DNA of 64,000 nt. Source: Candidatus Bathyarchaeota archaeon. GTDB taxonomy: Archaea > Thermoproteota > Bathyarchaeia > Bathyarchaeales > Bathycorpusculaceae. The stretch is from contig CAWAKC010000004.1 in assembly GCA_963782525.1 (NCBI GenBank), forward strand, positions 32,001 through 96,000. The letters run 5' to 3'. The notes beneath the pieces were generated by a model that was given only the letters and a program-made list of their open reading frames with translations, had not been told where the DNA came from and did not search any database. A program made the translations under genes and the position numbers. Every line of letters starts with the position of its first letter. Positions within the stretch are counted from its first letter, which is position 1. Below are positions 1 through 64,000 of the stretch, piece after piece.

Positions 1-240
1 ATTGATTATGATGGAAGAAGTCTTTATCCGCGGCAGGTATTCTTCCCGATGGCTGGTTTAGATGAAGGCTGGAGCAAGCTGGCAAAGACTCTGAAAGCTC
101 AAATTGATGAAGAAAAAATTGAGAACTACCACGGCAACACGTCTTTACCCTTTAAACTCGGTAATAACAAGCAAATAGCGGTCAAAATCATCGACGACCG
201 TGGAATTGAATCCCTAAAAATCATGCGGGTAAGAGAATGA
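1..240 (+). CDS. Type III R-M DNA methyltransferase (Mod), C-terminal end, 5'-truncated by window
   Basis: Frame open from base 1 (IDYDGRSLYPRQVFFP...IAVKIIDDRGIESLK), a typical Mod C-terminus; stop overlaps the Res start (ATGA). Confidence 0.8.
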   Translation: MDYDGRSLYPRQVFFPMAGLDEGWSKLAKTLKAQIDEEKIENYHGNTSLPFKLGNNKQIAVKIIDDRGIESLKIMRVRE

Positions 241-3020
241 CTGATACAACTGACCGCCTAATTATCTGTAGCCCGTATGAGATGCCCCAGAAGCACTTGA
301 GCTATAATCGGGAGATTAGGAAGTTTGAGCTTGTTGAGGGACGCAGAAGAGCAGGATATATTGTGGCCACTGAGGATTCCAGGGCATTCGATGACCCAGG
401 GCATTTCATTCCCCTAGAAGAGGTTAACAAAATCCGTGAAAGAGTAGACAAGTGGCGGGATGCAAGCTATCCTGGCATAACAACAGTAACCAAAGAACTA
501 CTTGAGCACTGGATTAACCCTGAGCGGGAACCACGCTTGTTTTTCTGCCAAATCGAAGCTATAGAAACGCTCATATGGTTACTTGAAGCACCTGAAAAAG
601 AGCGGCAGGGTATTGCAATCAAGGGCGATGGTAGCGCTTTTCAGCGTGTCTGCTCTAAAATGGCTACTGGCAGTGGAAAAACTATTGTTATGGCGATGCT
701 GATTGCATGGCAAGCTATCAACAAAGTGACTTATCCAAAAGATGGCAGATTCTCAAAAAACTTTCTGGTCGTTTCACCTGGATTAACAGTGAAAAACCGA
801 CTTCAAGTGCTCTATTCTACAAATGAACAAGATTACTATCACGCGTTTGATATCGTCCCATCAGATATGTTCGATAAGCTGAGGCAAGCTAACATTAAAG
901 TCATAAATTGGCATATGCTCTCATGGGAATCCCAAGAACAACTAGCACGGAAACACACAGTTGATAAACGCGGTGTGAAAAGCGATGAAGCCTATACACG
1001 CGAAGTCCTCGGAGAAATGGCAAACGCCAAAAACCTCATAGTAATAAACGATGAAGCACACCATGCATGGCGAGAAAACCCAGAAGCAATCGGCAAGTAT
1101 CAAAGAGAACGTGATTTGAAAGATAGCGCGGAAGAAGCAACCGTTTGGATAGGTGGATTAGATAGAATTAACAAAACTCGGGGCATTCTACGATGCCACG
1201 ACTTTTCAGCCACACCATTTTATCCATCAGGCAAAAAAGCCTCAGAGGAAAACCTGTTTAGTTGGATAGTTAGCGATTTTGGCTTAAACGACGCAATAGA
1301 ATCAGGCTTGGTGAAAACTCCTTGCGTTGTAATTCGGGACGATGGCCGGCTAACTAAGCAGATGAAATCAAGGTTCTATCATATCTACGCTGACCCCGAT
1401 GTTAAAGGCGACATCAATCGACAAGCTGAAGAGAATGAACCCTTGCCTGACCTAATCAATACAGCATACATGCATTTGGGTAAGCATTGGGCAGAAACTC
1501 TCGATCTTTGGAAGAAGAACAAGGTTGAGACGCCACCCGTAATGATAACCGTTTGCAACAGGACGGAAACCGCTGCCAGAGTAGAGTACGCCTTTAACCA
1601 CAAAAAAATAAAGGTTGAAGGATTAAATGACTCCACAAAAACATTGAGAATTGACTCTAAAATTATGGCAGAAGCCGAAAGCAAAGAAGAAGCGGCTGAA
1701 AAAGAGGCTGAACATGAGAAGAAGCAAACCCAAAGCGACAGGGCTGATTTTCTGCGCGAACAGGTAAATACAGTGGGCGTTGTAGGCAAACCAGGTGAGC
1801 AAATTCAAAATGTCATTTCAGTGGGAATGTTGACTGAGGGTTGGGATGCCAAAACCGTTACTCATATCATGGGTTTGAGGGCTTTTACTAGCCAGTTGCT
1901 ATGTGAACAGGTGGTTGGCAGAGGATTAAGAAGAACATCATACGATGTAGACCCAGAAACTGGGCTTTACGCTCCAGAGTACGTTAACATCTTTGGCATA
2001 CCCTTCACGTTTCTGCCCCATGAAGGCGGCGAAGATACACCTCCACCGCCACCAAAACCAAGGACGCGAATCTACCCAGACCCAGACAAGAAACAATACG
2101 AAATTACATGGCCAAATATCGTTAGAATCAACCATACCTACACACCAAAACTAACCCTCGATGTTTCAAAGGTAAAACGCATTGAACTGCGACCGGAAGA
2201 AACTCCGCTTAGCTCAGATTTGGCAGCGATGATTGAAGGCAAACCCAACGCTAAATTCCTTACAGAAATCAACTTGGCAGATAAAACGGTCGAAAACTAT
2301 TTACAGGCTGTAAGAAGGCAGCGGTTGATTTTTGAGATTTCAAAGGAAATATACGACCAGATGATGCCGAATTGGCAGGGTAGCAAAGAATACTTGCTTA
2401 TTCAACTGGTTAAGATGGTTGAGGACTTCATCGATTCCAACAAAGTATTCATCTATAGTTTAGCCTACCGTGAAGACGACTTGCGAAGAAGGCTCCTCAT
2501 ACTTCTAAACATGAACAAAATAGTTCACCACATCTTTACTGCGATTAAATTTAAAAATACACAGCAGACTGCGCCGATTTTCAACAAAGAGCAAGCCATC
2601 AAATCAACCGAGAATATGATGACTTGGTTTACAACTCGTCCCTGTGAACATACTAAAAGAAGCCATATCAGTCAAATCGTAGTAGACAGCACTTGGGAAA
2701 TGACTGAAGCCTTTGAGTTGGATCGGAACCCAGATGTTGTGGCTTGGGCAAAAAATGACCATCTTGGCTTTACTATTAGCTACATCTTCCGAGGAGTCAT
2801 CCACAAGTACTACCCTGACTTTCTCATCAAACTATCAAACGGCAAAACCCTAATATTGGAAGTCAAAGGCAGAGATGATCAACAAAACAAAACCAAACGC
2901 GAATACCTCAACGAATGGGTCGAAGCTGTCAATGCAGACGGTAGATTCGGTAAATGGGCATGGGATGTTTCCTTTAGAACTTCAGATATTAAAGACAAAA
3001 TAAAGAAACACTCGGGCTAA
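237..3020 (+). CDS. Type III restriction endonuclease Res subunit (SF2 helicase + PD-(D/E)xK nuclease)
   Basis: MATGSGKT Walker A, DEAHH, LTEGWD, EQVVGRGLRR, C-terminal YYPDF...LEVKG. Confidence 0.92.
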   Translation: MTDTTDRLIICSPYEMPQKHLSYNREIRKFELVEGRRRAGYIVATEDSRAFDDPGHFIPLEEVNKIRERVDKWRDASYPGITTVTKELLEHWINPEREPRLFFCQIEAIETLIWLLEAPEKERQGIAIKGDGSAFQRVCSKMATGSGKTIVMAMLIAWQAINKVTYPKDGRFSKNFLVVSPGLTVKNRLQVLYSTNEQDYYHAFDIVPSDMFDKLRQANIKVINWHMLSWESQEQLARKHTVDKRGVKSDEAYTREVLGEMANAKNLIVINDEAHHAWRENPEAIGKYQRERDLKDSAEEATVWIGGLDRINKTRGILRCHDFSATPFYPSGKKASEENLFSWIVSDFGLNDAIESGLVKTPCVVIRDDGRLTKQMKSRFYHIYADPDVKGDINRQAEENEPLPDLINTAYMHLGKHWAETLDLWKKNKVETPPVMITVCNRTETAARVEYAFNHKKIKVEGLNDSTKTLRIDSKIMAEAESKEEAAEKEAEHEKKQTQSDRADFLREQVNTVGVVGKPGEQIQNVISVGMLTEGWDAKTVTHIMGLRAFTSQLLCEQVVGRGLRRTSYDVDPETGLYAPEYVNIFGIPFTFLPHEGGEDTPPPPPKPRTRIYPDPDKKQYEITWPNIVRINHTYTPKLTLDVSKVKRIELRPEETPLSSDLAAMIEGKPNAKFLTEINLADKTVENYLQAVRRQRLIFEISKEIYDQMMPNWQGSKEYLLIQLVKMVEDFIDSNKVFIYSLAYREDDLRRRLLILLNMNKIVHHIFTAIKFKNTQQTAPIFNKEQAIKSTENMMTWFTTRPCEHTKRSHISQIVVDSTWEMTEAFELDRNPDVVAWAKNDHLGFTISYIFRGVIHKYYPDFLIKLSNGKTLILEVKGRDDQQNKTKREYLNEWVEAVNADGRFGKWAWDVSFRTSDIKDKIKKHSG

Positions 3021-3029
3021 GGGCAGAAT

Positions 3030-3896
3030 ATGAGCGTTGAAAACCTGTTACCCTCGTTCAGCGATTTAGGAAACATATCCTTAATAGTGTTGGCCGCGGT
3101 GGCAGCTCTTTTCTATTTTGGAAAGTTATCTTCAAGCGTTAAGATCGAACAATACGAGAAAGATGACTATTATATTGAAGGTTTTTTCTTTGCTTTCTTT
3201 TATGTAGGCATTCCGTTTATCTTAGTGTTGGGGCTATCAGAGCTATTTACCCAGCACTTTCCAGGCTTCACATGGCAAACAAACAACATCCTTCTGGTCA
3301 TAGCAATTCTGACCGAGGCAATAATCACATATCTCTTAGCTGCTACAATTACATTTAACCACTCAAGGTTTACTCTGTTTTCTCAACTGAAGGAAGCCTA
3401 TACGAAGGCATATAACAAAGAAAAAGCGAAGAAATCACTACTCATAGCATCAGCCGAAAAGGCAACAGCAAAACTAAACATAAACCTCTCTGAAGACTCC
3501 CTGAACGCTCAAAGTAGTCTGGCGGATACAGTCTGCCGACCGATAACAATTTTCTTGACGTCACTAATTCTGGTATTAGTTGCTTATGCTACTTTTATTT
3601 CGCCCCCACCTATCGTTGTTTTTAGTTCTACTGAAATCTCAATAGTTCTTTATGTTCTAACGTTTGTAAATCTAACTTTTTTAGCACTCGCTTTTGGCTA
3701 TATCAATGTCTACCATCCTCCAGCAACCATTCACTTGGATGATGGAACAAAAATTGAGGGAAAACTAGTCAAAATAGGCAAATTCCTGTACATAGTAAGT
3801 GAAAAAGATCATCATAAGATTTTCATAAACTCAGAAAAGGTTGTTCGAGTAGAAGAGGACATGTTCAAAGTAGAAAGCGATGAAAAGGCGGAATGA
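3030..3896 (+). CDS. Multi-pass membrane protein with small C-terminal soluble beta-barrel (Sm-like) domain
   Basis: ~5 hydrophobic segments; C-terminal ATIHLDDGTKIEGKLVK...FINSEKVVRVE pattern. Confidence 0.6.
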   Translation: MSVENLLPSFSDLGNISLIVLAAVAALFYFGKLSSSVKIEQYEKDDYYIEGFFFAFFYVGIPFILVLGLSELFTQHFPGFTWQTNNILLVIAILTEAIITYLLAATITFNHSRFTLFSQLKEAYTKAYNKEKAKKSLLIASAEKATAKLNINLSEDSLNAQSSLADTVCRPITIFLTSLILVLVAYATFISPPPIVVFSSTEISIVLYVLTFVNLTFLALAFGYINVYHPPATIHLDDGTKIEGKLVKIGKFLYIVSEKDHHKIFINSEKVVRVEEDMFKVESDEKAE

Positions 3897-3905
3897 TATT
3901 GCATG

Positions 3906-4205
3906 CTATTCTTCTGGTTCAACCTCTAAATGGACCGTAATGCGCTCTATGTCCTTTTCAGTCATCAAATCCTCTTGCGTTCGGTTGTCAACTATGCCGT
4001 CGGCTATGCTCTGGACGATATAACTGCAAATAAAACATAATGGAATATTTACTAAAGTATGGTCTTTATCTTTGTTGAAAGGCAACGTGACAAGCTCATC
4101 TTCGGTTACGCCGGTGGCCCACGCACCCTTAGCCTTTAGTCTGATGAGTTCTTCTGCAACTTCTTTTTTGGTTCTTTTGCACATCCAACATCTCTTCTCA
4201 TTCAA
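3906..4205 (-). CDS. Hypothetical Zn-binding protein
   Basis: CWMC...CFIC motifs; directly downstream of the RHH gene. Confidence 0.55.
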   Translation of the reverse strand: MNEKRCWMCKRTKKEVAEELIRLKAKGAWATGVTEDELVTLPFNKDKDHTLVNIPLCFICSYIVQSIADGIVDNRTQEDLMTEKDIERITVHLEVEPEE

Positions 4206-4211
4206 GATAAA

Positions 4212-4640
4212 TCACCGATTAATGCCAGATTTTCTTTCTCGTTTAAACTCGTCGTATTTGTAGAGTACTTCACTTATCTGGCTGCGGATAAATTGCTCTG
4301 GTGAGCGGTAAGTTGTTCCCATTTCTTTTAGGGCTTCTTCTAGCTCATCGTATTGTTCGCGTGAGACCTCTACATACTCGTTGTCGTTTTTGAGTCTCTC
4401 GAGTCTTACTCTTATGGCGTCTCGTACGAAGTCCTCTTTGTTGACAAAGCCCCTGTCTTTGTTTTCTTCGATGAAGTTTTGCACTTTGGCGATGACTTCT
4501 GGGGGTAGTATAACTGATTGTTCCATTAGTGCGTTTAGGGCGTCTTGGTAGGTTTGCATTTTGTTGGTTTCTGCTGTGAGTTCGCCTAGTAGTCCGGTTA
4601 GTTTGCTGTGGATGTCGTCGGAGATTTTTATGGCTTTCAT
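4212..4640 (-). CDS. Multi-RHH/CopG-like DNA-binding protein
   Basis: MKAIKISDDIH, FVNKEDFVRDAIR and YRSPEQFIR ribbon-helix-helix-like repeats. Confidence 0.65.
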   Translation of the reverse strand: MKAIKISDDIHSKLTGLLGELTAETNKMQTYQDALNALMEQSVILPPEVIAKVQNFIEENKDRGFVNKEDFVRDAIRVRLERLKNDNEYVEVSREQYDELEEALKEMGTTYRSPEQFIRSQISEVLYKYDEFKRERKSGINR

Positions 4641-4711
4641 ACTGTTTTTCGCCTTTTGATTGAGGTAGGATTAGTAGGATTAGATTTATAAGGTTATCCA
4701 AAGTAAACGCA

Positions 4712-4726
4712 GTTAACTAAGTTAAC
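4712..4726. promoter_or_regulatory. Palindromic operator candidate between divergent RHH genes
   Basis: GTTAACT-A-AGTTAAC perfect inverted repeat near TATA-like TTTATAA. Confidence 0.45.
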
Positions 4727-4735
4727 CATAAGGGG

Positions 4736-4963
4736 ATGTGTAAGATGAAAGCAAAAGTCGGATTCACCATCGATCAAGAGGTCTTAAAGGAAATAGACGC
4801 CCTAAGAGACCTAGCTACACGTAGCGCCTTCGCCAACGAAATCCTCAAACAAGGACTCAGAGCATACAAGTCAACCCACAAGAAACCTAAAGCGCCTTAC
4901 CCAGCTATAACCATTGATACCGCTGAGGAAACAGCGTTAGCGATGCCGAGGGACAAGCAATGA
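4736..4963 (+). CDS. Small RHH/CopG-family regulator
   Basis: KVGFTIDQEVLKEID...SAFANEILKQGL. Confidence 0.65.
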   Translation: MCKMKAKVGFTIDQEVLKEIDALRDLATRSAFANEILKQGLRAYKSTHKKPKAPYPAITIDTAEETALAMPRDKQ

Positions 4964-5199
4964 TGCAACCCCATAGGATTTGCCCTTTAGCCGCAGCCCA
5001 CCCTCGACAAGAAAACAGCGATTGCCTGGGCGAAGCGTGCGCATGCCACGTAAAGATGCAAAAGCCCCGCTTAATGCAAACAGGCAACACCAGCATTGTT
5101 GATCTAGAGAGTTTCTATCGCTATGTCGGATGCGGACTGGTGGCACATATTCCCTGGGAACTTGTCAACTTCGAAAAGATTCCAGAATCAAACAAGTAA
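4960..5199 (+). CDS. Small Cys-rich hypothetical protein
   Basis: ATGA-coupled to the preceding gene; CPL...CLGEACAC...CGL pattern. Confidence 0.5.
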   Translation: MMQPHRICPLAAAHPRQENSDCLGEACACHVKMQKPRLMQTGNTSIVDLESFYRYVGCGLVAHIPWELVNFEKIPESNK

Positions 5200-5219
5200 C
5201 CTAACAATAAAATGAAGAG

Positions 5220-5663
5220 GTGTGGGAGGGAATGGCTATTCTCGCTACAAATTCTAAGAAGAGCACCAATGAAGCCAGTGTAAGTTTTGGCGAGTCGGCT
5301 ACTGTAAATGCCGCTGGCAATGGCTCCCAAATCCTAAAAGCCGTTTATATCCGCTACAGAGACCACGTGTTTTTCAGAAACGTCCAGACACCAGCAGCTC
5401 AAGCAATCATACGGGAAACAATAGGCTGGATTAAAGAAGAAAACGATGAAGTTATGCTTATCGAATGCGATAGACCTCTCCCCGAGTGCCACAGCGGCTT
5501 TAACGGCGTGGTTGTAATCAAAAGCTGCATTGTCGCCATGGTATCTCTCAATTTTGAGCATGTTTTAAATTGTCCAGCCACTTTACTAAAGAATCGAGTA
5601 TGCGCTCCTAGCCAAAGAAGCGAAAAACTCACCCCTAAAAACAAACGGAAGGGGCGAAATTGA
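5220..5663 (+). CDS. Hypothetical mobile-element protein
   Basis: VYIRYRDH...ETIGWI...GVVVIKSCI pattern; overlaps the integrase start. Confidence 0.5.
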   Translation: MWEGMAILATNSKKSTNEASVSFGESATVNAAGNGSQILKAVYIRYRDHVFFRNVQTPAAQAIIRETIGWIKEENDEVMLIECDRPLPECHSGFNGVVVIKSCIVAMVSLNFEHVLNCPATLLKNRVCAPSQRSEKLTPKNKRKGRN

Positions 5664-7117
5664 TAGAGAGAAAGACGCAAAATACAGCAATCGCAATAGA
5701 GCGAAAACGTAACCTCACCGTTGATGACTTAAAAAAACTCAATCTGCCACTACAATTCCAAGGTCAACTCGTCATTATCGAAAAAAGCCTCAACAACATC
5801 CGCCTGCAAAATCCCATTAGCTTAGAGCTCAGCAAAATCTTAGCGACTGGAGAAATAGGACTCGCAGACTACATCATACGCAGCTGCCTCAACAAGTACC
5901 CAAACATGATCCCCTACATCTTTGAACATCAAAGCATGGTCAAGATGTCCCGACACTTTCTACGTCACTGCAGCGGCTCCCATGAGAGCTGTCCTGGATA
6001 TGCACTCCGATTCAAAAAATACGCCGACTGGCTCGGATACAGCCCTGACTTAATAATCCAAGACGTCAAACCCGTAGGCGCAATCCCCGACCCCCTAAAA
6101 GTGCAAAACCACTGCGGATTCTTAAGCGACTACCTAGCAGCCCTCCAAGATAGCGACCTAAAGCCCGGCGCAGTCTGCAACTACATCAAAGCAGTCAAAA
6201 CCTTCTACCGCACCAACGGAGTAAAAAAGATTGAACTAGACGAACCGTTGAGCCGAAATATATCTCACAAAGACAGAGCACCCAAACCCGAAGAACTAAC
6301 CGTAATGCTAGACAAAGCCGCTATACGCGAAAGTTTTGTTATCGCAGGCATAGCAACAGGAGGCTTTAGAGAAGGCACCTTTGCCAAACTAAAATACCGC
6401 CACGTCAAAGAAGACTTAGAAGCAAACCGCATACCGATCCACATCCACGTTGAAGCAGACATAACCAAGGGCAAATACCACGACTACGACACATTTCTAA
6501 ACGCTGAAGCCTGTCACCTCTTAAAACTCTACATCGACCAAAGAAAACAGGGCACCCGAGGAGTGTCACCGGAAGAAATTACTGACGAATCACCGCTGAT
6601 CAGAAACAGCCGTGTTGCGAACAGAGTCTTAGGAGTCACCGAAAAAACCATCCGCCAAATCGTGCATGACTCCGCTGTCGAAGCAAAGGTCGCTAAAAAA
6701 CTACCTAACAGCTGGATGTATAGCGTAAGAACACACAGCCTCAGAAAATTCTTCAGAACCCAATTAAGCGCATCGAAGATCGACGACGAAATCATCAAGT
6801 ACATGATGGGAAAAACCATCGACACATACGAAGACGTGCAGAGTTTAGGCATTGAAACCCTTAGAAATCTATACGCTGCTGCAGGCTTAGCAATCAGACC
6901 CAAAACTAAAGTCAACCGGATTGATCAACTCAAAGAAATCATACGCGCCTGGGGAGAAAACCCTGAACAAATACTTTCAAAGGATGTCTTGTTGCGCGGC
7001 AACCAAACCGTTTACTGCGCGGGCGCACAAAGTGATGAGCAGATCAATAGTCATCAGCTATCTGTTCTTGCAACGGAGCTTAAACAGATTATACGCAAAG
7101 AGGTTACAGAAAAATGA
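5660..7117 (+). CDS. Tyrosine recombinase/integrase
   Basis: TGGFR(E) catalytic Arg region, TKGK, HSLRKFF, YMMG...TY; N-terminal SAM-like domain. Confidence 0.9.
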   Translation: MIERKTQNTAIAIERKRNLTVDDLKKLNLPLQFQGQLVIIEKSLNNIRLQNPISLELSKILATGEIGLADYIIRSCLNKYPNMIPYIFEHQSMVKMSRHFLRHCSGSHESCPGYALRFKKYADWLGYSPDLIIQDVKPVGAIPDPLKVQNHCGFLSDYLAALQDSDLKPGAVCNYIKAVKTFYRTNGVKKIELDEPLSRNISHKDRAPKPEELTVMLDKAAIRESFVIAGIATGGFREGTFAKLKYRHVKEDLEANRIPIHIHVEADITKGKYHDYDTFLNAEACHLLKLYIDQRKQGTRGVSPEEITDESPLIRNSRVANRVLGVTEKTIRQIVHDSAVEAKVAKKLPNSWMYSVRTHSLRKFFRTQLSASKIDDEIIKYMMGKTIDTYEDVQSLGIETLRNLYAAAGLAIRPKTKVNRIDQLKEIIRAWGENPEQILSKDVLLRGNQTVYCAGAQSDEQINSHQLSVLATELKQIIRKEVTEK

Positions 7118-7152
7118 CCATCAAAAACAGTACTTATTACGTTACAACTAGG

Positions 7153-7227
7153 CGGGTCCGACGGGAATTGAACCCGCGACCCTCGGATTAAGAGTCCGAT
7201 GCTCTAGCCTGACTGAGCTACGGACCC
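7153..7227 (-). tRNA. tRNA-Lys (anticodon CTT), intronless
   Basis: Reverse complement GGGTCCGTAGCTCAGTCAGGCTAGAGCATCGGACTCTTAATCCGAGGGTCGCGGGTTCAATTCCCGTCGGACCCG folds into a cloverleaf. Confidence 0.95.
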
Positions 7228-7330
7228 GCGTGGTTTGAAAAAGGGTTTCATTGAGCAATATAGAGCTTGTGGTTTTGTTGTTGCAGCCTGATGCAGGGAA
7301 GACTAAATAGAAAGAGGCGCTCTAGTTTTT

Positions 7331-8254
7331 GTGGTGCTTTTTGTGGTTGATTCTTCTGGTGAGGTTTTTGTTTTAAAAACAACCGATAGGGCAACAGGGG
7401 TTCCTGCGCTTCTAAAAAAGTTTGGTTTAGATGATTATGCAGGGAAGCAGGTGGCCGTTAAAGCTAATTTTAACAGTGCTGATCCGTTTCCAGCTTCAAC
7501 AAACTTGGAGACTTTGGGCGCCATTGTGGAAACCCTAAAAGTTGCTGGTGCAGGTGGGATAACGTTGGCTGAACGCAGCGGCATGGGCAACACCACAGAG
7601 GTCCTTGAAGAGATGGGCGTCTTTGCACTATCGCGGAAACTGGGGTTTAACGCAGTTGTTTTAGATAGCATTGGCAAAGACGGCTGGATCAAAATTAAAC
7701 GCAACAAAACCCACTGGTTAAACGGCTTCTACATGGCAAAGGTTTTCCATGACGCCGACAAAATCGTTCAAACATGCTGCCTCAAAACTCACCGCTTCGG
7801 CGGTCACTTCACCCTGTCACTAAAAAACTCTGTAGGTTTAGTTGCCAAGAAGGTTCCAGGCGGCATGTACGATTACATGTGGGAACTGCACGGTTCCCCG
7901 TTCCAAAGACAGATGATTGCAGAAATAAACAACCACTACAACCTGGACTTTGTCGTGATGGATGGGATAAAAGCGTTCGTTACGGGGGGGCCAGAAAGTG
8001 GCAAAGTCGTTGAGCCAAACCTTTTACTCGCAAGTAAAGACCGAGTAGCCATCGATGCAGTTGGGGTTGCAATTCTAAAGGTGTACGGTGCCAGAGGTAA
8101 GGTGGGTGAAGCTGGCGTTTTTGAGCAGGACCAGCTGAAACGGGCAGCCGAGCTAGGTTTTGGGGTTAAATCAGTTGATGAAATCAAGTTGATGCCTCTG
8201 AATAGTGAAAGCCAATCGGAAGTAGAGAAGATAGAACAGGTTCTAAGAGCATAA
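7331..8254 (+). CDS. DUF362 domain-containing protein
   Basis: VAVKANFNSADP, LKTHRFGGHFTLSLKNSVG, DRVAIDAVG; true start may be a few codons downstream. Confidence 0.85.
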   Translation: MVLFVVDSSGEVFVLKTTDRATGVPALLKKFGLDDYAGKQVAVKANFNSADPFPASTNLETLGAIVETLKVAGAGGITLAERSGMGNTTEVLEEMGVFALSRKLGFNAVVLDSIGKDGWIKIKRNKTHWLNGFYMAKVFHDADKIVQTCCLKTHRFGGHFTLSLKNSVGLVAKKVPGGMYDYMWELHGSPFQRQMIAEINNHYNLDFVVMDGIKAFVTGGPESGKVVEPNLLLASKDRVAIDAVGVAILKVYGARGKVGEAGVFEQDQLKRAAELGFGVKSVDEIKLMPLNSESQSEVEKIEQVLRA

Positions 8255-8258
8255 GTAA

Positions 8259-8933
8259 CTATGCATTGATGCCTTTTAGTATGTCTGGTTTGTCGCTGGC
8301 TATGCCATCTACACCTTTTTTAGCGTATTCTTGGGCTTCTTGAGGGGTGTTTATGGTCCAAACGATGATTTTTAAGCCGTTTTCATGCGCTTTCTGCACC
8401 ATGGCTGTATGAGTTAACCTGTAGAGTGCGACGAGATAGTTTGCTTTGAGTTCTAAAGCTGCTTTAACGGGATTGCTGTGTTTTGCATAAATCAAACCTG
8501 TCTCCACGCTCTTGTTTAGTTCTCTAACTTTCTTTAGGGCATCTTCAAGGAATGAAATGATTACAACATTTTTCTCAAGACCCCTTGCCTGAACTATCGA
8601 AAGCACCTGTTCCTCAATGCCCTTTTCCTTTAGTTCAACCAAAACTTTCACTTTCTTGTCCAAAAAATCTAACGCTTCCTTCAAAGTCGGAATCTTCTCG
8701 CCACCCTCAGCAGAAAAACCCTTAACTTGTGCAAGTGTGAGTTCGCTTACCACGCCTTCGCCGTCTGTAGTCCGCTTAACATCTGCATCATGAATAACAA
8801 CAAGTTGGTTATCTTTGGTTTTTCTAACATCCACCTCGATTGCATCAACGCCGATTTCTAAGGCTTTCTTAAAACTTGCCAACGTATTCTCGGGAGCATA
8901 GGCTCTAGCGCCGCGATGACCAATACGTAACAT
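8259..8933 (-). CDS. Glycerophosphodiester phosphodiesterase
   Basis: GHRGA...PENTL, IEVDV, HD, VWTIN, GIASDKP. Confidence 0.92.
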   Translation of the reverse strand: MLRIGHRGARAYAPENTLASFKKALEIGVDAIEVDVRKTKDNQLVVIHDADVKRTTDGEGVVSELTLAQVKGFSAEGGEKIPTLKEALDFLDKKVKVLVELKEKGIEEQVLSIVQARGLEKNVVIISFLEDALKKVRELNKSVETGLIYAKHSNPVKAALELKANYLVALYRLTHTAMVQKAHENGLKIIVWTINTPQEAQEYAKKGVDGIASDKPDILKGINA

Positions 8934-9253
8934 AATATAGACTTGGTTAACCTGAGAATAATATCTTGCTGAAATTCATCGGATCGATCGATCAATTGAA
9001 GCACTTATCTTTGATTGATGATACTGTTGTGTGCAGAATTGGTTTGCATCATCATCAGCATCATTATCATCTTCTCAGGAGTTCTTACTTTCGTTTCAGT
9101 TTGAGGTGTACTTGGCAATTTGGGTTGTCTTGATTGTTGCAACCGGTGTGCAGAATTCTGTTGCAGCAGCAGCAACAACTTCTCTTCCAAGTTTGTCCCG
9201 GTTATTGAACGCTTAAATATTTTCGCAGCTCACTCCAACAATGAGGAGTAACG

Positions 9254-9727
9254 ATGTCTTTTCAAGAAAAAATTGTTCTAAACCCCATAGGTTACGTCAA
9301 AACCACCACTAAAGGTGAAGAAGTCAAAGACAAAGCGTCATTGTCACAGATTGTTCTTCGCGACGATTTAGTCGAGGGTTTAAGCGGCATCTCTGACTAT
9401 TCGCATCTGTTTGTACTGTTCTACCTTAACCAAGTTACAAATGAACAAAAGAAAACCTTGAGAGTTCATCCAAGAGGCAGAATGGACATGCCCTTAGTGG
9501 GCGTATTTGTGGCCAGAACTATGCTGCGCCCAAATCCTATCGGGTTAACTTTGGTTGAACTTGTTAAAGTAGAAGGCAACGTTTTGACGGTGAGAGGTTT
9601 GGATGCTTACGATGAGACGCCAGTCTTAGACATTAAAACTTATGACTTCTGGGATATGGCTGAAAACATTCGTGTTCCAGATTGGTGGAAAAAACTTAAC
9701 AGCGAAAAACTGCAAAAACTAAAGTAG
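9254..9727 (+). CDS. tsaA: tRNA m6t6A37 methyltransferase TrmO/TsaA family
   Basis: PIGYV, GVFxxR..RPNPIGL, GLDAYDETPVLDIK. Confidence 0.85.
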   Translation: MSFQEKIVLNPIGYVKTTTKGEEVKDKASLSQIVLRDDLVEGLSGISDYSHLFVLFYLNQVTNEQKKTLRVHPRGRMDMPLVGVFVARTMLRPNPIGLTLVELVKVEGNVLTVRGLDAYDETPVLDIKTYDFWDMAENIRVPDWWKKLNSEKLQKLK

Positions 9728-10219
9728 TTCTCCAACGCCGTATTTGGCGTCCACAGCTTTTAGGAGTGCTTTTCGAAGGTCCTCACCCTTCAACCCCGCT
9801 GTCTTTAAAACCCCAAAAGTCTCCGCCAACCCTTCGTCCTTAACTACTTCTTTTAGCCAATTCTCAAAATCGCCTCGATAAAGATGGAATTCCAGGGAAT
9901 CAATCGTGACCTGCTTGATGAACCTGTAAAACTGCTCTATCGACAACGCTGTAAAACCCAGTGGCTTTCCAAAATCAACGTAAAAGTTAAAGCCTAATTC
10001 GTTTGGTGCTTGCATAAAAATTTTCATGGCATTTTTGCCTTTTTCCGTTAATCCGAATCCGCCGCCTACTTTGCGCAAAAACCCTTCTTTGGCGAGCTCC
10101 TGTATCTCTGCTATGGCTTGGTTTGGGTTTAGGTTTACAGCTTGTGCAAACATGGTTAGATCCATGCGGTTGGTGGCTTCGTTCATAGTTTTTAGAATTC
10201 TGACTTGTACTTCCTTCAA
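9719..10219 (-). CDS. wHTH + DUF5752-like protein
   Basis: N-terminal wHTH (LAKEGFL...GLTEKG); C-terminal SLEFHLYRGDFENWL. Confidence 0.7.
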   Translation of the reverse strand: MKEVQVRILKTMNEATNRMDLTMFAQAVNLNPNQAIAEIQELAKEGFLRKVGGGFGLTEKGKNAMKIFMQAPNELGFNFYVDFGKPLGFTALSIEQFYRFIKQVTIDSLEFHLYRGDFENWLKEVVKDEGLAETFGVLKTAGLKGEDLRKALLKAVDAKYGVGELL

Positions 10220-10342
10220 GAAACTTCCGCCTCGTTGTTATGCATGATATTAGGGAAATGGGAAATTTAAATGTGTTAATGCGCTAGTTGTTAAATGGCA
10301 AGTTTTTATTTCTCTAAATCCACAAATTAACTGGGACACGGC

Positions 10343-10663
10343 ATGAATACCGAATACATCATAGTTTTTGTTACAACAGCAAATAAAGCAGAAGCTGAAA
10401 AAATCTCCCAAGCACTCCTAACTAAAAGCCTAATTGCCTGCGCCAATATCATAAACCCAGTTACTTCATTCTTTTTTTGGTCAGGCAAGATTGATCGGAC
10501 GGAGGAGTGTTTGGTGGTTATGAAGTCTCGGCGGGATTTGTTTTTGGAGTTGGTGGAGCTGTTGAAGGGGTTGCATAGTTATGAAGTTCCTGAGGTCTTG
10601 GCGCTTCCGATTGTTGAGGGTTCAAAGGCTTATTTGGATTGGATGGCTAAAGTGCTCAAATGA
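10343..10663 (+). CDS. cutA: Divalent-cation tolerance protein CutA
   Basis: LIACANI, WSGKI, HSYEVPEVLALPI, YLDW. Confidence 0.92.
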   Translation: MNTEYIIVFVTTANKAEAEKISQALLTKSLIACANIINPVTSFFFWSGKIDRTEECLVVMKSRRDLFLELVELLKGLHSYEVPEVLALPIVEGSKAYLDWMAKVLK

Positions 10664-10875
10664 CGCTCTGTCGACTTAAATATTGTAACAACTAATATCG
10701 GAAAATCCCCTTGTGCTGTCAATAGATTCAGCTGCCAAGCTATAACCTCAACAAAGAAACCTTTGCAAGAAAAAAGAACTAAAACATTATTAGCTCAAAC
10801 ACGATAATAACCCAAAACTGCAATTTCATAATCTGCTAATAGGAGCTTTTTAGTTAGTCAACATACCTTACGAGA

Positions 10876-11892
10876 ATGTTTTTATCTCTTAATTTTGGCT
10901 CATACTACATTAGGGTAATGGGATATCAATTGCTAAGTAGAAAAAAACTAGTAGTTTTTGCTCTAATTGCAGTAATTTCCATTTCTTCAGGTATATATGC
11001 ATATTCAAATTTTATAACAAACCAAGACTCAAAGGTTGACGATTCAAACAATGATTTGCTTATTGAAAGCTTTAGTCCCTCAACAATTGGAAGTAATGTA
11101 ACTGGTGGCACATTTGTGCTCGTCAACCTCACAAACAAGAATTTTGAGAACCTAACATTAACTATTAAAATCGACGATTCAGATCTAATAATACCGAATT
11201 TACGTTTACAAATACATCTACCTACCGAGGCGCCTTTTGGTAATTATAGCGTTCCAATAACCCAAATAAGCATCGAGCCAAATCAAAATCAGACGATTCA
11301 ACTTTATCTTTATGATCCAACCCAAAATGAGACTAGTCAGCTTTATCGTACAAGTGTCAACTTACAAACTTTTAGTGCTCACATACTACGGTTCTATATT
11401 ACCCAAAAGACACTGGGAGACATAGTTAACGGTCAATCCTTAACAATTCCTCAAGAAAAGGCTTACTTACAAATCATCAGTTACAGCTCAATAGAACACG
11501 ATAATGAAACGTGGCATGAGTACTTTAACAGCAGCACAAACCGGTATGGGTATGTAAACGACCAACCTAACTTCTACCAACAGTACTATCATGCTGCCTA
11601 CTACCCAATGGAACCAGACTCTTACAGTTGGGCAAAAGCCATAAACCAAATCGGCGAACACTACTTCAATGTAACAGTATTCAACAATGGCACCTTTCCT
11701 GTGGATAAGATAGCGTTTTATTCGAGGGAAGGCGGAGTGTCATTTGCAATTGATAAGATCCTTCAACACAACGAAACCTATATTTTCCCTGTAGCCGCCA
11801 GCGGTGCAAACTGGTGGAGTGTTGAGAGCGTTAATCAACTGAGCAATTTCTATCCAGCGCAAGCCTATGCAAGTGGCGATTTGTACAAGTAG
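10876..11892 (+). CDS. Secreted/membrane-anchored hypothetical glycoprotein
   Basis: N-terminal TM segment, many N-x-S/T sequons; start probably the ATG at 10918. Confidence 0.6.
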   Translation: MFLSLNFGSYYIRVMGYQLLSRKKLVVFALIAVISISSGIYAYSNFITNQDSKVDDSNNDLLIESFSPSTIGSNVTGGTFVLVNLTNKNFENLTLTIKIDDSDLIIPNLRLQIHLPTEAPFGNYSVPITQISIEPNQNQTIQLYLYDPTQNETSQLYRTSVNLQTFSAHILRFYITQKTLGDIVNGQSLTIPQEKAYLQIISYSSIEHDNETWHEYFNSSTNRYGYVNDQPNFYQQYYHAAYYPMEPDSYSWAKAINQIGEHYFNVTVFNNGTFPVDKIAFYSREGGVSFAIDKILQHNETYIFPVAASGANWWSVESVNQLSNFYPAQAYASGDLYK

Positions 11893-12028
11893 ACATAGTG
11901 AGTTAAACAACAGTTAAGAAACCTTGACAAGTAATAAGCGCTGTTCAGTCAAGATTAATTGGTCTTGGTCATCTTCTCGCTTTTTTACGGATTCTTGCAC
12001 AGCTCCTCAATGATCGCATATTGTCTCG

Positions 12029-12044
12029 AGTACACTTTTGTACT
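12029..12044. promoter_or_regulatory. TRP-box-like operator upstream of the trp operon
   Basis: AGTACA-CTTT-TGTACT palindrome just upstream of TATA-like CTTAAATA. Confidence 0.5.
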
Positions 12045-12084
12045 GGTAAGCCTTAAATAAAACATTTCAGTATACTTCTGAACC

Positions 12085-13524
12085 ATAAGGAAGCATGACA
12101 AATGGGGAATCGCCTTTGGCAAAACACCAACACAAACCCAACACACAGTCAACCCACTAAACTACGTTAAATTCAACTACACAAACCAACCCATAGAAAT
12201 TTTCTCAAAACTCCACCAAAAATACAAAGCCGCCTACCTTTTAGAATCCATCGAAGGCCCCCAAAAACTTGCCCAATACTCGTTCTTAGGGTTCGACCCA
12301 AAAATCACTGTGACAGCCAAAAACGGAACTGTCACAACAACAAACCAGAAGACCAATCAAACCACCACCCAGCAAACTAGCGACCCCTTCAAACTCATAA
12401 AAGAGCAATTGCAACCCTACGCAAACGAAATGGTGGACTTCCGTTTTGTCGGCGGCGCATTAGGGTACATTTCCTATGATGCCATACGGTACATCGAGAA
12501 ACTGCCCAACCAAAAACCCGATGACCTCCAGTTTCCTGATTTGGAGATGGGTATTTTTGAGGACGGAATCGTTTTTGACCACACCATCAATCAGGCTTAC
12601 TATTATTTTAGACGCGAAAACCGATTAAAAGAAATCCAGACATTGGTCGATGAGCCAGCATCAGAAGAAGCACCATTCACCTACACTCAGCCAACTGTCA
12701 ACACGACAAAAGAGGATTTTGAGAAAGCTGTCGAAAAAGCCAAGGAGTATGTGATGGCTGGAGACGTATTTCAAGTTGTCCTCTCCAAACGTTTCCAGTT
12801 CCAATACACTGGCAGCCTCCTAACTTTCTACAAGAGTCTACGCCAAATCAACCCTTCACCCTATATGTTCTACTACAAATCTGACAAACGCCAAATCGTC
12901 GGCGCTAGCCCAGAGATGCTCGTCCGCATCGACAACCGAAAAGTCATAACTTTCCCAATTGCAGGCACAGCGCCCGCCACTGCAGACCACAAAGAAAACC
13001 TGCGCCTGGGCAAAGAACTGTTAAAAGACCAAAAAGAACGCGCCGAACACGTAATGCTCGTAGATTTAGCGAGAAATGACCTTGGCAGGATCAGCAAGTA
13101 CGGAAGCGTATCGGTTCCGGAGTTTATGCAGGTTCACCAGTTCAGCCATGTTCAACACATAGTTTCCCAAGTCATGGGCGACTTGCAAGAAGGATTAGAA
13201 AGTTTTGATGCCCTAAAGGCGGTGTTTCCCGCAGGTACAGTTTCGGGTGCACCCAAAGTCCGAGCCATGGAAATAATCGAGGAACTTGAGCCGTCGCGCC
13301 GTGGACCATATGCTGGTGCAGTCGGGTATTTCAGTTGCAACGGTAACGCAGACTTTGCCATAACAATACGCACCCTATTCGCTGAGGGCAATCAAGCGTA
13401 CATCCAAGCGGGTGCAGGCATTGTCGCTGATTCAGTGCCAGAGAAAGAGTGGTTTGAAACTGACCACAAAGCCAAGGCGCTTATGAAAGCGCTTGAACAT
13501 GCCGCAGGAGGCAATCAACCATGA
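12085..13524 (+). CDS. trpE: Anthranilate synthase component I (5' start uncertain)
   Basis: The frame upstream of the ORF-track start contains the conserved YLLESIEGP..AQYSFLG; NPSPYM, PIAGT, AEHVMLVDLARND, GTVSGAPK. Confidence 0.9.
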   Translation: MRKHDKWGIAFGKTPTQTQHTVNPLNYVKFNYTNQPIEIFSKLHQKYKAAYLLESIEGPQKLAQYSFLGFDPKITVTAKNGTVTTTNQKTNQTTTQQTSDPFKLIKEQLQPYANEMVDFRFVGGALGYISYDAIRYIEKLPNQKPDDLQFPDLEMGIFEDGIVFDHTINQAYYYFRRENRLKEIQTLVDEPASEEAPFTYTQPTVNTTKEDFEKAVEKAKEYVMAGDVFQVVLSKRFQFQYTGSLLTFYKSLRQINPSPYMFYYKSDKRQIVGASPEMLVRIDNRKVITFPIAGTAPATADHKENLRLGKELLKDQKERAEHVMLVDLARNDLGRISKYGSVSVPEFMQVHQFSHVQHIVSQVMGDLQEGLESFDALKAVFPAGTVSGAPKVRAMEIIEELEPSRRGPYAGAVGYFSCNGNADFAITIRTLFAEGNQAYIQAGAGIVADSVPEKEWFETDHKAKALMKALEHAAGGNQP

Positions 13525-14105
13525 AAGTACTGGTTATCGATAACTATGATTCGTTCGTTTACAATCTTGTCCAATACATAGGGGAACTCGGCGCAGAAAC
13601 CGTGGTTTACCGAAATGACCAAATCACCCTAACTGAAGCTGCAGAAATCAAGCCTGATCGCATCGTGATTTCGCCTGGACCTGGCAACCCCGAGGACGAC
13701 AAGTTCTTTGGCGTCTGCAAAGCAATCTTGCAAACCTTGAGCCCAACCATACCCACCTTGGGCGTTTGCTTGGGGCATCAAGGAATCATCCATACGTACG
13801 GCGGAAAAGTTGTTCACGCTAAAAAACTCATGCATGGCAAAACCTGTACAATAAAACACAACCAAAAAGCGATCTTTAGGGGTGTCCGCAATCCCCTCTG
13901 TGCAACTAGGTACCATTCGCTTGCGGGCGAACGAGAATCCATCCCCGATTGTCTTCAAATTACGGCGGAATCTGTCGAGGACGGCGAAATCATGGGCATC
14001 CGCCACGTCAAATACCCGATTTACGGTGTCCAATTCCACCCTGAATCCATTCTTTGCGAAGACGGCAAACTCATAATCAAAAACTTCCTGGAGAATAAAC
14101 AATGA
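13521..14105 (+). CDS. trpG: Anthranilate synthase component II (glutamine amidotransferase)
   Basis: IDNYDSF, SPGPG, GVCLGHQ, QFHPES. Confidence 0.95.
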   Translation: MKVLVIDNYDSFVYNLVQYIGELGAETVVYRNDQITLTEAAEIKPDRIVISPGPGNPEDDKFFGVCKAILQTLSPTIPTLGVCLGHQGIIHTYGGKVVHAKKLMHGKTCTIKHNQKAIFRGVRNPLCATRYHSLAGERESIPDCLQITAESVEDGEIMGIRHVKYPIYGVQFHPESILCEDGKLIIKNFLENKQ

Positions 14106-15160
14106 TTCGGGAAGGCATCCAAAAACTCATCGAAGCCAAAAACTTAACGTCTGAGGAATCAGGTGAAATCATGCAAGAAGTTATTTCCGGAAAAGCCACA
14201 AACGCTCAAACCGCCGCTTTTCTAACGGCTTTGCGTATGAAGGGCGAATCGGTTGAGGAACTAATAGCATTCGCTTCGGTAATGAAGAGCAGTAGCTGTC
14301 AAATTCACCCTAATGTGCATGGACGCTTAGTGGATACTTGTGGCACGGGCGGAGATAAAATAAAAACCTTCAACGTGAGCACGGCATCGGCGTTTGTTAT
14401 TGCAGGCGCTGGGGTCTCGGTCGCCAAACATGGAAACAGGGCAGTTACAAGCAAAAGCGGCAGCGCAGATGTTCTCGAAAAACTGGGTTTAAACATAAAC
14501 TTGGAACCTAAAACCGTTGAAGGCATCATAGAAAAAATCGGGATAGGCTTCATGTTTGCTCCAGCGTTTCATCCTGCCATGAAGTATGCTGGCGAAACCA
14601 GACGCGAGATCGGCATCCGAACCGTTTTCAACATCCTTGGACCCATAACAAACCCTGCATGTGCCAATGCTCAAGTACTCGGAGTTTACGATTCAAAACT
14701 GGTGGTTCCTTTGGCTTTTGCCCTTGAGAAGTTGGGTTGTCTAGAAGCGATGGTTGTTCATGGACTGGACGGATTAGATGAGATTTCCACGATTGGAAAA
14801 ACCATCATTGCACATCTAAAGAAGGGTAATGTGGCGAAAATGGAGTTGGTTCCCAGCAATTTTGGAGTAAAAACCGCAGCGATAGCTGATTTGCAGTCGT
14901 CTTCATCCGAAGAAAGTGCTGAAATTCTCTATAAAATCTTAAGTGGCAAAACCGTTGATGATGCGAAGGCAGAGATTGTGCTCGTTAACAGTGCAGCAGG
15001 AATAATCATTGGCGGCAAAGCAGAAAACTTTGCGGAAGGCATGGAATTAGCGCGAAAATCCATCGCGAGTGGAGCGGCATACAACAAACTAAAAGAATTA
15101 ATTAAAATATCAAATGGCAGCTTACAAAGACTTGAGGAGCTTGAAGCAAAATATGATTGA
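14102..15160 (+). CDS. trpD: Anthranilate phosphoribosyltransferase
   Basis: DTCGTGGD, FNVST, KHGNR, GSADVLE, GLDE. Confidence 0.95.
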   Translation: MIREGIQKLIEAKNLTSEESGEIMQEVISGKATNAQTAAFLTALRMKGESVEELIAFASVMKSSSCQIHPNVHGRLVDTCGTGGDKIKTFNVSTASAFVIAGAGVSVAKHGNRAVTSKSGSADVLEKLGLNINLEPKTVEGIIEKIGIGFMFAPAFHPAMKYAGETRREIGIRTVFNILGPITNPACANAQVLGVYDSKLVVPLAFALEKLGCLEAMVVHGLDGLDEISTIGKTIIAHLKKGNVAKMELVPSNFGVKTAAIADLQSSSSEESAEILYKILSGKTVDDAKAEIVLVNSAAGIIIGGKAENFAEGMELARKSIASGAAYNKLKELIKISNGSLQRLEELEAKYD

Positions 15161-15929
15161 TTTCCTAGACACATTAGCAATGGATGCGACGAAAACAATT
15201 GACAGCGGATACTACAAAACCGCTGCGTCCACGAACAAACCGAAGGTTAGCCTAAAATACGCAATCTTGCAATGCAAAGCTAACCCAGTGATAACGGAGA
15301 TTAAAGCAGCCTCTCCCTCTCTTGGCACGATCAGAAGCCAAGTGAACCACAAAGAAATTGCTAACGCCATGGAAAAAGGCGGCGCCGTCGGCATTTCAGT
15401 TTTAACCGAGCCCAAACACTTCCAAGGCTCCCTGTCCGCACTGATTCAATCAAGAGAAGTAGTTAAACTGCCCATACTGATGAAAGACATCGTCATCGTT
15501 GCGGAACAAATCGAAATTGCAGCACAGATTGGCGCAGATGCGGTTTTGCTAATTCAAGGGCTTTTTGATAAGGGATGCTGTGAAATGAGCGTAGACAAGA
15601 CTGTAGCATTTGCCCATTCAAAGGGACTCGAGGTTTTGCTTGAAACCCACACCGCAGAAGAATTTCAAGCAGCGGCTGAAACAGACGCAGACCTAATAGG
15701 GATAAATAACCGAAATCTCGGAACCCTAAAAATCGACTTAAACACTACAAAAGAAATCCTCAAAAAAAATGGTGATTGCGGCAAAGTGGTGGTAAGTGAA
15801 AGCGGAATCAAAACACCCAAAGACCTGCGTTTCCTCCGTGAATGCGGCGCAAAGGCTTTCCTCATTGGATCGCGCATAATGTTAACTGAAAACATTGAAG
15901 ATAAAGTCAAGGAGTTTGTAGAAGCATGA
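15153..15929 (+). CDS. trpC: Indole-3-glycerol phosphate synthase
   Basis: [27 protein letters not shown]. Confidence 0.95.
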
Positions 15930-17122
15930 AACTAAGCGACTACCCGGTTGACGGAAAATACGGCAAATACGGCGGACGGTTTGTCCCCGAAATTTTAATG
16001 GAAGCCATTAATGAACTAGCAGAAGCCTATGATAAAGCCAAAGCAGACCCCACATTTCAAAACCAACTAAATTATTATTTGGCTGACTTTGTTGGGCGAC
16101 CCACGTCACTCTACTTCGCTGAGAATTTGACGCGCAAATTGGGCGGAGCAAAAATCTACCTCAAACGCGAAGACCTAGCGCACGGTGGAGCACACAAAAT
16201 TAACAACACACTCGGACAGGCTCTCCTCGCCAAACGCATGGGTAAAACACGCATCATCGCTGAGACGGGCGCAGGGCAACATGGTGTAGCAACGGCAATT
16301 GCTTGCGCCGCTTTGGGTTTGAAGGCCGTTGTGTTCATGGGCACTGAAGACTGCGAACGACAACGCCTCAACGTCTTCCGCATGAAACTCTTAAACGCAG
16401 AAGTGCACCCCGTTGAATCTGGCTCAAAAACACTCAAAGACTCCATCAACGAAGCCTTCCGCGACTGGGTAACCAACCTCGAATCCACCTATTACCTGAT
16501 TGGTTCTACAATGGGTCCACATCCTTATCCCATGATTGTACGGGACTTTCAAAGCGTCATAGGCAAGGAAATCAAGACGCAGTTTAAGCAGAAGACTGGC
16601 GAGTTGCCTGATGCTTTAGTGGCTTGTGTGGGTGGAGGAAGCAACGCTATGGGTACATTCTATCCTTTTGAAGATGACAGGGAAGTGGCGCTTTATGGTG
16701 TGGAAGCTGCAGGGGAAGGTATTGAAACAGGGAAACATGCGGCAACGCTTGCCGCTGGCTCTGAAGGCGTATTCCATGGCATGTTCACATACGTGCTTCA
16801 AGATAGCAATGGGCAAATCCAAAACACCCAAAGCATCTCAGCAGGACTTGATTACCCCGGTGTGGGTCCTGAGCATTCGTTTCTCAAAATTTCCAAGCGC
16901 GCTAACTATACTTCAGCTACAGACAAAGAGGCTGTAGACGCATTCCTCACATTATCTAAGGAAGAAGGCATTTTGCCAGCGCTTGAGTCATCACACGCAG
17001 TAGCTTATGTTATGAAGTTGGCCCCTAAAATGAAGAAAACCCAATCCATCGTGGTTACGCTTTCGGGTCGCGGAGACAAAGACGTAGAAACAATCGCTCA
17101 TTACATAGGTGCAAAAATATGA
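15926..17122 (+). CDS. trpB: Tryptophan synthase beta chain
   Basis: [37 protein letters not shown]. Confidence 0.97.
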
Positions 17123-17925
17123 ACACGATAAAAGCAACTTTCCAAAAAGTCAAAGCCAAAGGCGACGGTTTGCTCATCGGTTATATCACTGGAGGAGATC
17201 CAACACCAGAGCAGACGCCGAAAATTGCAGATGCACTCATCAAAGGCGGCGTTGACATCTTAGAGTTGGGGCTGCCGTTTTCTGATCCCATTGCTGATGG
17301 ACCAACAATTCAGGCGGCAAGCCTCCGCGCCCTAAACGCCGGCACAACGCCGATGAAAGTGCTGGAAATCGCGAAAGAAATCAAGAGCCAACATGACATA
17401 CCCATCTTAGTGATGACATACTATAACCCAGTGTTCCATCTTGGACTCGACAAATTCCTTGCGTCCGCCAAAGATCATGGTGTTGACGGTTTCATTGTTC
17501 CCGATTTGCCCGTTGAAGAAGCAGATGACTACCGAAAAGCTGCGATGGAGCATAGTTTGGACACGGTTTTCCTTGCTTCCCCAGCCACCTCAAACGAGCG
17601 TCTCACCAAAATCGTTGATGCGTCATCAGGTTTCCTCTATTTGGTTTCGCGTTTCGGGGTAACCGGCGCCCAATCTGATTTGGCAGATTCAACGATGCAG
17701 CTTATCAAACGAATTCAACCATTTACGGCAGGAAAGATTCCGTTGGCAGTTGGCTTTGGAATATCAAAACCAGAGCATGTCAAACGGGTGATTGGGGCAG
17801 GAGCTGATGCAGCCATTGTTGGAAGCGCATTCATAAACATTATACAAAAAAACAGCCCAAACATGCTAAAAGAACTTCAAACAACAGCGCAAGCCCTCAA
17901 AACAGCAACAAGAAAGTCGAAGTAG
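17119..17925 (+). CDS. trpA: Tryptophan synthase alpha chain
   Basis: [27 protein letters not shown]. Confidence 0.97.
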
Positions 17926-17985
17926 CATGAAACTGTCTATCGCCACTGGGAAAGTTTTAAAGTCCGATTAATCCATCTATGTGCG

Positions 17986-18302
17986 GCGGTGGATCTTAGG
18001 CGGTGGGTTAGGGGTCCATTGTACCGTAAATCCTCTACATGACGGGCTAACATCTGCGGATGAGGCGTCAGTGGCCGCTTGAACTTCCATTTCCGAACCA
18101 GTGACTATCCGTCCTTTGGGGCTGGCGGTCGATGGGTGGCTTCCGTAGGGAAGTTACTTCATCGTTTAGCAGGCGAACCTGGCTAGGCTCGGGAGAGAGC
18201 AACCTAAGTTTGGACGTTATGCGCTCAAGGGGGTGCGGGTAAGAGTGTAGGGTTTGGAGGCTTCAGACGGATTCTGGGCGTCAAACCGCAGTGGTCCACC
18301 GC
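17986..18302 (+). ncRNA. ffs: Archaeal signal recognition particle (7S) RNA
   Basis: ~317 nt GC-rich island; termini pair (GCGGTGGATC/GGTCCACCGC); helix-8 motif GCTAGGCTC-GGGA-GAGAGCAAC; TATA TTTTAAAG ~25 nt upstream; T-rich tract downstream. Confidence 0.85.
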
Positions 18303-18325
18303 TACTTATTTTCATTTTAAAAAAA

Positions 18326-20866
18326 TTATTTTATGGGGATTTGGATGTTGAATGTTGTGCCTTTTCCTTGTTTGCTGCTGAAAGTTATTTTTCCATCTTG
18401 CGCCTCAACCAAACGCTTAACCACAGCTAAACCGAAACCTTGACCCTTAGATTTTGTAGTAAATAGGGGCGTGAAAAGTTTATCTTGCACCTCAACTGGA
18501 ATGCCTTCGCCAGTATCGTGAACGCTGATGCATGCTTGATTGTTTTCGCATTTAGCTTTAATTTTTAGTTTTCCACCGTTAGGCATGGCTTGCACGGCAT
18601 TCTGGATTAGGTTGATAAGGGCGCGCTTCAGCATGGAGAAGTCAGCTGTAACCTGTGGAAAACCCTCTTCGATTGCGATATCCACTTTCAGGCTGTTTGG
18701 GATGGCGACGATGAGTAATGCTTCTTCGATGGCTTTTTCAACGTTAACTTTTTCCCAGTTAGGCTTCAATGGCTTAGTGTAATCTTGCAAGTCCGCAACG
18801 ATTTTGTCTATATAAAACAGGTTTTGTTCAATGAAGGCACAACTTTCCTCTAAACTTTTTTTGGAGTCTGCATTACTGATTGAGTTTATCTCGTCTTTTG
18901 CTAAGTATAGTTCGCCAACGATAGCTTGTAAGGGGTTACGGATGTCGTGTCCAACCATACCTGCAGTTTGACCAATAGTAATCAACCGTTCCGCTTGGCT
19001 GAGCTGTCGTGCCCGTTCCTTAGCAAGCTCCTCCATCTGGTTAGCATATTTTTTCAATTGCACTGCTGCGGCATCTTTTTCTTTTCGAAGCCTAAGCATT
19101 TCGATGCCGTAGGCAAAGTCGTTGGCTAATTCTGTTAGAAGTTTGCTTTCTTCTTCGGTGAATGGGTCTTTTTCTTGGCTGTAGATGTTTAGGGCACCAA
19201 AGGTTTTGCCTTCAAACGAAGAAAGCGGCAAGACAAGTGAAGCGGTGTATTTTCTTTTTGTTGCTTGTTCTCGCCACAGTTCAAAATTTGGATCCAAGTT
19301 CATGTTTCTACAAATGTAGGATTTTCCAGTTCGAATGACCGTTCCTGTGGGCCCTCGTCCACGCGGTTTATCGGCCCATGTTATGTTGAGTTGGTCAATG
19401 TATTCTTTATCGAAGCCTGAATAAGCTACTGGGCGGACAGTTTTGCTTTTGTCGTGTTGCGCCATTCCTACCCAAACCAGTGCATAGCCGCAGTCGTGGA
19501 CGATTATGTTGCAGACCTCTTTGGTTAAAGTGTCTTCATCGGTTGCATGTATAAGGGCTTCGTTGCTGTTGCCGATTGCTCTTAAGTGGCGATTAAGATT
19601 GCTGAGGATCGCTTCTGCTTTTTTGCGTTCAGTAATGTTTCTGGCGACATGTACTGTGCCAACGAGGTTTCCTTTGTCATCTCTGAGAGGAGTTGTGCTT
19701 ACCAAGAAGTCTCCTCCCAAACGAGGCGCATGAACTTCAGCCGTATGCTCCTTCCCATCATTCACAGTTTTTGCATGTGGACAAAAATCAGGCGGATTAT
19801 CCAGTCCGTGAACACATTGATAACAGAATAACCCGACAGCCTGCTCTTTAGACACACCCAACTGCTGAGCCATAGCTCGGTTGGCACGCACAAGTCTAAA
19901 ATTATTATCCAAAACAGCAACGAAATCGGGAACACTGTCAAAAGTGCGTTCCCAATCCTGTTTTGCTCGGCGAAGATCCAGCTCGGCTTTCTTTTGATCT
20001 GTTATATCGTGAACCATTCCAATAGATCGGATAATTTTACCTGATTCATCTCGGATATGGTTACATTTTTCGTAAACAACCCTTATTTCGCCAGTATGTT
20101 TTTTGATTACTCGATGCTCAATCTCATAGGAGTCCTTTCCTTGCTTGAGTGAACCAGAATAAGTGGCATCTACCGCAGCCCTGTCATCCGGGTGAATGTA
20201 GCTGAGGAAAGCTTCGTAGGTTGCGCCAAATTCTTGGGGCTTTAACCCGAAAATGCGGTAAACCTCATCCGACCAAGTCAATTTGTTATTTTTCAAGTCG
20301 AGTTCCCAGCTGCCCAGATGCGCTATCTCTTGGCTTCGGTTAAGGCGCTTCTCGCTTTCCTCCAATGCCTCCTGGATCTGTTTACGTTTAGTTATATCTT
20401 CGAAGATAGCGGCAAAATAGCCTTTTTGCGGGCAGTAAACAGATATGGATAGCCACAATTTTAATGGCTTGAAGAATACTTCAAATTTTTCTTCTCTGCA
20501 GGATAGGGCAACTCTGCCGTAGATTTCAAACAGTTCAGGGTTGGCTTCTTTGATTCCTGGAATGGCTTGTGTCACTTTCTTTCCAACAACAAGTTCCCTT
20601 TTCAGCCCCGTTATTCTAACAAAAGCGTCGTTAATTTCGAGATAAATAAAATCAATCGGCCTGTTTTCTGAGTCAAAAATCATTTTGCAGAAAGCAAAAC
20701 CATCGATCATGTTGCTGAACAAGGAGAGGTAACGTTCTTCGCTTGCTCTAAGTTTCTCTTCAGTATCCATGTGAATAGGATTAGGCCTAGCAACTGAGGG
20801 CTGGCTACGGGAAAATTCATCCATTGGAGACTCCCTTGAAACTATTATTGAGGACAACAGAATCAT
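18326..20866 (-). CDS. PAS/PAC-GAF sensor histidine kinase
   Basis: Three PAS-like repeats, GAF, HDIRNPL H-box, NAVQA, DTGEGI, FTTKSKGQGFGL. Confidence 0.92.
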   Translation of the reverse strand: MILLSSIIVSRESPMDEFSRSQPSVARPNPIHMDTEEKLRASEERYLSLFSNMIDGFAFCKMIFDSENRPIDFIYLEINDAFVRITGLKRELVVGKKVTQAIPGIKEANPELFEIYGRVALSCREEKFEVFFKPLKLWLSISVYCPQKGYFAAIFEDITKRKQIQEALEESEKRLNRSQEIAHLGSWELDLKNNKLTWSDEVYRIFGLKPQEFGATYEAFLSYIHPDDRAAVDATYSGSLKQGKDSYEIEHRVIKKHTGEIRVVYEKCNHIRDESGKIIRSIGMVHDITDQKKAELDLRRAKQDWERTFDSVPDFVAVLDNNFRLVRANRAMAQQLGVSKEQAVGLFCYQCVHGLDNPPDFCPHAKTVNDGKEHTAEVHAPRLGGDFLVSTTPLRDDKGNLVGTVHVARNITERKKAEAILSNLNRHLRAIGNSNEALIHATDEDTLTKEVCNIIVHDCGYALVWVGMAQHDKSKTVRPVAYSGFDKEYIDQLNITWADKPRGRGPTGTVIRTGKSYICRNMNLDPNFELWREQATKRKYTASLVLPLSSFEGKTFGALNIYSQEKDPFTEEESKLLTELANDFAYGIEMLRLRKEKDAAAVQLKKYANQMEELAKERARQLSQAERLITIGQTAGMVGHDIRNPLQAIVGELYLAKDEINSISNADSKKSLEESCAFIEQNLFYIDKIVADLQDYTKPLKPNWEKVNVEKAIEEALLIVAIPNSLKVDIAIEEGFPQVTADFSMLKRALINLIQNAVQAMPNGGKLKIKAKCENNQACISVHDTGEGIPVEVQDKLFTPLFTTKSKGQGFGLAVVKRLVEAQDGKITFSSKQGKGTTFNIQIPIK

Positions 20867-21112
20867 ATAAAACTTATTAAAAACTTAAAAAAATGGTGGG
20901 ACATCGAAAACTGACTCTTCAAATAAGCTGTTATAAGCACGGTGAGAGCGCTTAGGCGTTGGTTTGTTTTTTTCAAAAATGGTACTGTAGCGCTCAAGAA
21001 ATTCATTTAAGAGCTTTAAATATTTAAAACCAATTGACTTAAAGCTAACTTTATTCCCATGGTCTTTTTGTAGAGTCTTTGTTGATGGTTCAGGCGTGGC
21101 GGCGATTTTGCT

Positions 21113-21459
21113 TTATTGTTTTTCTTGTTCTTTTAGCATTTTTTGGATTGGGGCTTTTAGTTGTGGGATGTTGGTTTTGGCTGCTTTGTAGATGGTTTCA
21201 GTGTCTATTCCGAAGTAGCCGTGGATTAGTTTGTCTCTCATACCATTTCTCTCCAGGGCAGTTCCTTGTGTTTTGCTCTTAGTGGCCGGGGGATGTTCTT
21301 GGCGGCTTCTCCAATTACTTCGATGCTGCGTACGACAGCGTTGAGGGTTTTTCTGTCTGTGGTAAATTCGTCTTAGGTTAAGTCTCCAATGAAGGCTTCA
21401 ACCTCATCTATAGCCTCCAAAATATCTTTCAGGTAGTCATTCGCGTCGCGTTTTTTCAT
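21113..21459 (-). pseudogene. HepT/DUF86 HEPN toxin pseudogene
   Basis: MKKRDANDYLKDILEA...AVVRSIEVIGEAAK...PWRE; in-frame TAA and a frameshift before MRDKLIHGYFG. Confidence 0.8.
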
Positions 21460-21750
21460 ACGATAATGACTTCCTCATGGATCCTCTTTCCTATGTGTGG
21501 TTTGAGGGCTTTTTTGGATACCAAATCCACTTTAATACCTAAAGTGTCGGAGAGGAAGAATTCTAAATCCATGAATTCAAACAGACCTATGGGCTCCTCA
21601 AACTCCACCAAACACGTCCACGTCGCTCTTGGAGGTTTGTTCGCCGTGAACATAGGACCCGAAGACGCCGATGGTTTTCACTTTAAACCGCTCCTTGAGC
21701 GTGGGTTTTAGCGTTTCTAGTGTTGAGGTTATTTCTTTTATGGTCTTCAT
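21456..21750 (-). pseudogene. Minimal nucleotidyltransferase (MNT) antitoxin, frameshifted
   Basis: IGVFGSYVHGEQTSKSDVD, then +1 frameshift into LVEFEEPIGLF...KVDLV. Confidence 0.8.
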
Positions 21751-21816
21751 GGCTGTTACAACGACTATTACGGGGTTTCTTTCTTTTCTATTTTACGCAA
21801 CAAAAACAAGTACAAG

Positions 21817-22359
21817 TTACTTGGATTCGTCGAGGGCTTTTTTGAAAAATGCTTTGTCGATTATCCTGACATCCAGTTTTTGTTTGGCTGCGGTTTTTCT
21901 GATGACGGCGAGTAGGACGAGGTAGTTTTGGGTGGTTTGCATGTTTGGGGGTACATTGCCTAATAGAGCTTTCCAGGTGTGGGCGTCGAGGATGCAGTAG
22001 GTTTTGGGGTCGAAGAAGGTGAGGATGATGCTGGCGAAAATGGGGCTGACGCCTTCGAGCAGCGTGAGGCAGTTCATGCGGTAGCCGTCTTCGCAGCCCG
22101 GAATGCTCAACGCTTGGCTTGTTAATCGACTGACTGTGGCTTCGTCGTTGCGAGCTACCAACTCCAAGCTCCGCGCTTTCTTTTCTTCATCGCCCTTGAA
22201 TTTCCATTCAACAATGGCCGCTAAATCCTTGCAGGTCAAGGCTTTGTTTTTGCGGAATTTTGTGCCGAGTTCCCGCTCTCGTTGCGCCTGCCATCCGTAG
22301 GCCTTATCGTACTTGCGGCTCCAGAGAATAAATTCAGCTTTATCCATGCCATTATTCAC
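21817..22359 (-). CDS. Hypothetical protein, possibly HhH/DNA-glycosylase-like
   Basis: LAAIVEWK...LEGVSPIFASIIL...ILD pattern. Confidence 0.5.
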   Translation of the reverse strand: MNNGMDKAEFILWSRKYDKAYGWQAQRERELGTKFRKNKALTCKDLAAIVEWKFKGDEEKKARSLELVARNDEATVSRLTSQALSIPGCEDGYRMNCLTLLEGVSPIFASIILTFFDPKTYCILDAHTWKALLGNVPPNMQTTQNYLVLLAVIRKTAAKQKLDVRIIDKAFFKKALDESK

Positions 22360-22554
22360 CTAAAGGTAGCTTCGCCTGAATCTATAAATGCGCTTTTGCC
22401 CCAAGTTTTCTTGTTAGAAGTAACTTTCAAAACTTCCGATATTTTTTCGGATTTACGTTCGCCAGTCATAATGACCATTTGAAGAATATACAAAACCCCA
22501 AACTAATAACTCTTCATAATTAGCCATTTAACAAAAAATTGGAAAAGTTGGGGT

Positions 22555-22749
22555 TTAATTTTGGTCTACTAGGTGTGCTGTTCCGTCTGGACAGTATACT
22601 TTCTCGTCTTTGCCGACACGTCTGTATCTTTCACTGCACATGTGCAGAAGTGTACAGCCGTCGCAGTCTCTACTCAACACTTTTTTTTCGCCTCCTATTG
22701 GGACATCGTGCATCGGTGAAATTGGCTTATAAGGATATGTAACATGCAT
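22555..22749 (-). CDS. Small Cys-rich protein (start possibly at 22713)
   Basis: CDGC...C...YCPDG.AH. Confidence 0.5.
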   Translation of the reverse strand: MHVTYPYKPISPMHDVPIGGEKKVLSRDCDGCTLLHMCSERYRRVGKDEKVYCPDGTAHLVDQN

Positions 22750-22761
22750 GTGTATACGCCG

Positions 22762-22866
22762 CTACCTTTTTTGGGTGTGGGCGCTACAGGTTTTGAAGGC
22801 GATACAGTCTTCGGAGCAGGGAATGGCGGTTTTGGTTTGGCAATCCAAGATGATTGTTCTGTTCAT
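22762..22866 (-). CDS. 34-aa Cys-rich microprotein (not in ORF track)
   Basis: MNRTIILDCQTKTAIPCSEDCIAFKTCSAHTQKR; ATGA overlap with the upstream ORF. Confidence 0.4.
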   Translation of the reverse strand: MNRTIILDCQTKTAIPCSEDCIAFKTCSAHTQKR

Positions 22867-22988
22867 GCAGGTTCACCTTGTTTTATGCTCTTGGCTTGGA
22901 CTGAAGACGGAGTTGGGGTGCCCGTGAATGTGAAGGGCAAGGCAAACATGCCTTCACAGCCCAATTCTTGAGTTGCTAAATCCAGCAT
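22863..22988 (-). CDS. 41-aa microprotein (not in ORF track)
   Basis: MLDLATQELGCEGMFALPFTFTGTPTPSSVQAKSIKQGEPA; stop overlaps the next ATG. Confidence 0.3.
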   Translation of the reverse strand: MLDLATQELGCEGMFALPFTFTGTPTPSSVQAKSIKQGEPA

Positions 22989-23278
22989 ACCATATCCACC
23001 GCATTTTTGTTTTGCTCTGATTGTTGAGTATGCATTTTGGGATTTAAAGAGTTTTGAGAAATGTTCATAACATTTATGAAAATACGTCTAGTTGTCAAAC
23101 AAAAAATAAATGAGGTGAGCATCTGAATGCAATCAAAGGAATAATTGTGAACAAATGAATTCTGCATATTTCTCTATTTTTATCAATCTTAAACAATCAC
23201 TCATGAAGACGGCAAACTCGAGGCGCATTGGGATGCGATGCAACAGTTACCCTGTAGACAGCGGAAAAAAACAATGTT

Positions 23279-23791
23279 TTAGAAGGGGCTTTTAACGTGG
23301 ACGATGGGTTTACCCATTATATCACGCATCGTGTCTGCTACGTTGTAAGGATGGCGAACAAGCCGCAGTCTGGTTTCACGTTCCTCCTGAGAGTTAACCG
23401 TTAAGTCGCCGTAACCGAAGATTCTTCCCCCGATCGATTGGTACTCGAGTAAGTCGCCGAAACCCGACGGCGTAACCACAAACGAATGCAGCCGCAATAT
23501 ACCGCGCTTAACTTCTAAGCCATCCTGCTGCAGAATGTAGTTGTTTGAGGCGCGAAAAACTAAGAGTTCAAGCATACTGATGAGCCAAATTAAACCAAAC
23601 AGCAGAATTGTCCAAGCCCAAATTGGCAAGCCAACAAGACCCAGAGAGGCTCCGCCAGAGTAGGATTCAAGCGATAGAAAAAGGATCGATAGCACGATGA
23701 TTGTGACCGTTCGGATGATAGCTGCTGGAGCAATCCAGGGTTTGCCTGCCCAAACAACCTCGTGAGTAACTTGTTTAATGTTAAAAGCCAA
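23279..23791 (-). CDS. Membrane protein with bacterial PH (bPH_2)-like domain
   Basis: Two TMs, then YILQQDGLEVKRGIL...QSIGGRIFGYGDLTV. Confidence 0.75.
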   Translation of the reverse strand: MAFNIKQVTHEVVWAGKPWIAPAAIIRTVTIIVLSILFLSLESYSGGASLGLVGLPIWAWTILLFGLIWLISMLELLVFRASNNYILQQDGLEVKRGILRLHSFVVTPSGFGDLLEYQSIGGRIFGYGDLTVNSQEERETRLRLVRHPYNVADTMRDIMGKPIVHVKSPF

Positions 23792-23850
23792 ACTAAAACA
23801 CGACCACTGGAAAAGTGGGTAAATCGGTATTTAAGTATTCAAGCTCAAAA

Positions 23851-24165
23851 CTAGACGACTGGTCGGTGGGGGAATATGCTTTCGATGCTACGGAGCAGTT
23901 GGTAACCGAAGAGGATGGCGACGAAATAGGTGGGCCACAGTATCACGGGCCAGTTGCCGGGCGTGTAATTCCAGAGCCCTGTAGAGACGGCGAAGAATTC
24001 CATGAGCGCCAGTGAAATCATTCCTCCGAACGCTAGGAACACCTGCTGTTTAAGCTCGTGTTTTGTTATTCCTTTACCGCGGATAACCATCAAGAAAGCC
24101 CAGGCTGCTAAGAACCCGAACAAGAGCACATACCAATCTGAATTGAAACTGAAGATTACATTCAT
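23851..24165 (-). CDS. Small membrane protein
   Basis: 3 TMs; EFFAVSTGLWNY motif. Confidence 0.65.
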   Translation of the reverse strand: MNVIFSFNSDWYVLLFGFLAAWAFLMVIRGKGITKHELKQQVFLAFGGMISLALMEFFAVSTGLWNYTPGNWPVILWPTYFVAILFGYQLLRSIESIFPHRPVV

Positions 24166-24180
24166 GTTTTATACCAAACT

Positions 24181-24834
24181 TTAATGTTTTACAGCTTTTC
24201 CTTTACGTTGAGGTTTATGGTTTGACCAGCATTTCTTGCAGTAAACAGGCTTGTCAGCTTTAGGTTTGAAGGGCACTTCGCATTCGACTCCGCATTCGCT
24301 GCATACGGCGTTGAAGGCTTGAGGGGCTTGGAACTGCTTGAACATCTGATAGTTTTTCAGGCGTGGCCAACCGGTTTTTGCATACTGTAACATTTCCGGG
24401 TTGTTTTTTAGCCACCGCATCATGTGGAAGAAGCTTTTGCCCCGTTTCTCCTCCCGCTCGGCTAAGGGTTCGTAACCTAAGTTGCGAATTTCATCAAGGT
24501 AAGCAATTTCTACTAGCCGCTGCGTTTCGCCGATGACACGGATGCGTTTGACGCGGCTTTCGCCATAGACTTTTTGGAGTTCCTCGGCGGCAACGTCGAA
24601 GATGCAGCCTTGGCAAATGTGAATTTCCTCTTCAGGAGCCAAATTAAACTTCAAAACAAGCTTGGAGACGACGCGGCTGGATTCTTGCAGGTACTCTTTT
24701 TCGCGGAAAATGTCTTGGTAGAACCTGACGTCGATTAAGTCGTATTTGAATTCACCCGTCGGTTCATGGTAGGCGCCAACTACAACTCCGTACAGTAAAT
24801 CGCCGCTGCCAGCATCATCAACAATAAGGGTCAA
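24181..24834 (-). CDS. RNase H-like-fold protein fused to a C-terminal CxxC-x17-CxxC domain
   Basis: N-terminal IVDDAGSGDLLYGVVVG resembles the RNase HII DEAGRG strand; C-terminal CSECGVECEVPFKPKADKPVYCKKC. Confidence 0.65.
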   Translation of the reverse strand: MTLIVDDAGSGDLLYGVVVGAYHEPTGEFKYDLIDVRFYQDIFREKEYLQESSRVVSKLVLKFNLAPEEEIHICQGCIFDVAAEELQKVYGESRVKRIRVIGETQRLVEIAYLDEIRNLGYEPLAEREEKRGKSFFHMMRWLKNNPEMLQYAKTGWPRLKNYQMFKQFQAPQAFNAVCSECGVECEVPFKPKADKPVYCKKCWSNHKPQRKGKAVKH

Positions 24835-25003
24835 TTAACACTATTCCCTCTTCTCTCTTACCCAACCAAATACTTCATACATCTATAAAAACCGTCTTCC
24901 TAAAACGTCAACAAAGGCTGGGAAAATCTTTTGTTTTAATGTTTGGTAGATTGGAGCAAACGGATTAAACCTTGGTTTTAAATGGCTCGATGCTATGACA
25001 TAA

Positions 25004-25510
25004 ATGGGAATTTTAGCTATGAGGAAACGGAGTAGGGTCCTGATCGGTTTAGTTATTGTAATTTTGGTTGTTTCGTTGGCGTCTGCGTGGCTCATTCTGT
25101 TTTCAAACCCCTCATCTTCCAGCCGATCCGCATCAAGCAGTGTTAGCAACGGATTCCAACTAACCATCACCCTCGAGAAAAATCCAACCCAATACACAAA
25201 AGGCAAAACAGTACCTATCACATTTACAGTCACCAACCTTGGCAACCAAACCCAAAACTTCACCAACACAAACGGCAACGCAAACAAACAAGTCTACGCT
25301 TCGCAACATGGAGCATACCCGCTAACAAACGCCACCATACCGCTTGCTCCAAACGAAACCTTTAGCCAAACACTAATCTGGAGCCAAGAAAACGACCTAA
25401 CGAACGGATTTCCCTAAGTCACATCTGGAACATACCATATCATTGGAGAAATCGGAGAAAATCTGCCCTACCAACTCCAAACCCCACCACTCAACATAAC
25501 AATCTGCTAA
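25004..25510 (+). pseudogene. Secreted Ig-like (BsuPI-like) protein with in-frame premature TAA
   Basis: Signal anchor; ITFTVTNLG...LAPNETF...W; frame continues after TAA (25415-25417) as VTSGTYHIIG. Confidence 0.5.
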
Positions 25511-26056
25511 CCCATAAATCCATAGAAACCAATCAGGTGCACAAAATGTTATGTTGGCTAGGTCTGCTGAGTAATTGGGGGCCATAATGAAGAAAACAGA
25601 AGACGCCGGTTGGGGCATTGCTTTTGGTAGTTGCCGCCTTTCTCGGCTTCTTTGCCGTTGTAACTTACATTTCGAATATTAATCCAACGTTGCTTCAGAT
25701 CTTCAATTTAGTGTATGTTTTAGGGATAGTTTCTGCGGCATTCCTAATTTCAGGAATACGGTTGACGGTCTCAAGCCTTAGGCTCTAAAAATAATTAAAC
25801 AGAATAAAGTAAGCGATTCTTATTGTTATTTTATATATTCTTTCTTTGAGTTAGATGGTGGAAACCGGTACTTTAAAAATTCTATAGAAGCAAGTTGGTT
25901 TTTTTCACTTATGTCAATGCAGATTTTTGCCGGGCTTTTGTTTTTTATATTCTTGAGTTGTTGAGTTAATGGAAACATTTAAGTCAACCTTCCACCTTTA
26001 AATACTCGAAAAATAGGAATTTTTTCCGAATTTTCACAATAATATGGAGTAATTTA

Positions 26057-26266
26057 ATGTCTCAAAGAACAAATGTAACCGAAATTAAATGTAGTGATTG
26101 CGGCAAATCCGCCACTGTTCCCTTTAAACCAACAGCCGGAAAACCAGTTTACTGTCGAGAATGTTTAGCTAAACACAGCACCCCAAGGGGCACTGAACAT
26201 AAAGGTTCAAGCGCTGATTCTAACAAAGAGCAAGCTTGGTCCAGACGTAGAACCGACTGGAAATAA
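26057..26266 (+). CDS. CxxC-x17-CxxC domain protein
   Basis: CSDCGKSATVPFKPTAGKPVYCREC. Confidence 0.85.
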   Translation: MSQRTNVTEIKCSDCGKSATVPFKPTAGKPVYCRECLAKHSTPRGTEHKGSSADSNKEQAWSRRRTDWK

Positions 26267-26291
26267 CAAGAAATAAAAAATATTATTTTTT

Positions 26292-26948
26292 TTATCTAAC
26301 TGCCGCAGTTGCTAATTGCTGCTTTGCGCTTTCAGCTGAGCTTGGCAACACGTTAAGAATACCGTTCTTACCAAGCCGTAATTGTCTCTCTCCTCTAAAA
26401 ACGCATACCTGAGCATTCCTTAATTCAATGTTGTTACCGACTGCGATGGAGCCTATTTGTCCTTCCCAGAGGCAGAGTTTGGTTTTTCCAGTGTCATCTC
26501 CAACCAATGCGTTGACTACCATGACTGTATTGCCGAATTGTGTGTGAACTTGGGCTGGTTTAGGAATCTCTATGACTTCCGCTTTCAAATTAACCCGTTT
26601 CATACCTGCCCTTAAATCATGGATTGAAGTGTAGATAGATTCAGTGTTTTGCTTAGCGATTTTCTTGCGTATTTTGTCGGTACTCATCCAACTTTCGAAG
26701 GGGTTATCTTTTCTTAGGAGGAATTCTTCGCCAACACGGAACTGGGCGACAACTGCGCTATCTTTTGTTATTAGAAAAATTGTTTCGCCCTTCACTTTGC
26801 CGCGGTATTCAACGGTCAGGTTTCCGCAGACTGCCTTCTCGTTGTTTCTTGCGGAAATCAAAGCTTGAAAAACTTCGTTAGGATAAATGTTGTATTTAAC
26901 TGAAAGAAGCGCAAGATGCTCGCCTAAGGTTGATTTTTTCTGTCTCAA
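26292..26948 (-). CDS. OB-fold nucleic-acid-binding (SSB/RPA-like) protein with N-terminal extension
   Basis: IHDLRAGMKRVNLKAEV...GDDTGKTKLCLW...FRGERQLRLG. Confidence 0.8.
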   Translation of the reverse strand: MRQKKSTLGEHLALLSVKYNIYPNEVFQALISARNNEKAVCGNLTVEYRGKVKGETIFLITKDSAVVAQFRVGEEFLLRKDNPFESWMSTDKIRKKIAKQNTESIYTSIHDLRAGMKRVNLKAEVIEIPKPAQVHTQFGNTVMVVNALVGDDTGKTKLCLWEGQIGSIAVGNNIELRNAQVCVFRGERQLRLGKNGILNVLPSSAESAKQQLATAAVR

Positions 26949-27290
26949 ATTACCCCTCTCAAATCATAGTCAAAGTTAAGAGAAAAAGCAAACGCAGGAA
27001 TGCTAATTCACACTTTTTCTCAATTACCCGAGTATTTACCTAATAATACAATGTTAACTATATTAGGTTGACGATGGAAAACGGGCATTAAGCAGTTTAG
27101 TTTAACCGCTTTTCTCCTCGAAAAGTCCTTTTTTAAGGCTTAAATTGGAATCTAAGTTTGTGAAACGTTTTTTCTAAGGGTTTAATTGTTAATACTGAAG
27201 CACTCAATTTATAAGCATCGAACAATAGTTAGATGATACTGTGCGGAAGAGACTTTTGCACAGCCAAAGTAGTAGGAGTTGAAATAGCGA

Positions 27291-27431
27291 ATGTATAATA
27301 ACAAAGAGATGCACAAGGCAACTTGCGCTGACTGCGGAAAAGAATGTGAAGTTCCTTTCAAGCCAGACGGTACAAGGCCAGTTTACTGCCGAGAGTGCTA
27401 CTCAAAACGAAGACCACCACGAAGATACTAA
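27291..27431 (+). CDS. 46-aa CxxC-x17-CxxC protein (not in ORF track)
   Basis: MYNNKEMHKATCADCGKECEVPFKPDGTRPVYCRECYSKRRPPRRY; AGGAG RBS, TATA TTTATAAG, T-rich terminator. Confidence 0.85.
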   Translation: MYNNKEMHKATCADCGKECEVPFKPDGTRPVYCRECYSKRRPPRRY

Positions 27432-27612
27432 GCTTTTAGCTAAATATCTTTAAAATCTTTAACAATTTTCTTTTTTATTTTTTATTATTTTATAAAAATT
27501 GCTCTTCCTAACGCAGAATTCACTTAAATCACGTTTGAAATAAAAATTTAAAAATTCTAAAATAAATCTGAGGAACGAGAAAAAACTCGCTATTTTGGGT
27601 GAAATTAGGTTT

Positions 27613-27741
27613 TTATTCTGATCCGGTTCGTTTCTTGTTGTCGGTGTAATTCTTTTTGCCAGACTTCTTCCTTAGGACACAATTTAGTCTGACCGATGAT
27701 TTACATCTGCGGCAATTTTTAACTAAACCTGCTCTTAACAT
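27613..27741 (-). CDS. 42-aa basic Cys-containing microprotein (not in ORF track)
   Basis: MLRAGLVKNCRRCKSSVRLNCVLRKKSGKKNYTDNKKRTGSE preceded by GAGGT RBS. Confidence 0.4.
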   Translation of the reverse strand: MLRAGLVKNCRRCKSSVRLNCVLRKKSGKKNYTDNKKRTGSE

Positions 27742-28117
27742 ACACAATGCTATTTACCTCTCATTTGTTTTTTTGAAAAGGATCCGTTATTCAATCAGGT
27801 TACCCAAGAGGATAAAAGAAACTCTTCACCCTTGAGTGTCGCTGCGTGCTTATAAAGGAATGGATAGAAAAAAGACTTTTTTGGAAAACAGAAAAAATTC
27901 GAGGTGATTTTTGAATATTGGGTCTTTTTAAAATTTATTTTTAAAAAATGTCTTAAAATCATGTAAAAAAAGCCATTTGAGTAAGCTAACCTAATATACC
28001 TGCTGCATCCTTTAGTGGTTAAGGTTAGAATTCTTTAGAGGAAGAGTTAGACCACTTATTGCTTTTTCTCAAAACTATTCTGATTATTAGTTGGCGTAAG
28101 CCAAATAGGTGTAAAAA

Positions 28118-28426
28118 ATGGGTAAACGAAAAATTACAAACGAGGGCAGTCTTGACAGCATGGTTCTACCTTCCTCAAACGATGTGTTGGGTGTGGCGGT
28201 TAAGATGCTTGGTGCCGAAAGAATCACAGTTAAATGTCAAGATGGCAAAGAACGAATGTGTAGAGTTCGCGGCAAACTAAAAAGACGTGTTTGGATTCGC
28301 GAGGGTGACGTCGTTCTAGTTTCGCCTTGGGATTTCCAGTCTGACACTAGGGGCGACATCTTTTGGCGTTACCGCAAAAACCAGTCTGACTGGTTAAGAA
28401 GCCACAACTACCTCAAAATGGAGTAA
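28118..28426 (+). CDS. eif1a: Translation initiation factor aIF-1A
   Basis: KMLGAERITVKCQDGKERMCRVRGKLKRRVWIREGDVVLVSPWDFQ. Confidence 0.95.
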   Translation: MGKRKITNEGSLDSMVLPSSNDVLGVAVKMLGAERITVKCQDGKERMCRVRGKLKRRVWIREGDVVLVSPWDFQSDTRGDIFWRYRKNQSDWLRSHNYLKME

Positions 28427-28437
28427 GAGAACAAATC

Positions 28438-28608
28438 ATGATCCTAAAATGTACTGACTGTGGAAACACCTTTAGACGGGAGGGACTAAAAGACGGCGAA
28501 ATCATTGCATGTCCAATATGTGAAGCAGACTACCAAGTTCTAGTTAAAGATGGAAAGATCGAAATAATCGAATACGTCTATGAAGGTCCCGACGAAGGCG
28601 AATTATAA
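28438..28608 (+). CDS. 56-aa LysW-like zinc-ribbon protein (not in ORF track)
   Basis: CTDCG...GEIIACPICEADY...YEGPDEGEL. Confidence 0.65.
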   Translation: MILKCTDCGNTFRREGLKDGEIIACPICEADYQVLVKDGKIEIIEYVYEGPDEGEL

Positions 28609-28617
28609 AAACAGTTT

Positions 28618-29638
28618 AGACGTGTGCGCAATTCATTTTTTATAGTTCCGATAGGTAAGTTATCTTTGAGCAAGTCTGGGATCGTACCCGTAAATACCAT
28701 TGATTTGGTGTCTTTGAGGGCTCCATGATCATTTGTTGTTGGGTCAAGCCCAGTACTTGCTTACCGTTTTTAGACTTTGCTCGCCAACAATAAGCGATCG
28801 TATTGCTTCAGCATCATAACTAATCAAGCCAGCCATCACAATAGCCGCCTTCTTCACCAAACCCTTAGGCCTCACCCAGCAATTCCTCAAAACGTTAGCT
28901 TTAAGATGCCCATTAAACTGCTCAACCACATAACGCTTAGTCTCCAAGAGTCTAGCATGTTTGATTCTTTTGCGTTTTCCCCTTCTAGGATTAGGAGCAA
29001 TAACAGGCTCAGCTTCAATGCCCTTGGCTGCTCTTTTGTTTGTTTTCGAGTCATAACCCGCATCGGCCAAAACGTATTCTGCTTCCAAATCCTCAATGAG
29101 ACCGGGAAGAAAAGGCGAGTCATAACGATTACCAGGCGTAACAACTGCTCTCAACGGCAACCCCAGCTGATTTACCGCTGCATGAAGCTTGAAACCTCTG
29201 AATTTTCCACGGCTCGTGTGACCCCAGCCCGCTTCCATATCGTAGAGATCCACTAACGGCGTTGAGTCAACAATTAGAATAGTGGTCGGTGTCACTAGTT
29301 GAAGCATAGCCGATATCTTCTTAAAAGTTTCTTCAAGAACGTCAAGATAGCGTCTCCACCATCTTCCAACAGTGGTTCTATTGGGTACTTTGAATAAACC
29401 AAGTGTTCTAGCAACGTCCGTATGCTTCTTTAGATGTTCAATTACACGTGTGTCGTTCTCTAATCCTTTCAGTCTGGCATAAACGAGAACTCTTAGTGCT
29501 CTTAGGCGTCCGTAGCCTGGATTTCCGCGTCTTTTGGGTTCTACAGAAACGATTGCTTTGTTGACGAAAAGCCTGACAACTTCACAGGCTTCCATACTAG
29601 AACATAATTGGGAAGCAGCTTAAATTCTGCACACCCCT
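28618..29638 (-). mobile_element. Insertion sequence (~1.0 kb, DDE, IS4/IS5-like)
   Basis: Imperfect TIRs AGACGTGTGCGCAATT / AGGGGTGTGCAGAATT; 9-bp TSD AAACAGTTT at 28609-28617 and 29639-29647. Confidence 0.85.
28744..29595 (-). CDS. DDE transposase
   Basis: IVDST, GFKLH, ADAGYD, RYVVEQFNGHLK. Confidence 0.92.
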   Translation of the reverse strand: MEACEVVRLFVNKAIVSVEPKRRGNPGYGRLRALRVLVYARLKGLENDTRVIEHLKKHTDVARTLGLFKVPNRTTVGRWWRRYLDVLEETFKKISAMLQLVTPTTILIVDSTPLVDLYDMEAGWGHTSRGKFRGFKLHAAVNQLGLPLRAVVTPGNRYDSPFLPGLIEDLEAEYVLADAGYDSKTNKRAAKGIEAEPVIAPNPRRGKRKRIKHARLLETKRYVVEQFNGHLKANVLRNCWVRPKGLVKKAAIVMAGLISYDAEAIRSLIVGEQSLKTVSKYWA

Positions 29639-29672
29639 AAACAGTTTTTTTTAAAGAAAAATAAACAGTTTT

Positions 29673-29951
29673 TTAGCTGGTCAGTTCAACTATTGAACCG
29701 ATTGCTTGTCCTGGAACGCCACGTACAAACCTTACTCTAACCATGCCGTTCTTTCCATGTGGACCTCTAACTTTTCCCACAAGCTTTTTTGTTCCATTCT
29801 GCCATGTAACCTTTTGTCCAATTAGTTTACTTGCAAGGGCAACTGAGGTAACATTTTCAAATTCAATTAAACATTCTTGCGATGTTTGTTCTCTAATCCC
29901 AGTGCGGTAATTAGTTATTCTTCCATGAACTTTTTGAGCCAAAATACTCAC
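29673..29951 (-). CDS. rpl35ae: 50S ribosomal protein L35Ae
   Basis: ITNYRTG...QECLI...GKVRGPHGKNGMVRVRFVRGVPGQAIG; GTG start chosen by length. Confidence 0.88.
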   Translation of the reverse strand: MSILAQKVHGRITNYRTGIREQTSQECLIEFENVTSVALASKLIGQKVTWQNGTKKLVGKVRGPHGKNGMVRVRFVRGVPGQAIGSIVELTS

Positions 29952-30094
29952 CGTTAAACCTCCCATTCTAAGGTGTGCTTGCATTTAAAGCTGTTCTATC
30001 CAACCAAAGAAACTTTGGATTTTCTATGAAGTGAGTTATCTGTACAAAACTTTTATTGACTATTACATGTTTTAATGAATTAGGATGAGGTTAA

Positions 30095-30871
30095 ATGAAA
30101 CAATTTCTTCTAACTCCCCAGGCAGGAAAACGTTTAATCGGCAGAACCTTGGCAAGTCACCCAGTCATCATAAAAGCACTAAAAAATGGAACCGTGGTAA
30201 TTGTTGCTGGAACAACAAATGGTTATGTAGCTGAAGAAATCCTCAAGATTCACAAAATAGCTGATGATTTCTCAAGAGAACACTTTTTCCGGGGTTTAAC
30301 TTTGCCTCCATCCAAAAAGGTGTCCTTGGAAGGCAGGTTAGAGGATGAAATCAAGTTTCCTGGCGACGTCGTGATAAATAGGGGCCTTTGGAAAAGAGGA
30401 AAAACAATCGCTGATGTAATTGACTCTCTAAAAGAAGGGGATGTTATCTTAAAAGGAGCAAATGCCCTGGATCTAACGCGTAAGCAGGCCGCTATTTTGA
30501 TTGGTCATCCCAAAGCAGGAACCATCGGGTTAGCAATACCTGCGATTGTGGGCCGCCGAGTCAAATTGATTATTCCGGTAGGTTTAGAGAAACGGATAGA
30601 TGGCGATTTAAATGCTCTTGCTGAGATGCTAAATACCCCTGGAGCGTGCGGGTATCGTTTGCTTCCCGTCAACGGAGAAGTGTTCACGGAAATAGATGCC
30701 CTGACGGCTTTGACTGCAGCCAGCGTGAAGTTAATTGCCGCTGGCGGAATTTGCGGTGCAGAAGGCGGATGCTGGATAGCTGTCACTGGCGAAAAAGAAC
30801 AAGAGGAATTTGCCGAGCAAATAATTGCCTCGGTGGCGGATGAACCGCCGTTTAGCATGGATTTCCTTTAG
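30095..30871 (+). CDS. Conserved hypothetical protein
   Basis: [42 protein letters not shown]. Confidence 0.7.
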
Positions 30872-30876
30872 TTTCT

Positions 30877-31080
30877 TTATTCTTGGCCATGATGCATCAT
30901 GCCCATTCCCATACCCATGCCTTTTCTTCTTTCTCCCATGTTTTTTCTCCAGATGTCAGCGCCCTGCGAAGCTAAATCCATCATCATGTCAATGTCTTGT
31001 CTAACTAGATCCATCACTGGCTTGTTTAGTTCCATTTCAAAGGTAAACTTTACTTTACCCGCTTTTTCTACTGTTTCCAT
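30877..31080 (-). CDS. Small protein with Met/His-rich tail
   Basis: Ends KGMGMGMGMMHHGQE; strong GGAGGTGG RBS. Confidence 0.65.
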   Translation of the reverse strand: METVEKAGKVKFTFEMELNKPVMDLVRQDIDMMMDLASQGADIWRKNMGERRKGMGMGMGMMHHGQE

Positions 31081-31290
31081 AAATCCACCTCCTCAAGAAT
31101 CAAAAAACGATCAATAAAACTACCTTATTGGTTAACGATTGCATTCTTAAACGTAAGTGGCTGTATCGATACAACAACAGTTCAAATGTGGCATCAACTT
31201 TTTGGGGTTTGGTCTTCTTTTGGTTTTTGTGTCAAACTTTATATATTGGGCTGGATAATCCATCCAGATATAAGGGGTTTAAAGGAAAAA

Positions 31291-32277
31291 ATGAACAAAA
31301 AAGTTACAATTTCTATTGTCGCAGTATTAATAATCGTCGTAATAGTTTCTGGCGCTTTCATCTACACCAACAACAATGCAGGTTCAAACAAAACGGGTTC
31401 CCAAAACCTATCTGTAATAGACGATGAAGGATACACAACTAATTTCGCCTCAGTTCCTCAAAGAATCATTTCGCTAGCTCCAAGTAACACTCAAATCCTT
31501 TTCGGCATTGGCGTGGGCGACAAAGTTGTAGGTGTTACCGATTACGATCACCTCCCTTACAATTTCGCCGCATGGATAGCCGCAGGCAACATGACAAGTG
31601 TTGGAGGCTTTTCCACACCTAACAAAGAAGCCATCGCTTCACTCCACCCAGATCTAATTCTCGCCACACCCATAAACGATCCTGACGTTGTCACACTCAG
31701 AAGCTTAGGCTACAATGTGTTGGTCTTAAATCCCAACGATGTTAATGGGGTGCTCAAAGATATCACAATGGTTGGCAAAGCAACAGGAGGCGACCAAAAC
31801 GCAACGACATTAGTGAATTCCATAAACAATAAAATCGCTTCCATAGAATCGAAGATAGCAGCCGCGAATGAGACTAAGCCGCTGGTTTACTATGAGGTCT
31901 GGTATCCCGACCCGTTAATGTCGGCAGGTTCAACATCATTTATCAATGATGTAATTGCAAAAGCCGGAGGAATAAACATCTTCGAAAACGAAACACAGCA
32001 ATATCCTACCGTCAGCTCAGAGACAATTGTTCAAAAGAACCCTGATGTTATAATGCTACCAACCGATATGGCAAACCCAGGAGACACACCGTTCTATGGA
32101 AGTGTAGCACAGGTAAAAGAAAGACCTGGCTGGAGTTCAATTAGTGCAATTCAAAACAATCGAATAATCGTCGTCGACGGAGATCTATTTGCTGAAGCAG
32201 GTCCCAGAATCGCCGAAAACATTGCAGTCGCTGCCCAAGCTTTCTACCCAGACCTTTTTAACTCCACTTCCCCTTAA
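31291..32277 (+). CDS. btuF: Corrinoid ABC transporter substrate-binding protein
   Basis: PQRIISLAPSNT, VVGVTDY, AGGINIF, NPDVI, GPRI; cobalamin-gene context. Confidence 0.85.
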   Translation: MNKKVTISIVAVLIIVVIVSGAFIYTNNNAGSNKTGSQNLSVIDDEGYTTNFASVPQRIISLAPSNTQILFGIGVGDKVVGVTDYDHLPYNFAAWIAAGNMTSVGGFSTPNKEAIASLHPDLILATPINDPDVVTLRSLGYNVLVLNPNDVNGVLKDITMVGKATGGDQNATTLVNSINNKIASIESKIAAANETKPLVYYEVWYPDPLMSAGSTSFINDVIAKAGGINIFENETQQYPTVSSETIVQKNPDVIMLPTDMANPGDTPFYGSVAQVKERPGWSSISAIQNNRIIVVDGDLFAEAGPRIAENIAVAAQAFYPDLFNSTSP

Positions 32278-32296
32278 TCTTTTTTTGTGTTAAGAT

Positions 32297-33379
32297 ATGA
32301 CTGCGGACAAAGTAGAGATTAAATATTCAAAGCGCCATTCAAGATGGAAACTGATCTTATTAGCTTTGATAGTTGCGCTCATTGCTGCGATAGTTCTTTG
32401 TTTAAACATAGGTTACGCACCAATCAATTTCTCAGATATTATTACAATATTGGGCAAGCAAATTCCTTTTCTTAACGGCTCAATAAACTCTTCATCAGTA
32501 TCAACCGTTGATCAAGCAATAATTCTCCAAATCCGTCTCCCCCGAATTCTAGCAGGTGCTATTGTAGGAGCAGGTTTAGCAGCCGCTGGTGTCATGTACC
32601 AAGGCGTCTTTAGAAACCCGATGGCTGATTCCTACCTTTTGGGTGCTTCAGCGGGGGCATCTTTGGGCTACACTCTAACTGCGATTTATGCAGGCTCTCT
32701 TGCTCTAACTTTATTTGGACTTGGAGTATTTCAGGTAATTGCTTTCATAGGTGCTGTTTTAACAGTTTTCCTTGTTTACTTTATGTCCCGTGTTGGAAAC
32801 AAGGTGCCGATAACTACACTTCTGCTCTCAGGTATCGTTGTAAACATATTCATTTTGGCACTTCAAACAGTATTTGAGCTACGTTCTGGTAAGGCTCTAA
32901 TAGGTATTATTGCTTGGATAGCAGGTGGATTTTCAAACATTACTTGGTTGGACATTTACGCTGTTTTTCCATTTGTTTTGATTGGGATTGTTCTTGCATA
33001 TTTTTTTACTAAAGATCTTAACATGCTCTCTATGGGTGATGATACAGCACAACATTTGGGCGTTAACACTGAAAGGGTGCGGCAAATTCTTTTGCTCATA
33101 AGTTCTTTAATAACAGGCGCGGTTGTATCTATCAGCGGGGTAATAGGGTTCGTTGGGCTAATTATTCCACACATGACCCGACTCGTCATTGGACCTGATC
33201 ACCGAATTCTTCTTCCCACATCCGCAATTGTAGGAGCTATTTTCCTAATTCTCTGTGATTCTCTAGCTCGTGTTGCAACCGGAGCATCAGAGCTGCCAGT
33301 GGGAGTCATAACTGCTTTAGCTGGAACCCCATTCTTTATCTATCTGCTTAGGAAAAGAAAAACAAGTTACTCACTGTAG
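32297..33379 (+). CDS. btuC: Corrinoid ABC transporter permease (FecCD/BtuC)
   Basis: IRLPR, FRNPMAD, GVIGFVGLIIPH, ELPVG. Confidence 0.88.
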   Translation: MTADKVEIKYSKRHSRWKLILLALIVALIAAIVLCLNIGYAPINFSDIITILGKQIPFLNGSINSSSVSTVDQAIILQIRLPRILAGAIVGAGLAAAGVMYQGVFRNPMADSYLLGASAGASLGYTLTAIYAGSLALTLFGLGVFQVIAFIGAVLTVFLVYFMSRVGNKVPITTLLLSGIVVNIFILALQTVFELRSGKALIGIIAWIAGGFSNITWLDIYAVFPFVLIGIVLAYFFTKDLNMLSMGDDTAQHLGVNTERVRQILLLISSLITGAVVSISGVIGFVGLIIPHMTRLVIGPDHRILLPTSAIVGAIFLILCDSLARVATGASELPVGVITALAGTPFFIYLLRKRKTSYSL

Positions 33380-33394
33380 GATGGCTGATGGAAC

Positions 33395-34747
33395 ATGGTA
33401 CTGCTTAGCGTAAATGGAGTTGAATGCCGCTATGGTTCGGTGAAGATACTGGAAGATGTCAACTTTACCGTCAACGAAGGCGACTTCGTGGGAATAATTG
33501 GACCCAACGGCTCAGGAAAAACTACCCTGCTAAAGAGCATCAGCCGAACCCTCAAACCCTACAATGGAACCATAATCCTCGATAAATCCGACATTTACAG
33601 CTTGAAAAGCGTAGATTTAGCCAAACAAATGGCAATAGTTCCACAAGAAAGTAACATAGGCTTTAGCTTCAGTGCTTTAGACATCGTGATGATGGGACGC
33701 AACCCACATATGAAAAGGTTCCAAATGGAATCGGATACCGACTTAACCATAGTCCGCAAAGCAATGAACCGAACCAACACTTGGCATCTAGCGGACAGAC
33801 CGATAAACGAATTGAGTGGTGGAGAAAAACAACGTGTCGTCATCGCCCGTGCATTAGCTCAGGAACCCAAGGTTCTGTTGCTTGATGAACCGCTTACGCA
33901 TCTGGACATGATTAACCAGCTTGAAATTATGGACCTTGTGAAAGAATTATGCATTAAGGAACGATTAATTGTTTTAGAAGTTATCCATGACTTAAACCTG
34001 GCAGCACGCTACTGCAGCTCGATTTTGCTTCTTAAGGATGCAAAGATTTTTGCTGCGGGACCCGTAGAAAATGTTCTGACAAGTGAGAATATAAAGGCTG
34101 TTTTTAACGTTGACGCAATCGTCAAAAAAAGCCTTGTCACGAATTCTCTTTTCGTAATTCCACTCACTCTCCAAAAGCCGTCGATGCCACGCAACTGTGC
34201 TATCCACCTTATTGCAGGAGCGGGCACGGGAACAGTTGTTATGAAGGCGTTGGTGGATGAAGGCTATCAAGTAACGGCTGGGGTACTCAACATGCTCGAT
34301 ACAGATTACGAGACTACTGAGCTTCTCAAAATTCCAACGGTTAGCGAAGCGCCTTTTTCACCCATAACTGACCAGTCAAAGAAACTGCTTCATGAAATGA
34401 TAAAAAAATCTGCTATCATTGTGGTGACGTCGGTTCCGTTTGGTTATGGTAATCTCTCTAACCTAGAGACGGCGCTTGAAGCGGTTAAACAGGGCATCAA
34501 AACTTATGTCATCGATGAGGTGCCTATTGAAAGTCGCGATTTCACAGCTGGCAAAGCTACCGCCTTGATGGCTGAATTAAAGAAAGAGGGTGCGATATTC
34601 ATCAAGCATCCTTCCGAGCTTCCAACGCTCGTTAACGCTACTCACGCACAGATGGAATTGCTAAAGAATCCCCCCAAGATTCCGGGACATGTAAAGGATG
34701 CATCCGAAGTAATCACTCAGTCTGCTAATCAAAAAGAGGTAACTTAA
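33395..34747 (+). CDS. btuD: Corrinoid ABC transporter ATPase with C-terminal extension
   Basis: GPNGSGKTT, LSGGEKQR, LLDEP, HDLNLA; extra HLIAGAGTG...EAPFSPI domain. Confidence 0.88.
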   Translation: MVLLSVNGVECRYGSVKILEDVNFTVNEGDFVGIIGPNGSGKTTLLKSISRTLKPYNGTIILDKSDIYSLKSVDLAKQMAIVPQESNIGFSFSALDIVMMGRNPHMKRFQMESDTDLTIVRKAMNRTNTWHLADRPINELSGGEKQRVVIARALAQEPKVLLLDEPLTHLDMINQLEIMDLVKELCIKERLIVLEVIHDLNLAARYCSSILLLKDAKIFAAGPVENVLTSENIKAVFNVDAIVKKSLVTNSLFVIPLTLQKPSMPRNCAIHLIAGAGTGTVVMKALVDEGYQVTAGVLNMLDTDYETTELLKIPTVSEAPFSPITDQSKKLLHEMIKKSAIIVVTSVPFGYGNLSNLETALEAVKQGIKTYVIDEVPIESRDFTAGKATALMAELKKEGAIFIKHPSELPTLVNATHAQMELLKNPPKIPGHVKDASEVITQSANQKEVT

Positions 34748-35851
34748 TTGTCCTCAAAAGAAGAAGCCATACAAAATTTTGGCGCCGAGAAATACGGCAA
34801 CAAACTTGACCACTTCATCTGGTCATGCACCCGAGCTTACCCAGTAAAACACGCTTTCTCTCTTGGTGACGGAAAACCCCTTCCCAACGAATTAGCAACC
34901 GCAGAAGCGAAGGTTATGCTAAAGAAGGTGGCGGATTTTGGGGTAGACAACATTTTCATTTCAGGCGCTGGCTGGACAGGCGAGCCGTTGATGCGCAAAG
35001 ACTTTATAGAAATCATTCGCTATGTTGCTGAATTAAAACTGTCTCCTTACGTGAAGGTTACTGGTTGGCACTTTACTGCTAAAGTTGCCCAAGAGCTCGC
35101 CGATGCAAATTGTAAGGCCATTATCTGTTTTGCTGGGTTACAGGAAGTTGATGCTAAACTGCGTGGAAAAGGCGCTTTTGAAGATGGTATTAACGCTGTC
35201 ACTTTGTGCAGAGAATTCGGTATTCCATTCGCCATGAGCGTTATCAACACAAAATATGTTGCCAACCAAGTTTCAGATTTAGTTAAACTTGCAATCACGT
35301 TGGGAGCACGCAGCTTCCATCTGGCCTCCCTTATTCCTCAGCCAATAGACGTTGAAAACCAGTTCAAGATTCTTGGACCACTCGAGCCAACGCCCCAACA
35401 AAGAGAAGACCAGCTCAACGAAATCTATGATCTTAACAAAAAAGTCCAGGACAAAATCCTCATCGTACCCTATGAAATGTTCAACAACCGCGTACTCAAA
35501 ACCAAAGAGCCCTCGCGCGAACTAAGGAGCACCTGCAGCATGTGCGATAACCTCAAAAAATACGAGTGGCTGGAGATTCTCGAAGACGGAAAAGCATACG
35601 CTTGTGCACCGTTAAACTTGGAATTCGGCGATATACGAACTGATAGTATACAGCAAATCATGGATCGCATGCCCAAATCTAAAGAACTGATGAGGTTAGC
35701 AGACCGTAATAACCTCAAGGGCAAATGTGGTTTATGCGAATTCAAAATCATCTGCGGGGGCTGTCGCGCCCGGGCTTACATCTTTAGCAAGGACAGTTTA
35801 AACCAGGACCCAGCATGCGTCTATCGACCAGCCGCGTTCGGAAAAAATTAA
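34748..35851 (+). CDS. Radical-SAM-fold/SPASM protein lacking the CxxxCxxC motif
   Basis: TRA-Y-PVK-H-AF-S in place of CxxxCxxC; ELATAEAK; TGEPLMRKD; intact SPASM KCGLCEFKIICGGCRARA...DPAC. Confidence 0.8.
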   Translation: MSSKEEAIQNFGAEKYGNKLDHFIWSCTRAYPVKHAFSLGDGKPLPNELATAEAKVMLKKVADFGVDNIFISGAGWTGEPLMRKDFIEIIRYVAELKLSPYVKVTGWHFTAKVAQELADANCKAIICFAGLQEVDAKLRGKGAFEDGINAVTLCREFGIPFAMSVINTKYVANQVSDLVKLAITLGARSFHLASLIPQPIDVENQFKILGPLEPTPQQREDQLNEIYDLNKKVQDKILIVPYEMFNNRVLKTKEPSRELRSTCSMCDNLKKYEWLEILEDGKAYACAPLNLEFGDIRTDSIQQIMDRMPKSKELMRLADRNNLKGKCGLCEFKIICGGCRARAYIFSKDSLNQDPACVYRPAAFGKN

Positions 35852-35854
35852 GAA

Positions 35855-36496
35855 GTGACTGAAATGGCAAAAGATGGCAAGATTGAATCATTTGCTTTCC
35901 TCAAAAAACAAGCTTTCGAATTGGGTGCTGAAGACGCCAAAATCATTCCTGTTAAAAAAATCGTCATCGAAGACCGTGTAGTTTTCAAATGCCAACTCGG
36001 CTGCGAAAAATACGGAAAAACCTTAGCCTGCCCACCTCACGCTCCCACGCCTGAGGCATTTCGAAAAATCGTCAGTGAGTATCACTATGCCCTGTTCATG
36101 AAATTTAAAACGAAGGTCGAGGGCGATTCAGATCTGATAAAGTATCTTTCCAAAGCTGATGAACCCTCCATTCCAGCAGATATGAAGTTGAAAGTGGAAA
36201 AATTCTGGTCTGGCTGGAAAGATGAGATGAAAAAACTACTCGATGTTGTTCATGACCTTGAAAAATCGGCTGCAAAAGGAGGATATCTGCTTGCTGCTGG
36301 CTTGGTTTCCGGTGCATGCCAATTGTGCGAAAAATGCAACGTTGAAAAAGGAATTTGTATTCACCCAACTATGAAGCGGTATTCAGAAGAAGGCGTCGGA
36401 GTTAACGTTAAGGCAACTGCGGAAAAAGCTGGAATAAAATTCACTCTTCCGTTTGATAAGAATCCTGAAACCTTCGCTTTGCTCTTAATAGATTAG
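35855..36496 (+). CDS. DUF2284 family metal-binding protein
   Basis: KCQLGCEKYG..LACPP, GACQLCEKC...CIHP..RYSEEGVGVNV. Confidence 0.85.
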   Translation: MTEMAKDGKIESFAFLKKQAFELGAEDAKIIPVKKIVIEDRVVFKCQLGCEKYGKTLACPPHAPTPEAFRKIVSEYHYALFMKFKTKVEGDSDLIKYLSKADEPSIPADMKLKVEKFWSGWKDEMKKLLDVVHDLEKSAAKGGYLLAAGLVSGACQLCEKCNVEKGICIHPTMKRYSEEGVGVNVKATAEKAGIKFTLPFDKNPETFALLLID

Positions 36497-36582
36497 ACAA
36501 GACTAACTTGACACGCACGTTCCGAGCTAACCTTAAGTAACAAAAACTGAACTTTCATTAAAAATTAAAAGAGGGCTAACCG

Positions 36583-37686
36583 ATGAAGATGGACACAGGA
36601 ATAGAGAACATTATAGCAGAAGTCAAAGATCAAACTCTTGTTATATGGTCAAAAAAACCCCTCAGGATTCTCAGCTCTGCCCTTTTGAATGGAGGTTTGG
36701 TTGAGGCAAATGGAATTATCAACGTTCAGGTTCCTGAAGGCTCTGGCAACGACCAGGACGATATGCACTGGAGTGGTCCCGAAAACTTTTTGGTAAATGT
36801 AGCAAACCAACTTCAACTTCCAAAGGACAAAGTAGTTGGGTTGATGACTGCTGCCAAAATGAAGAACGTGGTTGCATTTACCGAAAAATATGATGCTGTA
36901 ATCTTGACAGTTTTCGTGACAGCTGGCGCAACTGTGGCTGTGGCAGCAGGTGAGCCGGCAGCTTCAAAGAGTCAACTCAAAAAAATCGGCACCATAAACA
37001 TCATAATAGTGGTTGACGGAAATTTAACAGACGGCAGCATGGTGGAAGCCGTAAAAACAGCAACTGAAGCAAAAACTGTCGCCATACGTGAATTGGATAT
37101 TAGAAGTCGTTTCTCAGGCGACCTTGCTACAGGAACATTGACGGACAGCCTTGCAGTAGTTTGCACCAAAAAAGGTGAACCGATACAGTATGCTGGAACC
37201 TTCACGATTATTGGCGAGTTGATTGGGAAGTGTGTGCGGGAAGGAGTGAAAACGGCAATTTATAAACAGGAAAACATTTGGCCTGACCGACCGCTCGTAA
37301 CTAGGTTGGCGGATAGATGCCTCTCGATTGAAACCATCATAGTCCAAGCGTCTGAGGGAAAAATAACGAGCAAAAACCCTCAGTATAAGGCGCTCCAAAA
37401 ACAGCTTGAATTGATACTTTCAGACGGGAAAATCTCATCATTTGTCATTGCCGCCTTGAGGCTTGATGAAGATTTAGCGAAAGGACTGTTCCCCAAAAAA
37501 ACAGCTGAAACCGTTGACCAGACTTCTTTTGAGATGATTGTTCAAGCAGCGTCAAAGTGCCCTTTGGAAAATTTGGCAAACTTTGCCTTTGACAAGGCAA
37601 AGCCTGAAGATGAAGGACAATTAGGGCCATTTACGAAATGCGCTTTGCAGGCTATCCTCCAAAAAGCCCGTTCAAACATTACCTGA
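36583..37686 (+). CDS. cbiZ: Adenosylcobinamide amidohydrolase CbiZ with C-terminal CobZ-like extension
   Basis: LSSALLNGG, GLMTAA, GTINII, TEAK, ATGTLTD. Confidence 0.85.
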   Translation: MKMDTGIENIIAEVKDQTLVIWSKKPLRILSSALLNGGLVEANGIINVQVPEGSGNDQDDMHWSGPENFLVNVANQLQLPKDKVVGLMTAAKMKNVVAFTEKYDAVILTVFVTAGATVAVAAGEPAASKSQLKKIGTINIIIVVDGNLTDGSMVEAVKTATEAKTVAIRELDIRSRFSGDLATGTLTDSLAVVCTKKGEPIQYAGTFTIIGELIGKCVREGVKTAIYKQENIWPDRPLVTRLADRCLSIETIIVQASEGKITSKNPQYKALQKQLELILSDGKISSFVIAALRLDEDLAKGLFPKKTAETVDQTSFEMIVQAASKCPLENLANFAFDKAKPEDEGQLGPFTKCALQAILQKARSNIT

Positions 37687-37758
37687 TTGTTTTTGCAGTT
37701 CGTCTTGCCCTTGTGACATAGAAAAGTATTACTGATTCCTTAAAGGGTATGCATAGAT

Positions 37759-38460
37759 ATGGATCTGTCGTCGATAATATTTATCCTTCTCACTGGGCTA
37801 GGATTAGGTTTAGCACATTCGATGGATCCAGACCACATCGTCGCCGTTTCTACTCTAATGTGCAACAACAAAAGTCTCCGCAAATCCATAGCCTCCGCCA
37901 CCATTTGGGGATTTGGGCACTCAGCAGTTCTGTTCATTATCGGATTATTGGTTCTCACCCTAAGTGTTGTGATTCCCGAAACAGTCGTTCACTTGTTTGA
38001 CGCAGCCGCTGGAGTTCTGCTAATAATCCTTGGCGCATACGTGTTAAGACCATTAATTGCTCAAAGAATCCGTCCCAACCAAAATGTCCATGAACATACC
38101 CACATCCATCCACATACGCATCCGCATTCCCATAATCACGAGCACGACAACGAAGACCATCATGGACACGCTCACCTGCATAAATCAGCCCTAACAGGCG
38201 CCTTGCAGGGACTGGGAGGAAGCGCCGCCCTAATGCTGGTTACGCTATCAACCGTGAATTCAGTTGAGATTGGAGCGGTCTTCATTTTTCTCTTCGGCGT
38301 TGGCGTCATTTTGGGCATGGTGGGGATTTCATGCGTGGTCGGGTCTGTAATGGCTTATACAGCTTCAAACCTTGAAAAAGTAAACAAAATAATCAAAGCC
38401 CTCACAGGCTCAGCAAGCATCGTTATCGGCGTAGTAATTATCGTATACGCTTTGATTTAG
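37759..38460 (+). CDS. His-rich Ni/Co transporter (NiCoT/UreH-like)
   Basis: HSMDPDH, WGFGHS, central HEHTHIHPHTHPHSHNHEH loop, GLGGSAAL. Confidence 0.85.
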   Translation: MDLSSIIFILLTGLGLGLAHSMDPDHIVAVSTLMCNNKSLRKSIASATIWGFGHSAVLFIIGLLVLTLSVVIPETVVHLFDAAAGVLLIILGAYVLRPLIAQRIRPNQNVHEHTHIHPHTHPHSHNHEHDNEDHHGHAHLHKSALTGALQGLGGSAALMLVTLSTVNSVEIGAVFIFLFGVGVILGMVGISCVVGSVMAYTASNLEKVNKIIKALTGSASIVIGVVIIVYALI

Positions 38461-38631
38461 AAACATTTGGTTACATCAACATTTTTTCTGCGAAGTCAAA
38501 GATGCATAAAACAATTTAACATAGTTCTTAAAACTTAGGTGGAACCCTACAAACAGTTAGCTTTTCTTTTACTTTAGCAAAAATTAAAAAAAGGGAATGT
38601 GTTGGGGATAATCAACATTTATGCGGTTAAT

Positions 38632-39189
38632 TTAACTGGTTGTAAAAAGCGAGTCGTTGAGTGTAGGATTCACTTGAATATCGTAGATAACGATCGATGC
38701 ACCGCTTGGGGCAGAGTATGAATAACTTGTTTGGCCAGTCCAGTTAATTAGAGCAGTTTGGTAGTCAGCGAACGCTACAATATAAGACGAATCATTGTTG
38801 AAGTCACTTGATGTCCATGCGCCATCATTAATCTTGAGGGAGGATGTTTGAGTGCCAAGGTCTACGATGTAGCTGTAGTTGCCTGCGCTGCCGCCTAGTA
38901 TGTCCATTCTTAGCACTTCGGTTGTAGTGTTTACGTTCTTAGCTGCAAAGTTGTAGCTTACTAGTTGTCCGCTGGTGGTTTCGTTAACTTTGAATTGCAG
39001 TGTACTCGCGCCCACAACAGATGGGGCAGGTGTTGGTGAGGGTGTAGTTGTCGGGTTTGTTGTTCCGCCGCCTCCATTATTCATCAAAACATAGGCGGAT
39101 ACTCCAGCAATGATTATCACAATCACTAAAACCGCAACGATTAGGTACATATTTTTTTTATTCATCGAATCACCGGTTTTTTCTGACAT
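38632..39189 (-). CDS. Secreted/membrane-anchored hypothetical protein
   Basis: N-terminal TM, Pro/Thr linker, C-terminal VNPTLNDSLF. Confidence 0.7.
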   Translation of the reverse strand: MSEKTGDSMNKKNMYLIVAVLVIVIIIAGVSAYVLMNNGGGGTTNPTTTPSPTPAPSVVGASTLQFKVNETTSGQLVSYNFAAKNVNTTTEVLRMDILGGSAGNYSYIVDLGTQTSSLKINDGAWTSSDFNNDSSYIVAFADYQTALINWTGQTSYSYSAPSGASIVIYDIQVNPTLNDSLFTTS

Positions 39190-39264
39190 TCTCTTTGGAT
39201 TGAAATTAGATATAAGGTTTGTCCAGAAAGCGCTAAACCGCTTAAAAAGGATACATAAAAAAAA

Positions 39265-41355
39265 TTATCTTTCGATTGAAATTCTGCTGACTCCGCCTTC
39301 TTTTTCAAGAGTAATAACATGGTCAGCTTTTGCGGCAAACGCTTCACTGTGGGTGACGGCGATTATTTGTTCGATCGCTTTGAATCGGCTGATGGCTTCA
39401 GCTAACCGTTCTATGCTGCCATCTTCGCTGCCCAAGTTCTCGGTGGGTTCATCAAGCATCAGCATACTTAAGCCATGGCCTGTCCTTGATTGCATAATCA
39501 GTTGCCCCAAGCCTAGCCGATAGGCAAACGCTAAAAGTGTGCGTTCTCCGCCTGAGAGGTTACTGACTTCGCGTTCAACGTCAGTTTCGCTCTTCACATA
39601 AGGTGTGTAAGTCTCGTCGATAACCACGTTAAGCATCGGGGTTTCACCGCAAACTAAACTATCAAGAACCTGCTGAACAAAGTTACGCAGGACCTTCACG
39701 AATTCGCTTCTCAGTTTGGGCTGGATGCTTCGGTAAGCAACTCGAATAGCATCGAGGATTTCAACGGTTCTGCGGATTTTCTCCATGCGCTCCATCTTTT
39801 CCTGCGCCAAGTTGATGCGTTCTTTGTTATCATCTAAACGTTGGGCGAGGTCTTTTTTCCGGTTCTCCTTTGTGCGTAAATCTGATTCTATGGCATAATA
39901 TTGTTTGAGAGCATGTTCCCTGTGCACCCTGGTTTCTTCAACATCGGAGACGTTGAATTTGCCGATTTCAAACTGCACCACCTGCAACTGTGAGTGAAAA
40001 TCCGCCTCAAGTTTCTGTTTCTCAGCAAATTCAGTTATGAGGCTGGCGAGGTTGTTTTCTTCTTCTCCTATTCTTGCTTTCAAATCGGCATCCCGAGTGA
40101 AACAGGTTTGTAAACTCGAAAATGCTTCAGAAGCCACTGCCTTTGTTTTCTGTAGGTCAGCAACATCCAGCCTAAGCTTGTTAATCGTTTTTTCCCGTTC
40201 AATGTTTTCCTGTTTTATCCTCTGCAGTAAACCTATTTTATAATCGCCAGTTAAGGGCTGAACACATAGGGGACACTTATCTTCCTCTGATAATTGCCCA
40301 ACTCTTTTCTGGTCGGTCTGCAGACTCCGCGTTGTTGCTTCCTGCTCAGCCTTTAAACTGCTGATTTTATCGTCAAACCCGGCTAAACAAGAACCCAACT
40401 GCTCTAAGGGCTGATTAGCTGGTAATCCTGCTTGCTCAAGCTTCACCAAACACAGCTTTATCTGAGAATCCAGCGAGCTTTTGCGCTGCCGCAAATTATC
40501 CACTATGGTTTTCTTGCCTTCAATACGCTGGTTAATCGAAGCTAACGTTGCAGTCATGTTGCTTATATCGGCGTTTATTCGTGTTTCTTTGCGCTTAAGC
40601 TCCTCTACGGCGAGTTTTTTCTCTTCCAACTGTTTGAGCTCGGCGTTTGCTTCATCCAGCGCCCTCTTCGCCACTGATAGCTTCTGGGTTGCTGTCTCCA
40701 AATCCATCTCTAGGAGCGTGAATTCTTCGCTTGCACGGTTGTAGTCGTTGCTGAGTTTTTCTACACCGAGAACATCAGGGTCTTTTTCATAAATCCTCTT
40801 CTCTGTATCGTAATCACGTTGGTATTGGGCAATGTTGCTCCATGCAACCTCATAATCGGACAACCCAAATAATTCATCCAACCGAGTCTGCCTATCCCGC
40901 GGCTTAGCATCAAGCAGGTCCTTGAGGTGTTCCTGTCTAAACCAGACGATTTCGCGGTAAAGGTCCCTGTCAAGCCCCGTGATGGCTTTAAACTGTTCAG
41001 CAATGGCTTCCATTTTCATGCTTGCCACCAGCCTGTCGTCCTCGTAGAGTTTGAGTTGTTCAAGGTCTTGGCTGATGCTTTTGCCCTTACGTTTTAAGCC
41101 TCGGGTTAACTTGTAAGTGCTGCCGTTTTGGGCAAACTGCACCGTAACTCTGCACCAGTCAGCGTCTTCCCGCATGAGGTACTCAAAGCTTCTGCTGCCG
41201 ATTGTGTCGCCGAAAAGTGCAAAATCGATGGCGTACATAACGCTGGATTTACCGCAGCCTACCCCGCCGACTAAGCAGTTAAACCCATGTGTGAAGGGTA
41301 CGGTGGATTTTGTGTGGCTGCGTATGTTTTCGAGCTGCACTATTTCGATTTTCAT
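39265..41355 (-). CDS. rad50: DNA double-strand break repair ATPase Rad50
   Basis: GGVGCGKSS Walker A, coiled coil with CPLC Zn hook, LSGGE, LDEPT, VTH. Confidence 0.92.
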   Translation of the reverse strand: MKIEIVQLENIRSHTKSTVPFTHGFNCLVGGVGCGKSSVMYAIDFALFGDTIGSRSFEYLMREDADWCRVTVQFAQNGSTYKLTRGLKRKGKSISQDLEQLKLYEDDRLVASMKMEAIAEQFKAITGLDRDLYREIVWFRQEHLKDLLDAKPRDRQTRLDELFGLSDYEVAWSNIAQYQRDYDTEKRIYEKDPDVLGVEKLSNDYNRASEEFTLLEMDLETATQKLSVAKRALDEANAELKQLEEKKLAVEELKRKETRINADISNMTATLASINQRIEGKKTIVDNLRQRKSSLDSQIKLCLVKLEQAGLPANQPLEQLGSCLAGFDDKISSLKAEQEATTRSLQTDQKRVGQLSEEDKCPLCVQPLTGDYKIGLLQRIKQENIEREKTINKLRLDVADLQKTKAVASEAFSSLQTCFTRDADLKARIGEEENNLASLITEFAEKQKLEADFHSQLQVVQFEIGKFNVSDVEETRVHREHALKQYYAIESDLRTKENRKKDLAQRLDDNKERINLAQEKMERMEKIRRTVEILDAIRVAYRSIQPKLRSEFVKVLRNFVQQVLDSLVCGETPMLNVVIDETYTPYVKSETDVEREVSNLSGGERTLLAFAYRLGLGQLIMQSRTGHGLSMLMLDEPTENLGSEDGSIERLAEAISRFKAIEQIIAVTHSEAFAAKADHVITLEKEGGVSRISIER

Positions 41356-42554
41356 TCGGTCAGCTCCTCGATGGCTTGCTTCACTTTGTCGTCCTGTTTG
41401 CGGGTTAAGGGCTCAATTAAGTCTAGGGCGGCTTTAGCGATTTTTTCCGCTTCTTCTTTGCCGTAACGGGCAGAAAAAATTTCCACAAAATATTCAAAAC
41501 CCTTGGTTTTTAGGTCTTTAAAGTTGCCCTCGAATATGGACCGCACGATTTCGTCAGCAACCGCCGTTTCCTTTAGCAGAACGATTGGGTGAACAAGCAG
41601 GGCTTTTGGGGCAGCGCCTCGGATTTTTCCCACGTCGATTTCTGTTCGGCTTGCCTCAGGGGGTAGCGTTCCTTTGAGAACTGGAATTATCACTGCGCCT
41701 TCCGTTTCTGAGTCTCGAACCATTTGGGTCGCTAACTCAGTGATTTTGGCTGAAGACATGCCCGAGAAATCTTGTTCAGCAATGACGAATCTGCGGGGAG
41801 AAGCCAGCTCGATTAGTTCAGGTTGAACCTGGCCTTTCTCATCAACCTTTACATGGTAAAATCCTTTAGGGTACTTGGCTTCACTGTAGCTGACTGTTTC
41901 TGTGCAGCCGCTGTAAACCAAAAATCCATCCTTAAACTTGCCCAGATACCTTTCATGAACGTGACCAGCCGCGTAATAACAAAACCCGCTTGGCAACTCG
42001 TCAGGCAGGATTTCTGCTTCAAAAGGTCCCTTGAGGCTTGGAATATCTATGGCACCGTGAAAAACAAAGATGTTGGCTACGCCAGCTTTAGGAGTTGGTG
42101 GATTTTCCTCCATGAATTTTGGCAATGCTTCCTGCGTTTTGTGGCGGTTATGGTAGGTTGGGATGCCGTAGACGTAGCAGCGATCCGGTTTGCTCCAGCA
42201 TGCACCCTGATGCCTGGGCAAATGAGTGATTAAACCTGCGCTGTCAAGGGGATAGAGGATTGTGCTCGTTATGGTGTTTGGGGCAGAATCATGTGACCCG
42301 TCAACCGTTAAAACTGGGATGTCTGCATCTTTTAGCCGCTTAAAACTGCGTATAGTGTTTTCGAGGGTGTGGTTAGATGGTCTGGCTTGGTGAAAGAGGT
42401 CGCCGGCGATAATCATGAAGTCGGGTTTGAGCTCGATTGTTTTATCCACGACTTCCTTGAATGCGTCGTCAAAGTCTTGCCTTCGCGCTTCTAACCCGTA
42501 TTGAGAATACCCCAAATGCAGGTCTGCTGCATGGACAAAGCTGAACGGCTTCAA
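41352..42554 (-). CDS. mre11: DNA repair nuclease Mre11
   Basis: ADLHLG, AGDLFH, GSHD, AGHVH, YSG. Confidence 0.92.
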   Translation of the reverse strand: MKPFSFVHAADLHLGYSQYGLEARRQDFDDAFKEVVDKTIELKPDFMIIAGDLFHQARPSNHTLENTIRSFKRLKDADIPVLTVDGSHDSAPNTITSTILYPLDSAGLITHLPRHQGACWSKPDRCYVYGIPTYHNRHKTQEALPKFMEENPPTPKAGVANIFVFHGAIDIPSLKGPFEAEILPDELPSGFCYYAAGHVHERYLGKFKDGFLVYSGCTETVSYSEAKYPKGFYHVKVDEKGQVQPELIELASPRRFVIAEQDFSGMSSAKITELATQMVRDSETEGAVIIPVLKGTLPPEASRTEIDVGKIRGAAPKALLVHPIVLLKETAVADEIVRSIFEGNFKDLKTKGFEYFVEIFSARYGKEEAEKIAKAALDLIEPLTRKQDDKVKQAIEELTE

Positions 42555-42855
42555 ACTGGCATACTCCCTTTGCTCCCCTTTATGCTGTGTTAGTTGGTTT
42601 GCTGGTTTTAAAGCGTTTTTGCATGTTTTCTGTTAAGGTTTTTCCTTGTGTTTTCAAGAACCATTGCTTTTCAGCATGCATTTGGTTGGAAAATCGCCAA
42701 TCACGACCTACCCTCTTTAGGGATTCTAAACTAAGGTAACCTACCTTTAGGCTTCTGCATAGAGTTTCTATTAGGCTCCAGAAGGTTGGTACCGCAGTCT
42801 ACTCTCTACCGTTTCAACATAGAACCACTATTAGGATCCAAATAGGCTCAGCTAA

Positions 42856-43825
42856 TTAGACCCCGAAAAAATAAATTCTTAAAGCCAAAAACGGAACAAC
42901 TACAACCAAACCAAACAGTGCAGCTGTAACTTTCATCATTCTCAAAGCCTTTGGGATATGTTCATGCGAAATTCCATAGTCATCGCCTAATGTGTAGTGG
43001 CCTTGTTTTTCAAGCTGAATGTTCAAGGCTCCTGCCATAGCTGAGATTGTGTAGCCTGCGTTGGGGCTTGCGGTTTTGTGTTTGTCACGTTGCAGGATCC
43101 GGTAGGATTCACGCCAATCCTCACGCACAATGAATGCGGCCGCAACCATCAAGTAGGCTGTTACGCGCGGGAATATAGTTGGTTATTGTATCCATTTTGG
43201 CGGAGAACCAACCGATGTTTTTGAATTCCAAGTTCTTGTAGCCAACCATCGAATCTAAAGTGTTAATTACTCGATAGGCAAAAGCTCCTGGAACTCCGAA
43301 AAGCGCGTAGAAGAAGAAGGGTGCTGTTATGCCGTCTGTGGTGCTTTCGGCAATGGATTCGACGGCTGCAGAAATAATCTGGCGTTCATTTAGGCTGTTT
43401 GGGTCACGCCTAACAATATAGGGCAACCATTTTCGTGCGCCAGCTAAATCTTTCTGTTTGAGGGTTTTTGCTATGGGAAGGGTATATTGTCCCATGCCTC
43501 TGATAGCGAAGGTTGCTTTGAACAGGATTGCGCCGACGATTACGTAGAATATTTCGCCGTAGGGCAAGGTTCTTAACCAGAAAAGTAACGCTAAAACTGG
43601 GAGCGCGACAACCATCATGATTGCTAATGCCATTAAAACGCCGTTTGCTTTCTCAATCCGTGGATTTGAGCTCTTTGCTCTACGTTTAAGGTATGAAATC
43701 ATTTTTCCTATGCCAATGGTTGGGTGAATCCTATTAGGGTACTCCCCAAAAACCAAGTCGATTAAGAAAGCTAAAGCAAAAATCAAAATTGAATCCAAAA
43801 GCAACGAGAGGTTAAGCGCAAGCAT
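42856..43825 (-). pseudogene. cbiB: Cobinamide-phosphate synthase CbiB, split by a 1-nt frameshift near 43165 (possibly sequencing error)
   Basis: HPT, ESIAES..DG, YRVINTLDSMVGY, NYIPAR | SPNAG...AMAGAL in two frames. Confidence 0.8.
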
Positions 43826-43834
43826 AGCGATGAA

Positions 43835-44998
43835 TCAAACTGCCTTTAATGTTTGCTTGAATGCTTCAATCAACCGCTCATTCTCCACATGAGTCTTGAT
43901 AGCAACCCGAATGTAAAACTGGTCAAGTCCCTTAAATGATGTGCAATCTCGAATTAGAATACCCTGCTTGAGCATTCTGTTCTTTATTTCTGCTGCGGTT
44001 AGGCCTGACTTTCGAATTTCGATGAAGAAGAAGTTTGCATCTGGAGTAGAAAATTTGAATGAACCAAATTTTTCCATCTCACTTTGTAGCCACGCTTTCT
44101 CTTTTTCGATAAGCTCACATGTCACTTTGAGGTGTTCTTCATCTTTTAGTGCAGAAACGGCAGCCGCTTGAGCTAAACAGTTAACATTCCATGGAATCTT
44201 GGCACACGAGAGTATGTTTATAATACCTTCGTTGGCAATACCGTAACCAACTCGCAAACCCGTTAACCCATAAATCTTTGTGAAGGATCGCAGAATGAAC
44301 AGGTTGGGAAACTGCTTGATTCTGCCTATCATTGTCAGATTCTTTTTGTCTTCAACAAACTCTAAAAAATCCTCATCGAGGAAAACAAGAGTGCTTTGTT
44401 TTAGGGCTGTTTCAATGATGTCTGTAAGTGTTTCTTTGGGGATGAGTTTACTAGTTGGGTTGTTTGGATTGCAGAGAAAAACCAGCTTTGCATCAGCCAT
44501 CTCATGTTTAAAGGCTTCTGAGTCAATGTTGAAGGCTTTGTTTAGTTTGGCGAATTTGGGTATTATCCCAGTTTTGCGGACTGCGCTTTCGTATTCGCCA
44601 AAAGTTGGCGCTGGCATAACTACTTTGTCACCTTCTTTTAGGAAAACCTCAGCGAACAAATACATCAGTTCAGTGGAGCCATTCCCGACAACTATGTGGC
44701 CTTTGTTGATTCCATAGTGGTTAGCTATGACTTGTCGCAGCTCGTTGGAGTTTGAGTCGGGGTAAGCTGCAATTTGGCTGAAGGCTGCCTTTGCGGCGCC
44801 CAAAGCTTTTTTGGACGGACCCAGCGGGTTTACGCTGGAACTGAAATCTAAAATATTCTGCGGCAAAAGCCCACTTTCTTCTGCAGCACCTAAAACCTCT
44901 GCACCGTGAACGCAGGGCTTTAGATTTTTAACGCTATCCTTGATTAGGCTTTCAATGGGCTTCAATGTTTTTTCCTTCAGCTGCGCCGTAAATTCCAT
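43835..44998 (-). CDS. cobD: Threonine-phosphate decarboxylase CobD (HisC-like PLP enzyme)
   Basis: DFSSSVNPLG, GNGSTEL, CNPNNPT, RSFTKIYGLTGLRVGY, IRDC; adjacent to cbiB. Confidence 0.82.
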   Translation of the reverse strand: MEFTAQLKEKTLKPIESLIKDSVKNLKPCVHGAEVLGAAEESGLLPQNILDFSSSVNPLGPSKKALGAAKAAFSQIAAYPDSNSNELRQVIANHYGINKGHIVVGNGSTELMYLFAEVFLKEGDKVVMPAPTFGEYESAVRKTGIIPKFAKLNKAFNIDSEAFKHEMADAKLVFLCNPNNPTSKLIPKETLTDIIETALKQSTLVFLDEDFLEFVEDKKNLTMIGRIKQFPNLFILRSFTKIYGLTGLRVGYGIANEGIINILSCAKIPWNVNCLAQAAAVSALKDEEHLKVTCELIEKEKAWLQSEMEKFGSFKFSTPDANFFFIEIRKSGLTAAEIKNRMLKQGILIRDCTSFKGLDQFYIRVAIKTHVENERLIEAFKQTLKAV

Positions 44999-45116
44999 GG
45001 TTTCTTGTTAACGTAAATGATATAAATGTTTGGTTGGATGTTCCAGCCTGAGAACTTGTCAGCAAAAGGGTTTTGAACAAGCGAAACAATGATAATGTAA
45101 ACGTTTTGAGCAGTAG

Positions 45117-45305
45117 ATGCATATGAGCGAAAAACTAGATAAACACAAAATCCAAGAGTTAAGACAAATGGTTAAAGACAAAGCCCCAAACCAATCCGTA
45201 GAGGAACTTCTCACAATATTTTGCTCGCGCCACGGGCTTTCTCCTGGAACATGCAAGTATTACTACAACATTTTGGTCGAAAGCGGCGATATTAAAGAAA
45301 AATAG
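45117..45305 (+). CDS. Small hypothetical protein
   Basis: 62-aa helical ORF co-oriented with dph5. Confidence 0.55.
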   Translation: MHMSEKLDKHKIQELRQMVKDKAPNQSVEELLTIFCSRHGLSPGTCKYYYNILVESGDIKEK

Positions 45306-45346
45306 CTTTAAATTTTAAGCACTTACTTACTCCATTAGGGCTCACT

Positions 45347-46144
45347 TTGAATGAACTTGTCTTCATAGGTTTAGGATTAAACGACGAAAGAGGCATAACC
45401 GTCAAGGGTTTAGAGGAAACCAAATCGGCAGACACAGTTTTTATGGAAAACTACACGAGCCGCATGCCTGACTTTAGCCTGCAACGGTTTGAAGCGTTAT
45501 GCGGCAAAAAAGTCCAAGTGGTTACAAGGCAGACACTTGAAGACGAAAATGGAACCCTGATTTTGCAAGCCGCCAAAGTAGGCAAAGCAGTGTTTTTGGT
45601 TCCTGGAGACCCCTTCATTGCAACAACCCACGTTACCCTGCGGATTGACGCAGAAAAACTGGGAATAAAAACCCGAATAGTACATGGCACATCCATCATG
45701 TCCGCAATCATAAGCCTCTCTGGATTACACAATTATAAGTTTGGAAAAACCGTCACAGTGCCCTTCCCAGAAAATTTTTCAGAAACCCCCTACAACGTTA
45801 TCGCCCAAAATAAAAAAATTGGCTTACACACTCTCTGCCTTTTAGATTTGAAAGCCAATGAAAACCAGTACTTAACCATTAACCAAGCCATAACCCTTCT
45901 AGAGGAGGTTGAGCAAAAAAAGAAAGGGGGTGTAATAATCCCTGATGCGGTTGCGGTTGGAATCGCAAGAGCTGGCAGCGACAACCCCGCCCTAAAAGCT
46001 GACTTCATAAAGGACTTAGCGAATTTTGATTTTGGAGGGCCACCCTACAGCCTCATTATCCCTGGTGAGTTGCATTTTATGGAGGTTGATTCATTAATTG
46101 CTTTTGCGGGTGCACCAGCGGAGTTTAGGCGGTTTGTAAAATGA
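45347..46144 (+). CDS. dph5: Diphthine synthase
   Basis: FIGLGL, ENYTS, GDPFIATTH, YKFGKT, LHTLCLLD. Confidence 0.95.
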   Translation: MNELVFIGLGLNDERGITVKGLEETKSADTVFMENYTSRMPDFSLQRFEALCGKKVQVVTRQTLEDENGTLILQAAKVGKAVFLVPGDPFIATTHVTLRIDAEKLGIKTRIVHGTSIMSAIISLSGLHNYKFGKTVTVPFPENFSETPYNVIAQNKKIGLHTLCLLDLKANENQYLTINQAITLLEEVEQKKKGGVIIPDAVAVGIARAGSDNPALKADFIKDLANFDFGGPPYSLIIPGELHFMEVDSLIAFAGAPAEFRRFVK

Positions 46145-46425
46145 GTTTAGAGGCGCTTACTACTAAATATATTTCTATGGCTGAAAAAGTATTCAGCGAA
46201 CTCGCTAAAAACAAAACTCCCATCGGGCTATCCGAGGAAATGGTAACTTCTGTTTTGAGTTATGCGATGGATTATTTGGAGGATGCAAAGTATTATAAGG
46301 CTCAGGGCAACCTTGAAACCAGCTTAACTTCGGTAGCTTACTGTGAAGGGCTACTTGACGCATTAAGATTAATCGGCGCAGTGAACTTCGAATGGCCAAC
46401 AAACCAAAAAGAAAAGTTGTCTTAG
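46141..46425 (+). CDS. DUF357 protein
   Basis: YLEDAKYY...YCEGLLDA. Confidence 0.85.
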   Translation: MSLEALTTKYISMAEKVFSELAKNKTPIGLSEEMVTSVLSYAMDYLEDAKYYKAQGNLETSLTSVAYCEGLLDALRLIGAVNFEWPTNQKEKLS

Positions 46426-46850
46426 CCTCAGGCGTCTTTGACCTGCTGCATTTGGGTCACGTGCGGTTTCTAGAAGAAGCCAAAAAGGGAGGGGGAGAAA
46501 ACGCTAAACTCATAGTTATCATTGCACGTGACAGCACCGTGGAAAAGATGAAGGGCAAAAAACCCATAATGTCTGAGGATCAGCGGTGTTCGCTCGTGGA
46601 GTCTTTAAAGGTTGTTGACCAAGCAGTTCTGGGTTACGAGAACTTTGATATCGGTGAGGTCATTGGCATAGTCAAGCCAGATATAATCGCTTTAGGCTAC
46701 GACCAGACCGATATGGAAACTGCAGTCCAATCATACATTGCAAAGCATAAACTGCCCGTGAAAATCGTGAAAATCGCCAAGTTTGCGGAGAATGCTTTAG
46801 ATAGTTCATCCAAGATTAAACAGAAAATAATCGACAAACTTTCCAAATGA
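46392..46850 (+). CDS. ribL: Archaeal FAD synthase
   Basis: GVFDLLHLGH, IARD, PDIIALGYDQ, SSSKIK. Confidence 0.88.
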   Translation: MANKPKRKVVLASGVFDLLHLGHVRFLEEAKKGGGENAKLIVIIARDSTVEKMKGKKPIMSEDQRCSLVESLKVVDQAVLGYENFDIGEVIGIVKPDIIALGYDQTDMETAVQSYIAKHKLPVKIVKIAKFAENALDSSSKIKQKIIDKLSK

Positions 46851-47478
46851 TTGGTTGCACGCTTATGGGATGCGAGAAGTACAAGCCAACATACATTCTA
46901 ATCGCGTTAAACGTAGCCATATACATTGTAGGCGCAATAATCGGCGGAGACGCTATTCAAACAAGCAGCACCATCTACTCGCAGTGGGGGCAAGTTAACG
47001 GTTTAGTTTTGTATGGAGGTGCATACTACCAACTGCTCACATCAATGTTTATCCACGCCTCTATATTCCATCTAGTCGGAAACATGCTTTTCCTTCTCAT
47101 CTTTGGGTTGCGGGGAGAAGAAATGTTCTCATTGCCCGAATATCTGGGCATCTATCTTCTCGGCGGCTTAGCAGGCAACCTCTTGTACCTCGGGTTTGGA
47201 CCACTTGATGTAGCCGGTATTGGAGCTTCAGGCGCAATCTTCTCACTTTTCGGTGCATGCGTAATTTACGATCGGCGCTCGGTGAGGCAATCCATTCTGG
47301 GGGCCTAGTTTTTGCCTTCTTTTTGTTCTTCATTAACGTAGAACCAGGAGTAAACATTTTAGCGCATTTAGGCGGTTTAATCTTCGGTTTAGTAGCTGGT
47401 TACTTGATAGCTTCAAGACGTAAGCCTAAGTATGAAAAAAAGCAGTTCAGGTACAGGCAGTCTAACTTGCCTTTTTAG
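46847..47478 (+). pseudogene. Rhomboid protease split by a frameshift at a G/C run near 47300 (possibly sequencing error)
   Basis: TSMFIH..HLVGNM and GASGA in one frame; AHLGGLIFG in the next frame. Confidence 0.8.
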
Positions 47479-48170
47479 CTACTTTGAGTGTAAACTTCAA
47501 CTTTGACTTTGTTACCATCTTTTAGGCACAAAGCCTTTCGCAGGCAAACGGGCGCAATTATCTCCAGCACGGAAGCGTCATAGTGGCTACGCAGGGCTGT
47601 GACTAATGCTCCTTTCACTTCATTGCCAATCACCGCGGGGTAACATTTCACCAGCCCGAAGGTTCGGTCCTGGTTTTGGAAGCCTTTCACTTCAATTGCC
47701 GGGTATCCATCCAGCTCCATGCGGGTTTTGATGTCATAATCTGATGATAATTTAAGGTTAAGCGTGCCTGGGTAGGGTTCAAAACCTAATTTTTCAATGA
47801 TTTGATTTCGGTAGGATTCTTTTCCAATATAGTATGCGCCTTCACCTAACCCTGTAAAAACAGTCCCTTCCAAAGTTACAGAAGGCGGGTAAGATTTTTC
47901 CATCAAAACCTTAAGACCCAAATACAGCTTCTGCAGCTCCCTGATTCCCTGCTCTTCAATTTTGATTAAGCTACCCTCAGGAGATATGTTGCGTACTATC
48001 CAACCTTTACGCTCGAGGTCTATTAGGTAGCGCGATGCGGTTTGTTGGGAAATCCCAAGTTTCTTAGCCAAGTATTCCGTCGAGATTTTAGCCGTTCGCT
48101 TGTAAGCGCCCATTTCAGCGAGTTTTAAGAGCATGTATAGATGCTGCCACTGCTGCTTTTCAGTCAACAC
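47475..48170 (-). CDS. ribK: CTP-dependent riboflavin kinase with N-terminal HTH (RbkR type)
   Basis: SQQTASR HTH; GLGEGAYY, PYPGTLN, EIIAP. Confidence 0.92.
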   Translation of the reverse strand: MLTEKQQWQHLYMLLKLAEMGAYKRTAKISTEYLAKKLGISQQTASRYLIDLERKGWIVRNISPEGSLIKIEEQGIRELQKLYLGLKVLMEKSYPPSVTLEGTVFTGLGEGAYYIGKESYRNQIIEKLGFEPYPGTLNLKLSSDYDIKTRMELDGYPAIEVKGFQNQDRTFGLVKCYPAVIGNEVKGALVTALRSHYDASVLEIIAPVCLRKALCLKDGNKVKVEVYTQSS

Positions 48171-48314
48171 ATGGTTCTCCAGTCACAAAGAAAAGGGCGG
48201 TTGGATATTTAAGTGGCTCGAAAACAATTTATGAAAGCAAACCTGCTCACCTTTGTGGAAAGAATCTATAAACCACAAAAAGTCAATAAATTTTAATGTA
48301 ACCCAGATAGTTGA

Positions 48315-48968
48315 ATGACTATGAGTAAGGACTTGTTTTTTGCTGTTTTTTTGATTGCTTTAGTGATCACTGGGTTGGTTGTAGCTGGCTCGTTTCCACG
48401 GGGATTCGGGCAGGCTTCTTCAAATGTTGGTGGGTTAATCAGTCAAGATACAACATGGACACCGTCTGGGAGCCCATATTCACTTGCCAACGACACACTC
48501 GTAAATCAAGGCGTAACTTTAACCATTCAACCGGGAGTCACTGTGAACTTAGGAAGCCACAGCATTGAAGTTAACGGCACCCTAACCGCCCAAGGCACCA
48601 GCAATAGCCCCATAAAATTCAATTCAGGCGCCATCAGCTTCACATCCTACTGCAATGGATACAATAAACAGATGGGCTTGGGCTGTTCAATAGAGAATGG
48701 CATTCTCAATGCAACCACAATTCTTTGCGATAATACAACGAAAATAAATCAATGCATTATAACTGCATCTGTGAAGGGCGAATTCGGCATTTATTCGTTA
48801 ACTGGGAATGCAGACGCCACCAACAATTGGTGGGGAACAAACGACACCCAAGCTATCAACCAAACCATCTGCGACAGCAAAAACGACATTATCCTTGTAA
48901 TTATAATTGCGCTTGGAATTTTGGCATTTCTACTGGTAAGGCGGAAACGGCAACATGAACGTTTTTGA
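48315..48968 (+). CDS. Secreted beta-helix-type surface protein, probably internally deleted
   Basis: QDTTWTPSGSPY, VTLTIQPGV, ATNNWWGT, C-terminal TM. Confidence 0.6.
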   Translation: MTMSKDLFFAVFLIALVITGLVVAGSFPRGFGQASSNVGGLISQDTTWTPSGSPYSLANDTLVNQGVTLTIQPGVTVNLGSHSIEVNGTLTAQGTSNSPIKFNSGAISFTSYCNGYNKQMGLGCSIENGILNATTILCDNTTKINQCIITASVKGEFGIYSLTGNADATNNWWGTNDTQAINQTICDSKNDIILVIIIALGILAFLLVRRKRQHERF

Positions 48969-49680
48969 TGAAATGGGAGTTTACTGGGCTGAGATGGCGG
49001 ATCAAAACCAAACGGAAAAGCAAGTACAATTCCTTAAAAGTCTCCTTAAGCCAGAAGGATACGTTTTGGATCTTGCCTGCGGAACTGGAAGGCACATGAT
49101 TCCCCTTAGCCATCTGGGATTTGGCATTGCGGGATTGGATATTTCCGCGAACCTTCTCAAAATCGCTAAACAACGCTCCAAAGAGATCACGGTTGTCAAG
49201 GGCGACATGCGATTTTTACCTTATAAAGCAGAAGCGTTTGAAGCTGCAATTAGCATGGACACAAGTTTTGGGTACTTGCCCACCGAACAAGACGATATGG
49301 TTGCTTTGGCAGAAACGCAAAGAGTACTAACACATAAGGGCATCTTTGTTATCGACGTTTTCAACCGCCAAGAATTAACCCACAAATACAAAGACAAAAA
49401 CCAACCCTTCAAACAGAAAGAATACCCAACCTTTTTTCTCCAACAAAAAAGAACCGTTAGCCCCGAAGGCAATTGGCTGTGCGACTTATGGATTATTCAA
49501 GACAGAGCGACCGGACGAGAATCAGTTTTTGAACATGCCGTCCGACTGTACGAACACAGCAAACTTGAAGCTATGCTGGATAAAGCTGGTTTTGCAGTTA
49601 AGAAAGTTTATGGGGGGTATGAGGGCGAAAACTTTAGCTCTGGATCACCACATCTCATTTTAATCGGTCAAAAAGTATGA
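48955..49680 (+). CDS. Class I SAM-dependent methyltransferase
   Basis: VLDLACGTGRH, GDMRFLP, TSFGY. Confidence 0.9.
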   Translation: MNVFDEMGVYWAEMADQNQTEKQVQFLKSLLKPEGYVLDLACGTGRHMIPLSHLGFGIAGLDISANLLKIAKQRSKEITVVKGDMRFLPYKAEAFEAAISMDTSFGYLPTEQDDMVALAETQRVLTHKGIFVIDVFNRQELTHKYKDKNQPFKQKEYPTFFLQQKRTVSPEGNWLCDLWIIQDRATGRESVFEHAVRLYEHSKLEAMLDKAGFAVKKVYGGYEGENFSSGSPHLILIGQKV

Positions 49681-49775
49681 TTTTCTGCTGTAGGCTTTAA
49701 AGGATGGATGATTTGTGTTAGCGCATAAAAGTTATAAGCTTGCTTGAACCGTCATTGAAGAACAGTGAACGATAG

Positions 49776-50768
49776 ATGAATACTTGGAAACTTCGCTTTT
49801 CAATGGTTGCTACTTTAGCCGCCATTTTTGGTTTAACGACCCTTGTTTTCTCAGCTGTGCTCCTATGGGTTGGATACTTTGATTTAATCACAGTTGGAGC
49901 CTTAGTCGTAGTTCTTAACGTGGCACAGTGGCTCCTCTCACCCTACCTTGTCGGGTGGATTTACAAAGTAAAAGAGATGCCTCAAAACGAAAACCCGCAA
50001 GTTCATCAAATGGTTTCGGATTTAAGCCAGAAAAGCGGAATATCCACGCCAAAACTTATGCTCTCCCAAATCCCACTTCCAAACGCCTTCGCATATGGCT
50101 CACCTTTAACAGGCAGCCGAGTCGCTGTAACCCAAGGGCTTCTTCAGAACCTTGACAGCGGCGAAGTCGAAGCCGTTATAGGTCACGAACTCGGCCATCT
50201 AAAACACCGCGACGTACAAGTCATGATGGTGGTTTCTTTTCTGCCAGCATTGTTCTATTACATCGGTTATTCCCTGATGCTTTCAGGCATGTTCGGCGGC
50301 AATACAGACCGCAAAAATGGAGGCGGCGGAAACAACGCATTATTCGGCTTGGCTTTCATGGCTTTCTCCTGGATCCTTACCCTATTCACACTTTACCTGA
50401 GTCGCCTACGCGAATACTACGCAGACAGGCATAGCGCTTCAATCGTTGAAAATGGCGCTCAAAAACTATCCACGGGCTTAGTAACTATTGTTCAGGAAAG
50501 CAAACGGGTAGGCAAACCAAACAAAGACCAACAGAAAAGCAACAGCTCCTATAAAGCCCTCTTTATCGCCGACCCCGAACGTGCAACCGCAGACTTCGCA
50601 GAACTAAACGCAAACCACCTAACAAACAAAGAAGACCTACTGCGGGAAACCCTTGCAAAACAACCAACATCTATCGACAAATTCGCTGAAATCTTCTCAA
50701 CTCACCCAAACATAATTAAACGGTTGCGGGCGCTGCAGGAAATCAGCCAAAACCCGCCAAACTACTAA
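49776..50768 (+). CDS. htpX: Zn metalloprotease HtpX (M48)
   Basis: PNAFAYG, HELGH, SRLREYYAD, STHP. Confidence 0.92.
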   Translation: MNTWKLRFSMVATLAAIFGLTTLVFSAVLLWVGYFDLITVGALVVVLNVAQWLLSPYLVGWIYKVKEMPQNENPQVHQMVSDLSQKSGISTPKLMLSQIPLPNAFAYGSPLTGSRVAVTQGLLQNLDSGEVEAVIGHELGHLKHRDVQVMMVVSFLPALFYYIGYSLMLSGMFGGNTDRKNGGGGNNALFGLAFMAFSWILTLFTLYLSRLREYYADRHSASIVENGAQKLSTGLVTIVQESKRVGKPNKDQQKSNSSYKALFIADPERATADFAELNANHLTNKEDLLRETLAKQPTSIDKFAEIFSTHPNIIKRLRALQEISQNPPNY

Positions 50769-50769
50769 A

Positions 50770-51393
50770 CTAAAAAAGCATTGTTTCGCTTTTGTTGTTT
50801 AGGAAGGGATTGGTTCTTTTTTCTTCTCCAAGCATAGAAGTTTCCCCGTGTCCAGGATACAACAGTAAGTAATCGGGTAGATGGGTCAGTTTCTCTAAAG
50901 AAGCCGCCATGTCGCTCATTGAGCCACCTGGAAAATCGGTTCTGCCGATGCCCCCTGCAAACAGTGTGTCTCCCGTGAAAATGAGGTGTTCGCCCACAAG
51001 GCATATGCTGCCAGGAGTGTGTCCGGGTGTATGAATGACTTTGAGGGTTTCGTCGCCGCATTGGAGAAAAGTGCCTTCATTTATCATAACGTTGGCTGGG
51101 ATCTTGCTTTTTTCTTCTCCTTCGATGAAATGGGCGTCTAAGGGATGAATACAGATTGGGACGTTGTATTTTTCTTGGAAAACCGCGTTGCCCTTCACGT
51201 GGTCTGAATGGCCATGTGTGTCAACGATGAATTTGACTTTCAACTGGGCTTCCTCTATGTACTCAAAGATTGGTTGAGCTTCGGAAGGAAAGTCAAGCCC
51301 TGGGTCAATTACGATGGCTTCTTTTGTATCTGGGCAACTTGCCACGTAACAGTTCGCTGACAACATGCCTACAGTAAAAGTCTCAACAAGCAT
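50770..51393 (-). CDS. MBL-fold metallo-hydrolase (glyoxalase II-like)
   Basis: THGHSDH, TPGHTPG, GDTLF, PGHG. Confidence 0.92.
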   Translation of the reverse strand: MLVETFTVGMLSANCYVASCPDTKEAIVIDPGLDFPSEAQPIFEYIEEAQLKVKFIVDTHGHSDHVKGNAVFQEKYNVPICIHPLDAHFIEGEEKSKIPANVMINEGTFLQCGDETLKVIHTPGHTPGSICLVGEHLIFTGDTLFAGGIGRTDFPGGSMSDMAASLEKLTHLPDYLLLYPGHGETSMLGEEKRTNPFLNNKSETMLF

Positions 51394-51443
51394 TCAAATC
51401 CCAAATAAATACAGTTTGAGGATAGAATAAAATATTTGCCCTA

Positions 51444-51530
51444 ACGGCAGTTGACAACTTGACTTTCAGGGTAAATCAGGCAGTAACTTTGGTTTTCTTG
51501 TCATAACGGAGCGGGAAAGACGGCCATCGT
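51444..51530 (+). pseudogene. Remnant of an ABC transporter ATPase N-terminus
   Basis: TAVDNLTFRVNQ / NFGFL / HNGAGKT recoverable across two frameshifts. Confidence 0.6.
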
Positions 51531-51920
51531 TAGAGGCAGCAGAACTTCTTTGAAAGAAGAAGACAGTGATGGCGTGGCGACACTGTCTTCTTCTCTTAGG
51601 TAGAAAGATGCAGATTAATGGTCTTCGAAAGAAGAAGAACAACACTTTCCCGTAGGAAAAAACAGTTTTTCTTTCTAACAAAAGAAAGGAGCAATCGCAG
51701 GCTTTCTGCATTCTCATGTTTTGTTGAAAGACCGCTATCGATTAGAAGAAGAAAAAATTGATAGATTTTCTGACAGAATGATTTTTTCTTCTTTCAACTT
51801 TAACTCCAGAACTCAATGGAAAGAACAACTCTGCGCAGCCCTAACCAAGCTATTTTTTCAAAACTTTTCTTAGTTTCCGCCAACAAAAATAGAAATTAAC
51901 TAAAAAATTGGTCGAACGGT

Positions 51921-52169
51921 TTAATCTTCTAAGTCATGCTGGAAACCAGTAACTTTTATGGTGCTTGTGCACTTGTTGCAGCTAATCATTAGCTCCGCGA
52001 GTTCGTCGTTGACGACTTTTGTTTCCAAGATTTGGTAGTTTTCTTCCGATTCGTCATCAGGCGATATCGAGAGTCCGCATTTGGGACACTGGAACGAACC
52101 ATCTTCTTCAACAGTAGACATGTCTATTTTGTACGTCAAGGTTTTTTTGTCCAGCTTTTTCATCATCAT
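51921..52169 (-). CDS. Small zinc-ribbon protein
   Basis: CPKCG.ISPDD...CNKC. Confidence 0.7.
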   Translation of the reverse strand: MMMKKLDKKTLTYKIDMSTVEEDGSFQCPKCGLSISPDDESEENYQILETKVVNDELAELMISCNKCTSTIKVTGFQHDLED

Positions 52170-52315
52170 TTTCTATATCACTCTTTCTCTTTAAATTTTC
52201 ATGACTGTTTTTATTTATTAACAATTATGAATTTTTAATTCAGTTATGTCACATTCATTTAAAAGGATGACGCAAGAAAGGGGAAAAAAATTTGTTTTAT
52301 TCGCCATCTTTGCAC

Positions 52316-54211
52316 TTAACTCTCTGCTTCTTTTTCAAAGTTTTCGGGCGAGATATAATCGCCGTACATCTCTTTGGCTTCGAGTAAGCGTTGGCGTTGT
52401 AGGTAGAGTATGCCGAACATTTCAAGTGGGTTGTCAGTGACGTTTTCTTGGTAGAATCTTTGGACGCGCTCGATTTTTGCTAGGTTTTCGGGGACGCGTA
52501 TGGTGAATTGTTTGATGTAGTCTTCTTTTGCGTAGTTTTTGCCTAAGACCGATTTGAATAGTTTTTTGAGATCATCGTACTTCGGTATGTATCCTGTGGG
52601 TGTTTTTAGTGCGCCGACTTCGTTGTTGACTCGTAGTTCCATCCATTTGATCCAAACGTGTTTGTCTTGGGGGCTGTTGAGGTATTTGTCGTTGCCGACT
52701 TCTTTGAGGAAGTAGTTGACTCCGAAGACTATGGGTTGCTTTTTGAGTTTTCTTCCGAAGTCTAAGTTGTTGTGGACGTTTTTGCCCATTGGAATGCTGA
52801 TGAAGTCTTGGATACTCATCATGTTGATTTCTGGTACGCCTTCTTTGCCGATGGTTGCGAACGTAGTTTCTGTTTCCAGCGAGGCTCCGTATGCGACTAT
52901 GCCGTGGTCCCAGCTGAAGCTTTGCTGAACAGGCACGTAAGCTTTGACGTCGCGTCCGCCGTACATTATGCCGCCAAGTTCGACGCCGTTGGGATTATCC
53001 AGTTCTGGGTCAACGTTTTCGAGTGCTTTGAGCGCTACTGCGTAACGTGCGTTTTTGTTTGCTGCTGGAACGTCATTGCCTGTTTCGTCTTTTTTGCCGT
53101 CGTACCATGTTCCGCTGTAGTTGCAGCCATCTTTGGGCAGTTCTTGTCCCATGCCCAGCCAGTAAGGTTTGCCGTCTTTTACCAATACGTTGGAGAAGAC
53201 GATTTCGCCTGGGTTAGTTAATACTTTCCAGATTAAGGCATCGTCTTTGGGTTTAACATCCTGTATGATTCCGAAAATACCTGATTCAACGTTGACTGCG
53301 CGGGCAGCTGAGTTGATGTCTCGGATGTAAGCGATGTCGTCGCCGAGGATTGTTTCGCCTGGTAACATGGCGGTTGAGGTTTTGCCGCATGCACTTGGGA
53401 AAGCACCTGCAAAGTAGGTTTTGCGTCCCCCTGGACCAAAAACACCCATAAGTAACATGTGTTCTGCCAGCCAACCTTCACTGCTGGCTTTGCGTATGGC
53501 TAAGCGGAATGCAAGTTTTTTGAAGCCAACAGAGTTTCCTGCGTACTGGGTGTTGACGCTATAGATGGTGTTGTCCATGTGGTCGATGTAGATGCGTTTT
53601 TTTGCGTAATCTACACTAACCATGTCACTGTTGAGTTTTCCAGCCGAATGCAACACACGTAAGAAATCGGTCTTTACTCCTGCCTTCACGAACTGCTCAT
53701 ATCCCGGCCTGTACAGCAGAGATTCAGAATGAGAAACATACCAAGAATCAGTGCACTGTAAACCCAAAATCGTGAAAATCGAGTCAGCGGGGCCAAGAGC
53801 GATGAAACGTACAATCATGGTTTTGCCAACCATGGCGCCACGAAGCAACCCCATAACTTCAAGGAGCCCTTCTTGGCGATCCATCTGATTCAGCGCTTTG
53901 CTGAGTGTTACGCCTTTGGGCACGAGGTATTTGGTCGCTTGGCGATCGCGGCCTTGGTCTTGTTCGCCATCAAAGTGAACAGTGTGCCCTTGTATAGTCA
54001 GGATTGCTTGTTCCTCGCCAGTGGCGATTGCCTGTTTACGTACAAAAGCCATGTCTTCGGCGGAGTCGCTGCAAATAAAGATTTTTTCTGGATGGCATAG
54101 GTCGCTTTCTTTAGCGATAAATTCGTGAACGTTGGGGTTGTCTATGGCACTGAGTTTTTGGAAGTCTGCTACACTCATTTTAGCTTGTAATGCTTCTAAG
54201 TACGGATTCAT
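52316..54211 (-). CDS. pckG: Phosphoenolpyruvate carboxykinase (GTP)
   Basis: YAGNSVGFKK, WLAEHM, FPSACGKTS, GDDIAY, NARY, YGGRD. Confidence 0.93.
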   Translation of the reverse strand: MNPYLEALQAKMSVADFQKLSAIDNPNVHEFIAKESDLCHPEKIFICSDSAEDMAFVRKQAIATGEEQAILTIQGHTVHFDGEQDQGRDRQATKYLVPKGVTLSKALNQMDRQEGLLEVMGLLRGAMVGKTMIVRFIALGPADSIFTILGLQCTDSWYVSHSESLLYRPGYEQFVKAGVKTDFLRVLHSAGKLNSDMVSVDYAKKRIYIDHMDNTIYSVNTQYAGNSVGFKKLAFRLAIRKASSEGWLAEHMLLMGVFGPGGRKTYFAGAFPSACGKTSTAMLPGETILGDDIAYIRDINSAARAVNVESGIFGIIQDVKPKDDALIWKVLTNPGEIVFSNVLVKDGKPYWLGMGQELPKDGCNYSGTWYDGKKDETGNDVPAANKNARYAVALKALENVDPELDNPNGVELGGIMYGGRDVKAYVPVQQSFSWDHGIVAYGASLETETTFATIGKEGVPEINMMSIQDFISIPMGKNVHNNLDFGRKLKKQPIVFGVNYFLKEVGNDKYLNSPQDKHVWIKWMELRVNNEVGALKTPTGYIPKYDDLKKLFKSVLGKNYAKEDYIKQFTIRVPENLAKIERVQRFYQENVTDNPLEMFGILYLQRQRLLEAKEMYGDYISPENFEKEAES

Positions 54212-54224
54212 TGTGTGTCTTTCC

Positions 54225-55190
54225 TTAGAGTTCATGTACTGTGCCGGGGACACGTGGGAACGGTTGGCATTCACCGATGTGTTTGACGCCTGCAAGCCAT
54301 CCGACTAAACGTTCCATGCCTATGCCTCCGCCAGCGGTGGGTTTGAGTCTGCCTTCCTTCGCCATCTTGAGCACTAATGCATAGTTTTCTTTCTTAACTT
54401 GGTCACGCTCAATCTTCTTTAGAATTTTAGCGTATTCGTACTCGCGTTTAGCGCCTGAGAGGACTTCGCCAAATTGTGGCAGGAACAAGTCATAGTTGTC
54501 CCATTTGCCCGTCTTGAAGTCTTCGAAATCGTAGAATTCTCGTGGAATGTTAGTTACCCACACAGGTTCCTTCGTTTCTTCGGATATGCCTGCCTCCCAG
54601 TCTGCACCGTATTTGGCTTCAAGTTCTACGCGGTCATAGATTTTGAAGGGTGCTTTTGGCGCTTTGAGGGTGTCACAGCGGCAGAGAGTAGTTAATTCGC
54701 CTTTCATGTCTTTCTTTAAGTCTTTCACGAGGGTGCCGATGGCTTCTTCAACCAAAGCAAAAATCTCTTTTGAGGTTGCATCTCGGGCTTCAAAGTCGAG
54801 TTGGGTGAATTCGTAGATGTGCCTGCCTGTTTTGGCGCGTTCAGCTTTCTCAATCCGGATGTTTGGTGAAAGGATGAAGAGTTTGGGGTAGGCTGTTGAG
54901 GCTGCGACGAGTTTGTGGATAATCATGCTGGCTGTGGTGCGGACTGGTTTGCCGTAGATGTCGACTTCAATTCTTTTCTCTATTGATGCTCCTGGATCAG
55001 GCCACAGAGGGTCGGTGCTTTGGCTGAGTGCCACGGGCAAGAGCCACTGGAAACCTTTGTTAACAAAAGTTGTTGAGAGACTCTTTAATGTGTAAGTCAT
55101 AATTTTGCCTATGCAGGCTTTTCTTTCTATTTCCGTCGCCGACAGTTGGTCTAACGATTTGGGCATTTCTATTAATTCTTGTTTTGGCAT
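54225..55190 (-). CDS. asnA: Archaeal asparagine synthetase A (AsnRS-like catalytic domain without anticodon domain)
   Basis: TDPLWPDP, SMIIHK, SPNIRIE, HIYEFTQLDFE, GGGIGMERL, PFPRVPG. Confidence 0.88.
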   Translation of the reverse strand: MPKQELIEMPKSLDQLSATEIERKACIGKIMTYTLKSLSTTFVNKGFQWLLPVALSQSTDPLWPDPGASIEKRIEVDIYGKPVRTTASMIIHKLVAASTAYPKLFILSPNIRIEKAERAKTGRHIYEFTQLDFEARDATSKEIFALVEEAIGTLVKDLKKDMKGELTTLCRCDTLKAPKAPFKIYDRVELEAKYGADWEAGISEETKEPVWVTNIPREFYDFEDFKTGKWDNYDLFLPQFGEVLSGAKREYEYAKILKKIERDQVKKENYALVLKMAKEGRLKPTAGGGIGMERLVGWLAGVKHIGECQPFPRVPGTVHEL

Positions 55191-55242
55191 ATATGTCCCT
55201 GTGAGTTTGTTTTGGTGTACACTGTGCATGGCGGGTAATAAA

Positions 55243-55313
55243 TTTTATACAATAAAACATGGATAATTTACAATAAATACACATTTTTATATTTGAAACC
55301 TGTAATATTTACA
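55243..55313. promoter_or_regulatory. Three 5-3-5 palindromes, Lrp/AsnC operator candidates
   Basis: TTTAT-ACA-ATAAA, ATTTA-CAA-TAAAT, TGTAA-TAT-TTACA between asnA and lrp. Confidence 0.45.
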
Positions 55314-55314
55314 T

Positions 55315-55821
55315 ATGAGCGCTAAACTAGATGAAAAAGACCTCGCCATCTTAACCCTCATCCAAGAAAACAGCAAACTAACCGCTAACCAAATCGCCAA
55401 AAAAATCAACGCTCCAATCACAACTGTCTTCGCCAAAACCAAACGCATGGAAGAAATGGGCATAATCAAAGAATACCGCGCTATCCTCAGCCCAGAAAAA
55501 CTCAACCTCGGCACCGCCGCCTTCATCTTAGCCTCAGTCTCTTACCGCGCAAAAAACCAAGACGAAACCCCGATATCTCAAAGACAAGTTGCAGAAGAAA
55601 TCGCAAGGTTTCCTGAAGTACAAGAAGTACACATAATCACGGGTGACTGGGATTTGCTAGTTAAATTGCGTGGGGAAAATGTAGAGGCAGTCGGCAAGTT
55701 TGTTGTCGACAAATTACGGTTAATAAAAGGATTAGATAAGACGCTAACATGCATGGTTTTTGAAACAGTGAAAGAATCCACTAGCATTCCTCAGATGTTT
55801 CGTAAAACTCCGTCGAAATAA
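55315..55821 (+). CDS. Lrp/AsnC family transcriptional regulator
   Basis: LDEKDLAIL...IAKKI HTH; EVHIITGDWDL RAM domain. Confidence 0.92.
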   Translation: MSAKLDEKDLAILTLIQENSKLTANQIAKKINAPITTVFAKTKRMEEMGIIKEYRAILSPEKLNLGTAAFILASVSYRAKNQDETPISQRQVAEEIARFPEVQEVHIITGDWDLLVKLRGENVEAVGKFVVDKLRLIKGLDKTLTCMVFETVKESTSIPQMFRKTPSK

Positions 55822-55824
55822 TAT

Positions 55825-56283
55825 TTAGGCGGAACTGGAATAGTAAAGCAAAGGCAATGCAAGAAGAACAGTGTTTTTTCCTTTAGCAGTAAGTGTATAC
55901 TCAACTCTCAAGGGCGGTCCAGCCGTGACGTTTCGTGTAATGTAACCGTGTTTCTGCAGCATCTTGAGCTTATCCGAGAGCGTTCTGGAGTTAACAGTTA
56001 AGATTTTTTTTATCTCTCCAAACCCGATGGAATCTTTAAGCATTAGGGAATAGAGGATTTCGAGGCTCCATTTCTGAAAAAGAAAGTTGAACCTTTCCTC
56101 TAGACTTTCAAGCTCGTCTTTGAGTTCGGTTGGGGCGATTTTTTGTTTTTCTATTATTTCGTTGAAAGTTACTTCGATGCCTTTTAGGACTTTGTCCATT
56201 TGGGTTTCGACGAGCTTGCGGAATTCAGCACTCAAAGTCAATGGGGCACTCATTTGCTTTACACTCGGTGTGGTTTTGCTCAC
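55825..56283 (-). CDS. HxlR family wHTH regulator
   Basis: KWSLEIL, RTLSDKLK, PPLRVEYTLTAKG. Confidence 0.88.
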   Translation of the reverse strand: MSKTTPSVKQMSAPLTLSAEFRKLVETQMDKVLKGIEVTFNEIIEKQKIAPTELKDELESLEERFNFLFQKWSLEILYSLMLKDSIGFGEIKKILTVNSRTLSDKLKMLQKHGYITRNVTAGPPLRVEYTLTAKGKNTVLLALPLLYYSSSA

Positions 56284-56353
56284 TTCATAATTTATTAAGC
56301 TTTACATATACAACAAGGTATACAAAGTAAAGTTACCTCGGAGGATAAATCAC

Positions 56354-57715
56354 ATGGAAAAATATGACGCTATAGTCGTTGGAGCAGGAACAGCGGGCTG
56401 CTTAGCAGCAAAAACCATCGCTGAATCAGGCTTAACAGTATGCCTCATAGAAAAGAAAAAACGCGAAGACATCGGCGAAAAAATCTGCGGCGACGCCCTG
56501 GGCGAACATCACCTAAAGACACTAGGACTCGAGAAGCCCACAGGCGGCGAACTCGAAGCCAAAATTGACGGAATAAAAATCTTCTCACCAGACGAAAACA
56601 CCGTCTTCACCATTGCAGACAAAGACTTCATCGGTTATCTACTCAACAGGCGACTGTTTGGGCAATGGCTTCTCAAAAAAGCCACCGACAAAGGCGCAAT
56701 TCTTCAAGACAACATGAACTTCCGCTCACCCATCATCGAGAAAGGCGCAGTCGTCGGCATCACAGCCAAAAACATGGTCACGGGCAAAGTCTCCGAGATG
56801 CGCAGCAAAGTTGTGGTTGACGCCAGCGGTTACTTCGGCATGGTACGCAAACAACTGCCACCGCAGATGGGCATCGACCGCGACATAGCAAACCAAGATG
56901 TTGAAGCCTGCTACCGCGAAATCCGCCAACTCAAACAAGAAAACGAAAACACAAACTTCTGCGAAATCTACCTAAATCAAAAAGCGTCACCAGGTGGCTA
57001 CATATGGATTTTCCCCAAAGGCGGTGCCCGCGTAAACGTTGGCTTAGGCATTTGCATGCGAGGAAACTATCCGAATCCAAAAGAGCAACTCTACAACACC
57101 GTCTTCAAGAAACCAATCTTTGAAGGTTCATTGGTTTTGACTGGTGGCTCATGGTTTGACCCTGTCCGCAGACCCTTAGATAATATGGTTTCAAACGGAG
57201 TCATGCTCGTCGGCGATGCTGCCTCATTAGTTAACCCGATTCATGGCGGCGGCATCGGGCCTTCAATGCTAAGCGGCTACTTTGGAGGACAACAAATCGT
57301 AGAAGCACTCTCAAAAGGCGAACCCACCAAAGAAGCACTATGGGGCTACAACAAAAAATACATCGAAACCTACGGCAAAAAACAAGGTACCCTCGACATA
57401 TTCAAAATGTTTCTTCTCTCTTGCAGCGATGAAGACCTCAACTATGGCATGAACGAGAAACTCATGACCGAAGACGACGTACTCAAAGCAGGTATGGGCG
57501 ACGACTTCCACCTCAACATCACCGAAACCGCAAAACGAGTATTCAGAGGCTTACGCAGAGTCGGCTTCCTAAATAGACTACGCTTAACCGTTATGATGAT
57601 GAAGGGTCTACGCGCACACTACAACACTTACCCAACCTCGCCTGAAGGTTTCGAGCCATGGCGCTTGCAAACTGTAAAGCTGATTGAAGAAGCCAGAGGC
57701 AAACTCGTAGATTAG
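56354..57715 (+). CDS. Geranylgeranyl reductase family protein
   Basis: VVGAGTAG, KICGD, GGYIWIFPK, GDAA..VNPIHGGG. Confidence 0.9.
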   Translation: MEKYDAIVVGAGTAGCLAAKTIAESGLTVCLIEKKKREDIGEKICGDALGEHHLKTLGLEKPTGGELEAKIDGIKIFSPDENTVFTIADKDFIGYLLNRRLFGQWLLKKATDKGAILQDNMNFRSPIIEKGAVVGITAKNMVTGKVSEMRSKVVVDASGYFGMVRKQLPPQMGIDRDIANQDVEACYREIRQLKQENENTNFCEIYLNQKASPGGYIWIFPKGGARVNVGLGICMRGNYPNPKEQLYNTVFKKPIFEGSLVLTGGSWFDPVRRPLDNMVSNGVMLVGDAASLVNPIHGGGIGPSMLSGYFGGQQIVEALSKGEPTKEALWGYNKKYIETYGKKQGTLDIFKMFLLSCSDEDLNYGMNEKLMTEDDVLKAGMGDDFHLNITETAKRVFRGLRRVGFLNRLRLTVMMMKGLRAHYNTYPTSPEGFEPWRLQTVKLIEEARGKLVD

Positions 57716-57777
57716 TTTTTTTTAAACTAACTTTTTTCTTTTTTGTTTTTTGCAAAGCTTAAATTCTCAGCATACAC

Positions 57778-58167
57778 TTGCTATTATCGGTGAAGAAAAT
57801 GGTTTATTGTTCTAATTGCGGAGAAAAAATTCCAGACGACGTTTATTTCTGTTTCAAATGCGGCACAAAAACCTCTGTAGGTAAAGCAGCAAAAGCCACT
57901 TATCCAGCAGACGAGTTGCGGGATGCCTTCTACCAAGTGGGAGTTGAACTGGAGAGAGCCTTCAATATTGCGGCAAAGGAAACGCAGGCAGCGTTCAAAC
58001 GGGTCAGTGAAGATATGCAACAAAAACAGCAGCAGAAAACCACTGCTAGCGCTCAAGGAACAGTGGTTTGCTCAAGCTGCGGAAGTAAGAATGTTTCCGG
58101 AGCAGTTTTCTGTCACAGCTGCGGCGCAAAAGTAGCTTCTTCTGAAAAGTCTCATGGGAGCACCTGA
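57778..58167 (+). CDS. Double zinc-ribbon protein
   Basis: CSNCG..FCFKCG and CSSCG..FCHSCG; start likely the ATG at 57799. Confidence 0.8.
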   Translation: MLLSVKKMVYCSNCGEKIPDDVYFCFKCGTKTSVGKAAKATYPADELRDAFYQVGVELERAFNIAAKETQAAFKRVSEDMQQKQQQKTTASAQGTVVCSSCGSKNVSGAVFCHSCGAKVASSEKSHGST

Positions 58168-58642
58168 AACCATGGGCGGCAAAACTCTAGTAGCCTACGA
58201 ATCTAAAAGCGGCGCTACTGAAGAGTCTGCCCGAAAAATCGCAGATGTTTTGCGTTCGAAATTCAATTTAGAAGTTGACTTAGTTGATTTAGGCAAACAA
58301 AACATTTCTGATTGCTCGTTGTACCAGAACATTGTTGTAGGCGGCGGTGTGAGAGCTGGCAAAGTCTACAGTAAAGCGTTAAAATGCCTCGAAAATGATT
58401 GGTCAAGCAAGAAGGTGGCTTTTTTTGTTTCTGCTGGTCAAGCAGGCGACCCAAAAACCTACGAAACAGCCAAAGCCAAGTTTGCTGAAAGCACCCTTGC
58501 CAAGTACCCAAACATTAAACCAGTGAGTTGGGAAGCTTTTGGCGGACGCATGAGTATCCTTGGAAAAAAGATATTTGACACCATTGATTTAGTTAAGGTT
58601 GAGGCTTGGGCAGAAGAGCTTGGAAAAAAATTCACTCAATAA
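58154..58642 (+). CDS. Flavodoxin-domain (HemG-like) protein
   Basis: YESKSGAT, IVVGGGV, FGG. Confidence 0.85.
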   Translation: MGAPETMGGKTLVAYESKSGATEESARKIADVLRSKFNLEVDLVDLGKQNISDCSLYQNIVVGGGVRAGKVYSKALKCLENDWSSKKVAFFVSAGQAGDPKTYETAKAKFAESTLAKYPNIKPVSWEAFGGRMSILGKKIFDTIDLVKVEAWAEELGKKFTQ

Positions 58643-58844
58643 ACCCAAGGCCACTAAAGCGGGCGCACTACTTTGTCCGTCGTGCTGCATCGAATACGTT
58701 GAAATTGTGTTTGATATGGAAGTTGACGGCATTATCCTGTACAATGTAAAAGCGCTCAAGTGTCCGGAATGCGAAGAAGAACTGTTTACACCCCAGCAAC
58801 ATGAGGCAATCAAGCAAAAAATCGACGATTCAACCCAGCCCTAA
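58599..58844 (+). CDS. YgiT-type zinc finger protein
   Basis: CPSC...NVKALKCPECEEELF; start uncertain. Confidence 0.65.
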   Translation: MRLGQKSLEKNSLNKPKATKAGALLCPSCCIEYVEIVFDMEVDGIILYNVKALKCPECEEELFTPQQHEAIKQKIDDSTQP

Positions 58845-58998
58845 AAAATATATTCGTTTTAAGCAGTATCTTGCAACCCCAAAATAGTTAAATCAACATT
58901 TGGGTTTTTGGTATAGCCTTCGTTTTTAGAGGTCGATAGGCTTTTATATTTGGCTATTGTGTCTATGGTTTGCAACAAACGGGATTTGACATCAAAGT

Positions 58999-59307
58999 AT
59001 GGTCAGAAAAGCACGAATCCGCCTCACAAGCACAGATTATAGTAAATTAGAAGAGGTATGTGGAGAACTAAAGAGCATTGCCTCAAAAACAGGTGTAAAA
59101 ATGAATGGTCCAGTACCACTACCAACCAAACGCCTACGTGTTCCAGTCCTTAAAGGTCCATCAGGAGAAGGCACAGCCACATGGGACCGATGGGAAATGC
59201 GCATTCACAAACGCTTAATTGACATCGACTCTGAAGAACGTGTAATGCGCCGAATCATGCGTATACGGGTTCCAGAAGAAGTCCACGTCACAATCGAACT
59301 AATCTAA
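58999..59307 (+). CDS. rps10: 30S ribosomal protein S10 (uS10)
   Basis: [36 protein letters not shown]. Confidence 0.97.
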
Positions 59308-59403
59308 ATTTTAATTTTTTTTGATTTTTTGGGTTTAATTTTTCTTTTCAGCACATTCCTTAAATCTTTCAAGTTCTTGTCAAGCAATTGAGAGGTGAAG
59401 TGA

Positions 59404-59571
59404 ATGAAGGAATGGCGATGTATCTTAGTCAGCCACCATGACGATGTGGGCAAAGCTATCATGGAGTGGGAACAGCAAGGTTGGCGACTCAACTCTTACA
59501 GTACTGCTGGAATGGGCGGAGCATGGAACTACACCGTTAATCACTACTTGCTCTTTGAAAGAGGACAATAA
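59404..59571 (+). CDS. 55-aa DUF4177-like protein (not in ORF track)
   Basis: MKEWRCILVSHHDDVGKAIMEWEQQGWRL...YLLFER; GAGGTGA RBS. Confidence 0.7.
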   Translation: MKEWRCILVSHHDDVGKAIMEWEQQGWRLNSYSTAGMGGAWNYTVNHYLLFERGQ

Positions 59572-59597
59572 AAAAATCTCGTTTTCTACTTCTTAAA

Positions 59598-60464
59598 TCA
59601 ATAACCGAAAGCTCGCAAGTAGGTTACTATAGCTAAAGTCACGCTTGCAGCAAAAGCTAAAGCCCAAATCTTCTTGTTAAAGCTAAAGATTTTGTATCCA
59701 TCTAAAATTCCGAAGGGAATCAAGTTGAAAACTGCCATGAAAGCGTTGATGTAAGCAGCAAAAAACAGCATAAAGACAAAGGGGCTGAATGGTAGAACAA
59801 ACGCACAACCAAGAAGCGCAGTCGAGAAAATGAGGTTTGTGATGGGTCCAGCGATGGAAATCTTTACTAAATCCTCTCCACTTGGTACCGAGCCGCCAAT
59901 CATCATTGCTCCTGGCGAAATCATTTTGAAGGGCAGAAAAACTGAAACCAAAGTTAAAACTGCACCCCACGTTGTTAGTCGGAATTCAGCCCACATGCCT
60001 TTCTTCTGTGCAATGATTTTATGGGCTATTTCATGAATCAAAAAAGATGATGTCATTATGAGAGCGAAAACCGCCATCACGTCCCATGTCCAAGCAGGGA
60101 GAAAACCGCCAAAAAGATTTCCATACACTCCGATTGAAAAGCCGATGCCGACGACAAGCAACGCTGCAACCCCGATATGTTTGACTTCTTTTTGGCTAAA
60201 GGTAACGCGACGTGTGCGTTTGAAGGGTTGCTGACCAAAAACATAGCTGTAGTTGTATGAATTGTAAGATTCTGGCTTTAGCACTTGTCCTTGTCTTTCT
60301 GCGCGTGCATTGTCGATTTTTGGGCATGCATGGTTCTCTGGCAAACGGTGAGCACCGCAGAATTGACCACCGCAATGAGGGCAGCGGAATGGAAGAAGAG
60401 TCTCCTGAGAGCAGGCTTGACATTTCATTATGTATTGGCGCCTTTGACACCCTAAACTGTGCAT
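59598..60464 (-). CDS. AN1-type zinc finger fused to M50 (site-2) peptidase
   Basis: CQAC..PFRCPHCGGQFC..HRLPENHAC; HEIAH; AGP; FNLIP..LDG; start likely MKCQ at ~60428. Confidence 0.88.
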   Translation of the reverse strand: MHSLGCQRRQYIMKCQACSQETLLPFRCPHCGGQFCGAHRLPENHACPKIDNARAERQGQVLKPESYNSYNYSYVFGQQPFKRTRRVTFSQKEVKHIGVAALLVVGIGFSIGVYGNLFGGFLPAWTWDVMAVFALIMTSSFLIHEIAHKIIAQKKGMWAEFRLTTWGAVLTLVSVFLPFKMISPGAMMIGGSVPSGEDLVKISIAGPITNLIFSTALLGCAFVLPFSPFVFMLFFAAYINAFMAVFNLIPFGILDGYKIFSFNKKIWALAFAASVTLAIVTYLRAFGY

Positions 60465-60707
60465 GGTGGTTTATATTTTTCCCCTCAAAAAACTAGAAAC
60501 GCACCTACCAGAAGAAATCTATTTCGGGGATTCCGGTCATTTGGTATTTACGGCTATCAACTTGGATGTTCACGAATTAATTGTGTACTTGTAGGTTTGG
60601 CTGTTGTTGCTTTTACACAGTCACGCAGATTAATACGAGATCTTTTAGTACTCTATAGATGAATATAGATTTAGAAATAAACCGAATTTTAGTTTTGATT
60701 TGTGGAG

Positions 60708-60881
60708 GTGATAATTTTTCCAGAAAAAAACACTAAAGGAGAATTCACAATCCTGCAAAAAAAGAAGAAACGAGAAATAATCGAGGAAGGCAAACACCAA
60801 GTTAATATTCCTTCTGATGTCAGCGAAGAAGAAAAGAAGGCTTTAGAGCAAACAGGAGACGACGCAACTTCTGGCTGGTAA
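60708..60881 (+). CDS. Small charged hypothetical protein (not in ORF track)
   Basis: 57-codon frame next to GGAGGTGA RBS, ends ...GDDATSGW; T-rich terminator. Confidence 0.45.
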   Translation: MIIFPEKNTKGEFTILQKKKKREIIEEGKHQVNIPSDVSEEEKKALEQTGDDATSGW

Positions 60882-61035
60882 AACTTACTTAATTTTCTTT
60901 TTTTTGATTGATTAATTTTCTTTTTAATAAACCGTCAAAATGTACTCCAAAAAACAAAAAATTCCAAAGTTATTTGTTTTAGATAGAATAAATCTTATAT
61001 TCTAATTCAATATGCTGAGCCAGTGGAGAAGCGCC

Positions 61036-61245
61036 TGAATAAAGCCATAATAGAAATCAGGTGCATCAAACATTTTTCCCAAAAATCAACGTTGCTGTTA
61101 TAGAAATAGGGGTGCTTCTGTCAATTAACGACCGACTCTTGATAAAAGGACCGTTAACTGATTTTGAGCAAACTGTTGATTCGATTCAGATTGACCTAAA
61201 AAAACATTCAAAGCGTCGGAGGCGGACATAGCGTGCGCTTAAGAT
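61036..61245 (+). pseudogene. Degraded translation-elongation-factor-like (beta-barrel) protein
   Basis: HFSQKINVAVIE...LIKGPLTDFEQTVDSIQID, then a frameshift. Confidence 0.55.
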
Positions 61246-61587
61246 GCTACGGGTTAACGATGCCAAATGCTAAGTCACCATAATTTGGTTCGTATTAATT
61301 ATTTTCGTGCACTCTTTATATATTTAGTAAAAAGCCTCGCTATGGTATAATTTCGCGCTCGTTTTCAGTGGGCCATGTCACTATTCTTCGCGGACAATCT
61401 TCCTTTTTTTCTTTAAGCGCCAATATTTGGCAATCAAAGGAATGCAAACAAAATCGACCTAACCTAAGGAGTTGGATTTATAGATACATAGAGGTGGATG
61501 GTGTAAGAATCGCAGTTTTCCAGCTATTTTATAAGAATCGATAAATGTTTCGTTTTAACTCATGTTTGGAATTATTGTTGGGTTGCT

Positions 61588-63171
61588 GTGAGTAAAGCTT
61601 CAGATATAGCCAAGACATCAACGAGAGGTAGTTTTCACTATTTATGGGGCTTAGTACTTTCCACAGCGATCTCAGCCGTTGGCACAATATTCATAGCTAG
61701 GCTGCTAGGCTCCGACCAATACGGACTATATACAATCGTATTGGCTGCGCCATCGCTCATCGTTACATTTAGGGACTGGGGAATAAACTCCGCCATGATA
61801 AAATTCACAGCTCAATACCGTGCTGAAGAGAGAAACGCAGAAATCAGAAGCATATTTCTCACAGGTGTACTCTTCGAAGTTATATTAGGCATAGTTCTCT
61901 CTTTGATCTCGTTTGCATTCGCCGGTTTCTTGGCAACTAGCCTTTATAACCGACCTATCATTGCACCACTCATCGAAATCGCCTCATTCTCAATCCTTGC
62001 CGGCGCGCTAATAACAGCAGCTACTGCAGCTTTTACGGGTTTTGAAAAGATGGAGCAAAACAGTATAATGCTCGTTTTCCATAGCATCTTTAAAACCGTT
62101 TTAATAGTCGCTCTTGTGCTCTTAGGATTTGGTGCTTCCGGAGCAACCACTGGATTCGTAATTAGCACTTTTATTGGGGGATTAATCGGGATCGCTCTAG
62201 TCTGGAAACTTTATGCAGATTTGCCTAAGTTCAGTGGATACGTCCTGCAAATCAAGGCGTATTTAACTACTATGCTGACTTATGCTTTGCCTCTGTCTTT
62301 TGCCTCAATCCTATCGAGTCTTTTGCCGCATTTCTACTCCTTCCTGCTGCCAATCCACTACTCCACAGACAACACAATGATCGGAAGCTATGGTATTGCA
62401 AATAACTTTGTCGTTCTCATATCCTTCTTTGCTCTACCAATCACTGCAATGATCTTCCCGGCTTTCTCCAAGTTACATCCCATAAAAGATAAAGATACCT
62501 TGGGAAGCGTTTTTCAGTTCTCAGTCAAATACGCTTCGTTATTTGTTGTACCTATGGCAGCATTAGTTATGTGTTTAGCCGTACCTGCCGTGTCTACTTT
62601 GTTTGGCGCTACTTACAGTGCGGCCCCGCTTTTTTTGGCGTTGCTCGCATTTCAGTATCTGTTTACTACTTTCGGCTCATTGAGCATTGGCGGTCTTCTG
62701 AGTGGCCAGGGAAACACAAGTTTTATTTTGAAAATGGCAATTTTGACTATATGCGTCGGTTTCCCCGTTGGCTATGTGGGGATTATTTATTTTGGTGTTC
62801 TGGGCTTAATTGTAACTTCTTTAATCGCTGGTTTGCCGAGCTTAATTTGGGGGCTGCTATTTGTCAGGAAAACTTATGGTGTCTCAGTTGATTGGTTGTC
62901 CTCTGCAAAGATTCTAGTCGCCTCATTAATTGCTGCATCTGTGACCTTTGGAGCAATTTCAATCTTTAGTTTTTCTAGTTTGGTTGAACTCGTCTTAGGC
63001 ACAGCAATCTTTGTGATCGTTTTAGTCCCCTCCGTCTTGTTGGTTAGATCTATAAGCCGTAGCGATATAGCAAACTTGCGTGGAATGGTTGGAGGTTTAG
63101 GTACGGTGGGTAGATTGTTTACCAGAGTTTTGGATGTTTTGGAAAAAATCATAGATGTCTTCAACCTATAG
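61588..63171 (+). CDS. Oligosaccharide flippase (MOP/Wzx family)
   Basis: ~14 TMs; ARLLGSDQYGLY, DWGINSAMIKF, FPAFSKL. Confidence 0.88.
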   Translation: MSKASDIAKTSTRGSFHYLWGLVLSTAISAVGTIFIARLLGSDQYGLYTIVLAAPSLIVTFRDWGINSAMIKFTAQYRAEERNAEIRSIFLTGVLFEVILGIVLSLISFAFAGFLATSLYNRPIIAPLIEIASFSILAGALITAATAAFTGFEKMEQNSIMLVFHSIFKTVLIVALVLLGFGASGATTGFVISTFIGGLIGIALVWKLYADLPKFSGYVLQIKAYLTTMLTYALPLSFASILSSLLPHFYSFLLPIHYSTDNTMIGSYGIANNFVVLISFFALPITAMIFPAFSKLHPIKDKDTLGSVFQFSVKYASLFVVPMAALVMCLAVPAVSTLFGATYSAAPLFLALLAFQYLFTTFGSLSIGGLLSGQGNTSFILKMAILTICVGFPVGYVGIIYFGVLGLIVTSLIAGLPSLIWGLLFVRKTYGVSVDWLSSAKILVASLIAASVTFGAISIFSFSSLVELVLGTAIFVIVLVPSVLLVRSISRSDIANLRGMVGGLGTVGRLFTRVLDVLEKIIDVFNL

Positions 63172-63355
63172 CGCTTCAATCATTTCAATAACGTAGTATT
63201 CGATTTTTGATTTGACTCTTGGTAAATTTCATATACCAAGAATTTAACCCTGACAATGCAATAAAACTAATTGAAGTTGACTTCGAGCATCAGACTGAAA
63301 TTGAGGGAATAAACTGTTCAGAAAAAGGAATCGCTATAATGGATAATTCCAAAAG

Positions 63356-64000
63356 CTACGGTATTATTTCGCATCCATTGTACTTCAAGTAATCGAAATC
63401 TTGGATTGTAACCTTTCCCATCCGGATTAATTTCTGGATTCTTGGAATTTCTCCTTTCACTGTTTCGATTAATTGCTGGACTGTGTGGCAGACTTTGCTG
63501 TAAGCCTCATCTGTCCATCGCTTTGTGATGTTGGTGTATAGACATCTGCCGCCACATAAACCGAGGATAGAGCATTTGCTGCAGGGTTTTTCGTTAACAA
63601 AGAGCTTTTTTAGTTTAAGTGGATCCGTGTCTTTGATGTGTCCTAAATAGTATTTTTTCATGCCCCACATGGTTGGGCAAGGCATGATGTAACCGTTCGT
63701 TTGGATAGCATAGTTTATCCAGCCTCCGCCGCAACGCATCAGTGCATTTTTTTCCTCATGCAACAGCGACCCTGCAATTCCCAACAAAGGATAAAGCTTC
63801 AACACCACACCTTTCTCCTGTATTTGGTCAACCCAAAAATGTGCAAGTTCTCGGATGCCAGGGATGTAGCTGGCTTTGGTCCATTCCTCAAAGTTGCGTC
63901 TGTGGTAATCGTTGCCCCAGAAACCCGCGTTAAGCTGCCAATGAATCGACGAAAAAGAAAACTCATCATTATTTAGGAGCCATCTGACTTGTTTGTTGAG
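63356..64000 (-). CDS. Radical SAM/SPASM protein (TIGR04084/AF0577-like), 5'-truncated by window
   Basis: Frame open to the window edge: IHWQLNA, SYIPGI, RCGGG, PCP, CSKC..CGGRCLY, CEIIP. Confidence 0.8.
   Translation of the reverse strand, partial: LNKQVRWLLNNDEFSFSSIHWQLNAGFWGNDYHRRNFEEWTKASYIPGIRELAHFWVDQIQEKGVVLKLYPLLGIAGSLLHEEKNALMRCGGGWINYAIQTNGYIMPCPTMWGMKKYYLGHIKDTDPLKLKKLFVNEKPCSKCSILGLCGGRCLYTNITKRWTDEAYSKVCHTVQQLIETVKGEIPRIQKLIRMGKVTIQDFDYLKYNGCEIIP

Follow-up and report, generated by a model that had tools for sequence, protein, structure and literature searches.

A conserved radical-SAM/SPASM homologue without the SAM-cleaving-cluster cysteines in a corrinoid-salvage operon of Bathyarchaeia

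The usual scheme of cobinamide salvage in archaea has uptake by BtuFCD followed by CobA, CbiZ and CbiB and the steps onwards, and Bathyarchaeia depend on corrinoids for methyl transfer. Processing of cobalamin is coupled to import or adenosylation in the case of PduS, an Fe-S cobalamin reductase, of MMACHC/CblC and of BtuM. The radical-SAM enzymes AhbD, AhbC and NirJ, which combine a partial TIM-barrel with a SPASM region, serve heme or heme d1 synthesis. SPASM proteins that lack the radical-SAM cysteines already have a precedent in two named, curated NCBIfam families. One, the pseudo-SAM/SPASM family TIGR04347, has a radical-SAM-like N-terminus without the Cys motif, followed by SPASM; it is to our knowledge restricted to haloarchaea, its cut-off was exceeded in only one of 14 control genomes, and our literature search on it found no paper. 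The other, the GeoRSP SPASM protein TIGR04304, has SPASM without radical-SAM chemistry and is the named partner of a radical-SAM/SPASM enzyme (TIGR04303); we know of no corrinoid link for it.

Here we describe pRS, the name we use for a Cys-less radical-SAM/SPASM homologue encoded in a 64,000-nucleotide stretch of Bathyarchaeial DNA (the window; Table 1). It shares the barrel and SPASM architecture of AhbD, NirJ and AhbC, but lacks their CX3CX2C motif and lies in a setting of corrinoid uptake rather than of heme or heme d1 synthesis. The names btuF, btuC and btuD rest on best matches that stay below NCBIfam cut-offs; NF007082, the best match of BtuD, is a corrinoid ABC ATPase model.

Table 1 Features of the pRS locus, in positions of the window
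Feature	Position	Strand	Basis
BtuF-like substrate-binding protein	31186..32277	+	Pfam Peripla_BP_2 130.5 bits; NCBIfam BtuF and heme-binding models below cut-offs
BtuC-like permease	32297..33379	+	FecCD 299.6 bits; best NCBIfam BtuC NF007081 299 bits, cut-off 461
BtuD-like ATPase, ~190 aa C-terminal extension	33395..34747	+	ABC_tran 121 bits; NF007082 340 bits, cut-off 537
GAGGT, Shine-Dalgarno-like box	34736..34740	+	inside btuD 3' end, 7 nt upstream of pRS TTG
pRS, Cys-less radical-SAM/SPASM homologue	34748..35851	+	367 aa, TTG start; Pfam Radical_SAM and SPASM
Degenerate cluster-binding motif Y31-x3-H35-x2-S38, then family-invariant LGDG	34838..34861	+	MAFFT, hhalign
GGE motif with 4-residue insert, G73-A-G-W-T-G78-E79-P80	34964..34987	+	alignment rows, hhalign
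SPASM region, C263, C266, C286, C327, C330, C336, C339, C357	35534..35818	+	Pfam SPASM, alignment rows
DUF2284 Cys-rich predicted metal-binding protein	35855..36496	+	PF10050 148.3 bits
CbiZ adenosylcobinamide amidohydrolase, C-terminal extension	36583..37686	+	PF01955 196.5 bits; partial CbiS match 153.5 bits, cut-off 250
CbiB, cobinamide-phosphate synthase family	43121..43825	-	PF03186 231.9 bits
CobD threonine-phosphate decarboxylase	43835..44998	-	TIGR01140 306.9 bits, cut-off 290.55 exceeded

The gene and its cluster-binding motifs

The preliminary description of this DNA had placed the reading frame immediately behind btuD, and indeed the btuD stop codon (TAA, 34745-34747) is followed without a gap by the TTG start codon at 34748. 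It had also reported Tyr, His and Ser in place of CxxxCxxC at identical spacing. The translation across this stretch reads WSCTRAYPVKHAFSLGDGKP, and Y31, H35 and S38 fall exactly on the three cysteines of the canonical CX3CX2C both in the MAFFT alignment and, independently, in a profile-profile comparison with canonical relatives (hhalign; probability 100, E 1.1e-83, 339 columns). The cysteines are not restored by an alternative frame, as had been noted: the other two frames have stops over the motif stretch. The motif that defines radical-SAM enzymes is therefore absent, with Tyr31/His35/Ser38 in its place, while homology to the barrel core is present (Pfam Radical_SAM, PF04055, 30.2 bits over residues 43-165; cut-off 29.5). 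A short-read DNA contig assembled from a public run spans 34734-34884, motif included, with 0 differences; since it may stem from the source sample, it is not counted as independent read support. Parts of the gene are also matched at 88-98% identity by contigs from RNA libraries, which is not evidence of transcription.

Across the family, cysteine occupies the three motif positions in 1, 4 and 4 of 97 rows, whereas each position holds it in all 42 canonical rows. Tyr is found at the first position in 88 of 93 rows, His (65 of 96) or Tyr (20 of 96) at the second and Ser (90 of 96) at the third; Y31 and S38 are conserved in their own right, and the new LGDG just after them is invariant.

The GGE motif, the ribose motif and the beta-6 motif are the SAM-contact motifs of radical-SAM enzymes. 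In pRS the first of these reads SGAGWTGEP versus the canonical SGGEP, which confirms the alteration first seen in this sequence and identifies it as a four-residue insert containing a Trp (W76); G78, E79 and P80 are common to pRS and the canonical enzymes, and a few distant members of the family, which read ITGGEP, have no insert. Elsewhere TNG is replaced by VTGW, and IPQPI stands in place of IPxGR, with loss of its GR. We infer from these sequence changes that the SAM site is remodelled.

The SPASM half has kept its cysteines. Pfam SPASM (PF13186) is matched at 24.2 bits (cut-off 21.5), and the seven SPASM cysteines (C263, C286, C327, C330, C336, C339 and C357), described from the start as intact, occur in all 97 family rows. 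An eighth, C266, is found in 94 of 97 rows, at a position that holds Gly in 37 of 42 canonical rows; Y242 occurs in 97 of 97 rows, at a position that is Cys in 13 of 42 canonical rows. The SPASM cysteines of pRS map onto the AuxI and AuxII ligands described for Methanosarcina barkeri AhbD in sections 3.1-3.2 of PMC10452713. On this mapping, pRS is predicted to hold two auxiliary [4Fe-4S] clusters, AuxI re-wired to C263/C266/C286/C339 and AuxII bound by C327/C330/C336/C357. It would be unable to make the 5'-deoxyadenosyl radical. A new cluster site formed by the conserved C27, C122 and C154 is unlikely, because V, I or L takes their place in canonical relatives, as expected of core residues.

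Ancestry and selection

The best curated models for pRS are AhbD (142.1 bits) and NirJ2 (131 bits), followed by NirJ, all scored far under cut-offs of 500-650. pRS is not an AhbD (TIGR04545), whose cut-off is 500 and outside whose clade it is placed; AhbD- and AhbC-like rows sit across a branch of support 100/99 from the pRS family. Its nearest relatives form a Bathyarchaeial clade of canonical proteins (P0123 and the proteins of loci L013, L038 and L045), which differ from pRS in retaining CX3CX2C, a plain SGGEP and IPxGR. P0123 is the sister of the family (42% identity, support 100/99), and a search for closer relatives of P0123 in 301 genomes of the class returned pRS-family members only. 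None of these canonical proteins reaches any NCBIfam cut-off and the clade is uncharacterised; the AhbC/AhbD/NirJ-type label given to pRS in the preliminary description was thus too narrow. With these top models, the ancestry of pRS agrees with a tetrapyrrole ligand.

Neither Cys-less precedent accommodates the protein. With TIGR04347 pRS has an architecture in common, in kind and not by descent: its score is 92.9 bits where 525 are required, and in the host genome search its 71.8 + 22.1 bits lie below the canonical paralogues (up to 210 bits), so the cysteines were lost independently. TIGR04304 matches at 32.3 bits (cut-off 300), over the SPASM part only, and belongs to a different system. 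Searches of the ESM Atlas with pRS returned generic radical-SAM/SPASM clusters only, and PDB sequence searches only SkfB, PqqE, anSME and similar proteins at weak scores. We found no literature specific to the pRS family; the supplementary B12 locus figures of PMC11697101, which lay outside our search, may show these genes.

We collected 296 homologues of pRS at E<=1e-5. CX3CX2C occurs in none of the 107 that span the motif site, and the Cys-less motif is kept down to 37% identity. The Cys-less proteins form one clade (support 100/98), which needs a single change of state, a loss. Against four orthologues, dN is 0.057-0.10 and dS 1.5-1.9, giving dN/dS of about 0.04-0.06; the dN matches that of the neighbouring btuD (0.053) and btuC (0.074). 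Purifying selection is strong on both halves of the protein, the barrel being as constrained as the SPASM half. These data show that pRS belongs to a small archaeal family, mostly from Bathyarchaeia, derived from radical-SAM/SPASM enzymes of the tetrapyrrole-modifying type, and that the cysteines of the SAM-cleaving cluster were lost once in this family while the barrel and the SPASM cysteines were retained under purifying selection.

This result bears on whether pRS is merely a relic in decay, or the product of faulty annotation or sequencing. In favour of such a view, three of the 13 copies in the genus (G139, G144 and G148) are split or truncated, which either assembly error or decay could produce, and the distribution within the genus is patchy. 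However, the loci with split copies also have a split btuF, btuC or btuD (for example L006), which points to assembly errors, and the low dN/dS, a dN on a par with btuC and btuD, conservation to 37% identity and the identity of the DNA contig over the motif bring this explanation close to refuted. Repurposing rather than decay, as originally suggested, is supported by the conserved motif, the single clade, the purifying selection and the linkage of distant members to btu and cbiZ genes; the roles suggested along with it, namely a chaperone, a sensor or a SPASM-based electron carrier, are putative. Retention of CxxxCxxC in the closest canonical homologues, which is indeed seen, had been named, in combination with relaxed selection, as a sign against repurposing; since pRS shows no relaxed selection, that combination is not found.

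Corrinoid operon and host pathway

The corrinoid-operon setting, whose conservation among homologues had been put forward as a check, proved nearly constant. Corrinoid-salvage genes flank pRS in all 11 genome loci (btuF, btuC or btuD in ten of them and DUF71 in the remaining one, L010), and 12 of 15 metagenome loci have a btu, cbiZ, DUF2284, DUF71 or cbiB gene. In the genus, cbiZ lies within 4 kb of pRS in 13 of 13 carriers and DUF2284 within 0.5 kb in 12 of 13; the 4.6 kb locus L094 has pRS without an adjoining corrinoid gene. Such a setting suggests that corrinoid salvage includes a helper step so far undescribed. An Rfam scan of 29000-39500 revealed no cobalamin riboswitch or other family at E<=0.1. 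A search of proteins 644-2000 aa long, at a threshold of E<=1e-30, gave no fused form of pRS, which is weak evidence. DUF2284 paralogues also occur in unrelated contexts, and the surroundings of a second DUF2284 copy are uninformative.

One possible role is that of a non-redox escort or buffer, in which pRS only binds imported corrinoid and hands it to CbiZ or CbiB, with SPASM clusters that are purely structural. Purely structural Fe-S clusters exist, the same synteny and conservation data fit this role as fit the one that we propose below, and translational coupling to btuD suits a protein that is loaded at the transporter. Retention of all seven SPASM cysteines, together with recruitment of C266 in 94 of 97 rows, seems to go beyond the needs of a scaffold, and we regard a mere escort as rather unlikely.

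Alternatively, pRS might itself be non-catalytic and assist an active radical-SAM enzyme, as partner or regulatory subunit, by contributing substrate binding or electron transfer; the GeoRSP pair in NCBIfam joins a SPASM-only protein to a radical-SAM/SPASM enzyme. Candidate enzymes are at hand. Canonical paralogue matches occur in 41 of 41 genus genomes, one to four in each and three in most, and small activase-like radical-SAM genes stand beside distant members, those adjoining pRS in L008, L095 and L130 encoding 250-295 aa. Furthermore, some canonical sisters hold the position that pRS has behind btuD, close to btuF and DUF71; in L045 they form tandem pairs, and L013 retains the remnant of a second copy. 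In the subclade of the window, however, the adjacent gene is DUF2284 and not a radical-SAM gene, and the three canonical paralogues of the host lie on other contigs in mixed, uninformative contexts. A partner role is therefore an unlikely explanation, with a little less in its favour than the escort.

The host is a corrinoid salvager: its genome has no CbiC or CbiD, and contains CobS, CbiB, CobD and two CbiZ. Neither CobA nor PduO was found in this genome, which is 95.8% complete. CobA was detected in only one of 12 genus genomes, its absence being a trait of the whole genus, and ten of the 12 pRS carriers tested are without it. One could thus imagine that pRS replaces CobA and PduO as a non-radical SAM-dependent adenosyltransferase that moves the 5'-deoxyadenosyl group of SAM onto a SPASM-reduced cob(I)inamide. 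Such an activity would agree with the retained G78-E79-P80 of the GGE motif and with the action of CbiZ on adenosylcobinamide (PMC3541065), a substrate whose formation needs an adenosyltransferase. Against it, nine genus genomes are without both CobA and pRS, despite CbiZ in all 41 genomes sampled (a sample that includes five of the nine); the carriers G128 and G130 possess both genes; and the SAM-contact motifs are remodelled, with the Trp-containing insert in GGE and the GR of IPxGR lost. A replacement for CobA is largely rejected by the genus-wide absence, the nine genomes and the two carriers, and the adenosyltransferase as a whole is very improbable.

Proposed role and distribution

Based on the above data, we tentatively propose, as a possibility that falls somewhat short of probable, that pRS is a cytoplasmic corrinoid-binding Fe-S protein that reduces or unloads imported corrinoids and hands them on to CbiZ and CbiB. 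The old tetrapyrrole pocket would take up the corrinoid brought into the cytoplasm by BtuCD. As a redox-active handler, pRS would then reduce the cobalt centre and release a foreign upper ligand, with electrons possibly relayed by the neighbouring Cys-rich DUF2284 protein. Lastly, CbiZ or DUF71, as the amidohydrolase, and CbiB would receive the corrinoid and remodel it. Against this proposal count the dispensability of pRS in close kin, the three split or truncated genus copies, the locus L094, the below-cut-off matches behind the btuF, btuC and btuD names and the DUF2284 paralogues in unrelated contexts. PduS, MMACHC/CblC and BtuM may serve as a working analogy for cytoplasmic reduction or removal of the upper ligand of imported cobalamin followed by hand-over; their folds differ from that of pRS, they have no sequence kinship to it and none is derived from radical-SAM enzymes.

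A bolder reading, which we consider improbable, extends this proposal to the canonical sisters behind btuD and sees in both an unrecognised radical-SAM-derived step of corrinoid salvage. A corrinoid bound in the pocket would place its cobalt near the position of the former radical-SAM cluster, and electrons from SPASM would drive exchange of the upper ligand. In its boldest form this exchange would be adenosylation, in lineages without CobA and PduO; the canonical sisters might then use the 5'-deoxyadenosyl radical, and pRS might rely on cob(I) chemistry or keep the substrate in place for a partner.

What draws attention to pRS is that a conserved radical-SAM-derived protein with Fe-S cluster sites is wired into an archaeal B12 salvage operon, in a genus largely without a recognisable adenosyltransferase, and that canonical relatives hold the same slot in other Bathyarchaeia. 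If its function were shown, B12 salvage in an abundant class of uncultured archaea would gain a further step or handling protein, pRS would be a clean natural case of a cluster-bearing non-radical protein made out of a radical-SAM enzyme, and there would be a handle on the role of the uncharacterised canonical sisters. Should pRS be only an optional escort, it would still be a useful marker of salvage operons, albeit of narrower interest.

pRS is an optional accessory module, not obligatory for the pathway and dispensable in close kin. Carriers make up 13 of 41 genomes of the genus, scattered among them, two of 121 in a sample of the order and three of 301 in a sample of the class. In the locus L175, where pRS is missing, DUF2284 directly follows btuD, and the genus member G160 has btuFCD followed by DUF2284, without a trace of pRS between them.

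The degenerate cluster motif and the retained SPASM domain

The gene for the Cys-less radical-SAM/SPASM homologue (pRS) starts with a TTG that directly abuts the btuD stop codon TAA (34745-34747), with zero gap, and a GAGGT box lies 7 nt before it. Two Pfam models still exceed their cut-offs in the protein, Radical_SAM over its core at 30.2 bits (threshold 29.5) and SPASM at 24.2 bits (threshold 21.5). Residues 25-38 read WSCTRAYPVKHAFS. The three Cys of CX3CX2C coincide exactly with Y31, H35 and S38 in two alignments, one made by MAFFT with canonical relatives, those that keep this motif, and one that compares the profile of 21 Cys-less family members with that of 15 canonical relatives (E 1.1e-83, probability 100, 339 columns). 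In both, the GGE motif of pRS carries four extra residues, SGAGWTGEP versus SGGEP. The other two reading frames across the motif stretch are interrupted by stops, and all seven SPASM Cys are found (C263, C286, C327, C330, C336, C339, and C357). These results bear out the preliminary description, which had reported Tyr/His/Ser at the Cys positions with identical spacing, no frame restoring the Cys, an altered GGEP, intact SPASM Cys, and an ORF abutting btuD. A short-read DNA contig from a public run matches 34734-34884 with zero differences, but it possibly comes from the source sample and is thus not independent support.

Features of the window in and around the salvage cluster
Feature	Position	Strand	Remarks
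trpE-G-D-C-B-A operon	12310-17925	+	ordinary housekeeping
IS-type DDE transposase (DDE_Tnp_1, DUF772)	28744-29595	-	just upstream of L35Ae gene
Conserved hypothetical, 258 aa	30095-30871	+	no Pfam or NCBIfam match
BtuD	33395-34747	+	ABC_tran at residues 19-167 of 450
pRS, Cys-less radical-SAM/SPASM homologue	34748-35851	+	open 367 codons from TTG
DUF2284	35855-36496	+	Cys-rich, motifs Cx3Cx8CPP and Cx2Cx2Cx6C
CbiZ	36583-37686	+	C-terminal extension of ~140 aa
His-rich-loop membrane protein, 233 aa	37759-38460	+	no Pfam match
Rad50/Mre11	39265-42554	-	ordinary housekeeping
Diphthine synthase Dph5	45347-46144	+	TIGR00522, 292.8 bits

The family and its canonical relatives share G73, G78-E79-P80, R83, D85, G106, G130, R139-G140, P197, and the SPASM Cys. 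Elsewhere the family is remodelled: the GGE insert contains a Trp, IPQPI replaces IPxGR, VTGW replaces TNG within the subclade of the window protein, and many new invariant polar residues have appeared (R29, K103, D135, N167, T168, Q198, and R248). In radical-SAM enzymes, GGE, TNG, and IPxGR belong to the motifs that contact SAM. For the auxiliary [4Fe-4S] cluster sites, a report on M. barkeri AhbD assigns C223/C256/C274/C324 to AuxI and C312/C315/C321/C342 to AuxII (PMC10452713); C263, C286, and C339 of pRS align to three of these AuxI ligands, and C327, C330, C336, and C357 to AuxII. Where AhbD has its fourth AuxI ligand, all 97 family rows have Y242 and 13 of 42 canonical rows have Cys, and a new C266 is present in 94 of the 97, where 37 of the 42 canonical rows have Gly. 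We infer that the AuxI site is re-wired yet complete. Three further conserved Cys, C27, C122, and C154, fall at V/I/L positions of canonical relatives and are better explained as part of the core than as ligands.

Conservation, ancestry and selection

A word-indexed protein search with pRS returns 296 homologues at E ≤ 1e-5, 120 of them listed (51-89% identity). A motif pattern locates the site in 102 of the 120; in 5 others it is present behind a variant prefix, and the remaining 13 are N-terminal truncations or fragments. Conservation of the Cys-less motif had been suggested as a check: among the matches listed, none of the 107 site-covering homologues has the three Cys of CX3CX2C, the commonest triplets are Y/H/S (62), Y/Y/S (16), and Y/Q/S (5), and a single Cys occupies one of the three positions in 9. 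When 97 family and 42 canonical rows are aligned, the first, second, and third position hold Cys in 1, 4, and 4 family rows, respectively, versus all 42 canonical rows each. The replacement residues are themselves conserved (Y31 in 88/93 rows, S38 in 90/96) and are directly followed by an invariant L39-G40-x-G42. An exhaustive search of representative proteins gives 4976 matches at E ≤ 0.001. Among the full-length representatives listed, the lowest score without the motif (P0093, P0121, P0124) is 260 bits at 37% identity, P0123 (265 bits, 42% identity) retains CX3CX2C, and the next full-length match below these scores 149 bits. Of the representatives listed, 135 have at least 300 aa, and the CX3CX2C string is missing in 13 of these; three are family members, and gene calls truncated at the N-terminus appear to account for most of the other ten. 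As judged from these comparisons, pRS is a member of a family and not a broken copy.

We built a quick tree of 107 rows, leaving out sequences below 300 or above 420 aa and the near-duplicates L001-L006, and a careful tree of 46 of these rows (IQ-TREE, LG+C20+F+G4 PMSF). In both, the Cys-less proteins form one clade (support 100/98) that needs one state change, P0123 is its canonical sister (100/99), and the two are grouped with canonical radical-SAM/SPASM proteins of a Bathyarchaeial clade (100/99), to which the AhbD/AhbC-like rows (Chloroflexota, Archaeoglobales, and others) do not belong. The earlier label of an AhbC/AhbD/NirJ-type protein is too narrow: the nearest relatives by descent are this uncharacterised Bathyarchaeial clade, and the kinship to AhbD and NirJ is more distant.

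Between pRS and four orthologues (84-90% identity), dN is 0.057-0.10 and dS 1.5-1.9, a ratio of 0.04-0.06 that is only rough because dS is near saturation. In the pair with L001, the dN of pRS (0.057) is comparable to that of btuD (0.053) and btuC (0.074), and in three of the four pairs the barrel half is at least as constrained as the SPASM half. One loss followed by strong constraint, with the replaced positions conserved, favours the repurposing proposed earlier. Decay of the gene, which the low ratio and the btuC/btuD-like dN oppose, is barely credible as a general account, even though 3 of the 13 copies in the genus are split or truncated. Loci with broken copies also have broken btuF/C/D (L006), which makes assembly error plausible, and decay may have occurred in some lineages. 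The genus member G144 (L176:5570-6283) has another operon order, DUF2284, btuFCD, short CbiZ, 237-aa ORF, 227-aa ORF, pRS, and its pRS gene changes frame at about residue 205 and is thereby split.

The gene is accessory: it is present in 13/41 genomes of the genus sample, 2/121 of the order sample, and 3/301 of the class sample, and in G160 (L175), which has btuF-btuC-btuD-DUF2284, btuD abuts DUF2284 (1329-1967) with no pRS remnant between them.

The corrinoid-salvage neighbourhood

The window gene order is 258-aa hypothetical, BtuF-like, BtuC, BtuD, pRS, DUF2284, CbiZ, and His-rich membrane protein, with CbiB and CobD another 5 kb away; btuF/C/D are named from their best matches, which score below the NCBIfam cut-offs. 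The link to corrinoids is our strongest comparative result and upholds the btu/cbiZ synteny, whose conservation had been suggested as a check. Of 80 loci returned from the genome collection, 11 are family members; 10 have btuF, btuC, or btuD, 8 have cbiZ, and 7 have DUF2284. In the eleventh, L010, a DUF71/PF01902 gene is present in divergent orientation; De Crecy-Lagard and colleagues propose a B12-salvage role for a subgroup of DUF71 (PMC3541065), which may include the L010 gene. Gene order differs in distant members, being BtuF, pRS, small radical-SAM, CbiZ, small radical-SAM, BtuC, BtuD, CobD, CobQ in L008 and pRS, BtuC, BtuD, CbiB in L011. In the metagenome collection, 15 of 80 loci are family members and 12 of these have at least one gene from the set btu, cbiZ, DUF2284, DUF71, and cbiB. 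Of the other three, L094 (4.6 kb) has none of these genes, L089 is without flank, and in L130 a small radical-SAM gene is the sole neighbour. Within the genus, a CbiZ match lies on the same contig within 4 kb in 13/13 carriers and DUF2284 within 0.5 kb in 12/13. By comparison, a btu or cbi gene is found at only 8/69 loci of canonical paralogues.

Several neighbours have features of their own. The CbiZ extension partially matches the bifunctional CbiS model (CbiZ plus alpha-ribazole phosphatase; 153.5 bits, cut-off 250), and this long type accompanies the Cys-less gene in 10/13 genus carriers. DUF2284, with seven Cys including CxxCxxC, occurs in 32/41 genus genomes; the second copy of the host sits among housekeeping genes, and our literature search found no function given for the family in the papers mentioning it. 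Small (250-295 aa) activase-like radical-SAM genes adjoin distant family members (L008:2527-3414 and 4246-5010; L095:6938-7759; L130:370-1131), in the position that DUF2284 has in the window's subclade. BtuD extends ~190 aa past its ATPase domain; an archaeal 'corrinoid ABC transporter ATPase' model spans residues 2-349, and L005, L008, L013, and L045 have BtuD homologues that are about as long. The 258-aa protein, placed by Atlas only in 'hypothetical protein' clusters, may belong to the operon, since its gene immediately precedes btuF in L001-L004, L006, and L009 and adjoins the btuFCD-DUF2284 cluster of L175. The 233-aa membrane protein, kept downstream of cbiZ in L002-L004, L006, and L009, weakly matches nickel/cobalt efflux model NF007454 (28.8 bits, cut-off 195). 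The L35Ae gene, next to the transposase, borders the cluster. Dph5 is a TP_methylase, though no corrin enzyme.

Intact-CX3CX2C radical-SAM/SPASM genes also directly follow btuD (L013:7956-9041, L038:7956-9038, L045:4252-6448), and in L013 and L038 their operon also holds a DUF71 gene. The L038 order (GlmS-like, BtuF, DUF71, BtuF, BtuC, BtuD, radical-SAM/SPASM) is paralleled by the Cys-less locus L100 (CbiB, CobD, DUF71, BtuF, pRS, BtuC, BtuD). These three canonical proteins reach no NCBIfam cut-off, the best model being AhbD at 188-229 bits (cut-off 500), so that in Bathyarchaeia an uncharacterised radical-SAM enzyme, too, seems to be coupled to the import of corrinoids. pRS would be the cluster-less cousin of this enzyme.

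Host metabolism and proposed role

The host genome (2.87 Mb, 12 contigs, 95.8% complete) has two CobS, two CbiZ, CbiB, and CobD, and none of CbiC, CbiD, CobA, or PduO was found in it, which marks the host as a corrinoid salvager; a published Bathyarchaeia study likewise describes BtuFCD with adjoining CbiZ as a salvage route (PMC11697101). The substrate of CbiZ being adenosylcobinamide, the question arises whether pRS substitutes for CobA, which is above cut-off in 82/121 order genomes but only 1/12 of the host genus. The counts speak mostly against it: CobA and pRS are both missing from nine genus genomes, and two carriers of distant family members also have CobA, which renders SAM-dependent adenosyl transfer by pRS highly improbable. 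CobA (PF02572) is above cut-off in 14/39 order genomes holding the canonical clade versus 68/82 without it, a contrast confounded by kinship because only six genera hold the clade.

Our comparisons show a conserved protein of radical-SAM descent, predicted to lack the capacity for the radical-SAM cluster, with eight Cys fit for two auxiliary clusters, and tied to corrinoid import and remodelling. We propose a mechanism in steps of falling support. pRS would not cleave SAM and probably would not bind it; its ancestral substrate pocket would bind a tetrapyrrole-type ligand, here a corrinoid; its clusters could reduce cobalt or strip foreign upper ligands, perhaps with electrons from DUF2284; and the product might be handed to CbiZ or DUF71, and to CbiB. 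The whole chain, from lost SAM cleavage through corrinoid binding and cobalt reduction or release to delivery, is a tentative reading that we hold to be possible, somewhat short of probable. We consider a redox-silent escort unlikely, and it is distinctly unlikely that pRS serves an active radical-SAM enzyme as its non-catalytic partner. The probability left after this chain and its four rivals falls to some explanation that we have not thought of.

The nearest functional analogues that we can name are cobalamin-processing proteins, among them PduS, MMACHC, and BtuM. Cys-less SPASM proteins are already known, TIGR04347 and TIGR04304 being curated families of this kind by their NCBIfam names. 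pRS fails both cut-offs and, by its sequence relationships, appears to have arisen independently of them. A search of the openly available literature found no description of the pRS family or its B12 context.

Expression of the gene is weakly hinted at by metatranscriptome contigs, which derive from relatives and from RNA libraries that can contain DNA: those of three runs from three studies match parts of it at 88-98% identity, and one 642-nt contig crosses the pRS-DUF2284 junction (35408-36046).
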